Source: a virus
Lineage: Duplodnaviria; Caudoviricetes
Length of the DNA stretch: 45,076 bases
Virus record (IMG/VR): IMGVR_UViG_3300036856_000040
Span: 1 to 45,076 of that record
Reading direction: 5' to 3' (one strand)
In this document: positions 1-45,076 of the stretch, piece after piece
Layout: each line of letters begins with the position of its first letter
Position numbering within the stretch: the stretch's first letter is position 1
The notes under the pieces: generated by a model
The model's database searches: none
Seen by the model: the letters and a program-made list of their open reading frames with translations, nothing else
Told to the model about the DNA's origin: nothing
Position numbers and translations under genes: made by a program

Positions 1-127
1 GGGTGGCCGAGGTCGGCCACCAGGGCGCGGACGTCGTCCTGCTGCTGCACGGCATGCGCCGCGCCGACTTCGGCCCGGACGTGCGCACCGAGTTCATGAA
101 GCTGTTCATGGAGGCCGAGGGGCGCGC
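1..127 (+). repeat. Terminal direct repeat copy 1 (assembly circularisation overlap)
   Basis: 1-127 is identical to 44950-45076; an ORF reads through the junction. Confidence 0.95.
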
Positions 128-164
128 GGAGGCGTTCGTGGCGGAGCACGGGGGCGGGTCGTGA
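1..164 (+). CDS. 3' part of a ~69-aa hypothetical protein spanning the circular junction (starts at 44904)
   Basis: MADAYEMTGAVPLPNGVAEVGHQGADVVLLLHGMRRADF...EHGGGS*; TGA 162-164 overlaps the GTG at 161. Confidence 0.75.
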   Translation, partial: VAEVGHQGADVVLLLHGMRRADFGPDVRTEFMKLFMEAEGRAEAFVAEHGGGS

Positions 165-811
165 AGCCTCGGCTGCTGGACCTGTTCTGCAAGGCGGGCG
201 GCGCCGCGGTCGGCTACCACCGCGCGGGCTTCGAGGTCGTCGGCGTGGACATCGAGCCGCAGCCCAACTACCCGTTCGAGTTCCACCAGGCCGACGCGCT
301 TACGTACCCGCTGGACGGGTTCGACGCCTACCACGGCAGCGCGCCCTGCCAGGACCACACGCCGCTCGCCGCCCTCGTCGGCGGCCACGGCACCGGATGG
401 ATGCTTGGCGCCGCCCGCAAGCGCCTGGCCGCCACCGGCCGGCCGTTCGTCCTGGAGAACGTGCCCGGCGCGCCCATGCGGCCCGACGTCGTGCTCTGCG
501 GCCACATGTTCACCCCGCGGCTCCGCACCCAGCGCCACCGGTGGTTCGAGCTGCACGGCTTCGAGTGCCCGGCGCCACCGCACCGGCACGCGCCCGGCGT
601 GCGCACGGCCACCAGCAGGCGCCGCGAGCGATGGGCGCAAGGCTGGGACGTGTCGATCACCGGCGACGTCGGGACCTACGTCGGGCCCGAGGCCATGGGC
701 ATCGACTGGATGACCGGGAACGAGCTGAGCCAGGCCATCCCGCCCGTCTACACCGAGCACATCGGGCGCGCCTTGATCGAGGCGCTGGAGCGCGCGGCGG
801 TGACCGCATGA
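161..811 (+). CDS. DNA cytosine-5 methyltransferase (short phage type)
   Basis: Motif I LDLFCKAGG, motif IV SAPCQ, motif VI ENV, RHRWF (motif VIII-like). Confidence 0.85.
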   Translation: MKPRLLDLFCKAGGAAVGYHRAGFEVVGVDIEPQPNYPFEFHQADALTYPLDGFDAYHGSAPCQDHTPLAALVGGHGTGWMLGAARKRLAATGRPFVLENVPGAPMRPDVVLCGHMFTPRLRTQRHRWFELHGFECPAPPHRHAPGVRTATSRRRERWAQGWDVSITGDVGTYVGPEAMGIDWMTGNELSQAIPPVYTEHIGRALIEALERAAVTA

Positions 812-999
812 CTATCCCCCAGCCGCAGCACCGCCGCCGCTGGCTCACCACCTGCTCGTGCGGCCGGCGCTTCTGGGGCTCCTCACGGTGGGCCGGGCGC
901 GGCTGGCAGGCGTACGCGCGGCACTGGCGCGAAGTGCACGAAGGGCGGCCAGCGTGCCGCAGGTGCCGGGTGTGGCGCAGGCAGGAGGCGGCGAGGTGA
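808..999 (+). CDS. Small basic Cys/His protein (63 aa)
   Basis: ATGA and GTGA overlaps with both neighbours; CSC...HWREVH...CRRC. Confidence 0.6.
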   Translation: MTIPQPQHRRRWLTTCSCGRRFWGSSRWAGRGWQAYARHWREVHEGRPACRRCRVWRRQEAAR

Positions 1000-1508
1000 G
1001 CGCGCTCTTTGAGATCAGCGCCGCCGACGTGGCCGACACGAATGACGACTGGTACACGCCGTCATGGCTGTTCGACGCTGCCGGGCTCGTGTTCGATCTC
1101 GACGTGGCTGCCCAGGTTGACCCGGCCCGCCGCACCTGTCCGGCCCGCCGCTACCTCACGCCGGTTGAGGACGGATTGAGCCAGCCATGGGAGGGGTTCG
1201 TGTGGATGAATCCGCCGTTCTCCGGTTCGCGCCCCTGGGTGGAGCGGTTCGCCAAGCATCGATCAGGCATGGCGTTGCTGCCGACGATAAGGCGGCAATG
1301 GTTCGGGACGCTCATCCGGTGCGCCGACGCTATCGCGTTGCTCGAGGTTGACTTCATCCGCCCTAACGGAGGCCGGGGCGACCTGCCCCAGGTGTCGGTT
1401 ATCGCAGGATGCGGTGGGGCGGCAGTCGACGCCATCGGGCGCGTAGCGGCAGCGGACAGGTACCTGCAAGGCGCTTACCACGTGCGGCCGGTTGCGGGGC
1501 GGCCATGA
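996..1508 (+). CDS. Phage Dam-like DNA N6-adenine methyltransferase
   Basis: DDWYTP, FDLDVAA, DGLSQPW and WMNPPF motifs; GTG start coupled to the upstream stop. Confidence 0.85.
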   Translation: MSALFEISAADVADTNDDWYTPSWLFDAAGLVFDLDVAAQVDPARRTCPARRYLTPVEDGLSQPWEGFVWMNPPFSGSRPWVERFAKHRSGMALLPTIRRQWFGTLIRCADAIALLEVDFIRPNGGRGDLPQVSVIAGCGGAAVDAIGRVAAADRYLQGAYHVRPVAGRP

Positions 1509-1750
1509 CCGTCAAGACCGACCGCACAGACTGCGCCGAGTGCGGGGCCCGCATCATCCGCGCCAGAGGCTACGCACCCCTCAACTACTGGCCCGACCCG
1601 CAAGGCGTCGTCGCTGCCCAGCACACCGCATCGGGAGCGTGGGTGGCGCGGTTCCTGGGCCCAGGTGACAGGCCGGTGACGCCGGAGAAACGCTACTCGG
1701 TGCATGAGTGCGACCCGGCGACCCCCGGTTTACCCGCCAGTAGCCCGTAA
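1505..1750 (+). CDS. Hypothetical zinc-binding protein (81 aa)
   Basis: ATGA overlap; CAECG...HEC. Confidence 0.65.
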   Translation: MTVKTDRTDCAECGARIIRARGYAPLNYWPDPQGVVAAQHTASGAWVARFLGPGDRPVTPEKRYSVHECDPATPGLPASSP

Positions 1751-1790
1751 CGACAGCCCCTAAACGACGTCACAAGGAAGCGGAAATTCG

Positions 1791-2237
1791 GTGCCACTGC
1801 CCTGGGTTCGCCTCGATACGGCGTTCCCCTTCAACCCCAAGCTGCTCGCCATGCTCGCCGAGAAAGACGGGCACCGGGCGGCGCTGGTGTACGTCTGCTC
1901 ACTCAGCTGCAGCGGCGCGCAGGGCACGGACGGCTTCATCTCACGCGAGACGCTGCCGTTCATTCACGGCCGCGAGATCGACGCCGGCCGCCTCGTCAAG
2001 TACGGCTTCTGGCACGAACAGCCTGGTGGATGGCTCATCAACGGCTGGGACGAGTTCCAGGAGTCGAACGAGGAGACCCAGCAGCGGCGCAAGCGGGCCC
2101 AGGCCGGCGCGGCCGCGCGGTGGGACGGCCATGAGGCGTCCAGCGGTGCCGAGCGGACCCGGCGATGGCGTGAGCGGCAGCGTGAGAAAGGGGGTCGTGA
2201 CGATGGCAACCGCAACGTCACAAGCATCGTCACGTGA
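1791..2237 (+). CDS. Replication initiator-like protein (actinophage RepA/replisome-organiser N-terminal type)
   Basis: PWVRLDTAF..NPK, TDGFI, GWLINGWDEFQ, then basic RRKRAQ/RTRRWRERQR; GTCAC repeats at the 3' end. Confidence 0.7.
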   Translation: MPLPWVRLDTAFPFNPKLLAMLAEKDGHRAALVYVCSLSCSGAQGTDGFISRETLPFIHGREIDAGRLVKYGFWHEQPGGWLINGWDEFQESNEETQQRRKRAQAGAAARWDGHEASSGAERTRRWRERQREKGGRDDGNRNVTSIVT

Positions 2238-2373
2238 CGATCCGCGAGGCAATGCCTGTGACATTCGCACTAACGGACGGACGGACGTACTTACACCAGA
2301 AGCCCGTCACCGTGATCAAAAAATCTAACCCGCCGTAACGCGCGCACGCAGGGCGAGATTTGCCTGTGGAAAA
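2196..2373. promoter_or_regulatory. Putative replication origin (GTCAC/GTGAC iteron-like motifs, 16-bp palindrome, DnaA box)
   Basis: ATCGTCACGTGACGAT 2226-2241; ACGTCACAAG at 2215-2224 (also 1767-1776); TGTGGAAAA 2365-2373 fits TTWTNCACA on the minus strand; A-rich tracts. Confidence 0.55.
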
Positions 2374-2383
2374 CCCAAAAGCT

Positions 2384-2413
2384 CCCGCACGGCCCCCGCC
2401 CGGGCCGTGCGGG
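2384..2413 (+). promoter_or_regulatory. 12-bp GC hairpin upstream of a strong SD
   Basis: CCCGCACGGCCC-6 nt-GGGCCGTGCGGG; AAGGAG at 2437-2442. Confidence 0.5.
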
Positions 2414-2449
2414 GTCCATCCCGCTAACCAACCACCAAGGAGATACCCA

Positions 2450-3010
2450 ATGCGCACGAGCATCAAGACCCTGGCCACCGCCGCAGCCGCCATCGCGGCC
2501 ACCGCGGGCTTCGCTGTCACCGCACAGGCCAGCACCACCGGATGCACCGGCGGCGTCTACAGCGGCTACTGCGGCACCCAGAAGTCCGCCGAGACCACCT
2601 CCATGGCCTGGAACGTCTACCAGCAGACCGCCAAGGCCGGAACGAAGATCATCGCCTACACGCCCGGCAGCTACCAGGCCGAGGACTTCTTCACGTTCGC
2701 CTACCAGGGCGGCTCCACGAAGGTGTTCGAGTACGCGCCCAACGGCGTCGCCTCGAACCTGTGCATCAGCGAGCCCGCCGCCCACGCCGGGCTGGAACTC
2801 CGGGTCTGCAACGGCTCGCGCTGGCAGCAGGAGCAGGCCACCGCGGCCGCCACGGTCACCGTGAACGGCCAGGACGTCCAGACCTTCACGTGGACCAACG
2901 TCGCCACCGGCGACACCATCACCGACCCCGCCGGGCTCCGGTCCCAGCTGGCCGGTATCGATGCCCCGGCCACCCCGATCGCGGCCAGCGAGTTCTACTT
3001 CAGCAGCTGA
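2450..3010 (+). CDS. Secreted protein, possible ricin-B/beta-trefoil lectin-like domain
   Basis: AAGGAG SD; Sec-type signal MRTSIK-hydrophobic-AQA|S; NLCISEP...LRVCNGSRWQQ resembles a ricin-B repeat. Confidence 0.6.
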   Translation: MRTSIKTLATAAAAIAATAGFAVTAQASTTGCTGGVYSGYCGTQKSAETTSMAWNVYQQTAKAGTKIIAYTPGSYQAEDFFTFAYQGGSTKVFEYAPNGVASNLCISEPAAHAGLELRVCNGSRWQQEQATAAATVTVNGQDVQTFTWTNVATGDTITDPAGLRSQLAGIDAPATPIAASEFYFSS

Positions 3011-3153
3011 CCATGCCCCACCGAGCGGACGGGCCGCTGCCCATCCACGAGGCCGCCCAGCGTGCGATCCAGCACGCTGGGCGGGTCCTCGCGGCCGACC
3101 TGCATCATCACCACGGAACACCCCCAGACGACACCACCACGGAGGCACCAGCC

Positions 3154-3459
3154 ATGACCACGCCCGCCACGACGCCCGCGATCGACCCCGACGCCATCGC
3201 CGCCGACTTCGCCCGCATCCAGGCCATGGTCGGCGAGTTCGCCGCCACGCTGCCCGGCGTCCTGGACTTCGTCCGCACCCTCGCCGCCAACCCGGTCGTC
3301 CCGGCCCTGCTGCGCGCCCAGCACGTCCCGCCGGGCAAGCTCACCGCCGTCGCCGGGATCGTCGACGCCATCGCCGAGCTGACGCCCAAGGACGCCACCA
3401 TGGCCCAGCCCGAACCGGCCGCGCCCAAGGACGCCGACACGGCCAAGGGCGGCGCGTGA
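3154..3459 (+). CDS. Hypothetical protein (alternative start 3013)
   Basis: GGAGG at 3141-3145; high-GC3 codon usage. Confidence 0.65.
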   Translation: MTTPATTPAIDPDAIAADFARIQAMVGEFAATLPGVLDFVRTLAANPVVPALLRAQHVPPGKLTAVAGIVDAIAELTPKDATMAQPEPAAPKDADTAKGGA

Positions 3460-3461
3460 CC

Positions 3462-3686
3462 ATGGCTACGACCAGAGCTGAGCACCTCGCATGGTGCAAA
3501 GAGCGCGCGCTGGAGTACGCCGGCCAGGGCGACAACGCGCAGGCGATGGCGTCGATGACCTCCGACCTGAGCAAGCACCCCGAGACCGAGGGTCACTCCG
3601 GCGTCGAGCTGATGATGATGCTCGCTATCGCTGGCCAGTTCGAGCGGCCCGGCGAGCTGCGGAAGTTCATCGAAGGCTTCAACTGA
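3462..3686 (+). CDS. Conserved phage hypothetical protein (74 aa)
   Basis: TRAEHLAWCKERALEY...SDLSKHPET...FIEGFN, a pattern familiar from phage small proteins. Confidence 0.75.
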   Translation: MATTRAEHLAWCKERALEYAGQGDNAQAMASMTSDLSKHPETEGHSGVELMMMLAIAGQFERPGELRKFIEGFN

Positions 3687-3689
3687 GCC

Positions 3690-4271
3690 ATGGCAGACGA
3701 CCTCACCGCGTCCTGCGCCACCATCGCCAAGCTGCTGCCCGTCGCTGACGCCCTCGTCACCGAGCCCGACACCGACGGCACCAGCAGCGGCGGCAAGCCC
3801 GGCAGCAGCCCGCCATGGAACCCGGCCGCCGCCAGCGCGGCCATGGACGCCCATGAAGGCCTGCGCCGCCTGGAGGCGTCCATGCGCCACGCCGTCACCG
3901 GCCACACCGGGCCGCGCCGCGGTGGCTCCAGCGCCAACACCATGGCCGCCATCGTGGCGATCGAGGCGCTCGGCCAGGCTGTCACCACCGACGCCATGGC
4001 CCGGGCCGCGCGGATCCTCGACGGGTGGTCCCGGCAGATCCAGGAACTGCCCGCCGTGGACGAGGCCGAGCCGTGGCGGCGTGTCCCGGCGCGGTGCCCG
4101 TACTGCGGGTTCGGGATGCTGCGGGTGGCGCCACGGTCCGGGCAGGTGACGTGCCTGCGGTACGGGGCGTGCCGGGACAGCGAAGGGCACCATCCGGTTG
4201 GGCGGATGGACGTCTCGCGGCTCACTGGCGACCCGCTGATCCGGTGGAACGACGGGCTGGTGGCGCCGTGA
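3690..4271 (+). CDS. Zinc-ribbon protein, putative late-gene regulator
   Basis: KPGSSPPWN motif and C-terminal CPYCG...CLRYGAC; position upstream of the packaging genes. Confidence 0.6.
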   Translation: MADDLTASCATIAKLLPVADALVTEPDTDGTSSGGKPGSSPPWNPAAASAAMDAHEGLRRLEASMRHAVTGHTGPRRGGSSANTMAAIVAIEALGQAVTTDAMARAARILDGWSRQIQELPAVDEAEPWRRVPARCPYCGFGMLRVAPRSGQVTCLRYGACRDSEGHHPVGRMDVSRLTGDPLIRWNDGLVAP

Positions 4272-4468
4272 TGGCCGTTAGGCGCTGCTGGTGGTGCGGT
4301 CACCCCGCAGAGGTGGACACGGAGCTTCCCGAGTCGTCCGGCATGGTCAAGGACAGCGACTCAAGCTGGCTCTGTGCAGACGGGGAAGCATGCAGTCGGC
4401 GGGCTTACGCGGCCATGGTCAAGCCCGGCTATCGGCGGAACATGGGCGCGCCTGAAGTCACGCCGTGA
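4271..4468 (+). CDS. Small zinc-finger protein (65 aa)
   Basis: TGATG overlap; CWWC...WLCADGEAC. Confidence 0.6.
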   Translation: MAVRRCWWCGHPAEVDTELPESSGMVKDSDSSWLCADGEACSRRAYAAMVKPGYRRNMGAPEVTP

Positions 4469-4514
4469 GCCATGCTCACGCGCACCACCGGCCGCATCGT
4501 GCACCATGGGTGCC

Positions 4515-4763
4515 ATGCCCACGGCGGTCACCCTCACCCTCGCCGAAGCGGTCGCCGTCCTCGACCCGCCCATGACCGAGCAGCAGCTCCGCGCCATCGT
4601 CACCGCGCTCGGCTGGGAACCGGCAGGCCAGCGGCACACCGGCCGCGCTGGACGGCCCGCCGCCGCCTACGATGCGACACGACTCATGGGGTTGCACGCC
4701 GCCTTGTCGCCATTCAACGACCGAATAGCGTACGGTAATAGCCACGCGACAGCACTGTCCTGA
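4515..4763 (+). CDS. HTH DNA-binding protein (MerR/Xis-like)
   Basis: LTLAEAVAVLDPPMTEQQLRAIV...GRPAAAYD. Confidence 0.6.
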   Translation: MPTAVTLTLAEAVAVLDPPMTEQQLRAIVTALGWEPAGQRHTGRAGRPAAAYDATRLMGLHAALSPFNDRIAYGNSHATALS

Positions 4764-4796
4764 AGCCGCACGCCCACCATGGGCCGTGCGGCTTTT
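4763..4796 (+). terminator. Intrinsic terminator-like hairpin
   Basis: AAGCCGCACG...CGTGCGGCTT followed by TT. Confidence 0.6.
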
Positions 4797-4821
4797 CCAT
4801 GCCCCAGGAAGGTGAGCCACC

Positions 4822-5142
4822 ATGACCACGCCGGACCCCACCGCCAGCGCCGCCGCTGACCTGGAGAACGCCCGCAACCAGATGGTGCAGACCGCCAACG
4901 CCATGCGGGACCACCTCAACGCCGTCCGCCAGCAGCTGGAAAAGATCGACCTGTCCGGCCTGGACAATCTCGCCGCCGAACTCGCCAACGACACCGGCGC
5001 CACCCAGGACAGCACCGGCGCCAGCGCCAGCGCCAGCGACACCAGCGCGGCCAACGCGGGAGCGGCCGCCAGCCAGAAGGACAGCGGCAGCGCCAAGACG
5101 GCCAGCAGCAGCTCCAGCTCCGGCAGCTCCTCGTCGAAGTAG
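4822..5142 (+). CDS. Coiled-coil protein with Ser/Ala-rich tail
   Basis: GGAAGGTG SD; 106 aa. Confidence 0.75.
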   Translation: MTTPDPTASAAADLENARNQMVQTANAMRDHLNAVRQQLEKIDLSGLDNLAAELANDTGATQDSTGASASASDTSAANAGAAASQKDSGSAKTASSSSSSGSSSSK

Positions 5143-5144
5143 CC

Positions 5145-5276
5145 ATGGCTGAGGTAGCGCTCCCGGCCGGCATGGCCATCGACGGCGCTGTCGTCGAGCT
5201 GGCCCAGGCCGCTGACGGCACCATCAGCGCCGACCTGCGCATCCCCGCACCATCAGCGGCCCAGCCTCAGCTGTGA
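5145..5276 (+). CDS. Hypothetical protein (43 aa)
   Basis: MAEVALPAGMAIDGAVVELAQAADGTISADLRIPAPSAAQPQL*; fills the gap, GTGA overlap. Confidence 0.5.
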   Translation: MAEVALPAGMAIDGAVVELAQAADGTISADLRIPAPSAAQPQL

Positions 5277-5569
5277 CCGCCACCCTCAAGCAGATCCTCG
5301 CCGCCGTCCAGGTGGCCAACCAGAAGCTGGATGTACTCATGACCCAGAGCGACGACCTCAACGCCGACGTCCAGGCCATCGACCAGGCCGTCACCGACCT
5401 CGGCACCGCGGCCAGCTCCATCGAAGCCGAGATCGCCGCGCTGAAGGCGGCCAACCCGGCGCTCGACCTGTCCGCCCTCGACAGCGCGGTCGGCTCGCTC
5501 AAGACCGCCGTGGACGGTGTGGCGGCGATCGCGCCGGCCAGCCAGGACAGCACGCCGCCCGCCAGCTAA
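5273..5569 (+). CDS. Ala-rich coiled-coil protein
   Basis: Heptad pattern; DLSALD motif shared with 4822-5142. Confidence 0.75.
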   Translation: MTATLKQILAAVQVANQKLDVLMTQSDDLNADVQAIDQAVTDLGTAASSIEAEIAALKAANPALDLSALDSAVGSLKTAVDGVAAIAPASQDSTPPAS

Positions 5570-5583
5570 GTACCATCGAAGCC

Positions 5584-5847
5584 ATGGCTGGCGAACGCAA
5601 CCTCGACCTGACGGCGAATGGCCTGACCCAGGACCAGTGGCGACGCTTGTGCCTGCGCGCATTCGAGAACCTGGCCACGGACACGCCGGTCACAATGGAC
5701 GACGTCGACGCCATCCTGACGTGGTGCCTGCCTGAGTACGACCGGATGCGCCAAGCGGGACCACAGGACGCACCGTCCGACGAGGAGCGGATCCGCGACG
5801 CCATGGCCGAGGCGCAGGACCACCCCGGCCGCACCGTCACCAGGTAG
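5584..5847 (+). CDS. Hypothetical protein
   Basis: 87-aa ORF tightly packed in the operon. Confidence 0.6.
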   Translation: MAGERNLDLTANGLTQDQWRRLCLRAFENLATDTPVTMDDVDAILTWCLPEYDRMRQAGPQDAPSDEERIRDAMAEAQDHPGRTVTR

Positions 5848-5849
5848 CC

Positions 5850-6176
5850 GTGGCCGCCCGCACGCGCCGCGACATGCAGCGCTGGGCGCGCCGCGGCACT
5901 ACCGCGCAACGTGGCTACGGCACAGCCCACCGGACGCTGCGCGAGCAGCGGCTGGCGGTCTACCGGCCAGGCGACCTGTGCGCCCACGGCGGCGAGCCGC
6001 TGACGTGGTGGCCGCTGACCGTCGCACGCCGGTACCTCGACCTGCCGCACAACGCCGACCGCACCGGCTACCTGCCCGGGCTGGCATGCCGCTACCACAA
6101 CCGGCAGGACGGCGCGGTGCGTGGCAACCGGATGCGCGGGCAGATGCGGCAGTGGCGGACGTCGCGTCAGTGGTGA
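5850..6176 (+). CDS. Packaging-associated HNH-like endonuclease
   Basis: TAQRGYG..HR..R, CAHGGEPL, DLPHN..R, CRYHNR; immediately before the terminase. Confidence 0.7.
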   Translation: MAARTRRDMQRWARRGTTAQRGYGTAHRTLREQRLAVYRPGDLCAHGGEPLTWWPLTVARRYLDLPHNADRTGYLPGLACRYHNRQDGAVRGNRMRGQMRQWRTSRQW

Positions 6177-6414
6177 CGGCAACGACAGTCACCATCTAAG
6201 CGGTGGTCACAGACGGTTACCACGGTCGGGGCGGTGACCGGTCAGCCTCCGACCACCCGTCAGGGACTCCAACCACCCCGCACTGCATAACCGCAGGTCA
6301 GCGAATCGCGCTCTCTGATGGGGCTATATCTGCCGACTCCGCAGCCGATGTTTTTTTTCCACGCTCAAAATTAGGACACTGCGGGACAAAGCAAAGCGGG
6401 GAGGGTGACAATCC
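6177..6414. other. Putative cos/packaging-initiation region
   Basis: Non-coding gap between HNH and TerS; T8 run; switch from C-rich to G-rich top strand; exact cut site not identifiable. Confidence 0.5.
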
Positions 6415-6705
6415 GTGACCTCCCCGAAGCCGCGCCCGAAGACCGGCCCGGTTGAGCGCGCGGCCCGGCGTGAGCTGCGCACGCTGGGCTGCTCGGTGCA
6501 GGCCGACGCTTCCGCCGCGCTGGCGGTGGCGCTGGCCCGGCAGATCGACAGCTCGCGTGGCGCGGTCGCCGCGGCGGCCGCGGCGGCCCAGCTGCGTCTC
6601 CTGCTGGCCGATCTGCGGGCCGCGAACGCCCGGCCGGAAAGGACGAGGGTTGATGACCTCCGCGCTGATGAGCTTGCCGCGCGGCGGCGTTCCGCTGCGG
6701 GGTGA
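6415..6705 (+). CDS. Terminase small subunit
   Basis: GPVERAAR..LA..LARQID..QLRLLL..VDDLRA pattern of actinophage TerS; precedes TerL. Confidence 0.8.
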   Translation: MTSPKPRPKTGPVERAARRELRTLGCSVQADASAALAVALARQIDSSRGAVAAAAAAAQLRLLLADLRAANARPERTRVDDLRADELAARRRSAAG

Positions 6706-7594
6706 GCAGGAGCCGCGTGTCTGCTCGCTGCCGGATTACGACGCGGACGAGTCGGGCCGCAACGCGGTGGCCCTGGCCGGTGTCGCGGGCCTGAGCCTGG
6801 ATCCGTGGCAGAGCCTGGTCCTGGAGTCCGGGCTGCGGCGGCGTGGCGGCAAGTGGGCGGCGTTCGAGGTGGCGCTGATCGTGGCGCGGCAGAACGGCAA
6901 GGGCACCGTGCTGGAGGCGCTGGAACTGGCGGCCCTGTTCCTGTTCCCGGACATCCGCCTGATCCTGCATTCGGCGCATGAGTTCAAGACGGCGGCTGAG
7001 GCGTTCCTGCGGATCCGGTCGCTGATCGAGGGGAACCCGGAGTTCGAGTCGCGGGTGGCGCGGATCCGGACGGCGGCGGGCGCCGAGTCGGTGGAGCTGA
7101 AGGACGGCAAGCGGCTGCGGTTCGTGGCCCGCTCGTCCGGTTCGGGCCGCGGCTTCACGTCGGATCTGGTGATCCTGGACGAGGCGTACAACCTGGGTGA
7201 CCGGGAAATGTCGGCGCTGCTGCCGACGCTGTCCGCGCGGCCGGACCCGCAGATCTGGTACACGTCTTCGGCGGGCGGCCCGGATTCGGTCCAGCTCGGC
7301 CAGGTGCGGGCGCGTGGCGTGGCGGGCGGTGACCGGTCGCTGGCGTTCATGGAGTGGTCGGCGGACGAGAGCGGTTACGACCCGGCGGACCCGGCGGACT
7401 GGGCGCGGGCGAACCCGGGCCTGGGTATCCGTATCGACCCGGAGTATGTCGAGCGGGAGCGGGCGGCGCTGGGCCCGGATGCGTTCGCCCGGGAGCGGCT
7501 GTCGATCGGGGATTACCCGGCCGACGCCGGCAACTGGGAGACGATCGCGGCGGACGCCTGGTCGGCGTGCGCGGCGCCGCAGGTGCGGCTGTGA
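6653..7594 (+). CDS. Terminase large subunit, ATPase domain
   Basis: LDPWQ (adenine-binding), VARQNGKG (Walker A), GRGF..DLVILDEA (Walker B), YTSSAG, WARANPGLG, FARERL. Confidence 0.9.
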   Translation: MTSALMSLPRGGVPLRGEQEPRVCSLPDYDADESGRNAVALAGVAGLSLDPWQSLVLESGLRRRGGKWAAFEVALIVARQNGKGTVLEALELAALFLFPDIRLILHSAHEFKTAAEAFLRIRSLIEGNPEFESRVARIRTAAGAESVELKDGKRLRFVARSSGSGRGFTSDLVILDEAYNLGDREMSALLPTLSARPDPQIWYTSSAGGPDSVQLGQVRARGVAGGDRSLAFMEWSADESGYDPADPADWARANPGLGIRIDPEYVERERAALGPDAFARERLSIGDYPADAGNWETIAADAWSACAAPQVRL

Positions 7595-8097
7595 GCGGCG
7601 AGGTCGCTTTCGCGGTCGAGATCTCCGAGGACCGTAAGCACGCGGCGATCGTGGCGGCCGGCCGTGAGCAGGGCGGCCCCCGGGTTGTCGTGGATCTGGT
7701 CTTTTACGATCACCCGCGCGGCGCGGTGGCGCGGCTGGCGGCGCTGGCCGAGAAGCATGACCCGGTGGCGACGGTGGTTGACCTGCGGTCGCAGGCGGGG
7801 ACGCTGGTCCGCCCGCTGGCCGACGCCGGGGTGTTCCTGACGAAGCCGCAGCCACTTGACGTGGCGGTGGCTCACGGCGAGTTCCTGGACCTGGTGAACG
7901 ACGGCCGGATGGCCCATCTTGACCAGGCACCGCTGACGGCCGCGGTCCGCGCGGCGCAGCAGAGGGCGCTGTCGGGCGCGCAGGCGTGGGAGCGGCGCGT
8001 GCCGGTTGACCAGTCGCCGCTGGTGGCGGCGACGCTGGCGTGCTGGGCGTTCACGCGGTGGGAAGAGATGGCCACGCCAAGTACCTGGGCTCTGTAG
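7591..8097 (+). CDS. Terminase large subunit, nuclease domain (separate gene)
   Basis: AFAVEISEDR, VVVDL, HLDQAPLTAAV, AWERR..DQSPLVAATLA; GTGA overlap with the ATPase gene. Confidence 0.8.
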   Translation: MSGEVAFAVEISEDRKHAAIVAAGREQGGPRVVVDLVFYDHPRGAVARLAALAEKHDPVATVVDLRSQAGTLVRPLADAGVFLTKPQPLDVAVAHGEFLDLVNDGRMAHLDQAPLTAAVRAAQQRALSGAQAWERRVPVDQSPLVAATLACWAFTRWEEMATPSTWAL

Positions 8098-8110
8098 CGA
8101 GGAGATGACG

Positions 8111-8326
8111 ATGCGCCTGTCCGCAACCCTGCTGCTCGTCTCCCTCGCCGGGATCCTGGGCGGCGCGGCCCTGATCGGCCTGTGGGCGCTCGGCCTGGCC
8201 ATCATCGCTGACTCGGTGGCGATCGGCGTGTACGCGCTTCTCCGTGAGCCTGAGGGCCGCGCACGGCCATCTGTGCACGAGGTGCCGACGCTCGCGCAGG
8301 TGCTGGAGAGGGCCAGGGCCTCGTGA
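8111..8326 (+). CDS. Small membrane protein upstream of portal
   Basis: GAGGAG SD; two hydrophobic segments. Confidence 0.7.
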   Translation: MRLSATLLLVSLAGILGGAALIGLWALGLAIIADSVAIGVYALLREPEGRARPSVHEVPTLAQVLERARAS

Positions 8327-8571
8327 GCGCCCGGTATCAGACGAAGGTCTCGCATGAGCTGATCGAGGCGTGGGATACATCGCTGCTGCCTGACGGGTTG
8401 CGGATCGTCGAGATAGGACCGCTTGACCCGGCCAGCCATGACCTCTGGCACGTCGTGACCTTCGACGATGACGGAGCACCAGAGGAGCTGAACGGCAAGA
8501 TGGTCACCCCGTCGTTCCAGAGGGACCTCGACGGGACGGTGGCCATCGTCGGTCGGGACATCGACCTGTGA
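8323..8571 (+). CDS. Hypothetical protein
   Basis: GTGA overlaps on both sides. Confidence 0.65.
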   Translation: MSARYQTKVSHELIEAWDTSLLPDGLRIVEIGPLDPASHDLWHVVTFDDDGAPEELNGKMVTPSFQRDLDGTVAIVGRDIDL

Positions 8572-9983
8572 GGCTCCTTGACCGGCTGATCCGCCGTGAC
8601 GGCTACTGGGAGGGCATGGCCTCCGGCGCGGCCGTCCTGACCACCAGCTACGCCTCCCCGGACCGTGAGCCGGTCATGCCGCAGATGACGTCGTGGGCGC
8701 AGTCGGCTTACGGGTCCAACGCGGTGATCTTCGGCGCGATCCTGGCCCGCATGTCGCTGTTCACCGAGGTCACGTTCAAGCTGCAGGCCAAGGACGACAA
8801 GCACCTGTTCGGCAACTCCTCACTGGCCGTCCTGGAGGAGCCGTGGACGGGCGGCACGACCGGTGACCTGCTGGCCCGCATGGAGCAGGACGTTTCCCTG
8901 GTCGGCAACGCCTACATCTGGGACGCGCCCGGTGAGGACCGGCTGGTGCGGCTGCGGCCGGACTGGACGACGATCGTGTCCGAGCTGGTCCTGGTGCCCG
9001 GCGGCGGCCAGTACCGGCGCAAGGTGGGCTACTGGGTGGAGCCGCCGAAGTCGGTGCTCGGCCAGGGCGGCGGCCAGTTCTACCCGGCCGACGAGGTGGT
9101 CCACTGGGCGCCGATCCCGGACCCGGCGGCGGACTTCCGGGGCATGTCGTGGCTGACCCCCGCCTACCGGGACGTGCTCGGTGACGACGGCCTGTCCCGG
9201 TACAAGATCAAGTACCTGGAGAACAACGCCTCCCCGAACCTGCTGATCAAGTACGCGCAGAAGCTGCAGCCGGGGACGGTCGACGCGATCCGGGAGCGGA
9301 TGCAGGGCCGCTACGGCGGTGTCGCCAACGCCTTCAAAACGCTTGTGCTGGATCAGGGCGCGGACGCGACGGTGATCGGCAACAGCCTGGCCCAGATGGA
9401 CTTCTCGGCCGTCTCTGCGGTCGGCACGGACCGGATACTCGTCGCGGCGGGTGTGCCGGGCATCCTGATCGGCCTGGATTCACTCAGCGGCGCGGGGCGC
9501 AGTTATGGCGAGGTGGTGCAGAAGTTCGGCAACACCTGGGCGCGCCCGCAGTGGCGCAGTGTGTGCGGGGCGCTGGCGCAGCTGGTGACCGTCCCGGCCG
9601 GTAACCGGCTCTGGTACGACACGTCTGATATCGCGGCGCTGCAGGACAGTGAGACGACCCGCGCGCAGGCGGCCCTGGTGCGTGCTCAGGCGCTGCTGGC
9701 GGCCTACCAGGCGGGTTACGACCGGCAGAGCGCGATCGCGTTCGTCGACTCGGGCGATGTGGGCCAGCTGAAGGTGGCACCCACCCCGCCGAAGCCCCCG
9801 GCGGGGAATGTCCAGCATCTGCTGCCGCAGGCGCAGCCGGGCGCGACCGCTGACCCGCTCCCGGCGACGATGCCCCGGATCCCGGTCGGCTCGACGTCGG
9901 CCGGTGACGGCGGGAACGGGACGCGGCCGACGCCGCGGCCGGCCAGTGCCCGGCGCAGCCTGAACGGAGACGGTCATGGCTGA
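8568..9983 (+). CDS. Portal protein (HK97 family)
   Basis: LVGNAYI, RLRPDW, FRGMSWL, YLENNASP, VPGILIG; position after terminase. Confidence 0.9.
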   Translation: MRLLDRLIRRDGYWEGMASGAAVLTTSYASPDREPVMPQMTSWAQSAYGSNAVIFGAILARMSLFTEVTFKLQAKDDKHLFGNSSLAVLEEPWTGGTTGDLLARMEQDVSLVGNAYIWDAPGEDRLVRLRPDWTTIVSELVLVPGGGQYRRKVGYWVEPPKSVLGQGGGQFYPADEVVHWAPIPDPAADFRGMSWLTPAYRDVLGDDGLSRYKIKYLENNASPNLLIKYAQKLQPGTVDAIRERMQGRYGGVANAFKTLVLDQGADATVIGNSLAQMDFSAVSAVGTDRILVAAGVPGILIGLDSLSGAGRSYGEVVQKFGNTWARPQWRSVCGALAQLVTVPAGNRLWYDTSDIAALQDSETTRAQAALVRAQALLAAYQAGYDRQSAIAFVDSGDVGQLKVAPTPPKPPAGNVQHLLPQAQPGATADPLPATMPRIPVGSTSAGDGGNGTRPTPRPASARRSLNGDGHG

Positions 9984-11241
9984 GACCAGCCCCGGCGACG
10001 TCCGGGCCACCGAGCGGCTGCACAAGTACTGGGTGCACGGCGAGGGCGCGGCGAAGATCCGCTGGGGCGAGCCCAATGACTTCGCTCGCTGTGTCGAGCA
10101 CCTCGGCAAGTTCATCCGCGACCCAGAGGGTTACTGCAACCTGGCGCACAAGGCCGCCACCGGCATGTACCCCGCACAGCACGCCAAGGAACTCGCCGGA
10201 AGGGCGGACATGGCCGACACGAAGGCACCAGCCAGGCCCTACGGGGACGTGAAGTACGCCGACCCGAAAAACGGCAAGTACCCGGTCGACACCGAAGAGC
10301 ACGCCCGGGCGGCCTGGTCGTACATCAACATGCCGAAGAACGCCAGCCAGTACCCGATGAACGGCGTGACTCTGGCCGAGGTCAAGGCGGCGATCATGGT
10401 GGCGTGCAAGAAGTTCGGCATCGATACCAGCGGCGGCGACAGCGCTCCGGCCAGCGGCGCCTCGCGGGCCGAGTACATGCGGCTGTACAACCTGGAGGAC
10501 ATCCACATCCTGCGGTCGGCCGACGGTGGCGACGGGCGCACCGTCGAGGCCTACGCCGCGGTGTTCGACGACCCGGCCGAGATCCAGGACCACGAAGGCC
10601 ACTACGTGGAGACGATCGACCCGGCCGCGTTCAACCGGGCGATTGACCACGCCTCCCGGGCCCGCGGCGGCTTCCCCGGCGCGGTGAAAGTCCTCTACAA
10701 CCACGGCATGACGATCCAGGGCACCCCGTCGGAGCGGTTCTCCGTCCCGATCGGCGTCCCCGTTGAGATCCGCGCTGAGACCCGGGGCCTGCTGACCCGC
10801 ACCCGTTACAGCGACACCCCGCTGGCCGAGGAGATCCTGGAATCGGTCCGGGCCGGGTCGATCACGTCCCAGTCGTTCACGGGCCGGATCGTCCGCTCCA
10901 CCCCGCAGCTGCGCACCGGGGACCGCTACCGGCCCCGGTCCGGCTCGCTGACCACTGTCCGCCGCACCGAGCTGGGCCTGCGCGAGTACGGCCCGGTCCT
11001 GTGGCCCGCCTACTCCGGCGCCGAGATCCTCGGTGTCCGCATGTCCACTCCTGGCCAATTCCAGGACCCGGGCGAAACCGAAGAGAACGACCCCGGCACT
11101 CCCCCCGATGAGGGACCCGCCACCGGCGACCCGCTCGCGCGCATGGAAGGCGACGACGAGCACTCGGCCCGGTATCACCAGCACGCGCTCTACCGGCTCC
11201 GCTCGCAGGAGCTGCGCGAGAGCAAAGGGCTGGTCTGGTAA
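9976..11241 (+). CDS. HK97-type prohead protease with two extra N-terminal domains
   Basis: VEAYAAVFD, ETIDPAAFNR, VLYNHG, GLLTRTR, SQSFTG, LREYGPVLWPAY; N-terminal YWVHGEGAAKIRWG and PYGDVKYADP..YPVDT..ARAAWSYI modules. Confidence 0.85.
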   Translation: MAETSPGDVRATERLHKYWVHGEGAAKIRWGEPNDFARCVEHLGKFIRDPEGYCNLAHKAATGMYPAQHAKELAGRADMADTKAPARPYGDVKYADPKNGKYPVDTEEHARAAWSYINMPKNASQYPMNGVTLAEVKAAIMVACKKFGIDTSGGDSAPASGASRAEYMRLYNLEDIHILRSADGGDGRTVEAYAAVFDDPAEIQDHEGHYVETIDPAAFNRAIDHASRARGGFPGAVKVLYNHGMTIQGTPSERFSVPIGVPVEIRAETRGLLTRTRYSDTPLAEEILESVRAGSITSQSFTGRIVRSTPQLRTGDRYRPRSGSLTTVRRTELGLREYGPVLWPAYSGAEILGVRMSTPGQFQDPGETEENDPGTPPDEGPATGDPLARMEGDDEHSARYHQHALYRLRSQELRESKGLVW

Positions 11242-11265
11242 CCAGACCGAACGGAGGCGCGGCAG

Positions 11266-12666
11266 ATGGCCACGCTGCAGGAAATCCTCGACGAGCAGGC
11301 GAGGATCAAGAACGAGCTTCAGCGCATGGAAGAGGACGACAGCGTCACCGAAGAGGACTCCGGTGACCTGCGCGACACTCTCGTCCAGCGGTGGGAGCAG
11401 CTGGACACCAAGGCCAAGCCGCTGATCGAGCGGATGGAGAAGGTCCGCGGCATCACCCGTACGGCCGGCGACCCGGCCAACCTCGAAGGCCCCGACGACA
11501 GCGCCAGCCGGTACCAGGGCGGCTCCCCGGACCTGCTGGTCCGCACGAACCGTGACCCGTACGACAACAACGAGGCCGTCCGCGGCCGCGTCGTGGCCCG
11601 GTCCGAGCTGCTGTCCCGGGGCCTGGACTCGATCGAGCTGGAAGCCAAGCGGGGCAACCTGTCCCACGACTTCGCCGAGGCCGCCACCGGGAAGGCGCAG
11701 GGCAACCCGGGCATCGCCCGGCACCTGCTGCTGACCGGCAGCGAGGAGTACCAGGAGAACTTCCGCGCCTACGTCGAGGACCCGCAGGGCAACGCCCAGC
11801 GTGCCGCCCTGTCCCTGACCCTGGCCAACGGCGGCTACCTGCTGCCGTACGTCCTGGACCCGACGATCATCCTCACCAACACCGGGTCGGCGAACCCGTG
11901 GCGGCGGATCTCCAACGTCAAGCAGACCACCTCCAACACCTGGAACGGCGTCACCTCGGCCGGTGTCAACGCGGCGTGGCTCGCTGAAGGCACGATCGTC
12001 ACCGACGGCACCCCCACCGTCGGGAACGTGGCGATCACCCCGCAGAAGGCCAGCGCCTGGGTGTTCGGCTCGTACGAGGTGCTGGAGGACACCGACTTCG
12101 GCCAGCAGCTCCCCCGGCTGCTCGCCGACGCCAAGGACCGCCTGGAGGAGGCCGCGTTCGCGACCGGCGCCGGGTCCGGCGGCGTCCCCCAGGGAGTCAT
12201 CACCGGCGCCACCACCGTGGTCACCACGGCCACCACGCTGGTCATCGCGGTCGGCGACGTGTACGCGGTCCAGGGCGCGCTGCCGCCCCGGTTCCGCAAC
12301 GCCCCCGGCTGCTCGTGGGTCGCCAACGTGTCGATCATCAACTCGTTCCGGCAGCTCGACACCGCCGGCGGTGCGTCCTTCTGGACGAACCTGGGCAAGG
12401 GCCAGCCGGAAACGCTGCTCGGTGCCCCGATCTACGAGTCGACGTCGATGTCCGGGACCAAGGCCGTCGGGTCGCTGGAGGCCGTGTTCGGGGACTTCGG
12501 GCAGTTCTTCATCGTGGATCGTGTGGGGGTGAGCCTGATCTATGAGCCCTTGGTCAAGGGCACGGGCGGCATCCTGCCGGCTGGACAAGCTGGTTGGTTC
12601 ATGTTCTGGCGCACGGGCAGTCAAGTGGCTGTTCCCAACGCTTTCCGGGTCATGAAGGGGTTGTAA
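11266..12666 (+). CDS. Major capsid protein (HK97 family)
   Basis: N-terminal coiled-coil delta domain, [34 protein letters not shown]. Confidence 0.95.
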
Positions 12667-12717
12667 AGGGTCCTAAAACTGTTATACTCCAGAGTATGAA
12701 ACAGGACTCTGGAGTAT
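12661..12717 (+). promoter_or_regulatory. SigA-like promoter and 12-bp hairpin enclosing the HNH start codon
   Basis: TTGTAA-16-TATACT with TGn extension; ATACTCCAGAGT-ATGAAACAGG-ACTCTGGAGTAT. Confidence 0.65.
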
Positions 12718-13511
12718 GCAGCGTGGAGGAATGCGACCGGGCCGTAGTGGCGCGTGGCTGGTGCCGCCGCCACTACGCCCGGTGGCAGCGAACGGGCCAG
12801 ATTGAGGCCCGCCCCTGGCAGCGGCAGGATCAGTGCTCGGTAGACGGCTGCGAGCGGCCAGCCGAGTCGGGCGGCTACTGCTCAATGCACCGCTGGCGTA
12901 TCCGCAGCACCGGCACCCCGGGACCTGCTGAGCGCCTGAAGCGTGAGCCGCTACCGGAACCACAGCCGAGGCGGCGGCCGCCGCCGGAAGGCCCGTGCTC
13001 GGTAGACGGCTGCGACCGCAAGCTGGACCGGGCTGGCCTCTGCCGGGCGCACTACAAGAGAAAGCTGAAAGGCGCGAGCCTGACGGCACCCGTGCGGCCC
13101 AGGATGAAGCGTGAAGGCCCGTGCTCGGTAGACGGCTGCGACCGTCCTGCCCAGACTCGCGGCTACTGCCATCTGCACTACATGCGCGTCATTCGCACTG
13201 GCGAGCCAGGGTCGGCAGATTACCGGCCGCGGACCGGCCCCGGTAATGGCTACCGGGAAGTGCGGGCCAACGGCCAGCGATACCTAGAGCATCGCTACGT
13301 GATGGAAAAGCACCTCGGCCGTCCGCTATGGCCAGATGAGAACGTGCACCACAAGAACGGCCAGCGCGCGGACAACCGGATCGAGAACCTGGAGCTGTGG
13401 GCCAAGGCCCAGCCAGCCGGGCAGCGCGTGGCCGACATCATGGACTTCTACGTGCGCCGCTACCCCGATGAGGCCCGCAAGGTGCTGCGCAAGCTCAGAG
13501 AGGACGCCTAA
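12696..13511 (+). CDS. Free-standing HNH homing endonuclease with four C-x4-C...C-x2-H zinc modules
   Basis: [36 protein letters not shown]; repeated CSVDGC.R...RG.C..HY. Confidence 0.9.
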
Positions 13512-13726
13512 TGGCCGCTCGCTACGCGCTCCAGCAGTTCGTGTTCCACAACTCGGTCACCGGTTCCGAGGAGTGCGTCGTCCAGGGCGCGCAGCGGGAC
13601 AGCGTGACCTCTCAGGCGTTCCTGGAGTCGCCGTCGTCGTTCTGGTCGACTACGCCGCTGACGGCGGCGGCCGGCCAGATCGACCCGAAGCTTGCCGCCT
13701 ACCTGGCGGCGTACCCGAGCACGTAG
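13511..13726 (+). CDS. Hypothetical head-region protein
   Basis: GAGGA SD; TAATG overlap. Confidence 0.65.
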   Translation: MAARYALQQFVFHNSVTGSEECVVQGAQRDSVTSQAFLESPSSFWSTTPLTAAAGQIDPKLAAYLAAYPST

Positions 13727-13735
13727 GAGACCCCG

Positions 13736-13948
13736 ATGGCGCAGCAGGCGCAGGACACGTTCGTGGCCGTGCTGGAGGACGGCAGCGAGCAGCTGGTGAC
13801 CAAGGGCGAGGTGCTGCCGGATTCTCACGAGCTGGTGAAGCGGAACGCCAAGGGCGGCGGCACCTTGTTCCAGCCGCTGAACATCGACGGCGATGACGCC
13901 CCGAAGACGCGGGCGACGTCGCGGGCGAAGGGGAAGAGCAATGGCTGA
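13736..13948 (+). CDS. Hypothetical head-region protein
   Basis: AGGAG SD; V.KGEVLPDSHELVK..LF pattern seen after actinophage capsid genes. Confidence 0.7.
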   Translation: MAQQAQDTFVAVLEDGSEQLVTKGEVLPDSHELVKRNAKGGGTLFQPLNIDGDDAPKTRATSRAKGKSNG

Positions 13949-14285
13949 CGTGCACGGCAGCCCGGCGGATTACCCGCAGGAGCCGCAGGCCAGCCAGCCC
14001 GGCCCGGCACCGGCTCCCTACGACCCGGGCTCGACGTCGCCCATCTTCGTGGGCGGTGACAACGACGCGGGCGGCCGGGATGACGTGGCCGGGACGGTTC
14101 AGGGCGCGGTGGACGCGGCCACGGCCCGCTGGCACGAGTACGAGTCCGACACCTTCGGCCAGGGCAGCACGTACGGCGACGTCGTGACGATGCCGCCGAA
14201 CCCGCTCGACCCGGGCGTCGGCTCGCTGGGCAACACCGACCCGGCCGGCGCTTTCTACGACCCGCCGCGGAACTACGGAGGCTGA
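13941..14285 (+). CDS. Acidic Pro/Gly-rich hypothetical protein
   Basis: Overlaps the upstream gene; high GC3. Confidence 0.7.
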   Translation: MADVHGSPADYPQEPQASQPGPAPAPYDPGSTSPIFVGGDNDAGGRDDVAGTVQGAVDAATARWHEYESDTFGQGSTYGDVVTMPPNPLDPGVGSLGNTDPAGAFYDPPRNYGG

Positions 14286-14286
14286 C

Positions 14287-14484
14287 ATGGACATTCAGGC
14301 ACCCGACGGCGAAGCGGCGATCAGCGCGGCGGCCGATGCGGCCATGTCGCTGACCCAGCCCGGCGGGCCGCGGCAGGCGATGACCGAGTCGCTGCTGACC
14401 TCACCCCCGGGCTACGGGGAGCACGACATCGACGCGGGCTTCACCGGCGACTGGCCCAACAACGTCACGCCGCCGGGCATGTGA
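14287..14484 (+). CDS. Hypothetical protein
   Basis: GGAGG SD. Confidence 0.65.
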   Translation: MDIQAPDGEAAISAAADAAMSLTQPGGPRQAMTESLLTSPPGYGEHDIDAGFTGDWPNNVTPPGM

Positions 14485-15128
14485 CTGAGCACGCCGTTGT
14501 CGGCTACGTGCACGGCGGCACGGTCCGCGCCGAGTTCGCCGCCTCCTTGCTGGCCGTGGCGATGGAGGGCCAGACCCGCGTCGACGCGGTGATCGCGGTC
14601 GGTTCGGGCCCGAACATCTCGACGGCCCGGAACATGGTGGCCCGCTCGTTCCTGGAGGAGCGGGACGCGCCGTGGCTGCTGATGTGCGACACCGACATGT
14701 GGTTCGGGGCGGCCACCCTGGACCGGCTGATCGCCGCGGCGGACCCGGTGGAACGCCCGGTGGTCGGCGGCCTGTGCTTCTCCCAGAACACCGACAACGG
14801 CGGCGGCGAGCCCTACTCGACGATGTATGAGCCGGTGGACCGCGACGGTGAGCTGGCGTTCGTCCGCTACAAGAAGTGGCCGGAGGACACCTGCGTCCGG
14901 GTCGGGGCGACGGGCGCGGCGTGCCTGCTGATCCACCGCACCGCGCTGGAGACGGTGGCCAAACTGACCGGCGACCGGGCGGCCCCGTGGTTCAGGGAGA
15001 CGGCGATCGGCGGCGCGCTGGTCGGCGAGGATCTGACGTTCTGCCTGCGCTGCGCGAGGGCCGGTGTCCCGGTGCACGTTCACACGGGTGTCCACGTCGG
15101 GCACATGAAGACAACGATGCTGATCTGA
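14481..15128 (+). CDS. Glycosyltransferase (GT-A fold, GT2-like)
   Basis: STARNMV, WLLMCDTDM (DxD), GAACLLIHR, GEDLTFCLR, VHVGH. Confidence 0.85.
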   Translation: MTEHAVVGYVHGGTVRAEFAASLLAVAMEGQTRVDAVIAVGSGPNISTARNMVARSFLEERDAPWLLMCDTDMWFGAATLDRLIAAADPVERPVVGGLCFSQNTDNGGGEPYSTMYEPVDRDGELAFVRYKKWPEDTCVRVGATGAACLLIHRTALETVAKLTGDRAAPWFRETAIGGALVGEDLTFCLRCARAGVPVHVHTGVHVGHMKTTMLI

Positions 15129-15138
15129 GGATGGTGAC

Positions 15139-15552
15139 GTGTTCCTCATCACGTGCCCGGGCTGCATGACCCAGGCGTTCACTGACTGCACCTGCCCGCC
15201 CGGCCTCGCCGAGGCGACCGGCGCGCATCACCCCGGCTGCCAGCTCGCTAGCATCGGCGCGAACGTGGTGTGCCCGCCGGGCAGCGACTGCTGCCAGCAG
15301 GACCACGACCACGACGCCGCGGCCAGCGCCTGCCCTGGCGGCCATGAGGGTGCCGCGTGCCCGGAGCCCGGCTCGTGCCCGGTGTGGGCGTCGGCGACCG
15401 CGGACGCCCGGCATCCGGCCTACAGCGGCGAGGCCCCGGGGGACTGCCCGGGCGGTCACTGCCATAAGGACGTGGACGGCTGCACGGTGTGCCGGCCGCT
15501 GATCATCACCGCTGCCGGGAGCGCGGCGCAGATTTCGGGAGTGGGTGCCTGA
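15139..15552 (+). CDS. Cys/His-rich protein
   Basis: 15 Cys and 8 His in 137 aa; repeated CPGGH. Confidence 0.65.
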   Translation: MFLITCPGCMTQAFTDCTCPPGLAEATGAHHPGCQLASIGANVVCPPGSDCCQQDHDHDAAASACPGGHEGAACPEPGSCPVWASATADARHPAYSGEAPGDCPGGHCHKDVDGCTVCRPLIITAAGSAAQISGVGA

Positions 15553-15994
15553 CATGGCGCAGACCGCGATTGACCAGGCGAAATCCTCGCTGATGCTGAA
15601 TGCGCTGCTGCCGGTGGGGACGGCCGGTATCCCCGGTACCCAGCTGACGGCCCTGCCCGCGACGGCGATGAAGCTGAAGCTGACGTCGACGGCCAGTTCC
15701 GGGTCCGCGTCGGGCACCGAGCTGTCCGGCACGGGGTACACGACCGGCGGGATCGCCTCGACGACGGCCAGCACCACCAGCTCGTCCGGGTCTTCGGTGA
15801 CGCTGCCGTCCGGGACGTCCCCGTTCTCGTGGACGAATGGGTCCGGCTCCTCCTGGACGATCGTGTCGCTGGAACTGACTGACGGGTCCGGCGGCCGGGT
15901 CTGGTTCGGCAACTGGAACGGCCAGCCGATCAGCGTGGCCAACGGCAACACGTTCGCGGTGGCGGCGAACGCGATCACGGCCGGCGGTTTCTGA
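15545..15994 (+). CDS. Ser/Thr/Gly-rich virion appendage-associated protein
   Basis: GTELSGTGY...beta-rich C-terminus ending ANAIT; precedes the large appendage gene. Confidence 0.65.
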   Translation: MPDMAQTAIDQAKSSLMLNALLPVGTAGIPGTQLTALPATAMKLKLTSTASSGSASGTELSGTGYTTGGIASTTASTTSSSGSSVTLPSGTSPFSWTNGSGSSWTIVSLELTDGSGGRVWFGNWNGQPISVANGNTFAVAANAITAGGF

Positions 15995-16068
15995 CCCCGC
16001 GGATCTGCCCTGGCGGCCTGACCGGCCGGGAAGGTGTGCGGTGACCAGCCCGGCCGGGAGGTGAAGCG

Positions 16069-19000
16069 GTGGCAACACCCACGCTGGTCAACGTCACCGG
16101 CGCGGCCGGAGCGGCCAACTCCCTGACCCAGGTCGTCAGCAACCCCGTCTGGACGGGAAGCGCCACCCCTGCTGGCGATCTCATCCTGCTCTGGGCGACC
16201 GCGATAGCGGCCAGCGACACGTTCACCTGCCCCGGGTTCACCGCGGTGACCGCGTCCACCGGCCAGAACACTTCCGCCCAGCTGCTGTACCGGGTCACGG
16301 ACGGCAGCGAGGGCTCGTCGTTCACGGTGACCGCGTCGGTGACGCACATCCTGAATGTGCACGCGATCGGGATCAGTGGCCAGGCCAGCAGCCCGTTTGA
16401 CCCGTCCACGCCCACCTCGTCCGGGCAGCTGCTGGCGGCGGTCAGCACCACGATCACCGCGACCGGGTTCACCACCAGCAGTAACGGATGCCTGCTGCTG
16501 TGGCTCGGGATGGCCCGGGGTCCTTCCACCCCACCTCCCACGATCACCGTCCCGGGCGGGTTCACCGCATCGTCCCTCGGCCAGGTCAACACCACCGGGA
16601 CCGGTGCGTCCAGCGGGGTTGTGCTGGCCACCGCAACGCAGACGACCGCCGGTGCGACCGGGAGCCCGTCGGGGACGCTGAGCGCCTCCGATGACGGCGG
16701 CGCGCTGCTGCTCGCCATCGCCGGTGCCTCCGGGGCCTCCGGCGCGGCCACGCTGCCCGGCACCGGATCGGTCACCGGCGCAGCCATTCAGCGGGGCGGG
16801 GCCACGCTGTCCGGCGGCGGGTCCGTCAGTGCAGGCCAGGTCGCCACACAGAGCGCCGCACTGGCAGGCACCGGCTCGCTGTCTGCCCTGCCCGGGCTGG
16901 CGCTGCGGTCAGCCGCCGCGGTCACCACGGGCGGCGGGTCAGCGACTCTCGCTGTCCCGGCCCAGCCGGTGGCTGCCGGGGACCTGATCTTCATCTGGGC
17001 GGCGATAGCTTTCCCCGCGCTCAGTTTCAGCGCGGACGCGGGCGACAGCTTCACGGCGGAAACGCCGAACTCCCCGGGCACAACGCAGCTCAGCTCGACG
17101 CTGTTCCACAAGATCGCGGACAGCGGCGACGTGGCCAAGGCCGCGGCCAGCGGCAGCTACACCATCACCCAGGCCGGTTCCAGCCATCCGTTCAGCGCGG
17201 TGATCGGCGTTGTCCCGGTCACCTCCACGGCGCATCCGTTCGACCCATCGGACACCCCCGGTTCCGGTCAGGCGAACACCTCATCCACCGCCGTCACCGC
17301 TGCCGGGATCACCACCGGCACTGCGGGCGACCTGCTGGTCTGGCTCGGCGCTGACCGCGGCCCGTCGGGGGTCACGCCCCCAACGATCACCCCGCCGCCG
17401 GGCTACTCGATTCCCGCCGGGGTCAGCCAGGCCACGTCCAGCGGCACCGGCACGGTCAATACGGGGCTGGTGCTGGCCACAGCGCCTCAGGGGCCGCCTG
17501 GAGCCACGGGCAGCCCGGCCGGGTCGATCGGCACCGCGGAGGTCACCGGCGGGCTCCTGCTGGCGATCAAGGCCGCTCCGGCCGTGCCGCTGCCCGGGGT
17601 CGTCAGCCACCTGGTGGCCGGGGCACCCACCAGCTCCTCGGTCCAGGCGGTCGCGAAGACCAGCGGTGCGACCAGCTGCCGCCTGGCCTACTCCACCCAC
17701 AGCGACATGAGCTCGCCGTCGTTCATCACCGCGCAGACCCCGGACTCGCTGGGTTATGTGCGCTACAGCGTCACCGGCCTGAGCAGCGCGACCCGCTACT
17801 ACGTGCAGGTCGCCGACACCCCCACGGGCGGCATGGAGACGCTGATCGGCACGGTCGGCGCCTGCAAGACGCTTCCGGCGGCCGGGTCGCCGCAGGACTT
17901 CACCGTCGCCCTGGTGTCCTGCATCGCTGAGGCTGACACCACCAGTCCCGCGCAGGACACCGCGATTACCGACTGGATCGGCTACGACGCCGACCTGAAC
18001 ATCTTCACCGGCGACTTCGACTACTCGGGTACGACCAGCACGGACACGCCCACCCAGGTCGGCGTCTACGAATCCCAGATCGCCGACGTCCCGAGCCTGG
18101 CGTCGATGGTGGCCACCCGGTGGGGCTATTACTGCCGGTCCGACCACGAGGCCGGCCCGGACAACGGCGACAGCGATAACGGCTACACGGCCACCAACAT
18201 CGCCGCGGCCCAGCAGGTGTTCCCGTTCGGCACCCTGGGCGACACCACCAACAGCCCAGTTCACGGCCTGTATCAGGCCTGGGTGGTGGGCCGTATCCGG
18301 TTCATCATGATCGACATCCGGAACACTGACCGGAGCCCGGGCGGCAACACCGACAACGGCTCGAAGACGATGCTGGGCTCCACCCAGCTGGCCTGGCTGG
18401 AAAGCCAGCTGATCCAGTCTGAGCCGCTGAAGGTGATCATCTCTGACGTCGCGTGGATGGGCACGGCGTCGATCACCAACGGGCCGGACAAATGGTGGTC
18501 TTACGACACCGAACGGCAGGCGATCCTGTCCTACATCGCGGCCAACGCCGCGCTGGTGCGGAACGTCATGCTGTGGCACGGCGACAGTCACCTGATCGGC
18601 TGCACGCCCGGGGCGAACAACACGTGGGGCGGCTTCCCGGTCTACTGCGCCGCGCCGCTGCTGAACGTCGGCGGCGGCCTCGATACCTCGACGTTCACCA
18701 GCCTGTACACCAACGGCGGCGGGGAGTGCCGGCAGTACGGCCGGATCGCGTTCACTGACGACGGCACCACGATCACGTCGGCGTTCCAGGGCTGGGACGC
18801 GGTGGCCGGGACCGCCCAGGTCTCCCAGACTGACACGTTCAGCACCTCGACGCCGGGCACCGCCACCCTGGGCGGGGCGGGCTCGCTCAGCGCCGGAGGG
18901 TACAGCGCGGGTGCCGCCACCCTGGCCGGTGCCGGATCCCTTCAGGTCCCTGGCGTCCAGGGTGCCGCGGCGGCGCTGGCCGGGACGGGGACGCTGGCCG

Positions 19001-19854
19001 CCCCCGTCGCCCAGCTGCCCGGGACCACTCTCGGAGGCGCCGGGTCGGTCGCCGCCGCGGCAGCCACCCAGCGGGCCGGGGCCAGCCTGGCGGCGGCGGG
19101 CAGCATCAGCGGCGGCACCGCGCAGCGGTCTGGCGGCACGCTCAGCGCCACCGGATCACTGTCCGCGGCAGCCGCCGGGGGCACCTTCGCCACCCTGGCC
19201 GGGACGGGGACGCTGGCCGCGGCGGCAGCCCAGGCCGCGGCGGCCACCCTGACGGGGTCCGGCAGCATCGCCGCGTCTGGCACCTCAACCGGCGCCACGA
19301 TGACCGCCGCGGGCTCACTGTCCGCCCTGGCCGGCCAGCTGGCCGGGGTAACCCTGGCGGGTGCGGGCTCGATCACCGCGCTGGCGGCGGCACGCTCATC
19401 CGCGACGCTGGCGGCCACCGGCCTGATCGGCACCCCCGCGGCCCTCCTGCGGCCTCCAGCGGTCCTCGCGGGGGCCGGATCGGTCACGGGCACCCCCATG
19501 CAGGCCACCGCGGCCGCCCTCGCCGGTACAGCCTCGCTGACGGGCACCGGGACCGTAGGCGGCGGGACGGTCCAGGGTGCGGCGGCCCTCGCTGGCGCGG
19601 GGGTCCTGGCCGCCGCGGCGGCCCAGCGGGCCACGGTGCTGCTCGCCGGGACCGGCTCACTGTCGGCCCTGGCCACCGCCCGGGCCGGTGCGCTCCTCGC
19701 CGCCGCCGGGCTGCTGACCGGGACGGGTGCGGTGCAGCTGCCGTTCACCGTCGGCACCCTGACCGCATCGGATGCCAGCGCGCGGCTCACCGCATCGGAC
19801 GCCCCGCTCGCCGTCATCACGACCACGACGCAGACGACAGGAGGGCCCAGCTAG
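16069..19854 (+). CDS. Large putative virion appendage protein with internal FN3 + PhoD-like phosphatase domain
   Basis: Two ~210-aa N-terminal repeats; GLSSATRYYVQ; GDFDY, SDHE, IDIRNTDR, MLGSTQLAWL, DKWWSYDTER, HGDSH; C-terminal ATLAG(T/A)GSL repeats; no signal peptide. Confidence 0.8.
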   Translation: MATPTLVNVTGAAGAANSLTQVVSNPVWTGSATPAGDLILLWATAIAASDTFTCPGFTAVTASTGQNTSAQLLYRVTDGSEGSSFTVTASVTHILNVHAIGISGQASSPFDPSTPTSSGQLLAAVSTTITATGFTTSSNGCLLLWLGMARGPSTPPPTITVPGGFTASSLGQVNTTGTGASSGVVLATATQTTAGATGSPSGTLSASDDGGALLLAIAGASGASGAATLPGTGSVTGAAIQRGGATLSGGGSVSAGQVATQSAALAGTGSLSALPGLALRSAAAVTTGGGSATLAVPAQPVAAGDLIFIWAAIAFPALSFSADAGDSFTAETPNSPGTTQLSSTLFHKIADSGDVAKAAASGSYTITQAGSSHPFSAVIGVVPVTSTAHPFDPSDTPGSGQANTSSTAVTAAGITTGTAGDLLVWLGADRGPSGVTPPTITPPPGYSIPAGVSQATSSGTGTVNTGLVLATAPQGPPGATGSPAGSIGTAEVTGGLLLAIKAAPAVPLPGVVSHLVAGAPTSSSVQAVAKTSGATSCRLAYSTHSDMSSPSFITAQTPDSLGYVRYSVTGLSSATRYYVQVADTPTGGMETLIGTVGACKTLPAAGSPQDFTVALVSCIAEADTTSPAQDTAITDWIGYDADLNIFTGDFDYSGTTSTDTPTQVGVYESQIADVPSLASMVATRWGYYCRSDHEAGPDNGDSDNGYTATNIAAAQQVFPFGTLGDTTNSPVHGLYQAWVVGRIRFIMIDIRNTDRSPGGNTDNGSKTMLGSTQLAWLESQLIQSEPLKVIISDVAWMGTASITNGPDKWWSYDTERQAILSYIAANAALVRNVMLWHGDSHLIGCTPGANNTWGGFPVYCAAPLLNVGGGLDTSTFTSLYTNGGGECRQYGRIAFTDDGTTITSAFQGWDAVAGTAQVSQTDTFSTSTPGTATLGGAGSLSAGGYSAGAATLAGAGSLQVPGVQGAAAALAGTGTLAAPVAQLPGTTLGGAGSVAAAAATQRAGASLAAAGSISGGTAQRSGGTLSATGSLSAAAAGGTFATLAGTGTLAAAAAQAAAATLTGSGSIAASGTSTGATMTAAGSLSALAGQLAGVTLAGAGSITALAAARSSATLAATGLIGTPAALLRPPAVLAGAGSVTGTPMQATAAALAGTASLTGTGTVGGGTVQGAAALAGAGVLAAAAAQRATVLLAGTGSLSALATARAGALLAAAGLLTGTGAVQLPFTVGTLTASDASARLTASDAPLAVITTTTQTTGGPS

Positions 19855-20750
19855 TGGCCAGGTATCCGCTCGGCGCTCCTGTCACCGTGGACACGACCGT
19901 CCGCGACAGGACCGGCGCGCTGGTCAACGCCGGGACGCTGACCCTGATCGTCAAGCTGATCCAGGCTGACGGCACCTGGCTGACGACCGGCACGTATCCC
20001 AGCCCGGTGAATGATTCGACTGGTACCTATCATCAGGACATCCCGGCCGCTGACCTCACCACGGCAGGCCACTACCAGTACGTCTGGACCAGCACCGGGA
20101 CGGGTGCGGGCGTGTCACCGCCCGCCGAGTTCGACGTCTATGACCCGTGGGAGGTCAGCGTCCTGCCGCTGCAGGACGCCAAGGACGCCCTGAACATCCC
20201 GCAGAGCGTGACCAGCAGCGACGCCGAGATCCAGCAGTACATCGCCACGATCGAGTCGAACCTGGAGCGGATGACGGGCGGCCCGCTGGTGAACCGGTCC
20301 GTCACCGAGCGGGCCGAGCTGACCGGCGATTTCACGGTGCTGCAGGTCCGCCAGCGGCCCCTGGTCAGCGTCACGTCGATCGTGTCAGCCGCGTCGGGGC
20401 AGGCGCTGGACATCTCCGGCGGCCTGGACATCGACACCAATGCGGGCACGGTCCGGCGGAAGCTCGGCTGGCCGTTCTACGGCCCGTACTTCGTCTGGCT
20501 GCCTTCGATGCTGGTCACCTACGTGGCCGGGTGGGGCACGGCGGTCCCGGCCGCGTTCGGCACGGCGTCCCGGATCATCCTGCAGAACCTGTGGGAGACC
20601 CAGCACGGGCCTAGCGCGCGGCCGTCGATGGGCGCGTCGTCGGACATGGTGACCATCCCCGGGTTCGGCTTCGCGATCCCCAATCAGGCCGCTGAGCTGC
20701 TCAACGGCTCCCAGAACGGCGTGCCCTTTATGTGCGAGGCGTACGTCTAG
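19854..20750 (+). CDS. Head-tail adaptor (gp6/gp15-like) with N-terminal Ig-like domain
   Basis: LQDAKDALNI, PLVSVTSI, VTYVAGWG..VPAA, NLWETQ. Confidence 0.75.
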   Translation: MARYPLGAPVTVDTTVRDRTGALVNAGTLTLIVKLIQADGTWLTTGTYPSPVNDSTGTYHQDIPAADLTTAGHYQYVWTSTGTGAGVSPPAEFDVYDPWEVSVLPLQDAKDALNIPQSVTSSDAEIQQYIATIESNLERMTGGPLVNRSVTERAELTGDFTVLQVRQRPLVSVTSIVSAASGQALDISGGLDIDTNAGTVRRKLGWPFYGPYFVWLPSMLVTYVAGWGTAVPAAFGTASRIILQNLWETQHGPSARPSMGASSDMVTIPGFGFAIPNQAAELLNGSQNGVPFMCEAYV

Positions 20751-21244
20751 TGGCCACGGTAACCTCCCGCGTCCCGGCGCTGATCGACTACCTCGTCGAC
20801 CTGTTCACCAGCGCGGCCACCCTCGGCGCGGCCACGCCCCCGGTGACGATTTTCGACGGCCCGCCGACCACCGAACTGGACCCGCCGCTGGCCCTGTACG
20901 TGGGCCTGTCCGACCCGGACAGCGAGGCGGCCGAGCCGGCCGCGGACTTCACCCAGGAGTGGGGCGGCCTCGGCCGTCAGGCCCGCAACGAGACGACGAC
21001 GATCCACTGCTGCGCGCAGGCGTGGGCCGGGACCGACGACCTGAAAACGGTCCGGGTCGCGGTGACGGGGATCGTGGCGGCTGTCGAGGTGCTGATGCAG
21101 TCCGACTCGACCCAGTTCGGCGGGAATGTCCTGTTCCCGGCGCCGGGAGTCGCTACCGGGGCGCTCCTGCAGAACAACACGGACCGGGGCGCTATCGCCC
21201 GCGTCCAGTTCGACCTGATCTTCAGGTCCCGTATCGGGGGCTAG
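20750..21244 (+). CDS. Tail terminator/completion protein
   Basis: SRVPALID, IFDGPP, QEWGGLG.QARNETTTIHC; position before tail tube. Confidence 0.65.
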   Translation: MATVTSRVPALIDYLVDLFTSAATLGAATPPVTIFDGPPTTELDPPLALYVGLSDPDSEAAEPAADFTQEWGGLGRQARNETTTIHCCAQAWAGTDDLKTVRVAVTGIVAAVEVLMQSDSTQFGGNVLFPAPGVATGALLQNNTDRGAIARVQFDLIFRSRIGG

Positions 21245-21765
21245 CGGTGAGGACGCGGACTGCGGCGCTGGTCAGCCTCCCGCCGACAGGTCCGGCATCG
21301 CCGCGCCCCGGCTGGCTCAAGGTAAGTGTTCTCTGGCGTGAACTCGTGCCCGTACTTGCACGCTATCTTGGCCGCGTTTCCTTCGCCTCGATGCACATTG
21401 ATGCGCTGCGGCACTGCTTCCAGGTGTGACGGATTACAGCACGGCTTATTCCGGCACAAGTGGTCGATGACGAGACCTTCAGGTATCGGGCCAGCCGTCA
21501 GTTCGTACGCCACCCGGTGTGCGAGAGCCATGCCCCTGACGCGGCCACCAGGCGCGAACTGGCCGTAGCCCTGGTTTTGCTTGCTGGCTAGCCACTGCCA
21601 GCAATCTTCAGGACCCCGGCGGTCAACCTTGGCCCAGAAGCGCTGGGCCATATCTGGGCGCAGCAATGGACCCGGATTGTGACGGCGCCAATAGCTATAG
21701 CAGGTGCTGCACATTCCCCTCGCCAGGGCGGGGCGTGAGCAATTATCCGTCAGACAGTTATTCAC
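21241..21765 (-). CDS. HNH homing endonuclease, antisense to the tail operon
   Basis: RFWAKVD...CWQW...GYGQF...AHRVAYEL..GPIPEGLVIDHLCRNKPCCNPSHLEAV...CKYGHEFTPENTY...RRCRTC. Confidence 0.9.
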   Translation of the reverse strand: MNNCLTDNCSRPALARGMCSTCYSYWRRHNPGPLLRPDMAQRFWAKVDRRGPEDCWQWLASKQNQGYGQFAPGGRVRGMALAHRVAYELTAGPIPEGLVIDHLCRNKPCCNPSHLEAVPQRINVHRGEGNAAKIACKYGHEFTPENTYLEPAGARRCRTCRREADQRRSPRPHR

Positions 21766-21795
21766 CTTATCCAAGGTACCAGGAGTAGTGATCTC

Positions 21796-22002
21796 GTGCG
21801 CTTTAAAAACGTCAGCGGCGGTGCGCTGGACGTGCCGCTCCTGGGCCGTCTCGTGGAGGACGGGGAGACCGTGGACATCCCCGAGTTCCAGGCGGACGGC
21901 ACGTCGCCGATCGTGGTGCCGGAGAACCGGTGGAAGCCGGTCGCGGACAAGGCATCGAAGGACACGGCCGCGAAGGCTGACGACGGGAAGGCGAACGGCT
22001 GA
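21796..22002 (+). CDS. Small tail-region protein
   Basis: AGGAG SD; MRFKNVSG..LDVP...V.DGE.VDIP. Confidence 0.7.
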   Translation: MRFKNVSGGALDVPLLGRLVEDGETVDIPEFQADGTSPIVVPENRWKPVADKASKDTAAKADDGKANG

Positions 22003-23099
22003 TGCCCACCTACGCATCGGGTCTGTCCGGGCAGGTCGGCGCGGTCGCCGAAACCACCTACGGCACGCCCGTCACGGTCACCCACTTCTACGAGTTCCTA
22101 TCCGAGACGCTGCAATTCGTCCCGGCGTTCCTGGACGGGCAGGGCCTGAAGGCCGGGCAGGCCTACAACCGGTCGAGCCGCACCGTCGTGTCCCAGTTCG
22201 ACGTGAACGGTGACCTGACGATGGAGCACACCTCGGGTGAGGCGGCCACCGCGGTCGCTGACTCGATGGGCTTCTGGTGGAAGTACGCCCTCGGCTCCAC
22301 GGTGACCACCCCGACGCTGGTGCTGGGGACGGCGTACAAGCAGAACCACACGCCGGGCAGCAAGGCCGGCCAGTTCATGACCGTCCAGGTCGGCCGCCCG
22401 CAGATCTCCAGCGTGACCGTGCAGCCGTTCACCTACACGGGCGTGAAGGTGACCGACTGGGAGTTCACCTGCTCGGACAATCAGATCGCGCAGCTGAAGG
22501 TGACGTTCGACGGGCAGACCGAGCTCACCAGCACGGGCCTGGCCACCGCGTCCTACCCGACCCCGAACGGCCTGTTCAGCTTCGCGAACGCCTCGGTGCT
22601 GACGCTCGGCGGGACGGCCAGCACGACCGGCGGTGAGACGACCATCGCCAGCGGCACGTCGATCAGTTCGCGGGTCAGTGGCGTCACGATCACCGGCTCG
22701 ACGCCGATGAAGGTGGACCGCTACGGCCTCGGCAACGCCGGGCTGAAGGGTGAGCCGATCGAGAACGCGATCCCGTCGATCACCGGGACGCTGAGCACGG
22801 AGTTCTTCTCCCGCACCGAGCTGTATGACGTGTTCAAGTCGAACGGGACGCAGCCGCTGCAGATCGACTTCACGAAGTTCGACGCGGCCGGGAACGACGC
22901 CAACGGCGTCTCGGGCGGCCCGAACCCGTACCGGCTGAGCTTCGTGATGCCCGCGGTCAAATTCAAGACCGGAGCAGTGAACATCTCGGGTCCGGACGTG
23001 ATCGCGCAGAGCATCGGCTTCCAGGCCTACGACGACGGCTCCGGCACCAACCCGGTGATCCAGGTGAAGCTCGTGTCGAAGGAGTCGTCCAGCATCTAG
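22002..23099 (+). CDS. Major tail tube protein
   Basis: AETTYGTPVT...EF.SETL, GDLTME, FTYTGVKVTDWEF, ITGTLSTEF. Confidence 0.85.
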   Translation: MPTYASGLSGQVGAVAETTYGTPVTVTHFYEFLSETLQFVPAFLDGQGLKAGQAYNRSSRTVVSQFDVNGDLTMEHTSGEAATAVADSMGFWWKYALGSTVTTPTLVLGTAYKQNHTPGSKAGQFMTVQVGRPQISSVTVQPFTYTGVKVTDWEFTCSDNQIAQLKVTFDGQTELTSTGLATASYPTPNGLFSFANASVLTLGGTASTTGGETTIASGTSISSRVSGVTITGSTPMKVDRYGLGNAGLKGEPIENAIPSITGTLSTEFFSRTELYDVFKSNGTQPLQIDFTKFDAAGNDANGVSGGPNPYRLSFVMPAVKFKTGAVNISGPDVIAQSIGFQAYDDGSGTNPVIQVKLVSKESSSI

Positions 23100-23194
23100 G
23101 ACGTGTGCACCTGGCTGAGCAGGGCCAGGACGATGACGACGAGCGCGACGAAAATGATCACGGTCGCGATGGTCTTGTTGCTGATGCGTCTCAT
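23096..23194 (-). CDS. 32-aa single-pass membrane peptide (antisense moron)
   Basis: MRRISNKTIATVIIFVALVVIVLALLSQVHTS*; GAGGAG SD. Confidence 0.65.
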   Translation of the reverse strand: MRRISNKTIATVIIFVALVVIVLALLSQVHTS

Positions 23195-23232
23195 GGTTCC
23201 CCGCTCCTCGCCGATTCCCTAAGGATTTCTCT

Positions 23233-23616
23233 TTGATAATCACCTATGACGGCCAGGATTACCCGTTCGACCTGGACGAGGTGACGGTCCAGCAGGCCCT
23301 GAAGATCGAGAAGTACATGGGCTGCTCGTTCGCCGAGTGGGGCAAGAAGCTGCAGGCGGGGGAGGACATGGCGGCCCGGCAGGTGCTGGGCTGGCTGATC
23401 CTGCACCCGGCCGGCGACGTGCCGATCGAGGACACCGACTTCAAGCTGGTCGCGCTCGGCAACGCCCTGGACGCGGCGTTCACCGCGGCGGCGGCGAAGG
23501 AGAAGGCCGATGAAGTGCCGGGCCCTACCGCAGCCGCCACGTTGAACGGCCACACGTCACCGGCGGTTTCGTCCCCCGTGAACTTGCTGCAATCCTCGGG
23601 CGAGATCTCGCGCTGA
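23233..23616 (+). CDS. Tail assembly chaperone (gpG-like)
   Basis: Between tail tube and TMP; TTG start after AAGGA. Confidence 0.75.
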   Translation: MIITYDGQDYPFDLDEVTVQQALKIEKYMGCSFAEWGKKLQAGEDMAARQVLGWLILHPAGDVPIEDTDFKLVALGNALDAAFTAAAAKEKADEVPGPTAAATLNGHTSPAVSSPVNLLQSSGEISR

Positions 23617-23759
23617 CCCGCGCCCGGTCCCTGTTCGACCTGGCCCACTACTGCTCGGTGCCACCCCAGCAGGTCAACTCGCTGGCCCTGGTGGATTTCG
23701 CGCATCTGCTGTCCGGCATCAGGAGCCACAGGGCCGCCCGCGCGGTCCCCGAACCGTAG
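23520..23759 (+). CDS. -1 frameshift extension of the tail assembly chaperone (gpGT-like)
   Basis: G GGC CCT heptamer at 23520-23526; -1 frame open to TAG 23757-23759 encoding LFDLAHYCSVPPQQVNSLALVDF. Confidence 0.7.
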   Translation, partial: GPYRSRHVERPHVTGGFVPRELAAILGRDLALTRARSLFDLAHYCSVPPQQVNSLALVDFAHLLSGIRSHRAARAVPEP

Positions 23760-23769
23760 GGGAGGCGCT

Positions 23770-24261
23770 GTGTCGATCGACGGGCCGGGACGGGCTGAGC
23801 TGCGGGACCTGGCGGCGCGGCTGAAGGACGCGGGTGAGGAGGGCAAGGGGTTCCGCAAGGCGCTGCGGAAGCAGCTCGTCGAGGCCGCGAAGCCGATCGC
23901 TAAGAAGATCACCGATCCGGCGCACCTGAACGCCTACCTGCCGGACCACTACGTGACGGTGCTGGCCCCGGACCTTTCCGTCAGTGTGCAGCAGATCCTC
24001 TCGGGCAGTCCTCGCGTGTCGATCAGCGCCCGGACGCGGCGTGAGCGCCGCCGCAAGGTGGCTCACCTCGACCTGGGGCTCATCAACCACCCGGTGTTCG
24101 CCCGGGGGCCGCGCAGTCACTGGACCTGGAAGAACAACCAGACGGGCGGCATGCGGCCGGGGTTCTTCACCGACCCGTGCCGGGACGCCGCACCGGACAT
24201 CCGGGAGCACGTGCTGAAGGCGATCACAGAGACAGCCGCGGAGGTCGCCGGGCATGGCTGA
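23770..24261 (+). CDS. Tail-associated protein (HK97 gp10-like)
   Basis: GGAGG SD; LRDLAARLK, INHPVF, RPGFF. Confidence 0.6.
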   Translation: MSIDGPGRAELRDLAARLKDAGEEGKGFRKALRKQLVEAAKPIAKKITDPAHLNAYLPDHYVTVLAPDLSVSVQQILSGSPRVSISARTRRERRRKVAHLDLGLINHPVFARGPRSHWTWKNNQTGGMRPGFFTDPCRDAAPDIREHVLKAITETAAEVAGHG

Positions 24262-26986
24262 CGAGACCCTCCGGTTTGACATCATCGGGAACGACCGGGG
24301 TTCCCGTGCGTTCACGACCGTCGGGGCGGCCGCCAAGGACATGGGTGGCAAGATGGACATCGCCGCCAAGCAGGCGGTGGTCCTGGATGAGGCCTTGCAG
24401 CGGCAGATGAAAGCCCAGCGGGCCAGCATCGATGCTTCCATCTCGCTGGCTAAGGCTGAGGACATTCTCACCGAGGCCGAGCACGGGCTCCGGGACGGGG
24501 CGCTTGAGGCTGAACTGGCGCTGAAGAAGGAAACCGAGGCCAAGAAGCAGTCCGGCCGGGCCGCCGACGAGGCCGCGGCGAAGAACAAGGGCCTCAAGGA
24601 CAGCATGAAGGGGCTGAGCCTCAACCCCGGGATCGCTGGCCCGGCGCTGCTGGCCGCCCCGATCGCCGCCAGTGTCGGCGGGGTGGCCGCGGGCGCCGCG
24701 ATCGGCGCGGGCGGCGCGGCCCTGGCCGGCGGGGCCGCGCTGGCCGCGTACGGGGCGGTGGCCAAGTCGGTGCTGTCCCAGGCGGCCACGGCCACGACAG
24801 CGGTCCAGAAGGCTCAGGACGCCTACAACGTGGCGATCGAGCACGGCACCAAGCAGGCCACGGCGTACAAGGCCGAGCAGCTCGCGATCATGAAGGCGTA
24901 TGCGGGCATGTCGCCCGCCCAGATCCAGCTGTCGAAGCAGCTCGGCGGTATCTCTGACCAGTGGGGCAAGTTCAAGACGTCGGTGACGCCGCTGATCGCC
25001 GGGTCGCTGCAGCCGTGGCTGAAGGGCATCACGACCGGGATCGGTGAGCTGGGCTCGATCCTGAAGCCGATGGCCCCGGTGGTGCACGAGCTGGGCACCC
25101 AGTTCGCGACGCTGATGGATTCGTCGACGATGCGGTCGTTCATGGCCTGGATCGGCACGACCGGCGCGGCGGCGACGAAGGCGGGCGGGAACGCCCTGAT
25201 CGATTTCCTGACCGGGGTGACGTTCCTGCTGCCCCAGTTCACGCCGCTGATTCACGGGGCGTCGGGTGAGCTGACCAAGTGGGCGGACGCGTTCGTGAAG
25301 TGGTCGGCGAGCAAGAAGGCCAGCGACGATATCACCGCGTTCCTGGGCTGGTTCAAGACGAACAGCCCGGCGGTCACGGGGCTGCTGAAGAACATCGGCG
25401 GGGCGCTGAAGGCCCTGTCGCCCGGGCTGGGCCCGGCGTCGGTGACCGAGCTGAACATCGTGTCGGGGTTTTTCGCGGCGATCGCGAAGCTGCCGCCGGG
25501 CCTGGCCAAGCCGCTGGTCGATGTGGCGGCGACGCTGCTGATCCTGAAGAAGGTCGGCGTCTTCGACGTCGGGATGAAGCTCGTCAGCAAGGACGGCGCG
25601 TTCGCTAAGACCAAGCTGGGCGAGGCGGTGCTCGGCGGGGCCACGTCCCTGATCCTGCCGGTCACGCTGACCGTCGCGGCGCTCACCGGCCTGTCCCAGA
25701 TCAAGGACAAGAAGGGCGGCGGCAGCCTGCTGGCCCCGAAGGCTGCCGACCTCGGCTACAACGGCAGCTGGGCGAAAGACATCACCCACTGGTGGGATGT
25801 TGTCGCCAACGACATCGGCGGCGTTCAGGTCCGGATACAGAATTCGGTTGTCGGCGCGGCTGATCACCTGCGGCACACGCTTTCCGGCGTGTATGACGGC
25901 ATCCGCCACGACACCTCCAGCATCTGGGACCTGACGTGGAACAACACCGTCGGCCGCCTGAACCGGGGCTCATCTGACACGCTGAAGATCCTGGGCGGCT
26001 GGCAGCACAACGTGTCCCACTGGTTCGACGTGACCCGCCACGACATCGCCGCGTCCTGGGACACGACCTGGAACAACACGGTCGGCCGGGTCTCTCGCGG
26101 CGTCGGCGACGTCGTGCACTGGATAGCGACGCTGCCGGGCCGGGCCGGGTCGGCGCTGGGCTCGCTCGGCTCAAGACTGTGGAGTATCGGCGACACCGCC
26201 CTGACCGACCTGTGGAAGGGCATGAAGGCCGGGGCGGGCGGCATCGGCAACTGGCTGTCCGGCTTCGCCAAGGGCGTCGTCGGGGTCTTCAAGAAGATCT
26301 GGGGCTGGTTCTCCCCGTCCCGGGTCATGTACGAGGGCGGCAAGTCCCTCATGGACGGCCTGGCCAACGGCATCAAGGACCACGCCCACAAAGCCCAGAG
26401 CGCCGCCAGCGGGGTCGCGAACGGGGTCGCGGCCAAGTCCGGTTCGGCGGCTGCGGCGCAGCGGTACGCCTCCTCGCTGCTGGCGCAGTACGGCTGGTCC
26501 CAGGCGCAGATGGGCCCGCTGATCGCCCTGTGGAACCAGGAGTCCGGCTGGAACGCCAACGCCGTCAACCCGTCCTCGGGTGCCTACGGCATCCCCCAGG
26601 CGCTCGGCAAGGGCCACCCGTTCAACCTCGGCGACTACGCCAACCAGGTGATCTGGGGCCTGAACTACATCCGGGGCCGGTATGGCTCCCCGGCCGCCGC
26701 CGAGGCGCACGAGCGGGCCTTCAACTGGTACGCCTCCGGCACCACGTCAGCGGCGCCCGGCTGGGCGTGGGTCGGTGAGCGCGGCCCGGAGCTGATGCAC
26801 TTCCGCGGCGGCGAGCAGGTGGTGCCCGCGAACCGGGCCCGGGCTGGCGGGGACGTCTACAACATCAACGTCACCGTGCCGCCGACCGTGAACCCGCGTG
26901 AGGCCGGGCGGCAGATCGCCGAACTGGTCACCACCCACATCAAGAGCGGCGGCCGCCTCTACCCGCAGGGCGTGACCCCCCGGTGA
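24254..26986 (+). CDS. Tape measure protein with C-terminal lytic transglycosylase domain
   Basis: 910 aa helical, Trp-periodic; SPSRV; LWNQESGWN.NAVNPSSGAYGIPQAL...WGLNYIRGRYG; VGERGPEL. Confidence 0.9.
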   Translation: MADETLRFDIIGNDRGSRAFTTVGAAAKDMGGKMDIAAKQAVVLDEALQRQMKAQRASIDASISLAKAEDILTEAEHGLRDGALEAELALKKETEAKKQSGRAADEAAAKNKGLKDSMKGLSLNPGIAGPALLAAPIAASVGGVAAGAAIGAGGAALAGGAALAAYGAVAKSVLSQAATATTAVQKAQDAYNVAIEHGTKQATAYKAEQLAIMKAYAGMSPAQIQLSKQLGGISDQWGKFKTSVTPLIAGSLQPWLKGITTGIGELGSILKPMAPVVHELGTQFATLMDSSTMRSFMAWIGTTGAAATKAGGNALIDFLTGVTFLLPQFTPLIHGASGELTKWADAFVKWSASKKASDDITAFLGWFKTNSPAVTGLLKNIGGALKALSPGLGPASVTELNIVSGFFAAIAKLPPGLAKPLVDVAATLLILKKVGVFDVGMKLVSKDGAFAKTKLGEAVLGGATSLILPVTLTVAALTGLSQIKDKKGGGSLLAPKAADLGYNGSWAKDITHWWDVVANDIGGVQVRIQNSVVGAADHLRHTLSGVYDGIRHDTSSIWDLTWNNTVGRLNRGSSDTLKILGGWQHNVSHWFDVTRHDIAASWDTTWNNTVGRVSRGVGDVVHWIATLPGRAGSALGSLGSRLWSIGDTALTDLWKGMKAGAGGIGNWLSGFAKGVVGVFKKIWGWFSPSRVMYEGGKSLMDGLANGIKDHAHKAQSAASGVANGVAAKSGSAAAAQRYASSLLAQYGWSQAQMGPLIALWNQESGWNANAVNPSSGAYGIPQALGKGHPFNLGDYANQVIWGLNYIRGRYGSPAAAEAHERAFNWYASGTTSAAPGWAWVGERGPELMHFRGGEQVVPANRARAGGDVYNINVTVPPTVNPREAGRQIAELVTTHIKSGGRLYPQGVTPR

Positions 26987-28314
26987 CGTCGCTGCCGGTC
27001 CTGCCGCAGATCATCGTCGAGGCGGGTGTTGAGCCGGACTCGCCGACCGGGCAGGCCAGCACGGTCCTGCGCCTCTCCGACGCCGTGAACGGGAAGCTGG
27101 ACACGGCCACGCTGGGCACGTCGATCGGCTGGGCGGACATCTCCCAGTGGGTGATCGGCTTCACGGTCACCCGGCCGTCGTCGCGGCTGATGGGGCCGCT
27201 GTGGAACTACCAGGCGGGCACGGTCTCGATCGTCCTGGACAACTCCGACGGCCGCTTCGACCCGGACAACCTGTCCGGGCCGTACGTGGTCGCCGGGGTG
27301 ACCCAGCTGACCGCGATGGTCCCGATCCGGGTCCGGGCCAACTTCGCGGGGCTGGCCTACCCGCTGTACCTGGGGTTCGCCGACGGGTGGCTGCCCGCCG
27401 CCGTCACCTACGAAGGCGGCTACACCGAGCTCACCTTGCCCGCCACGGATGCGTTCAAGGTGCTCGCCGGGGTCACGCTGGCCACGACCGCGGCCGAGGG
27501 GATCGGCGCGACCACCGGTGAGCGGGTCAGTGACATCCTGACCCGGTCCGGCTGGTACACCTCCGGCGAATGGCTCGACGTCGGGGCCGGGAACTCCACG
27601 CTGCAGGGCACCACGCTCGGCGCTGACGCCCTGTCCCTGATGCAGATCGCCGTGGACTCCGAGATCGGCCAGCTGTACGTGAGCGGCTCCGGCGCGGTCA
27701 CGTTCCGGGGGCGGCAGTCGATCCTCACCGACACCCGCTCAGCCAGCGTCCAGGCCGTGTTCGGGGACCTGCCCGGCACGAGTCACTCGGCGGGCACCGA
27801 GCTGGCGTGCGAGGAGATCGACCGGGCCAGCGACGACACGACGATCGCCAACGACGTCCAGGCCACCTGTGCCGGCGGGACGCTGCAGGAAGTGCAGGAC
27901 ACCGCGTCGATCATCAAATACCTGTTCCCCCGCACGTACGCCCGCACGGACCTGATCCTGCTGGCCGACTCGGACGCCCTGAACTGGGCGCAGTGGGTGC
28001 TGTACATCGCCAAGAGCGGCGAGGACCGGTTCGAGTCGCTGTCGATCGACCCGGCCGCCGACCCGCAGAATCTGTGGCCGCAGGTGCTGGGCCGGGAGAT
28101 CGGCGACCGGATCCAGGTGTGGCACCGGCCCGCGTCGGTGACCACGCCGATCAGCAAGGACTGTTTCATCACCGGGATCACCCACGCCTGGGACTCGGTG
28201 GCGTCGTCGTGGCTGACGACGTGGACGCTGCAGGACGCCTCCAAATACGGCAGCTTCCTGACCTTGGACAACACGTCGCTGGGCCGCCTCAACTTCAACG
28301 CGCTCACCTACTGA
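26983..28314 (+). CDS. Minor tail/baseplate hub protein
   Basis: AGTVSIVLDNSDGRFDP, EIGDRI, ITGITH; follows TMP. Confidence 0.8.
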   Translation: MTSLPVLPQIIVEAGVEPDSPTGQASTVLRLSDAVNGKLDTATLGTSIGWADISQWVIGFTVTRPSSRLMGPLWNYQAGTVSIVLDNSDGRFDPDNLSGPYVVAGVTQLTAMVPIRVRANFAGLAYPLYLGFADGWLPAAVTYEGGYTELTLPATDAFKVLAGVTLATTAAEGIGATTGERVSDILTRSGWYTSGEWLDVGAGNSTLQGTTLGADALSLMQIAVDSEIGQLYVSGSGAVTFRGRQSILTDTRSASVQAVFGDLPGTSHSAGTELACEEIDRASDDTTIANDVQATCAGGTLQEVQDTASIIKYLFPRTYARTDLILLADSDALNWAQWVLYIAKSGEDRFESLSIDPAADPQNLWPQVLGREIGDRIQVWHRPASVTTPISKDCFITGITHAWDSVASSWLTTWTLQDASKYGSFLTLDNTSLGRLNFNALTY

Positions 28315-28326
28315 GGAGTAACCCTC

Positions 28327-28845
28327 GTGCCACCTACCTGGTCTGTCGGGCAGGTTCTTTCCGCGTCCGACGTGAACAGCTGGTTCGTCGCGCAGAGCGT
28401 GGTCAAGCAGGCTGACGAGTCGGTGACCAGCTCCACGACCCTGCAGTTCGACAATGACCTGACCGTGCCGATCGTGGCCAACGCCTCCTACATCTTCAGC
28501 TGCTACCTGAACTACGAGGGCAACACCCCCACCAACGGTGACCTGAAGTGGGTGTGGGTCCTGCCGACCGGGGCGCTGCTGCGGTACAACCCCGTCTACA
28601 CGAACGCGACCTCGACGCTGAACGTGTCGATCGGCACCACCGTGGCCGGGTCCACGGTCATGACCGGGATCCTGGCGGCGGGCACGAACGGGGCCGGGAA
28701 CCTGCGCGGCATGACCATGACGGGCAGCCTGATCGTCGGCTCCACACCGGGCAGCCTGAGCCTGCAGTGGGCGCAGAACACCTCGTCGGGGACGGCGACG
28801 ACGATCCACGCCCAGTCGACGCTGTCCCTGATCCGGGTGTCGTGA
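28327..28845 (+). CDS. Minor tail/tail tip protein
   Basis: PTWSVGQVLSASDVN, K.ADESVTSSTTLQ.D..L, LQWAQNTS. Confidence 0.75.
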   Translation: MPPTWSVGQVLSASDVNSWFVAQSVVKQADESVTSSTTLQFDNDLTVPIVANASYIFSCYLNYEGNTPTNGDLKWVWVLPTGALLRYNPVYTNATSTLNVSIGTTVAGSTVMTGILAAGTNGAGNLRGMTMTGSLIVGSTPGSLSLQWAQNTSSGTATTIHAQSTLSLIRVS

Positions 28846-29219
28846 CGACCCTGGCTGACCTGGGCGCCGGGCAGGCGTTCATGTTCGTCGCCCAGGTCAC
28901 GGCGATCGACTCCGCGGGCACGCACCTGTCGCTGTTCGGCCCGGCCAGCGCGGCGGGCGGGAGCGCCCTCATGGACTCCAGCGGGGCCCTGTCGGGACAG
29001 CTGACCAGCCCCGCCGATCAGATCCCGGTGACGGTCGTCACCGAGTTCGTGACCGTCTCCGCCGGTGACGTGCTGGCCAGTAATGCGACCGGGCAGACGA
29101 TGGTGGCCCGCGCGGTCACCGTGCAGCCGGACGGCACCTACCAGTGGTCACCGGCCCCGGCCGGGGGCGTCATCTACAAGACGGACGGCTGGTCGATCAT
29201 CGGTCACGTGGATCTCTAG
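28842..29219 (+). CDS. Hypothetical tail-region protein
   Basis: GTGA overlap; high GC3. Confidence 0.65.
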   Translation: MTTLADLGAGQAFMFVAQVTAIDSAGTHLSLFGPASAAGGSALMDSSGALSGQLTSPADQIPVTVVTEFVTVSAGDVLASNATGQTMVARAVTVQPDGTYQWSPAPAGGVIYKTDGWSIIGHVDL

Positions 29220-29371
29220 ACCGCCGCGGTATCGCTGCTCAGCGTGTACCAGACATCACAGTCCGGACAGTGGTGGTGAGCGGCGTGGCCGCGTCCCTGA
29301 TCGCACGTGCACTTCGGGCAATACACCGGGTCGCGCGGGATGAATTCAGCCGCGCACGTCGCCTCATCCAT
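29216..29371 (-). CDS. 51-aa Cys/His-rich protein (antisense moron)
   Basis: MDEATCAAEFIPRDPVYCPKCTCDQGRGHAAHHHCPDCDVWYTLSSDTAAV*; TGn-GACGAT 6 nt before the ATG. Confidence 0.55.
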   Translation of the reverse strand: MDEATCAAEFIPRDPVYCPKCTCDQGRGHAAHHHCPDCDVWYTLSSDTAAV

Positions 29372-29401
29372 TCCCGCATCGTCTCACCACAGGAGGCCAG
29401 C

Positions 29402-29701
29402 ATGGCCACGCCGGTCGAAACCAAGGTCAAGGCCTCATCCGCCGCGGCCGCCCTGGCAGGGCTAGCCCTGTGGGCATTGGGCCGATACATATTCAAGGGC
29501 ACCGTCCCTGACGTGGTGGCGTCCTGGGTGTACGTGATCGTGCCCGCCGTCATCACGTTCGCCGCGGGCTACCTGGCCAAGCACACGAACCGGCCGTCTC
29601 CTTTGGTCCCGCTGAGCATCGGCCAGGACAGCGTCACGCTGGCCAGCCCCAGCACCAAGGATGCGCCAGCTGCGCCCGTGCCGCCGCAGGCAGGCCCCTG
29701 A
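29402..29701 (+). CDS. Holin
   Basis: AGGAGG SD; PVETKVKA, two TM segments, TFAAGYLAKHT. Confidence 0.75.
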   Translation: MATPVETKVKASSAAAALAGLALWALGRYIFKGTVPDVVASWVYVIVPAVITFAAGYLAKHTNRPSPLVPLSIGQDSVTLASPSTKDAPAAPVPPQAGP

Positions 29702-30213
29702 TGACCGAGGACGCGGCCGTGGCCGCGCACGCGGCGGGCCAGTCGCATCACTACCTGATGCACTTCCCGCCCCACCCGGCCAGGACCGCCGACCCGCACT
29801 ACGTGGACTTCAACGCCTACCACAAGGCCCACCGGGCCACCGCCCGCTGCTACATCGGCGAGCGCATCGGCTTCGGCGACTGCATGGACGCCCAGATGCG
29901 GCCCTGCCCGCCACCGGCCAGCGGCGGCCAGCAGCCGGGGCTCGAGCTGCATCACGCCCACGTCGAGTTCAGCTTGCAGAACGGCGTGTCCCTGGCCGCG
30001 CTCGAGCGGGACTATCCGGGAATCTCCGATCCGGACCAGGTCGGCGCGTGGATCGAGACCGAAGCGAACTTCCGGTGGCTGTGCGCGTGGCATCACCGCG
30101 GCGCGGCCGGAGCCCACACGGCCAGCCACAGCGACTGGGAGGCCGGCCAGTACGTGCTGGGCCTCATCACCAAGACACCGCAGACGCCAGCGCCTGAAGG
30201 GGCGGGAATGTGA
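29701..30213 (+). CDS. His-rich HNH-like protein in lysis cassette
   Basis: FPPHPART.DPHY, LELHHAHVEF, NFRWLCAWHHRG. Confidence 0.6.
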   Translation: MTEDAAVAAHAAGQSHHYLMHFPPHPARTADPHYVDFNAYHKAHRATARCYIGERIGFGDCMDAQMRPCPPPASGGQQPGLELHHAHVEFSLQNGVSLAALERDYPGISDPDQVGAWIETEANFRWLCAWHHRGAAGAHTASHSDWEAGQYVLGLITKTPQTPAPEGAGM

Positions 30214-30722
30214 TGACCCTCCCCGCCACCCTGAAGCCCGGCAACTACGGCGTCTCCCACGGCTCCGGGATGGTCGGCGAGCTCATCCGGCACGCCACCG
30301 AGTCCTGGGCCGGGCACGCCTTCGTCTACGTCGGCGACGGCATGATCGTCGAGGGTGCGCCGCCAGCGACCCGGCTGGCCCCGGCCTCATCCCACAGCGA
30401 CGCCGTGTGGAACCTGGACGACCCGCTCACCGACGCCCAGAGGACCGCGATCGTCGCCCGGGCCCACGCCCTCGTCGGCACCCCGTACGACTACGCCGCC
30501 TACATCGGGTTCGCGCTGGAGGTGCTCGGCCTGAAGACCGGCAAACAGCTCGACCCCGTGTTCCGCCGCGACGAGTGGCGGGTGTGCTCCGCCGACGTCG
30601 CCGACGAATACGCCTTCGCCAAGATCGACCTGACGGCCGGGCTGAAATACCCGAACCTGGTCTCCCCGGCCGACCTGTACAACCGCATCGCCCGGCAGAA
30701 CACGGCACCGGCTGCGCCCTGA
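30210..30722 (+). CDS. Permuted NlpC/P60 (YiiX/YebB-like) papain-fold enzyme
   Basis: His motif WAGHAFVY precedes GTPYD and Cys motif VCSADV, then SPADL. Confidence 0.75.
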   Translation: MMTLPATLKPGNYGVSHGSGMVGELIRHATESWAGHAFVYVGDGMIVEGAPPATRLAPASSHSDAVWNLDDPLTDAQRTAIVARAHALVGTPYDYAAYIGFALEVLGLKTGKQLDPVFRRDEWRVCSADVADEYAFAKIDLTAGLKYPNLVSPADLYNRIARQNTAPAAP

Positions 30723-30828
30723 CCAGCAGGGAGATCACACGGGCGGGCGGCACCCCGCCGCGCCCGGCCGCAGAGAGGACACCCAGACCCCGTGTTCGCC
30801 CTGACTCAGTGCGAGAAGGAAGGGTGAC

Positions 30829-31107
30829 GTGCCGGCATGGCCAACGCTGAGGGACATCGGGATCACCGGTACGGGACTCGCGATCGTCTGGTCTCAGTTG
30901 CTGCTGTGGGCGGCGGCGGGCCGTACCCCGTCGGACGTCCTGCTGGCAGTGGGCCTCGGCATGCTCACCCCGACAGCCGCAGCCCACGTCAAGACGGTGC
31001 TCGGCGCGACCGTGTCCGGTCCTGGCTCATCCTCATCGCCATCGGAGCCACCCTCGCCGCCGTCGCCGACGCCATCTGCGCTTCCGGAGGTGGGCACTGG
31101 TGAGTGA
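30829..31107 (+). CDS. Membrane protein (2 TM, Ser/Pro tail)
   Basis: AAGGAAGGG SD; hydrophobic segments. Confidence 0.65.
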   Translation: MPAWPTLRDIGITGTGLAIVWSQLLLWAAAGRTPSDVLLAVGLGMLTPTAAAHVKTVLGATVSGPGSSSSPSEPPSPPSPTPSALPEVGTGE

Positions 31108-31450
31108 GGAGCGCGGCCCGCAGGGCGAGACCGGGGCGACCGGGGCGACCGGCGAGGCGGGGATGCCCCGCAATGTCCGCCGCGCCATCGTCTGGCTGTT
31201 CGCCCTGTCCGTGGTCCTCGCGGCCACCAGCATCCTGTTCACCGTCGGTTTCATCGGCTGGCAGAACTCTCATCAGCGCGCCACCCAGGCCAAGGCCGCG
31301 ATCCCGGTGTGCATGGCGCTGCAGCACCTCGCCCGGGTCAAGGGCACCCACGGCGACTCCGGGGCCACCTATGGCGCGAACCTGCAGCAGGCGTTCCAGC
31401 AGGTGTACGCGGCCACCGGATGCCCGATGATCATGAAGGGAAAGCCATGA
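31100..31450 (+). CDS. Membrane protein with short N-terminal Gly-X-Y repeat
   Basis: GPQGETGATGATGEAG, one TM, two Cys. Confidence 0.65.
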   Translation: MSEERGPQGETGATGATGEAGMPRNVRRAIVWLFALSVVLAATSILFTVGFIGWQNSHQRATQAKAAIPVCMALQHLARVKGTHGDSGATYGANLQQAFQQVYAATGCPMIMKGKP

Positions 31451-32205
31451 CCCTGACCATGGCCGATTCGATCACCCCCACCAACCTGCCCGCCGGATAT
31501 GACGCCTACCTCGGCTACGTCGATGGCCACTGGCCCACGGCGGCCGCCCTGAAGCGGCGGTTCCCCGGCTCCCGCATCCTCACCCTGACCGTGCTCGGCG
31601 GCAACGCCGTGGCCGACGGCTGCGACCGGGAACCGGGCGACCTGAGCCCGGCGACCGCGGCGGCCTGGGCGCACGGCAGGCTCGCCGCTGGCGCGGTGCT
31701 GCCGGTCGTGTACGCGAGCGCGTCGGCGATGGGCGGCGTCCTGGAGGCGCTGATCGCCCGGGGGATAGCCCGGGCCGAGGTGCGCCTGCTGTCCGCCCAC
31801 TACGGCGGCGGCCGTCACATCTGCGGGCCCGCCACCTGCCGCCTGACCAGCGTGGCCATGGACGGCACCCAGTGGACCGATTCCGCGCCCGGCGTCGGCG
31901 GGACCCGCATCGACGCCTCGCTGCTGTCCGCTGACTTCTTCGGCGCCCACGCCCCCACGCCCCCCACCTCATCCTCGTGGCAGGAGACGATCATGAACGC
32001 ACTCCCCGAAGTGAAGCAGCCCAACTACGGCCCGGCCGTCCGGACCGTCCAGGGCCTGCTGCTGGCCCGGGGCTGCAGCCTCACCCTCGACGGCGTGTTC
32101 GGGCCGGCCACGGAGACGACGCTGAAGCGGTTCCAGGGCAGCGCACATCTGAGCGCTGACGGGGTCGTGGGGCCGCTCACGTACGCGGCGCTGCTGGACG
32201 TGTAG
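31447..32205 (+). CDS. Endolysin: GH25-like catalytic domain plus peptidoglycan-binding domain
   Basis: GYVDG, CDREPGD, PVVYAS, SAHY, GTQWTD; C-terminal GPAVRTVQGLL..DGVFGPAT...FQ...ADGVVGPLT. Confidence 0.8.
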   Translation: MTLTMADSITPTNLPAGYDAYLGYVDGHWPTAAALKRRFPGSRILTLTVLGGNAVADGCDREPGDLSPATAAAWAHGRLAAGAVLPVVYASASAMGGVLEALIARGIARAEVRLLSAHYGGGRHICGPATCRLTSVAMDGTQWTDSAPGVGGTRIDASLLSADFFGAHAPTPPTSSSWQETIMNALPEVKQPNYGPAVRTVQGLLLARGCSLTLDGVFGPATETTLKRFQGSAHLSADGVVGPLTYAALLDV

Positions 32206-32396
32206 TTGCTACGCTGAGCCAGCGGGAAGGTGCTCGCACTTCGCAGTGCGGTAGCTGGACGCCGAGGCTGTGCACGGCCGGAGCGGACGACATAAATGGC
32301 CCGGGCGGCAGCCTAACCCGCACTCATTCTTGACTGCCAGGTAGCGGAGATCGGCACCGCAGCGGCGTGGCCCCGGCCGTACGCCACGGGACACAG

Positions 32397-32432
32397 AAGC
32401 CCCCGTCACCCGTTCAGGGTGGCGGGGGCTTT
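32397..32432. terminator. Bidirectional terminator-like hairpin ending the late operon
   Basis: AAGCCCCCGTCACCC-GTTCA-GGGTGGCGGGGGCTTT. Confidence 0.7.
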
Positions 32433-32451
32433 CTGCATGCGGCTGGGCTGC

Positions 32452-32670
32452 TCAGCTTCTGCCGGATGCCGAAGAGCCAGTAGGGATGCGTAGCGACAAC
32501 CGCTTGTGCTCCTCCGCACACGCCACGGCCTCCTTGGTGCCGGTGTGCTTGTGCGGGCACGCCCACCGCACCTCGCTGCTGTGGCGCAGCACACCCTGAT
32601 AGCTCCTGTGCTCGGCGTATCCATCGGGCCGCAGATTGTTCCGCCAGCCCGGCCAAATCGTGTCGTCCAT
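32452..32670 (-). CDS. Hypothetical protein with CPHKH...AC motif
   Basis: GGAGG/GAGGGG SD; WACPHKHTGTKEAVACA. Confidence 0.55.
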   Translation of the reverse strand: MDDTIWPGWRNNLRPDGYAEHRSYQGVLRHSSEVRWACPHKHTGTKEAVACAEEHKRLSLRIPTGSSASGRS

Positions 32671-32700
32671 GCCCCTCATCCTCCCTGAGATAATGGCCCT

Positions 32701-32862
32701 ATGGCCACCGACGTCATCCCCTCGCCGCTCCCCGACCTGAGCGGCCTCACCCTCACCCAGCTCGCCGCCCTGCCCACCATCGGCGAAGTCCTCGCCCACA
32801 TGAACCAGGACGGCACCGTCAGCGTGCCCCGCAAGCGGCGCGGCTTCAACTCGGCGATCTAA
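32701..32862 (+). CDS. fxsA: FxSxx-COOH (FxsA-like) RiPP precursor peptide, 53 aa
   Basis: MATDVIPSPLPDLSGLTLTQLAAL...RKRRGFNSAI*; leader LPDLSGL.L..L and terminal F-x-S-x-x; TGn-GATAAT 6 nt upstream. Confidence 0.8.
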   Translation: MATDVIPSPLPDLSGLTLTQLAALPTIGEVLAHMNQDGTVSVPRKRRGFNSAI

Positions 32863-32920
32863 GCGGCCAGCCGGGCACCCGGCCTCCATGGCTGGGCCGG
32901 GTGCCCTACTGGCCGGTCAG

Positions 32921-33040
32921 CTACTTGCCCTTGTTCTGGATGAGGTCGCCGCCGACGACGTTGCCGACCGCGATCTGGTTGCCGCTCTCGTCTTCGCCGT
33001 CGGCCTGCTCGACCGGCTTGCCGTTGATCGTGACCTTCAT
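32921..33040 (-). CDS. 39-aa microprotein
   Basis: MKVTINGKPVEQADGEDESGNQIAVGNVVGGDLIQNKGK*; high GC3. Confidence 0.6.
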   Translation of the reverse strand: MKVTINGKPVEQADGEDESGNQIAVGNVVGGDLIQNKGK

Positions 33041-33047
33041 GGCCTGG

Positions 33048-33200
33048 CTACTTCTTCTTCTTGGCGTCGTTCTTCTGGTCGAGCATGAAGTTGACGCGGT
33101 TGAGGCCGTCCTTGGCGTCCTTCTCAGCGGCCCGCTTGAACGCCCACTTCTCGATCTCGCGCTTCGCGGAGTCAGAGATCTGGTTGTCCTTCTTGCCCAT
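33048..33200 (-). CDS. 50-aa Lys-rich microprotein
   Basis: AAAGGACAGGACC-ATG; MGKKDNQISDSAKREIEKW...KKKK*. Confidence 0.7.
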   Translation of the reverse strand: MGKKDNQISDSAKREIEKWAFKRAAEKDAKDGLNRVNFMLDQKNDAKKKK

Positions 33201-33281
33201 GGTCCTGTCCTTTCGCCCGGGGCCAGCCCTGTGCTGACTGCCCGATCGGCCGCACGTGCGAGACGCGCGGCCTCGGGGCCG

Positions 33282-33449
33282 TCACCCCCCGAAGATGATC
33301 CGGTCGGCCGCGGCCTCCTCTTCGGGGCTGCAGTTGCGGTAGGCGGACCGCAGCAGGTTGGCCGTCTTCTTCGCCTGTTCGGGGTCCTGCTGGCCGGTCT
33401 GCTTGGCCAGCTTGACCACTTTGTCCACCTGGGATTTCCGGAGTGCCAT
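33282..33449 (-). CDS. 55-aa microprotein
   Basis: GAAGGACAGGACG-ATG; MALRKSQVDKVVKLAK...DRIIFGG*. Confidence 0.7.
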   Translation of the reverse strand: MALRKSQVDKVVKLAKQTGQQDPEQAKKTANLLRSAYRNCSPEEEAAADRIIFGG

Positions 33450-33468
33450 CGTCCTGTCCTTCCGTTGG

Positions 33469-33684
33469 TTACTTCCTGGTAATGAACGCCCGCCACTGCG
33501 CCGGGCTGAACGCCAGCACCGGCCCAGCCGGGTCCTTGCTGTCCCGCACCGCCACCACGGCCGGGCCGTTCCCGGCCTCAACGCAGTTGCTCTGGAACGA
33601 GCTGGCCGAGGCCTTCCGCCAGCCGGCCACCTCCACACAGTTGCCGTTCGAAAAGCTGTACGAGGACTTACGCCACATGGTCAT
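33469..33684 (-). CDS. DUF397 (BldB/Scr2-like) protein
   Basis: WRKSSYS..GNCVEVA (duplicated) and VAVRDSKDPAGPVLAFSPAQWRAF. Confidence 0.9.
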   Translation of the reverse strand: MTMWRKSSYSFSNGNCVEVAGWRKASASSFQSNCVEAGNGPAVVAVRDSKDPAGPVLAFSPAQWRAFITRK

Positions 33685-34052
33685 CACCTCCTCTCGCTGC
33701 CACGCTGGAGCGCGGCCAACTGCTCTGCCTGCTCGGCCGGAGTGCCGTGCAGGTGGATGTGGAGCTCGCGCGGGACCTCGATCGCCTGGACCGGCCGGCC
33801 GGTTAGCGCCGGGCGCTCCGGCCCGGCCAGGTACATCGGCCGGCCCCCGGTGGCCACCTGGGCGCCGTTGCGGGCCATCCACACCAGCACGCCGACCGCC
33901 ACCACCACGGCCAGGCCGACCATCAGGCCGACGATCAGCTCATAGGCAAGCACCAGCCACACCGCCAGCGCCGCCCCGCCCAGCGTGCCGAGCGTGGCCA
34001 GCACCTTGCCGTCGCCGCAGCCAGGGCAGTGCAGGCCCGGGCATCCGCTCAT
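33684..34052 (-). CDS. Membrane protein (Cys-rich N-terminus, 2 TM, ELHIHLHG)
   Basis: ATGA and TGATG coupling; hydrophobic segments. Confidence 0.7.
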   Translation of the reverse strand: MSGCPGLHCPGCGDGKVLATLGTLGGAALAVWLVLAYELIVGLMVGLAVVVAVGVLVWMARNGAQVATGGRPMYLAGPERPALTGRPVQAIEVPRELHIHLHGTPAEQAEQLAALQRGSERR

Positions 34053-34291
34053 CGTTGCCTCCTCTTGGCCCGCTCCTGGAGCGAGACCGCGCCGCGGTGG
34101 ATCGTCTTCGCGCCGAGACGGCGCCGGTTGCCAGCACCCCGGCAGCGTCGGCACTGACCCCACCGGCTGCTGTTGCTGCCCGGGTTCCGGCCGGTGCCCT
34201 CGCAGCGGCGGCACTTCGCGAACGGCCACAGGTACAGCGACCCGGCCCACCCGCCTACGGCCAGCAGAGCCAGCCCGATGGTCTCGATCAT
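34049..34291 (-). CDS. Membrane-anchored DnaJ-type zinc-finger protein
   Basis: TM then WPFAKCRRCEGTG...CRRCRGAG.RRRLG. Confidence 0.75.
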   Translation of the reverse strand: MIETIGLALLAVGGWAGSLYLWPFAKCRRCEGTGRNPGSNSSRWGQCRRCRGAGNRRRLGAKTIHRGAVSLQERAKRRQR

Positions 34292-34298
34292 GTCCGCC

Positions 34299-34778
34299 TC
34301 ACACGTGCTCCAGCGGGCACGCCTCGATGCCCTCTTTGAACGCCGCGCAGGCCGCGCGGCGGCAGTCCTCGTCGTTGCATGACCGGTAGTCGTGCTGCGG
34401 GGCGCGCTGTTTCGGCGCGGGCCGGGCCTTCTGGCGGCGCTGGGCCGCGGCAGCCTTCCGCCGGTCGGCCGCCGCCTTGCGCCGGGCCTTGGCCTTCTCC
34501 CGCTGCCGGGCCCGGGTCGCCGCCTTCCGCTCGCGTTCCCGCTGCCGCTTCTCGGCCGCCTTGGCCCGGCGGGCCGCGGCCGCCTTCTGCCGCTCGGCCG
34601 CGCGCTGGCGCTTCCTGAAGTCGGTCTTGACCGTGCACGTGTGGGTCAGCGGGTTGGTGTACCGCTTGCCGCACGTGCCGCACCGGCGGCTCGTCGCCCG
34701 CTGGGCCCGCCGCCGGACGCGGGTCTTCAGCTTCGGCTTCTTCCTGGCCGGCTTGGACAGGTCGATCAGCTTCGCCAC
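34299..34778 (-). CDS. Highly basic zinc-binding protein
   Basis: GGAGGTG SD; CGTC...HTC, Arg/Lys/Ala helix, HDYRSC...C...C. Confidence 0.7.
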   Translation of the reverse strand: MAKLIDLSKPARKKPKLKTRVRRRAQRATSRRCGTCGKRYTNPLTHTCTVKTDFRKRQRAAERQKAAAARRAKAAEKRQRERERKAATRARQREKAKARRKAAADRRKAAAAQRRQKARPAPKQRAPQHDYRSCNDEDCRRAACAAFKEGIEACPLEHV

Positions 34779-34791
34779 GGAGTCACCTCCG

Positions 34792-34913
34792 GGTCGCGGC
34801 AGACGATTCCAGGTCGCGGCTGCGCGACCGGCGCTGACCTGCACAAATGGTGTTTGCCGCGACCTGCCGCGACCTGAGCCACCGCGCTGACCTGCGAGGT
34901 CGCGGGTCGCGGC
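34792..34913. repeat. clt-like array of 8-10-bp repeats (putative TraB recognition sequences)
   Basis: GGTCGCGG at 34792, 34812, 34898, 34905; CCGCGACC at 34857, 34867; GCGCTGACCTGC at 34831, 34884; non-coding, directly 3' of traB. Confidence 0.7.
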
Positions 34914-34926
34914 CGAATCGGCGCGC

Positions 34927-37011
34927 TCACTGCTCTGCTGCCTTCAGGACGTCCGCGCGGCGGCACCCCTTCACGGCGCGACCGAACGCCTTCACGTCCA
35001 CGCTGGGCACGCCCAGCGCCCGGCACTCGGCCGACACGGCGCCCGGGTTCGTCTCGGCCCAGCGCTCCGGAATCTGCGCCTGGAGCCGCCCGGCCAGCTG
35101 CGGCCACTGGAGCCCAGCGTCATCGCCGAACACCCGCAGCACGTCAGCCAGGACGTCCCGGTCGTCCTGCTCGGCCTCCTGGCCCAGCGCCATCCCGGCC
35201 AGCGTCCCGGCCTTGCTCCGCAGCGCCCGGGCCGCGGTCAGGATCTTCTCCGCGTCCCGGCCGTCGGCCAGGTAGGTGCGCACCGTCGGGGACTTGTCCG
35301 TGGCCCCGCGCAGGATGCCGACACCCTTGTACTCCGGCAGCAGCGTCGAGGTGTCCAGGCCCTCGCTGTACGCTCCGGCACCCAGGCACAGCTCCGACAC
35401 CTGCCACGACGAGGTGCGCAGGCCGAACTTGATCTGGTGGTTGTCGCGGAAGCTGGTGAACTGCTGGCCCACCTGCCCCGACCCGACACCCGATGGCCGC
35501 TGCGTTGAGTCGAGCAGGATGATGCCGACGCTCGGCCCGATCTTCACCAGGTGGGTGAGCAGCGAGGCGACCGTCTTGCTGGCGTCGCCCAGGTCGTAGA
35601 CCTCCTGAAACTCGTCCATGACCAGCAGTCGGACCGGCATCCGGTACCGGGGGTCGCGGGCGATCTCCCTGGTCAGCTTCCCTTCGGGGCAGATCGTGGA
35701 CGGCAGCTCGGACAGCCGGTGGTTGCGGTCCTGGACGTCGGCCTTGATGGCCTCCAGCGTGTTGCCGAAGATCTCCAGCGGGTCACCGTCGCGGGTCCGG
35801 GTCAGGCCGAAGCCGCACGAGTCCGCGACCAGCGCGAACTTCCGCCAGTCCGGGGAGCCCTTGAAGTCGAACACGTCCAGCTTCACGTGCGGGTCCAGGG
35901 CCGCGTACAGGGCCAGCTGGCGGGCCGAGAACGTCTTGCCCTGCCGGGGCAGCGCCGAGACCAGGATCGACTGCCACAGCAGCGGCACGGTGACCAGCTG
36001 GCCGCGCTCGTCCAGGCCGAACGGCGCGGGCTTCCAGATATCGGTCGCGGTGCACTTCAGCAGCGGTGTCCGGCCGACCGGCACGGCCAGCGGGTCACGG
36101 TCGGCGACCCACAGGGTGTGGCGCCGGTAGCTGGTCGGGTCGCGATGCAGGAACACCTGGGACAGCGAGACGTCCAGGCCGGACGCCAGCGCGGGCTTGG
36201 CCTTCGTCGCGTCGTCGAGGCCCTTGCCGTAGGGCAGGTCGATCGCCACCCGGGAGCCCTCGCCGTCCCGGCTCATCGGAGAGCCGAACGTGACCTGCTG
36301 GCCATCCTTCTCCGGATCGCCCAGGCCAGCGGCGTAGTAGGCCCGCAGGACCACGTCGGCGCTGATCACCCGGAACCGCGGCGTGATCATCGACGGGGTG
36401 ATGATCGGCCGGTCCGCGGGCCGGCCGGCCCGGGCCAGCATCACGACGGCCACCACTGCGGCGGCGATGGCGATCAGCAGCTTGTCCGGGGAGTACCGCA
36501 GGAACACGCCCACCAGCACGCACAGAACGACCAGGGCGATCGTGGCGATGGCCCGCCGCTCGTCCCGCTGCTTCTTCGCCGCGGTGGCCAGGGCCCGGTA
36601 CTCGCGGCTGTCACCGTTGATGACGGCCTGGGACCGCAGCGGGGTGTGGTCAGCCACCGACAGCCACGCGGCCAGGTTCCCGGCCGTGACGACCAGGCCA
36701 TACGCGGCCCAGCCGAGCGTCTTGGCCAGGTACCAGGGTGCCCGCAGCCCGTGGAAGGCGGCGTGGTGGCCGGCCGTGGTGGCCAGCCGGGCCGCTTCGG
36801 CCCGGGCCACGGCCGCCGACTGGAGCGGGGCCGGGATGATCGAGCGGCGCTCACCGTCGAACGGCAGGCGGGCGACCGCCTCACCGTCGTGCACAGGCGC
36901 GACGTCGGCATCCGGCGCCTGGTCGATCGCCACCTCGTAGCTCGTGTCGAACTTCTCGGGCGCGTCCTGGTCGGACTTGTCGGGGAACGGGACGATCTCG
37001 GCGTCGGCCAT
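34927..37011 (-). CDS. traB: TraB/TraSA-like FtsK/SpoIIIE DNA translocase
   Basis: N-terminal TMs, ALPRQGKT (Walker A), DFKG, LLVMDEFQE (Walker B), STQRPS, C-terminal wHTH-like DVLADVLRVF...RALGVPS. Confidence 0.85.
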   Translation of the reverse strand: MADAEIVPFPDKSDQDAPEKFDTSYEVAIDQAPDADVAPVHDGEAVARLPFDGERRSIIPAPLQSAAVARAEAARLATTAGHHAAFHGLRAPWYLAKTLGWAAYGLVVTAGNLAAWLSVADHTPLRSQAVINGDSREYRALATAAKKQRDERRAIATIALVVLCVLVGVFLRYSPDKLLIAIAAAVVAVVMLARAGRPADRPIITPSMITPRFRVISADVVLRAYYAAGLGDPEKDGQQVTFGSPMSRDGEGSRVAIDLPYGKGLDDATKAKPALASGLDVSLSQVFLHRDPTSYRRHTLWVADRDPLAVPVGRTPLLKCTATDIWKPAPFGLDERGQLVTVPLLWQSILVSALPRQGKTFSARQLALYAALDPHVKLDVFDFKGSPDWRKFALVADSCGFGLTRTRDGDPLEIFGNTLEAIKADVQDRNHRLSELPSTICPEGKLTREIARDPRYRMPVRLLVMDEFQEVYDLGDASKTVASLLTHLVKIGPSVGIILLDSTQRPSGVGSGQVGQQFTSFRDNHQIKFGLRTSSWQVSELCLGAGAYSEGLDTSTLLPEYKGVGILRGATDKSPTVRTYLADGRDAEKILTAARALRSKAGTLAGMALGQEAEQDDRDVLADVLRVFGDDAGLQWPQLAGRLQAQIPERWAETNPGAVSAECRALGVPSVDVKAFGRAVKGCRRADVLKAAEQ

Positions 37012-37211
37012 CAGGCCCACCTCCAGTCAGCGGGGCGAAGCGGGTAGCGGAGAACATGCCGGACGGCCAGCCACAGCCCCGCCGTAGCGGCCGCGGCCAG
37101 GACGATGACGGCGAGCAGCGGGACATTGAAGGTCAGGCCGGCCACGGTGGCCCGGGCCGGGACCGCGGCGACGGCCAGGACAAAGGCGAGCAGCTTGAGC
37201 AGCGCGGTCAC
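37011..37211 (-). CDS. Small 2-TM membrane protein (Spd-like)
   Basis: Hydrophobic; TGATG coupling to traB. Confidence 0.7.
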   Translation of the reverse strand: MTALLKLLAFVLAVAAVPARATVAGLTFNVPLLAVIVLAAAATAGLWLAVRHVLRYPLRPADWRWA

Positions 37212-37369
37212 CGGCCCGGCCCCCTCTGGTCGCCGCGGGTCACCTTGCTGTCCTGCGGCGGGCGGCGGCCGCTCATCGCGGCAGCGTTGTGGTGGCGGAC
37301 CTTGCGCAGCTCCGACAGCCGGCCGCTGAGCGGCGCACCGGCGGTCGCGTTCAGGATGCGGTCACTCAT
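37208..37369 (-). CDS. 53-aa basic hypothetical protein
   Basis: ATGA and GTGA overlaps; MSDRILNATAGAPLSGRLSELRKVRHHN... Confidence 0.55.
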   Translation of the reverse strand: MSDRILNATAGAPLSGRLSELRKVRHHNAAAMSGRRPPQDSKVTRGDQRGPGR

Positions 37370-38094
37370 GACGCACCGTCCGTACCTGGCACCAGCGACC
37401 GCAGATAGGCCCTTACCTCAGTGGCCTTGTCCTGGCCGACGTGGAGTCGCGTCTTGATCGCCTCGATGCCGGGTGTCCGCCCGGCCAGCAGGTCGGCGGC
37501 GAACTCCGTACTCGCCTGCCGGTGCAGCTCGGGTAGCCCTACCTCGTCACTGTCCCCGGTGCTCAGCCAGTCGAGCAGCTTGTCGACGGGCGCGTCGGGC
37601 TCCGGCCGGTCCGGCGCGGCCGGGCTGGGCTCAGGTAGGGCCGCGTCCTCGCCGGGCCCGGGCCGGTCGCCGTCAGGTAGGGCGCGCAGCAGGTGCGTCA
37701 GCGCGGCCCCGAATCCGAGGGTGACGACCGGCAGGCAGGCGACCAGCACGACCACCGGCCACGGGGCCCGGGTACGGCCCGCCGCGGTCAGCAGGTGGAA
37801 GATGATCTGCCCGAGCATGCCGAGCACGAGGGCGCCGATAGCGGACCGGCGGGCGAACGTGCGGGCCCGGGCCGGGGTGCCGCCGTGCAGCCACGCGCCG
37901 AGCGCGAACGCCCCGTACGCCTCGACACCGACCGGCAGCGTGATCGCCGTGTTGAGATGCCAGGCGACGATGCCGGGCAGCGGCTGGACGAGGCCGAAGC
38001 CGCACAGCTCGCCCAGGCCGACCCAGCCGGACCAGATGGCCACGGCCGCGGGGGAGGCGATGAAGAACAGCGGCCAGCGGCGGGGGGCGTTCAC
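37366..38094 (-). CDS. SpdB/DUF2637-like 4-TM spread protein with C-terminal HTH-like region
   Basis: WSGWVGLG, LPVGVEAY, VACLPVVTLG, then PGIEAIKTRLHVGQDKA. Confidence 0.7.
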   Translation of the reverse strand: MNAPRRWPLFFIASPAAVAIWSGWVGLGELCGFGLVQPLPGIVAWHLNTAITLPVGVEAYGAFALGAWLHGGTPARARTFARRSAIGALVLGMLGQIIFHLLTAAGRTRAPWPVVVLVACLPVVTLGFGAALTHLLRALPDGDRPGPGEDAALPEPSPAAPDRPEPDAPVDKLLDWLSTGDSDEVGLPELHRQASTEFAADLLAGRTPGIEAIKTRLHVGQDKATEVRAYLRSLVPGTDGAS

Positions 38095-38318
38095 GACGCC
38101 CCGCCGGCCATCTCGTCAATGAGGTCGAGCAGATGCCGGACGGTGGCCCGGGCTTCGCCGAACGCGACCGCGAACACGAACGCATCGCCCTTGGGGAAGT
38201 CCTGCGGCTGGGCCAGCTGGTGGGCGTCGGAGTTCGCGACCTTGCGGGCCCGCTCCAGCGTCATCCGCTGGGTGTGGGTCAGTCTGGACGCGCCGGGCGC
38301 GTCGTCTTTAGAGTTCAC
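38091..38318 (-). CDS. Hypothetical protein
   Basis: GGAAGAGG SD; GTGA overlap. Confidence 0.7.
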   Translation of the reverse strand: MNSKDDAPGASRLTHTQRMTLERARKVANSDAHQLAQPQDFPKGDAFVFAVAFGEARATVRHLLDLIDEMAGGAS

Positions 38319-38354
38319 GGTGGGCCTCTTCCTGCTAGCTCAGGTTGGGGTCAA

Positions 38355-38387
38355 GGGCCGCGGGCGTGTTCCACCACCCCGCGGCCC
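38355..38387 (-). promoter_or_regulatory. GC hairpin in the leader of the transfer operon
   Basis: GGGCCGCGGG...CCCGCGGCCC 10-bp stem with GTG-GTGGAA-CAC apex on the minus strand. Confidence 0.55.
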
Positions 38388-38389
38388 GC

Positions 38390-38611
38390 CTATTCAGTTG
38401 GTAAGACGTTCAGTTCCCGGTCCAGGTCATCGAGCGTTCGAGCAGTCACATAGTGCTGCGCTCCGCTGGTGACCCGGGTAGCGCACCAGCCGGGGGCGCC
38501 GTCGTTCCGGCCGATCTCCCACCGGTCGCCATGCCGGGCGCGGACCTCCGCCAGGCCGATCGCCAGTGCGTCATCCATGAGCGCCCGGGCGTCAGCCGGC
38601 GTGATGTCCAC
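38390..38611 (-). CDS. Hypothetical protein, first gene of the transfer operon
   Basis: Leaderless-type promoter; HGDRWEI...WCATR...VTARTLDDL. Confidence 0.7.
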   Translation of the reverse strand: MDITPADARALMDDALAIGLAEVRARHGDRWEIGRNDGAPGWCATRVTSGAQHYVTARTLDDLDRELNVLPTE

Positions 38612-38694
38612 GTGACCAGCGTACGACTATAGCTGACTATGGCAAGGGTTACCTTGCGTAGTCACGCCATGGGCGGGTGCGCTAACTTGCCCCG
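38612..38694. promoter_or_regulatory. Divergent promoters with palindromic operator
   Basis: Minus TTGCCA-16-TACGCT-6-GTG; plus TAACTT-6-ATG; TGACTA-TG-GCAAGG-GTTA-CCTTGC-G-TAGTCA (38634-38664); extra GACTAT at 38625. Confidence 0.65.
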
Positions 38695-38934
38695 ATGATC
38701 ATCGATCCCGACTCACCAGAACACCCATACCTGCAGCTAGCGAGCTATCTGAGACAACGGATCAGGGACGGCGACCTGACCTCGAAACTTCCGTCCCTGA
38801 CCGCCCTCACCGAGGAGACCGGGCTCGCCCTGAACACCGTTCAGCGCGCCGTCCGGGTCCTGAAAGACGAGGGCCTGGTCTACACGGTGCCCGGCCGTGG
38901 CGTGTTCGTGAGCAAGGACCCCCGCCGTCCCTAG
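38695..38934 (+). CDS. GntR-family repressor (KorSA/KorA-like, wHTH only)
   Basis: PYLQLASYLRQRIRDG...LPS..AL.EETGLALNTVQRAVRVLKDEGLVYTVPGRGVFV. Confidence 0.9.
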   Translation: MIIDPDSPEHPYLQLASYLRQRIRDGDLTSKLPSLTALTEETGLALNTVQRAVRVLKDEGLVYTVPGRGVFVSKDPRRP

Positions 38935-38950
38935 CGGCGGGGGTCCTTGC
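38912..38950. terminator. 16-bp perfect hairpin between convergent gntR and int
   Basis: GCAAGGACCCCCGCCG-TCCCTAG-CGGCGGGGGTCCTTGC. Confidence 0.7.
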
Positions 38951-39025
38951 GGCTCGGAAGGGCAGCGGCACGCCGCTACTGCCCGGGCAGGTGTGTCGCC
39001 ATGGCTTGCCATAGCAAGGACTCCG

Positions 39026-39922
39026 TTACCCGCTCTTCTTGCGGCCCCGGACCGGCCGCAGCGCCGTCGGCACCGGCAGCGCCCGGACCGTCTCGACGGC
39101 CTCCACGTTGTCGAACGCGGCGTATCCGGCGGTGGTGTGCGGGTAGGCGTGGCCCATCAGCTCCTGGACGACGCGAAGGTCGTGCTTGGCCCGGTAGGTG
39201 TTCGTCCCGAACCAGTGCCTCAGCTTGTGCAGCGTGGAGACCGACCCGCACTCGTGCAGGTGCTCGTTGGCGAGCTGGGACACCAGCCACGGCTTGTTCG
39301 GGCCCGGGTGCCCGTCGTGGCGGCGGAACACATACCCCATGTGCCGGCCGGGCAGCGCGGCCAGCTCGGCCGCGGCGAACTCGTGCAGCGGGATCGTCCG
39401 CTCCCGGATGCCCTTCGTGGCGTCAGCGGCGACCAGCAGCACCGGCGGCTCGGCGTTGGCGAGCACGTTCTCCCACCGCAGCAAGGCGATCTCCTTGGCC
39501 CGCAGGCCGCACCAGGCGGCCAGGACGAGCCAGGGCCGTATGCGGGCGTCGGCGGTGGCGACCGCGTACGCCAGGTCCTCGTCGCTGATCGGGCGGGGCA
39601 GGCGCCGCCCGGTCTTCGGCACCGGGACCCGGGCGGTCGGGTCGTCTTCCCGCTGCCCCTCCTGCATCATCCAGCGGTAGAAACTGCGGATGTGCGAGAC
39701 GTACCCGGCGATCGTGTCGTTGGTCACGGTCAGGGACAGGCGCCACCGGATCAGATCATCGTCGGTGGCGTCCCTTAAAGGACCGGGGGTACTCCGCGCC
39801 AGCAGCCGCAGCGCGCGCGCCCGGTTGTAGATGGTGTTGTCGGCCAGGCCGAGCAGGTGCATGTACCTGAGGTGCGCAGCGATGAGAGCAGCATCCTGCG
39901 CCGAGAAGATCGGCATAGACAT
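39026..39922 (-). CDS. int: Tyrosine integrase lacking an arm-binding domain
   Basis: GLRAKEI (R), TKG (K), HKLRH, MGHA, TTAGY; about 298 aa. Confidence 0.9.
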   Translation of the reverse strand: MSMPIFSAQDAALIAAHLRYMHLLGLADNTIYNRARALRLLARSTPGPLRDATDDDLIRWRLSLTVTNDTIAGYVSHIRSFYRWMMQEGQREDDPTARVPVPKTGRRLPRPISDEDLAYAVATADARIRPWLVLAAWCGLRAKEIALLRWENVLANAEPPVLLVAADATKGIRERTIPLHEFAAAELAALPGRHMGYVFRRHDGHPGPNKPWLVSQLANEHLHECGSVSTLHKLRHWFGTNTYRAKHDLRVVQELMGHAYPHTTAGYAAFDNVEAVETVRALPVPTALRPVRGRKKSG

Positions 39923-40043
39923 CCTCGTCCATTTGTCATGGATGACCCCCCCGGGATCACTTCCGTACATCTGGACGACGCCCGACCCTTTAGGAAAGTT
40001 TACAAACTACAAGTAATTGGGGTTATTTAGCCGTCACTGTCCG

Positions 40044-40403
40044 CTATGCCACGTGATGGAGGGTTCTACTCAAGTGAAGCCCTGAACTCAAACCTGATAT
40101 GAACCCCCCGCCACGCTGGGCTTTTGAGGTTTCACGGCTGATCTTCGAGCCCCCCCGGCCCGTAGGGTCCGTATCGGCCAGCCAGGCGAACGGTACCCCC
40201 GTCCGCAATGCCCACATCTTGAGGTATGCGGCCTTCGGCGCGGCACCGCGGTCGTTGAGCCAGCGACCCACTGTAGACCGGCTGACGCCCATCTCGTCGG
40301 CCATCTCCTCGACGCCGATTCCGGCGTGCGAGAGCGAGCGCTGAAGCCGCCAGCCGAGCGTCCACTCCGGGATCTCGCCCATCGTCTCAGGCAGTTCTGT
40401 CAT
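40044..40403 (-). CDS. Immunity repressor (XRE HTH, BPs/Brujita-like)
   Basis: IPEWTLGWRLQRSL...MADEMGVSRSTVGRW...WALRTGVPFAWL; low-GC C-terminal tail. Confidence 0.85.
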   Translation of the reverse strand: MTELPETMGEIPEWTLGWRLQRSLSHAGIGVEEMADEMGVSRSTVGRWLNDRGAAPKAAYLKMWALRTGVPFAWLADTDPTGRGGSKISRETSKAQRGGGFISGLSSGLHLSRTLHHVA

Positions 40404-40449
40404 GCGTTCCCCAGCCTTCTTCGAGCGCACGCGGGTGCACGCCCTCCGC

Positions 40450-40570
40450 GCGTCATTGTGCGTCGCATGACCGACGTACGTCAAGGCGGCGCTAGGTGAC
40501 AAAGTCGTTACCCTGCTTCATTTGACCGGCGTGCGCCAATGGGGCAAGATGACGCCATGACCAATGACGC
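40450..40570. promoter_or_regulatory. Divergent repressor/cro promoters with ATGACGC operator-like motifs
   Basis: Minus TTGACG-18-CACAAT; plus TTGACC-17-CAAGAT-6-ATG; ATGACGC at both -10 boxes and AATGACGC at 40563. Confidence 0.65.
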
Positions 40571-40757
40571 ACTGATGACCAGCACCGAGGCCGGTGCGGT
40601 TCTGGGCAAGAGCGGCCGGACCGTTCAGCGCATGGCCGAGAACGGCGAGCTGGCCTACGTGCGCAAGCTGCCCGGCAAGAACGGTGCCTACCTGTTCGAC
40701 AGCGCCGTGATCGAGAGCGCCGCGGCCGGGCGGCCGTCAGAGCAGGTCAGCACCTGA
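40557..40757 (+). CDS. Cro-like HTH protein
   Basis: MTSTEAGAVLGKSGRTVQRMAENGEL..RKLPGKNGAYLFD; divergent from the repressor. Confidence 0.8.
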   Translation: MTNDALMTSTEAGAVLGKSGRTVQRMAENGELAYVRKLPGKNGAYLFDSAVIESAAAGRPSEQVST

Positions 40758-40764
40758 AACGAAC

Positions 40765-40817
40765 GGGGCGCCCTGCTGTCACAGGACGCCCCACCCGGCG
40801 GGGAGCACTGCGCCGGG
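40765..40817 (+). promoter_or_regulatory. Tandem hairpins after cro
   Basis: GGGGCG.CCTG/CAGG.CGCCCC and CCCGGCG/CGCCGGG, then AGGGAG SD. Confidence 0.45.
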
Positions 40818-40843
40818 AATCTCAACCAGCATAGGGAGCACCA

Positions 40844-41206
40844 GTGCAGAACCGCAGCAAGCCGCAACTGACCGGCCAGCAGCAACGCCGCGTGGACGAG
40901 GCCCGGCAGATCGCCGACGCCGAGGCCCGGGACGTCGCCGGTAACTACGGCCACACTCCCGCCGGACCGTACGGGTACGCCTTCGGTGCGGCCCAGAGCG
41001 TCATCAAGGCCCTGCTCGACGTCATCGCCGAACTGGCCGACGAGCAGTCCGCCGCGGACCGGGCCGTCACCGAGCAGCTGCGCCGGGACGGTGAGGCCCT
41101 CGGCCACGCCATCGCGGCCGACCTGGACGAGCAGACGGGTGGCCCCCTGGGGATCGTCTGCGTCCGGCCGGGCGAGCAGGACGAGCAGACGGACGGCGAG
41201 AAGTGA
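40844..41206 (+). CDS. Hypothetical early protein
   Basis: AGGGAG SD. Confidence 0.7.
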   Translation: MQNRSKPQLTGQQQRRVDEARQIADAEARDVAGNYGHTPAGPYGYAFGAAQSVIKALLDVIAELADEQSAADRAVTEQLRRDGEALGHAIAADLDEQTGGPLGIVCVRPGEQDEQTDGEK

Positions 41207-41517
41207 GCACCGTCGCTGAGCGGGTGGCAGCCGGGGCCGCGTTCCTGGACGAGCAGGAGCCCGGCTGGGACAAGCGTGTCGATCCGAACCAACTGGACAT
41301 CGGGGCAAGCTGCAAATGCCCCCTCGGTCAGCTCCACGGCTCGTACAGCGATGGGCTGCTATCCACGGGAATCCTCGACCTGTATGGGACCTCCGCCGAC
41401 ATTGACCACGGCTTCATGTGGGCGTCGCGGGACCGGTTCGAAGACGTGCGGGCCGAGATCTTCGTCCTGACCGCCGAGTGGAAGCGGGTCATCACCGAAC
41501 GGCGGGCCGCACAGTGA
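41203..41517 (+). CDS. Conserved phage hypothetical protein
   Basis: ERVAAGAAFLD..EPGW...LDI...C.LGQL.GSY...LTAEWK. Confidence 0.75.
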   Translation: MSTVAERVAAGAAFLDEQEPGWDKRVDPNQLDIGASCKCPLGQLHGSYSDGLLSTGILDLYGTSADIDHGFMWASRDRFEDVRAEIFVLTAEWKRVITERRAAQ

Positions 41518-41780
41518 CCGCCCTGGCCGTCCCGCTGGCCCGCCGCGCCACCGGCCGTCACCGCCTCACCTGGAAGCAGCGGCTCATTCGCCGGAACGAG
41601 CGTGCCGCCCGCGAACTGGACCGCGCCCAGCCCCGCCGGCAAGCCAGGCGGGCCGCTCACGTCCTCATCCGCACGTCCTCCGCGCCCGCCTACGCGGGCA
41701 ACGGCCACTACCTGGCCGCGTTCGAAACCGCCGCCGGGCTGCTCCTGGCCGGCCTGATTCTCCTGGTGGTGTTCTGGTGA
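41514..41780 (+). CDS. Basic protein with C-terminal TM anchor
   Basis: GTGA overlaps on both sides. Confidence 0.6.
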   Translation: MTALAVPLARRATGRHRLTWKQRLIRRNERAARELDRAQPRRQARRAAHVLIRTSSAPAYAGNGHYLAAFETAAGLLLAGLILLVVFW

Positions 41781-42007
41781 AGACGATCAACCTGCTGACC
41801 CCGGCCGAAGTGGCCGCCATGTTCCGGGTCGACCCCAAGACAGTGACCCGCTGGGCCAAGGTGGGCCGGCTCACCAGCACGCGCACGCTCGGCGGCGCAC
41901 GGCGCTACTTCGACGTCGAGGTAGAGGCCCTGCTGCGGGGCGTGCCGCTCAGCGAGCGGGAGCGCACGGCCCTGGCGGCCGACTACGCCAAGCAGGTGCT
42001 CGGATGA
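41777..42007 (+). CDS. bldC: BldC homologue (developmental MerR-like regulator)
   Basis: LLTPAEVAAMFRVDPKTVTRWAKVGRLTSTRTLGGARRY versus recalled Streptomyces BldC LLTPAEVATMFRVDPKTVTRWAKAGKLTSIRTLGGHRRY. Confidence 0.85.
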   Translation: MKTINLLTPAEVAAMFRVDPKTVTRWAKVGRLTSTRTLGGARRYFDVEVEALLRGVPLSERERTALAADYAKQVLG

Positions 42008-42276
42008 CCGCCCCCGGCAAGGCCCTCGTCCTTCACGCGACCGCCCGCCCGGTCCGCCACCTGCCCCACCTGCACGGCCTGGGTTCCCGTCGCCGTATCG
42101 CCGTCGAATGCACCTGCCAGCCCGGCACCGCGCTGGGTGTGGCCGGGCTCGGCCCGGACGACTGGGACGGCCAGAAGGTGTGGGACCTCCTGCAGGACCA
42201 CATCGAAGCGGTCGCCCACCGGCAGGACAACGCCGCCGGGTACACGCGCAGCGTGCTGGAGGTGAGCGTGCCGTGA
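42004..42276 (+). CDS. Hypothetical protein
   Basis: ATGA overlap. Confidence 0.6.
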   Translation: MTAPGKALVLHATARPVRHLPHLHGLGSRRRIAVECTCQPGTALGVAGLGPDDWDGQKVWDLLQDHIEAVAHRQDNAAGYTRSVLEVSVP

Positions 42277-42569
42277 AGACGAAGACCCGCATCCAGGCGT
42301 TCAGCTACGTCACCGAGGTCGAGGTCACCATCGACCCCGACGACCTGCACGACGACGGCTGGCACCACGAGAGCGAATGCGGCGGCGGTGACGACGCTGC
42401 AGCGGCCAGCCCCACCAGCCGGGCGCTGCCCGCGCCGGACCCGGCCGGGCAGGCGATAGCTAGCCTCCACCGCCAGGCCCACCCGTCCCAGGCCCCCGAC
42501 GTCACCCTGTGCCGCGAGGAGCCCTGCCGGTCCCTGGGGCTGCACGAGCTAAGGCGGCTGGCCCTGTGA
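42273..42569 (+). CDS. Hypothetical His/Cys protein
   Basis: GGAGGTG SD; GTGA overlaps. Confidence 0.65.
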   Translation: MKTKTRIQAFSYVTEVEVTIDPDDLHDDGWHHESECGGGDDAAAASPTSRALPAPDPAGQAIASLHRQAHPSQAPDVTLCREEPCRSLGLHELRRLAL

Positions 42570-42844
42570 TCGCCGCCACCAGCCTCGGCAGCCCCCGCAA
42601 CGGCATGCCCGGCCGCACCGGCTACGTCTGGCACGGCAAGCCAGAGCTCAGTGAAGCCGTACAGCACCGCCTGCGCCCGAAGCGGCCCCGGCCCATCACC
42701 GATCCCGACGCCGCCCGGTTCCGCGTCCGTGACGTCCCCGCGAGCTGCACCTGCAAGTGGCTCTGGCGCAGCCGGCACCCGAAGCACTGGCAGCGCCGGT
42801 CCACCGCGACCGGCTGCCCCTGGCACACCGGGAGGCCAGCGTGA
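42566..42844 (+). CDS. Hypothetical zinc-binding protein
   Basis: CTC.W...GCPWH; GTGA overlaps. Confidence 0.55.
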   Translation: MIAATSLGSPRNGMPGRTGYVWHGKPELSEAVQHRLRPKRPRPITDPDAARFRVRDVPASCTCKWLWRSRHPKHWQRRSTATGCPWHTGRPA

Positions 42845-43143
42845 TCGCCGACCTCGTCTTCCTGGACGCCTGCGGCCTGGCCGCCATCCTCCTCGGCCTG
42901 TACGTCCCCAGGATGCGGCAGCAGTGGCGCAACGCCCGCGGCGTCATCGAGCTCACCGAGACCGAAGCCGCCGCACGGTGCGACGCCTGCTCAGACCCGT
43001 CCGGGATGGCCTGGTGCGTCTGCCCGGTCAACTGCGGGCACCGGCTGTGCCGGGGACGGCACAGCCACGCCCGGTGGACCGAAGGCGACATGGACGTGCT
43101 GGCGGGAGATATGGCCAGCGTGAATAGGGAGGGGCAGTGGTGA
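42841..43143 (+). CDS. Membrane-anchored Cys-rich protein
   Basis: GGAGG SD; TM then CDAC..CVC...C...C. Confidence 0.6.
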   Translation: MIADLVFLDACGLAAILLGLYVPRMRQQWRNARGVIELTETEAAARCDACSDPSGMAWCVCPVNCGHRLCRGRHSHARWTEGDMDVLAGDMASVNREGQW

Positions 43144-43967
43144 CGCTCGCACCCGGCGTGCATGACATCCCGGAAGCCGACTACTTCGCCGCCACGGACG
43201 CCCTGTCCTGCTCCGGCGCCAAGCTGCTGCTGCCGCCCAACTGCCCGGCCCTGTTCCGGTGGCGGCAGGACCACCCGGAGCACAAGGACGTGTTCGACTT
43301 CGGGTCCGCCGCCCACAAGATGGTGCTCGGCGCTGGGCCGAAGATCGCCCTGGTCGACGCCCCGGACTGGCGCAGTAAGGCAGCAAAGGAAGCCAAGGCC
43401 GAGGCCTACGCCGACGGTGCGACCCCGCTGCTGCTGGCTGACTTCAGCCGCGTCCAGGCCATGGCCGAGGCGATCCTGCGGCATCCCGTGGCCAACGCCC
43501 TGGTCGGTCCCGGCCGGGGCAACGCCGAACGATCCCTGTTCTGGGTGGACGAGGACACCGGCGTTCACCGCCGATGCCGTGTCGACCAGCTACCCAACCC
43601 CGGTCCGGGCCGGTACGTCGTCACCGACTACAAGACCTGCGCCAAGGCCGACCCCGCGTCGATCGCCAAGGCTGTGGCCAACTTCGGCTACGCGATGCAG
43701 GACGCCTGGTACCTCGACGGCGCGACCGCGCTCGGCCTGGCCGACGACCCCGCGTTCGTCTTCATCTTCCAGGAGAAAGAGCCGCCCTACCTGGTGACCG
43801 TCGTCCAGCTCGACGACGAAGCCCGCGCAGTCGGCCGCGAACGAAACCGCATCGCCATCGAGCGGTTCCGCGACTGCACCGAGGCCGGGCACTGGCCCGG
43901 CTACTCCGAAGACATCGAGCAGATCGCCCTGCCGCCGTGGGCGGCACGCACGGAGGTTTACGCATGA
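43140..43967 (+). CDS. RecE-like (ExoVIII/PD-(D/E)XK) exonuclease
   Basis: LSCSGAK, FGSAAH, ERSLFW, RCRVD, DYKT, YAMQDAWY, FIFQEKEPPY. Confidence 0.9.
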   Translation: MTLAPGVHDIPEADYFAATDALSCSGAKLLLPPNCPALFRWRQDHPEHKDVFDFGSAAHKMVLGAGPKIALVDAPDWRSKAAKEAKAEAYADGATPLLLADFSRVQAMAEAILRHPVANALVGPGRGNAERSLFWVDEDTGVHRRCRVDQLPNPGPGRYVVTDYKTCAKADPASIAKAVANFGYAMQDAWYLDGATALGLADDPAFVFIFQEKEPPYLVTVVQLDDEARAVGRERNRIAIERFRDCTEAGHWPGYSEDIEQIALPPWAARTEVYA

Positions 43968-44911
43968 CCGACATCGCCGTCTACCAGCCCCCCGCCGCCG
44001 AGATCGCCCTGCGCCAGATCGACGACTGGGCGCCCATCCTCGGCCAGGTGGCCGACCTGGCCAGCAAGATCGCCAGCAGCCCGTTCGTGCCCGACGGCCT
44101 GCGCGGGTCGGTCCCGGCGGTCGCCGCCGCGATCCTGACGGCCCGTGAGCTGAACGTCCCGCCGATGACCGGGCTGGCCAACATCCACGTCATCAAGGGC
44201 AAGCCAGCGCTGTCCGCCCTGCTGATGCGCGCCCTCATCCAGGCGCAGGGCCACGACTGGCAGGACGGCGAAGTCACCGACGCCAAGGCCGTCGTCCGCG
44301 GCCGCCGCAAGGGCGAGGCCGAGTGGACGGTCGTCGAGTTCACCGCCGCCCAGGCCCGCGCCGCCAAGATCGACCTCGGCGGCTACCCGCAGGACAAGCT
44401 GTACGCCCGGGCCACGTCCCGGCTGGCCCGCCGGAAGTTCGCCGACGTCATCGCGGGTATGCCCTACAGCGCCGAAGAACTCGAAGACGAGCCCGGCGAC
44501 ACGACCACCGAACCGGCCGCGCCCAGCGGCCCGCTGAAGGCCGCCGACATTCTCGGCCAGGCCACCCCCAAGACGGCCTCTCCCGCGACCCCCGCGCCCC
44601 GAGCGCCGGAGCCTCAGCCCACCCCCCCGGCTGAGCGAGTCGCGGGAGAGGTCCCCGACGACCGGCCAGCACCGCCCATCGCCAGCGGCCAGGTCGGGAT
44701 CATCCAGTCCCACTTCAGCCGCCTCGGCTACAGCGACGACGACCGGGACGCCCGGCTCCGCATCACGGCCAGGCTGGCCGGCCTGGACGACGTCGGGTCC
44801 ACGAAGGAGCTGGATCAGCAGCAGGCCGCCCGCGTCATCGAGCACCTGTCCCGGTGCCGGGACATGGACGCGCTGACCGCGCTGCTGGAAGACGGCGAGA
44901 TCGATGGCTGA
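43964..44911 (+). CDS. RecT-like ssDNA annealing protein
   Basis: FVPDGLRG..PAVAAAIL..RELNVPPM..L.NIHVIKGKP.LSA.LMRAL; LYARATSRLARRKFADV; coupled to the exonuclease. Confidence 0.8.
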   Translation: MTDIAVYQPPAAEIALRQIDDWAPILGQVADLASKIASSPFVPDGLRGSVPAVAAAILTARELNVPPMTGLANIHVIKGKPALSALLMRALIQAQGHDWQDGEVTDAKAVVRGRRKGEAEWTVVEFTAAQARAAKIDLGGYPQDKLYARATSRLARRKFADVIAGMPYSAEELEDEPGDTTTEPAAPSGPLKAADILGQATPKTASPATPAPRAPEPQPTPPAERVAGEVPDDRPAPPIASGQVGIIQSHFSRLGYSDDDRDARLRITARLAGLDDVGSTKELDQQQAARVIEHLSRCRDMDALTALLEDGEIDG

Positions 44912-45076
44912 CGCCTACGAGATGACCGGGGCCGTGCCGCTGCCCAACGGGGTGGCCGAGGTCGGCCACCAGGGCGCGGACGTCGTCCTGCTGCTGCACG
45001 GCATGCGCCGCGCCGACTTCGGCCCGGACGTGCGCACCGAGTTCATGAAGCTGTTCATGGAGGCCGAGGGGCGCGC
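44904..45076 (+). CDS. 5' part of the junction-spanning hypothetical protein (ends at 164)
   Basis: ATG at 44904 overlaps the RecT-like stop; frame continues across the repeat. Confidence 0.7.
   Translation, partial: MADAYEMTGAVPLPNGVAEVGHQGADVVLLLHGMRRADFGPDVRTEFMKLFMEAEGR
44950..45076 (+). repeat. Terminal direct repeat copy 2
   Basis: Identical to 1-127. Confidence 0.95.

Follow-up and report, generated by a model that had tools for sequence, protein, structure and literature searches.

A 53-residue peptide encoded by a likely temperate actinophage is very probably derived from FxsA, the FxSxx-COOH precursor found in actinobacterial Fxs loci, without being a canonical member of that family. 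We propose, tentatively, that it acts as a counter-defence decoy of the predicted Fxs suicide system of the host, a reading whose probability we place a little short of even. The original prediction had seen in this gene an orphan FxsA precursor with which the phage mimics the substrate of host FxsB. It is partly supported, in that the FxsA origin, the orphan state, the recurrence in phages, and the presence of Fxs loci in the likely host genus all hold.

The phage record and the peptide gene

The stretch of DNA analyzed here (the window) is a whole 45-kb virus record of about 70% GC, with a 127-bp terminal repeat and a completeness estimated by CheckV at 73%. It contains genes for terminase, portal, capsid, tail tube, endolysin, and a tyrosine integrase (39026 to 39970, minus strand; PF00589); it is likely to be a temperate actinophage, as the integrase points to. 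The peptide gene lies just 3' of the endolysin gene (31447 to 32205, plus strand; PF01471 and PHROG endolysin) and faces a minus-strand cassette of small genes, a DUF397 gene, and a gene for an FtsK-like protein.

The prediction of a 53-residue ORF with an FxsA-type leader and a C-terminal FNSAI was borne out. The ORF (32701 to 32862, plus strand) begins with ATG and ends with FNSAI directly before the stop codon, and its length falls within the approximately 45 to 60 residues typical of FxsA. The GC content by codon position (0.66/0.49/0.98) follows a coding pattern. An overlapping antisense frame of 145 residues was rejected as a gene; its values were 0.94/0.52/0.68, and because the codon-position GC is coding-like only on the plus frame, the antisense frame is a shadow of the peptide ORF.

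The leader motif LPDLSGLTLTQL occupies residues 10 to 21 (32728 to 32763, plus strand), the part matched by the leader-only profile described below. In an alignment of 12 rows from the phage clade and hosts, D12, L13, L18, and E29 were invariant, as were F49 and I53 of the core FNSAI (32845 to 32859, plus strand) at the free C terminus, with S51 nearly so. Phe49 and Ser51 would be the predicted cyclophane pair. Just before the core lies a basic insert, RKRR, at residues 44 to 47 (32830 to 32841, plus strand), which gives four K/R in six residues; the original prediction makes no mention of it. An FxSxx directly before the stop is present in the peptide and in none of the other 583 stop-terminated frames of at least 40 residues in the window.

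The facing cassette (32900 to 38320, minus strand) encodes the FtsK/SpoIIIE-like protein (34927 to 37020), a membrane protein, the DUF397 protein, and several small basic products, and is plasmid- or ICE-like. Akin cassettes were seen in L001, L002, and L008 and in the chromosomes of two actinomycete genomes, G239 and G204; such an FtsK cassette suggests mycelial spreading of the prophage. The DUF397 gene, which is convergent to the peptide gene (33469 to 33678, minus strand; PF04149, E = 1.5e-26), had no adjoining HTH partner. Lone DUF397 copies are tied to conflict systems in the available text of Kaur et al. (2020, PMC7159879), and by eye, the peptide genes of L139 and L075 also have a DUF397-like gene close by.

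Elsewhere in the window, we noted a Dam-like N6-adenine methyltransferase gene (858 to 1508, plus strand; PF05869), a gene for an HNH endonuclease with WRKY19-like zinc-finger repeats directly 3' of the capsid gene (12594 to 13511, plus strand), and a 1261-residue protein of the virion region with a PhoD-like phosphatase domain (16069 to 19854, plus strand; E = 3.5e-9). There is also a gene for a BldC-family regulator (41777 to 42007, plus strand; NF033787, 92 bits against a cut-off of 77), whose DNA is 75 to 88% similar to that of a gene present in the genomes of many actinomycetes. This regulator could interfere with host development.

Signals around the gene

The peptide gene had been predicted to possess its own extended -10 element 6 nt upstream, and we found the extended -10-like motif TGAGATAAT at 32686 to 32694 (plus strand), 6 nt 5' of the ATG. 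Across both strands of the window, this is the single instance of TGnnATAAT; in the related phage G003 (L008, L192, L193), there is likewise one instance in about 44 kb, at the orthologous place. With the first T of the hexamer missing, this is not a consensus promoter, and a sigma-70 consensus scan of 31800 to 33800 returned no sites. Judged from its spacing to the ATG, TGAGATAAT is likely the promoter of a leaderless mRNA. M-x-x-M starts, which fit the same upstream motif, are called in 10 of the 16 clade proteins.

Read from the opposite strand, the motif gives CATTAT, which overlaps the start region of a 72-residue divergent ORF (32452 to 32670, minus strand). This ORF has no family match in NCBIfam, Pfam, or PHROGs, and in G003 a HIT-domain gene takes its place. 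The motif may act in both directions, with ATAATG as the plus-strand and CATTAT as the minus-strand reading of one -10 element, or it could serve the divergent ORF instead.

Hairpins flank the gene on both sides. The one after the endolysin gene (32394 to 32435, plus strand) likely ends the late operon and insulates the peptide gene. The other, a GC-rich hairpin of about -48 kcal/mol (32865 to 32914), is likely a terminator common to the peptide gene and the convergent minus-strand cassette; it was missed by the terminator scan because it has no U-tract. The promoter motif, the 3' hairpin, and the position of the gene are all kept in G003.

Relationship to FxsA

One expectation failed: TIGR04268, the FxsA model, gives no match to the peptide, an outcome that the original prediction had named as grounds for rejecting it, and the peptide is without a match in NCBIfam, Pfam, and PHROGs. 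None of four host precursors encoded immediately 5' of fxsB in the best-matching genus reaches the curated TIGR04268 cut-off of 28 bits either (18.1 and 18.8 bits, and two without a match). We therefore judged this cut-off too strict for this host group.

Among 1.84 billion proteins, phmmer found three short relatives of 60 to 73% identity. A single-sequence word search with the peptide returned only the peptide itself. For the six closest relatives, namely, these three and three cluster members, TIGR04268 was the sole NCBIfam match in every case (14 to 24 bits). The sister of 73% identity, which matches TIGR04268, has a host-type tail. Another relative, 57% identical, carries a precomputed match to PF27839; the Pfam copy that we used gave no match even for proteins with such a precomputed match and seems to be without the model. 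Among the Atlas neighbours of the peptide, PF27839 was present in 19 to 23% of members, with a score of 0.84, below the 0.9 mark.

For a more sensitive comparison, profiles were derived from a genome scan that gave 116 loci. Inspection by eye removed 62 of them (out-of-frame hits, chance hits, and non-precursors). Removal of near-copies from the 54 bacterial-genome copies that were kept left a training set of 31, which includes a few prophage copies. With the leader-only profile, the peptide scored 11.0 bits as compared to 7.2 for the top of 583 decoy frames, and 1 of 2000 shuffles scored as high, part of this leader match being favoured by a training set chosen with the D-L pattern. With the full-length profile, the peptide reached 11.1 bits, less than all 31 leave-one-out bacterial scores (15.7 to 62), and 74 of 2000 leader-shuffled controls with the core kept scored as high. 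In a tree of 118 rows and 58 columns, many forks of which are open, the peptide fell on a 16-row branch (support 98/89) among FxSxx-COOH proteins, several of them named for Streptosporangiaceae or Trebonia. Together, the leader profile, the TIGR04268-matching relatives, the precomputed PF27839 match, and the tree bear out the predicted origin in the FxsA family.

Orphan state and recurrence in phages

The record contains no radical SAM gene, as had been claimed: neither PF04055 nor FxsB (TIGR04269) matched, and tblastn of the window with host FxsB, HExxH, FxsC, and FxsT sequences gave no match. A survey of phages for orphan fxsA, which the original prediction had proposed, showed that partnerless copies recur. 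Pattern scans of IMG/VR yielded nine other viral records with eight distinct FxSxx peptides, two of which pass the TIGR04268 cut-off and one of which (L018) is doubtful, with 7.0 bits and a leader score of -1.6. On inspection by eye, 6 of 9, 2 of 3, 6 of 8, and 2 of 9 loci from the viral scans were dropped on the same grounds as in the genome scan. The viral counts are a floor, since only genes with an intact core and a narrow choice of codons could match the scan patterns; core-mutated copies lay outside their scope.

FxsB was absent from all nine viral records searched for it, which include the window and of which four are at least 90% complete; record G001 was searched for PF04055 only. An Fxs partner was found in the fetched flanks of none of the eight viral loci and not in the window, as compared to 34 of 39 bacterial loci. 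The five partnerless bacterial copies comprise two in Streptosporangium prophage lysis modules, one among RusA/HNH genes, one beside an integrase, and one with no mobile context. The two FxsA-like genes of the lysis modules (L062:3501-3662 and L092:3393-3626) lie between or after endolysin and holin, the same position as that of the window gene.

The other viral peptides have differing gene contexts. In G002, a canonical FxsA (L005:4941-5108, 38.6 bits) is inserted, in antisense, midway through a module of phage tail genes, and this peptide and the window clade are on different branches of the tree. In the complete 115-kb phage G011, the doubtful FxSxx gene (L018:3700-4228) overlaps a downstream gene whose product resembles, by eye, an anti-sigma ATPase. 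Thus, fxsA appears to have been captured repeatedly by phages. A tblastn search of 50,697 GenBank phage records with the peptide and two canonical viral copies gave chance matches only, and scans for related loci in viral contigs (peptide query) and metagenomes (clade query) were empty. No phage-borne FxsA was found in the literature covered, outside of which lie most subscription journals and supplements.

Basic insert and mosaic tails

We compared the number of K/R in the six residues before the core Phe. The 54 bacterial copies, in which small or apolar residues prevail at this place, have none (38 copies), one (14), or two (2). At least three were found in 5 of 13 members of the motif-defined clade versus 0 of 99 other profile matches with a core, six rows without a core having been left out. 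An RKRR-like basic insert was present in none of the 153 rows outside the clade (the 99 profile matches and the 54 bacterial copies).

Within the clade, the first halves of two members, P0003 and P0008, are near letter-identical, while their tails differ, one being basic and the other canonical. The window peptide likewise combines a basic tail with the leader of a canonical-tailed sister. The clade is made up of mosaic alleles, one basic tail being joined to two different leaders, for which both recombination and convergence are possible. The core is intact in 12 of the 13 clade members and lost or changed in some relatives (P0068, P0011). The clade may not be wholly phage-borne, genomic context being at hand for 2 of 16 members.

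The peptides of the window and G003 differ at 40% of residues. Their dN/dS was 0.77 over 52 codons, as compared to 0.49 and 0.45 for two neighbour genes. This indicates fast change under weaker constraint than that of the neighbours and fits decay as well as diversification.

The likely host genus and its Fxs locus

For the region 28000 to 45000, DNA similarity was greatest to G239 (Streptosporangiaceae), with 78% over a 1.9-kb part of the FtsK gene; two other families (samples of Streptomycetaceae and Micromonosporaceae) gave 72% and 75% over shorter stretches. The host is likely to belong to the Streptosporangiaceae, a guess based on one mobile cassette, and the elements matched in host genomes are not prophages of the window type.

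The anticipated fxsB loci are present in the likely host genus, where FxsB scored over the cut-off in four of eight genomes. FxsB had no match in G239 or G204, the two best DNA-match genomes. When the clade profile was run against 251 genomes of the family, three were matched at all, and the better of two full-length matches was in G025, a member of the same genus as G239. Its locus comprises fxsA, fxsB (radical SAM/SPASM with an HExxH extension), fxsC (TIR), and fxsT (ParA-like ATPase, TIR, NB-ARC, and TPR). PADLOC gave no full match for an Fxs system. A complex prediction for the peptide with the TPR region of FxsT from a stand-in host scored 0.00, which speaks neither for nor against binding. 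Fxs loci are widespread in mycelial actinomycetes; their chemistry is known, MscB being an FxsB-family enzyme, while their biological role is only predicted.

Discussion

According to the available text of Kaur et al. (2020, PMC7159879), FxSxx peptides are tied to conflict systems, in which they were suggested to be a toxin or a signal. FxsC and FxsT are described as a predicted TIR-ParA apoptosis system, functionally uncharacterized, in the accessible part of Li, Burroughs, and Aravind (2026, 10.64898/2026.10.19.760177), where the Fxs peptide is suggested as a possible antiviral agent or alert. FxsB-type cyclophane chemistry has been reviewed (PMC10114670, PMC11002830, and PMC11499958, each in part); for triceptides, a Phe-to-Ser cyclophane (-2 Da) is installed by a 3-CyFE, with the chemistry known for MscB (PMC11002830).

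If the peptide is a decoy, its gene would be expressed independently of its neighbours, from a leaderless mRNA. The leader would then compete with host FxsA for FxsB, the radical SAM maturase of the host, by engaging either this enzyme or its HExxH extension, and the RKRR insert would spoil the release or recognition of the cyclised core. Less of the host antiviral or alarm peptide would be made, and the death response of FxsC (TIR) and FxsT (ParA-STAND-TPR) would be damped. Clade alleles with canonical tails could act by plain competition or supply an off-signal, and tail swapping might reflect matching to different host alleles. In favour of this reading are the FxsA origin, the orphan state, the repeated capture by phages, the Fxs loci of the likely host genus with their TIR and ParA-TIR-NB-ARC-TPR anatomy, and the signals kept in G003.

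The intact core counts against a pure dead-end inhibitor because such an inhibitor needs no core. Further points stand against a decoy: the peptide lacks a curated family match and scores low on the full-length profile, its dN/dS fits decay as well, the best DNA-match genomes are without FxsB, the Fxs loci are functionally uncharacterized, and a gene that is insulated and has a promoter to itself, in a phage with an integrase, also fits a benefit to the lysogen. A broader version is possible but more doubtful still: that actinophages repeatedly capture the precursor of a RiPP-gated TIR/STAND immunity, phage and host alleles being locked in an arms race, and that the window clade has evolved an allele whose basic insert leaves maturase binding intact but prevents conversion to the alarm peptide.

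The benefit to the lysogen could take the form of a prophage moron peptide that is matured by host FxsB and primes or broadens Fxs defence against competing phages. We consider this unlikely, although it accommodates the integrase, the promoter-like motif between two hairpins 3' of the lysis genes, the core kept intact in nearly all clade members, the copies in Streptosporangium lysis modules, and the antiviral or alert role proposed in the part of 10.64898/2026.10.19.760177 available. The basic insert, seen in 0 of 54 bacterial copies, argues against a faithful substrate, and copies are also found in 115-kb and 175-kb phage records.

Still less probable is that Fxs peptides regulate development or stress and that the phage copy is a hijacked signal of this nonimmune kind, steering host physiology or the choice between lysis and lysogeny. 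The published Fxs function is without an experimental basis in the accessible portions of PMC7159879 and 10.64898/2026.10.19.760177, and the phage does carry a BldC-family regulator over the NF033787 cut-off. However, the host partner proteins, being of the TIR and STAND-TPR types, are of a kind typically seen in immune loci, and the surroundings of the peptide gene contain neither an export gene nor a receptor gene dedicated to it.

We give an equally low probability to neutral cargo, that is, fxsA genes picked up by chance and now decaying, with a basic insert produced by drift. The dN/dS of the peptide, its low profile score, and the lost or changed core of P0068 and P0011 would fit such decay, as would two phages that have a related FtsK cassette but, in the flanks fetched, nothing comparable to the peptide gene. 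Yet, the frame, terminal FxSxx, leader, promoter motif, and hairpin are kept across two phages whose peptides differ so widely, partnerless copies recur in unrelated phages, and the same basic tail is found on two leader backgrounds.

Last, chance likeness of an unrelated small phage protein, with a coincidental FNSAI end and leucine pattern, is largely refuted and very improbable: despite the missing curated family match and the Atlas score below the mark, the leader test and the core test are separately significant, and the closest sister has a host-type tail and matches TIGR04268.

Were the decoy reading true, RiPP-precursor mimicry would join the known counter-defence strategies, with a natural inhibitor of a cyclophane synthase pathway; were the broader version true, RiPP-precursor decoys would be a new anti-defence class and would constitute genetic evidence for Fxs loci as antiviral. 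The repeated capture of a lone precursor by unrelated phages is in itself independent evidence that the Fxs system meets phages. Host-type and basic-tailed alleles with near-identical leaders provide matched reagents for testing defence and sabotage.

Comparison with known systems

The peptide resembles the FxsA precursors (TIGR04268, PF27839), which are matured by FxsB (TIGR04269), in its size, its D-L-x-x-x-x-L leader, and its terminal F-x-S-x-x. It differs from them in having no fxsB, HExxH, fxsC, or fxsT neighbours and no TIGR04268 match, in carrying RKRR where the host precursors have small residues, and in possessing its own promoter-like motif. The likely host genus carries a fxsA-fxsB-fxsC-fxsT locus with TIR, ParA-like, NB-ARC, and TPR domains, as in the actinobacterial Fxs and TIR-ParA conflict loci, whose function is predicted only. 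In contrast, the phage has the peptide alone, and the available parts of the two descriptions of these loci (PMC7159879; 10.64898/2026.10.19.760177) make no mention of a phage-borne precursor.

The anti-phage lanthipeptides of Actinobacteria indicate, in the portion of the report accessible (10.1101/2024.06.26.600839), that a RiPP inside the cell can protect an actinomycete from phages. They differ from the present case in their chemistry and in their complete clusters, and the escape described in that portion occurs via mutation of a phage GNAT rather than via a precursor mimic.

Phages also carry orphan antitoxin-like genes for counter-defence, with pseudo-ToxI and T4 Dmd among the examples. 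As in the gene directed against DarTG1 (PMC11825919, available text), one component of a host system is kept here and the rest dropped. The component in the window, known from sequence alone, is a RiPP precursor and not an antitoxin; like an orphan counter-defence mimic, the peptide is a lone component of a host system that recurs in phages.

What the first reader, a model, noticed from the sequence alone, without database searches (positions are those of the whole stretch)
32921..38950. A tailed temperate phage carrying an intact AICE-type conjugation module: candidate conjugative phage
Seen: a coupled leftward operon (leader gene, SpdB/DUF2637-like 4-TM protein, small TM protein, TraB-like FtsK ATPase with intact Walker A/B and STQRP, clt-like repeats, zinc-finger and membrane genes) divergent from a GntR repressor with a palindromic operator. 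It sits between lysis genes and integrase of an otherwise complete phage. No rolling-circle Rep, second integrase or AICE Xis is visible, so it is not simply an inserted AICE. Established: kor-tra-spd-clt suffices for dsDNA transfer and intramycelial spread of pSAM2/pSVH1-type elements. Inference: the excised phage circle can move hypha to hypha, or across septa, without virions or receptors. This would be a dual virion/conjugation lifestyle that I do not know to be described.
Basis: partly seen in the sequence, partly recalled or inferred. Interest (0 to 1): 0.92.

Follow-up and report, generated by a model that had tools for sequence, protein, structure and literature searches.

The report
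Temperate phage with plasmid-type DNA pump
A complete tailed phage, likely of a soil actinomycete, carries an intact plasmid-type DNA pump gene beside repeats predicted to be its docking site, as do most of its complete relatives, so its genome likely also moves between hyphae without virus particles, a double life reported for two Streptomyces plasmid-phages but untested here.

Summary
The window is a circular 44,949-bp HK97-type temperate phage. Between lysin and integrase it carries a GntR repressor, a conserved operator, membrane genes, an intact 694-aa FtsK-fold TraB relative and a 148-nt repeat array (seven CGCGACC). No att-like borders, no AICE Rep, no sign of chimerism.

The same TraB family is the transfer motor of AICEs (40 of 55 genome loci lie beside AICE replication genes). 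It also sits in 8 other terminase-bearing phages. Among 33 capsid, portal or integrase relatives, 11 firmly and 4 probably carry such a pump (6 to 7 of 10 complete circles). In one near twin, pump and repeats are replaced together. Across 99 loci the repeat type tracks wing residues of the pump's winged helix, and this phage has the matching pair.

The lifestyle is not new: conjugative plasmid-phages pZL12 and pFP4 are published, and this scan noted the same idea on other DNA at least nine times. New here are the integrating backbone without partition genes, the prevalence, the cassette swap and the predicted recognition code. Transfer is untested and the host is only inferred.

The parts
38695..38934 (+). 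GntR-family repressor (Kor-like), 79 aa, DNA-binding domain only
   Evidence: Pfam PF00392 E 9e-12; small GntR family at 26 loci, mostly divergent upstream of the operon
38612..38694 (.). Divergent promoter region with palindromic operator candidate (core 38642-38657, outer arms 38634-38664)
   Evidence: Sequence; core conserved in G204 and outer arms changed on both sides with symmetry kept; the sigma-70 scan found no promoter here
38390..38611 (-). Leader gene, 73 aa, function unknown
   Evidence: Gene call; 44% identical gene in the same place in G204
38091..38318 (-). 75-aa gene coupled to the membrane gene
   Evidence: Gene call; short match in G002
37366..38094 (-). Membrane protein (3 clear hydrophobic segments plus a helical tail); remote DUF2637 relative, Spd-like by position
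   Evidence: 20-member family found upstream of the same TraB in AICEs and phages; hhalign 96.6% to DUF2637-positive alignment; no Pfam hit
37011..37211 (-). Small two-helix membrane protein, 66 aa, coupled to the pump gene
   Evidence: Hydropathy; like gene in the same place in G204
34927..37011 (-). TraB-like FtsK-fold ATPase, 694 aa: two membrane segments, motor, terminal winged helix
   Evidence: (phrog_1358 E 1e-17)
34779..34926 (.). clt-like docking array: 7 CGCGACC in both orientations plus two CTGACCTGC boxes
   Evidence: same position and same CTGACCTGC box behind pSVH1 traB; repeat type matches the pump's wing residues
34299..34778 (-). Basic 159-aa protein with Cys/His motifs
   Evidence: 55% to the gene in the same place in L001; families F15/F18/F79 directly behind the array
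34049..34291 (-). Membrane-anchored zinc-finger protein, 80 aa
   Evidence: Weak DnaJ_CXXCXGXG match; family present at 91 of 148 sequences, AICEs included
33684..34052 (-). Membrane protein, 122 aa
   Evidence: Hydropathy; like genes in G204 and G182
33469..33684 (-). DUF397 protein
   Evidence: Pfam PF04149 E 2e-26; same place in G204 and G182
32921..33449 (-). Three small charged ORFs (55, 50 and 39 aa) ending the operon; an inverted repeat at 32859-32920 follows
   Evidence: Gene calls; 50-aa ORF 55% identical in G204; inverted repeat I21
39026..39916 (-). Short tyrosine integrase of the phage
   Evidence: Pfam PF00589 E 2e-16; 68-69% to integrases of G204 and G182
40044..40403 (-). Phage immunity repressor; attP candidate near 40147-40171 inside its 3' end
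   Evidence: phrog_2328 E 4e-21; DNA conserved in three phages up to this point, then divergent; no attB found
31447..32205 (+). Endolysin, end of the late operon, converging on the transfer operon
   Evidence: PG_binding_1 E 1e-12; PHROG endolysin
6452..12666 (+). Terminase (two ORFs), portal, prohead protease, HK97-type capsid
   Evidence: PHROGs 9, 12, 80, 10; same split terminase in G001, G173, G179, G184, G185
22002..28314 (+). Tail genes including the tape measure protein
   Evidence: PHROGs 290, 305, 5313
44950..45076 (.). 127-nt repeat of positions 1-127: circular assembly, 44,949 bp

Best explanation
This temperate phage owns a TraB-type transfer module that likely pumps the excised, double-stranded phage circle across hyphal walls, into neighbouring compartments and into touching hyphae, without virions or a receptor. 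Shown: the genes, their linkage, the intact motor motifs, the repeat array, the recurrence in relatives and the replacement of pump and array as one cassette. Predicted: the FtsK fold and winged helix, and that wing residues D672, A679 and K681 read the CGCGACC repeats. Inferred from Streptomyces plasmids and AICEs: the GntR protein binds the palindrome and keeps the operon off. On derepression, the phage's own integrase excises a circle and its own initiator copies it, so no AICE Rep or Xis is needed. TraB then assembles as a membrane-anchored ring on the array and moves the circle, helped by the membrane proteins. In the new compartment the circle would integrate or enter lytic growth.
For: Motor motifs intact, Walker A kept in 22 of 22 phage-context or neighbouring copies examined, dN/dS 0.15-0.58 in 14 pairs. 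FtsK motor is the top fold match. Closest characterised proteins are plasmid TraB. The same family is flanked by AICE replication genes at 40 of 55 genome loci. A repeat array follows the gene at 81 of 113 loci against 102 of 2240 control windows. Repeat type tracks wing columns 679, 672 and 681 of 365 tested, also on distance-matched edges. All 33 GCGAC loci have D-[A/G]-K, none of the 41 GCTAC loci does, and this phage has D-A-K with GCGAC repeats. Eight other terminase-bearing phages carry the family. 11 firm and 4 probable pumps in 33 capsid, portal or integrase relatives. G204 keeps the whole operon but has a 26%-identical pump with another repeat. Precedent for conjugating phages: PMC4170104 and PMC3583192 passages.
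Against: No transfer or expression data. The host and its mycelial growth are inferred, not shown: best genome match is a Trebonia MAG at 66% and no close prophage was found in 151 genomes (best capsid match 42%). The protein misses the curated TraB and FtsK models, and its link to pSVH1 TraB is only 30% over 380 aa. The membrane partner is not SpdB2. Three of 10 complete relatives gave no hit in any of four searches, so the module is dispensable. The motif classes were set after viewing the data, the spanning-tree edges are not independent, and the strict independent-pair test reached only p 0.03-0.06 on 7 pairs. The published determinant for pSVH1 TraB is helix alpha3, not the wing (PMC3583192 passage). 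pZL12 needs two genes beside tra for transfer (same passage).
Confidence: 0.52

Rival explanations
1. The pump works only inside one mycelium. It moves the phage circle through cross-walls or into spores, enlarging an infection or keeping a carrier state, but it does not pass DNA between strains.
For: All comparative evidence fits equally well. PMC4170104 (passage) treats spreading as a stability function. A phage of the same layout was deposited as a circular 'plasmid' of a Pseudonocardia isolate (pPaSha2). The window has no partition genes among its called ORFs.
Against: In plasmids TraB with clt is what donor-to-recipient transfer requires (PMC3583192 and PMC4170104 passages). The same family is the only transfer candidate seen in the AICE loci.
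Confidence: 0.2
2. The block is AICE cargo picked up by recombination and carried along without use to the phage.
For: Phage and AICE labels alternate at least 7 times on the tree. In G004 and G005 the operon lies at the edge of the called provirus and may belong to a neighbouring element. The slot beside the integrase is where accessory genes often sit (own knowledge).
Against: No AICE Rep, second integrase or border repeats (0 direct 12-mers, 3.1 expected). GC3 of 0.91-0.96 equals that of core phage genes. dN/dS is under 1. Several pump lineages with little or no mutual BLAST similarity fill the same two slots in 11 to 15 of 33 relatives. Pump and array are replaced together.
Confidence: 0.11
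3. The operon acts as a kil-kor or exclusion system. Derepressed TraB or its membrane partners slow or kill cells, stabilising the prophage or blocking competing phages and AICEs, and phage DNA transfer is incidental.
For: kil-kor behaviour of tra genes under Kor control is described for AICEs and plasmids (PMC2440964 passage). The operon ends with DUF397 and small charged ORFs of unknown role.
Against: Killing does not need a docking array that matches the pump's DNA-reading surface, nor joint replacement of pump and array.
Confidence: 0.1
4. The ATPase serves the virion cycle, for DNA packaging or for pulling DNA in at infection.
For: FtsK/HerA-type ATPases package DNA in some other viruses (own knowledge). 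Weak fold matches to such proteins appear far down the viral list.
Against: The phage has terminase and portal. The gene is antiparallel to the late operon under its own repressor. The same family sits in AICE loci with no hit to the phage late-gene set (0 of 55). Some complete relatives lack it.
Confidence: 0.03
5. The contig is a chimera of a phage and an AICE.
For: The window is a metagenome assembly held by one run only. The table of pieces was cut and did not show one bridging the lysin side.
Against: Depth 11.6-19 in all 30 bins, and one 2795-nt piece spans leader gene to repressor without differences (probably the source sample). G204, assembled elsewhere, has the same gene order from holin to RecT.
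Confidence: 0.02

Closest known systems
Streptomyces plasmid-phages pZL12/ZL12 (GQ919031; Zhong et al. 2010, not read) and pFP4 (Chen et al. 2012, not read)
   Same: Tailed-phage genes plus an FtsK-like gene with membrane genes and a divergent GntR gene in one replicon. Reported to conjugate and, as a class, to make infective particles (passages of PMC3583192 and PMC4170104).
   Different: pZL12 is 90 kb with ParA/ParB and is described as extrachromosomal (PMC7157519 passage). This phage is 45 kb, has an integrase-repressor cassette and no partition genes. The two pumps are barely alike (E 0.35).
Transfer module of Prim-Pol/RepAM AICEs of Micromonospora, Actinoplanes, Nonomuraea, Actinomadura and kin (class defined in PMC3218068, passages)
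   Same: Same Tra family (about 50-57% identity), same order: GntR, membrane gene, tra, repeat array, zinc finger. Same repeat type where the wing residues agree.
   Different: No AICE replication gene, excisionase or integrase follows the zinc finger. The module is embedded in a full virion genome.
TraB-clt of Streptomyces plasmids pSVH1 and pSG5
   Same: FtsK motor at 30% over about 380 aa. Repeat array directly behind the gene with a shared CTGACCTGC box, and a divergent GntR repressor.
   Different: Different repeat, in mixed orientation. No SpdB2 homologue. Specificity here tracks the wing, not helix alpha3. No rolling-circle Rep.
Pseudonocardia alni 'plasmid' pPaSha2 (CP052773)
   Same: A 41.9-kb circle with terminase, portal, HK97 protease and capsid. 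DUF2637 and FtsK genes lie between integrase and holin, as here; pump 33% identical.
   Different: Deposited as a plasmid. The one paper on the strain that I searched does not name it (PMC8928166, term search). Its repeats follow the zinc-finger gene.
Cultured phages annotated with an FtsK-like translocase: Streptomyces phages Galactica, Hiyaa, Spocter, Keanu, Mischief19 and Thermobifida phage P1312
   Same: FtsK-like gene, behind membrane genes in Galactica and near an integrase in P1312.
   Different: Other pump lineages: this protein has no match among 50,697 phage records. No transfer test turned up in my searches.

Membership tests
TraB/Tra conjugative translocase of actinomycete plasmids and AICEs | FtsK/SpoIIIE-type motor with intact Walker A and B | tested here: met
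   Motifs; FtsK top fold match E 8e-12; phrog_1358. The Pfam and NCBIfam models are not hit.
TraB/Tra conjugative translocase of actinomycete plasmids and AICEs | N-terminal membrane anchor and C-terminal winged helix | tested here: met
   Segments 153-171 and 178-196; helix-helix-hairpin domain 620-693 at pLDDT mostly above 85
TraB/Tra conjugative translocase of actinomycete plasmids and AICEs | Closer to element-borne Tra than to chromosomal FtsK | tested here: met
   BLAST E 2e-26 and 2e-24 to pSG5 and pSVH1 TraB against E 1.5 to three chromosomal FtsK; FastTree support 97 for the group, with long-branch warnings and a root set by choice
TraB/Tra conjugative translocase of actinomycete plasmids and AICEs | Adjacent clt with multiple short repeats | tested here: met
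   7 CGCGACC in 148 nt; family-wide arrays
TraB/Tra conjugative translocase of actinomycete plasmids and AICEs | Specific binding of clt and transfer of double-stranded DNA | not testable with these tools
   Only covariation
kor-tra-spd module | Divergent GntR repressor with an inverted-repeat operator | tested here: met
   binding itself not testable
kor-tra-spd module | Spd membrane protein (SpdB2 or DUF2637) | tested here: inconclusive
   No SpdB2 likeness; no Pfam hit; remote profile link to DUF2637; same slot as DUF2637 genes
AICE (independent element inside the phage) | Own Rep (RepSA, RepAM or Prim-Pol) beside tra | tested here: not met
   None of the AICE replication families of the related loci occurs in the window; no Pfam hit among block genes. 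RepSA was not searched with its own model.
AICE (independent element inside the phage) | Own integrase and flanking att repeats | tested here: not met
   One integrase, shared with phage relatives; no border repeats above chance
AICE (whole element) | No virion genes | tested here: not met
   Full head and tail gene set
Plasmid-phage of pZL12 type | Virion genes and tra module in one replicon | tested here: met
Plasmid-phage of pZL12 type | Plasmid maintenance genes (ParA/ParB) | tested here: not met
   No partition hit among the 32 and 37 window proteins scanned; not every small ORF was scanned
Plasmid-phage of pZL12 type | Shown conjugal transfer and plaque formation | not testable with these tools
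   No culture data
Temperate HK97-type tailed phage | Terminase, portal, protease, capsid, tape measure, lysin, integrase, repressor in a closed genome | tested here: met

The most novel reading that the evidence does not exclude
Virion-free spread is a normal second route for a large share of temperate phages of filamentous actinomycetes. TraB serves as a phage 'movement protein', gained repeatedly from AICEs and swapped together with its docking array, and three wing residues form a simple code that keeps each pump on its own genome.
Probability: 0.4. Interest if true: 0.8.

Novelty: new variant of a known kind. Interest (0 to 1): 0.55.

Why it matters
If the pump works, a prophage could colonise a whole mycelium or a neighbouring strain without particles, bypassing receptors and surface defences. 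It would also blur the line between phages and AICEs in soil. Presence in 6 to 7 of 10 complete relatives suggests a common strategy rather than the rarity implied by two published plasmid-phages. The residue-to-repeat pattern gives a directly testable recognition code for TraB motors, and cultured look-alikes (pPaSha2, Galactica, P1312) make the question testable now.

Tried and rejected
No match to the pump in 50,697 GenBank phage records, nor for two relatives' pumps.

The mixture-model tree did not finish. FastTree on the motor region was used instead. It held 124 rows, after leaving out nine duplicate loci and copies under 540 aa.

A first covariation table mis-read some rows through a pattern error and was redone on alignment columns.

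attB search in five MAGs gave only chance-level matches and no tRNA. No tRNA in the window. The sigma-70 scan found no promoter at the operator and no terminator, so the promoter reading is by eye.

Host search: no close prophage in 151 genomes around the Trebonia MAG.

Sequencing runs: no RNA holder listed. Joints have short sides and were not used.

phrog_10 missed all six records tried; G003 and G008 were shown to be phages by direct scans.

The 365- and 391-aa genes behind the zinc finger in G004 and G005 stayed unidentified, so these two are counted as ambiguous.

The primary papers on pZL12, pFP4 and pSVH1 TraB were not read. No supplements were read. A search on Trebonia growth form gave two off-topic listings. 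No complex prediction was run.


Full report
What the window is. The first and last 127 bases are identical, so the record is a closed 44,949-bp genome. PHROG scans give terminase, portal, prohead protease, HK97-type capsid, adaptor, tail and tape-measure genes, a replication initiator, RecT and a repressor. Pfam adds endolysin, RecE-like nuclease and tyrosine integrase. The terminase is in two ORFs, but so it is in G001, G173, G179, G184 and G185, so this is a lineage trait and not decay. One public run holds 97% of the sampled words. Its depth is 11.6-19 in all 30 bins from tail to RecT, and one piece spans 38385-41179 without differences. This is probably the source sample and not independent support.

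The block. A codon-based gene caller trained on the window gives a coupled leftward operon from 38611 to 32921, facing a GntR gene. The 694-aa ATPase has intact Walker A, Walker B and STQRP motifs and two membrane segments. Its predicted structure (mean pLDDT 79) matches FtsK motors best (E 8e-12), then the conjugation protein TcpA. It misses Pfam FtsK_SpoIIIE and NCBIfam plasmid_TraB, and sequence search of the PDB reaches FtsK only at E 0.04. It matches 49 of 72,556 plasmid records, pSVH1 and pSG5 TraB among them, at E 2e-24 and 2e-26 against E 1.5 for three chromosomal FtsK proteins. The 242-aa membrane gene is not SpdB2 and has no Pfam hit in 17 of 17 family members scanned. Its profile aligns with a DUF2637-positive family over the last two helices and the tail (96.6%). 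The palindrome at 38642-38657 is conserved in G204, where the outer arms changed on both sides and stayed symmetric. No border repeats exceed chance, and GC3 matches the core genes.

Where the pump family lives. A protein search found 1097 relatives among 7994 candidates scored. In GTDB genomes (scan stopped at 33 of 64 parts) 55 loci were fetched. 40 of 55 lie beside Prim-Pol, RepAM/DUF3631 or helicase genes, mostly with an integrase, and 0 of 55 hit my set of phage late genes. These are AICEs by the criteria of PMC3218068 (passages). In IMG/VR, 12 loci were found and 8 of 12 records carry a terminase, from three different families. In G001, G002, G003, G007 and G009 the operon runs against the late genes just after lysis, as here. 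In G004 and G005 it lies at the edge of the called provirus and could belong to a neighbouring element. Of 80 metagenome loci kept from 180, most are short; 9 hit phage late genes. On a FastTree of the motor (124 rows) the window falls in a 50-row clade (support 99) of mostly metagenome sequences that also holds a Trebonia MAG locus. Phage and AICE labels change at least 7 times. A Streptosporangiales host is likely but not shown.

The docking array. Seven of the 35 CGCGACC sites of the genome fall in the 148-nt gap behind the pump gene. Across the family 81 of 113 such gaps hold five or more copies of one hexamer, against 102 of 2240 control windows, and 78 of 113 hold a TGACCTGC-type box. 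The gap behind pSVH1 traB holds the same box. The repeat differs between loci. Among 99 loci with a clear class, the columns that change when the repeat changes are 679, 672, 681 and 686 of 365 tested. On distance-matched edges 681 (21/34 against 0/16), 679 (33/34 against 9/16) and 672 (22/34 against 4/16) remain, while helix 3 and the residues nearest the array do not. This argues against simple linkage. These residues lie in the predicted wing hairpin. All 33 GCGAC loci have D-[A/G]-K there, none of 41 GCTAC loci does, and this phage has D-A-K. Caveats: classes were set after looking, edges are not independent, and a strict pair test on one residue gave p 0.03-0.06 on 7 pairs. For pSVH1 the reported determinant is helix alpha3 (PMC3583192 passage).

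How common among the phage's own kin. From capsid, portal and integrase scans I took the 33 records of 28 kb or more. One was already known to carry the pump, and some may be the same phage twice. Four profile searches and gene maps give 11 with a firm FtsK/TraB-like gene (G001, G173, G177, G178, G181, G185, G188, G198, G199, G203, G204). Four more have a long ATPase-like gene beside a DUF2637-type gene (G179, G182, G184, G195). Of 10 records with terminal repeats, 6 are firm, 1 probable and 3 gave no hit. The module uses two slots: lysis-to-integrase, and the stretch before the terminase. The pumps belong to several lineages with little or no mutual BLAST similarity. G204 shares integrase (68%), repressor, GntR, operator, membrane gene (74%), zinc finger and DUF397 with the window, but its pump is 26% identical to this family and is followed by another repeat. 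dN/dS is 0.15-0.58 in 14 pairs (simple method, high GC3). This pattern fits a function kept under selection better than dead cargo.

Mechanism. By analogy with plasmids and AICEs (PMC4170104, PMC3583192, PMC2440964; passages), GntR would repress the operon. The phage's own integrase and initiator would supply the circle, and TraB would load on the array and pump double-stranded DNA across a wall. Whether it reaches other strains or only other compartments cannot be told from sequence. I give 0.52 to transfer with spread, 0.2 to spread inside one mycelium only, 0.11 to cargo, 0.1 to kil-kor or exclusion, and 0.05 to virion role or artefact.

What is known. Earlier scan notes pointed to pZL12, and I checked it. 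The record holds phage structural genes, ParA/ParB, an FtsK-like gene, membrane genes and a GntR gene. PMC3583192 states that pZL12 transfer needs tra and two adjacent genes. PMC4170104 names plasmid-phages that conjugate and make infective particles, citing pFP4. PMC7157519 calls pZL12 an extrachromosomal singleton, and PMC4487206 reports the similar pSLE1. I saw passages only; the primary papers were not read. P. alni pPaSha2 is a phage circle with the same layout deposited as a plasmid, and six cultured phages of Streptomyces and Thermobifida carry FtsK-like genes of other lineages. Searches of the open-access library turned up no report of an integrating phage with such a module or of a wing-based code. 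Subscription journals and supplements were not covered. The integrase-repressor layout recalls integration-dependent immunity phages (recalled, not checked).

Verdict. The finding is real and well supported as anatomy, untested as function, and not categorically new: a new variant of a known kind. The scan has met the idea on other DNA at least nine times. Interest 0.55, carried by prevalence, cassette exchange and a testable recognition code.

Noticed in passing
window 41777-42007 (+): BldC-family regulator passing the NCBIfam cut-off (92 against 77 bits); like genes recur in the early region of several relatives. A phage copy of a host developmental regulator, or an excisionase.
   Followed up: partly
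window 32701-32862 (+): 53-aa gene ending in FNSAI that resembles FxSxx-COOH peptide precursors (Atlas scores 0.83-0.84, a lead only; no NCBIfam hit); 58% identical gene in G204. No maturation enzyme nearby.
   Followed up: partly
window 34834-34842 and 34887-34895; pSVH1 gap; 78 of 113 related gaps: A CTGACCTGC-type box recurs in the arrays whatever the repeat type and even behind unrelated pumps. It may be a site for a shared host or module factor; unexplained.
   Followed up: partly
window 40147-40171: DNA conserved in three phages inside the 3' end of the repressor gene, divergent behind it; attP candidate, no attB found.
   Followed up: partly
window 6452-8097: Large terminase encoded as two ORFs, as in at least five relatives.
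   Followed up: yes
L082 (14 kb): Same pump beside an HK97-type capsid gene, a primase and an integrase with no tail genes in view: possibly a phage satellite with a transfer module.
   Followed up: no
L086 / L141: Pump operon followed by lysis-type genes and then primase-polymerase and helicase genes, next to host genes: a small hybrid element of unclear kind.
   Followed up: no
L008 9905-13532 (G008, 103-kb tailed phage), L012, L100: Two FtsK-like genes in tandem with no gap behind the first; the second is closer to pSVH1/pSG5 TraB.
   Followed up: partly
CP052773.1 (pPaSha2): A record deposited as a plasmid of Pseudonocardia alni is a complete HK97-type phage circle with the same module layout, in a genetically tractable strain.
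   Followed up: partly
window 14481-19854 (+): A glycosyltransferase and a 1261-aa hydrolase/phosphodiesterase-like protein sit among the head-tail genes; similar genes in G001, G002 and G009.
   Followed up: no
window 30213-30722 (+): Permuted papain-like enzyme among the lysis genes, shared with L070, L086, L126 and L141.
   Followed up: no
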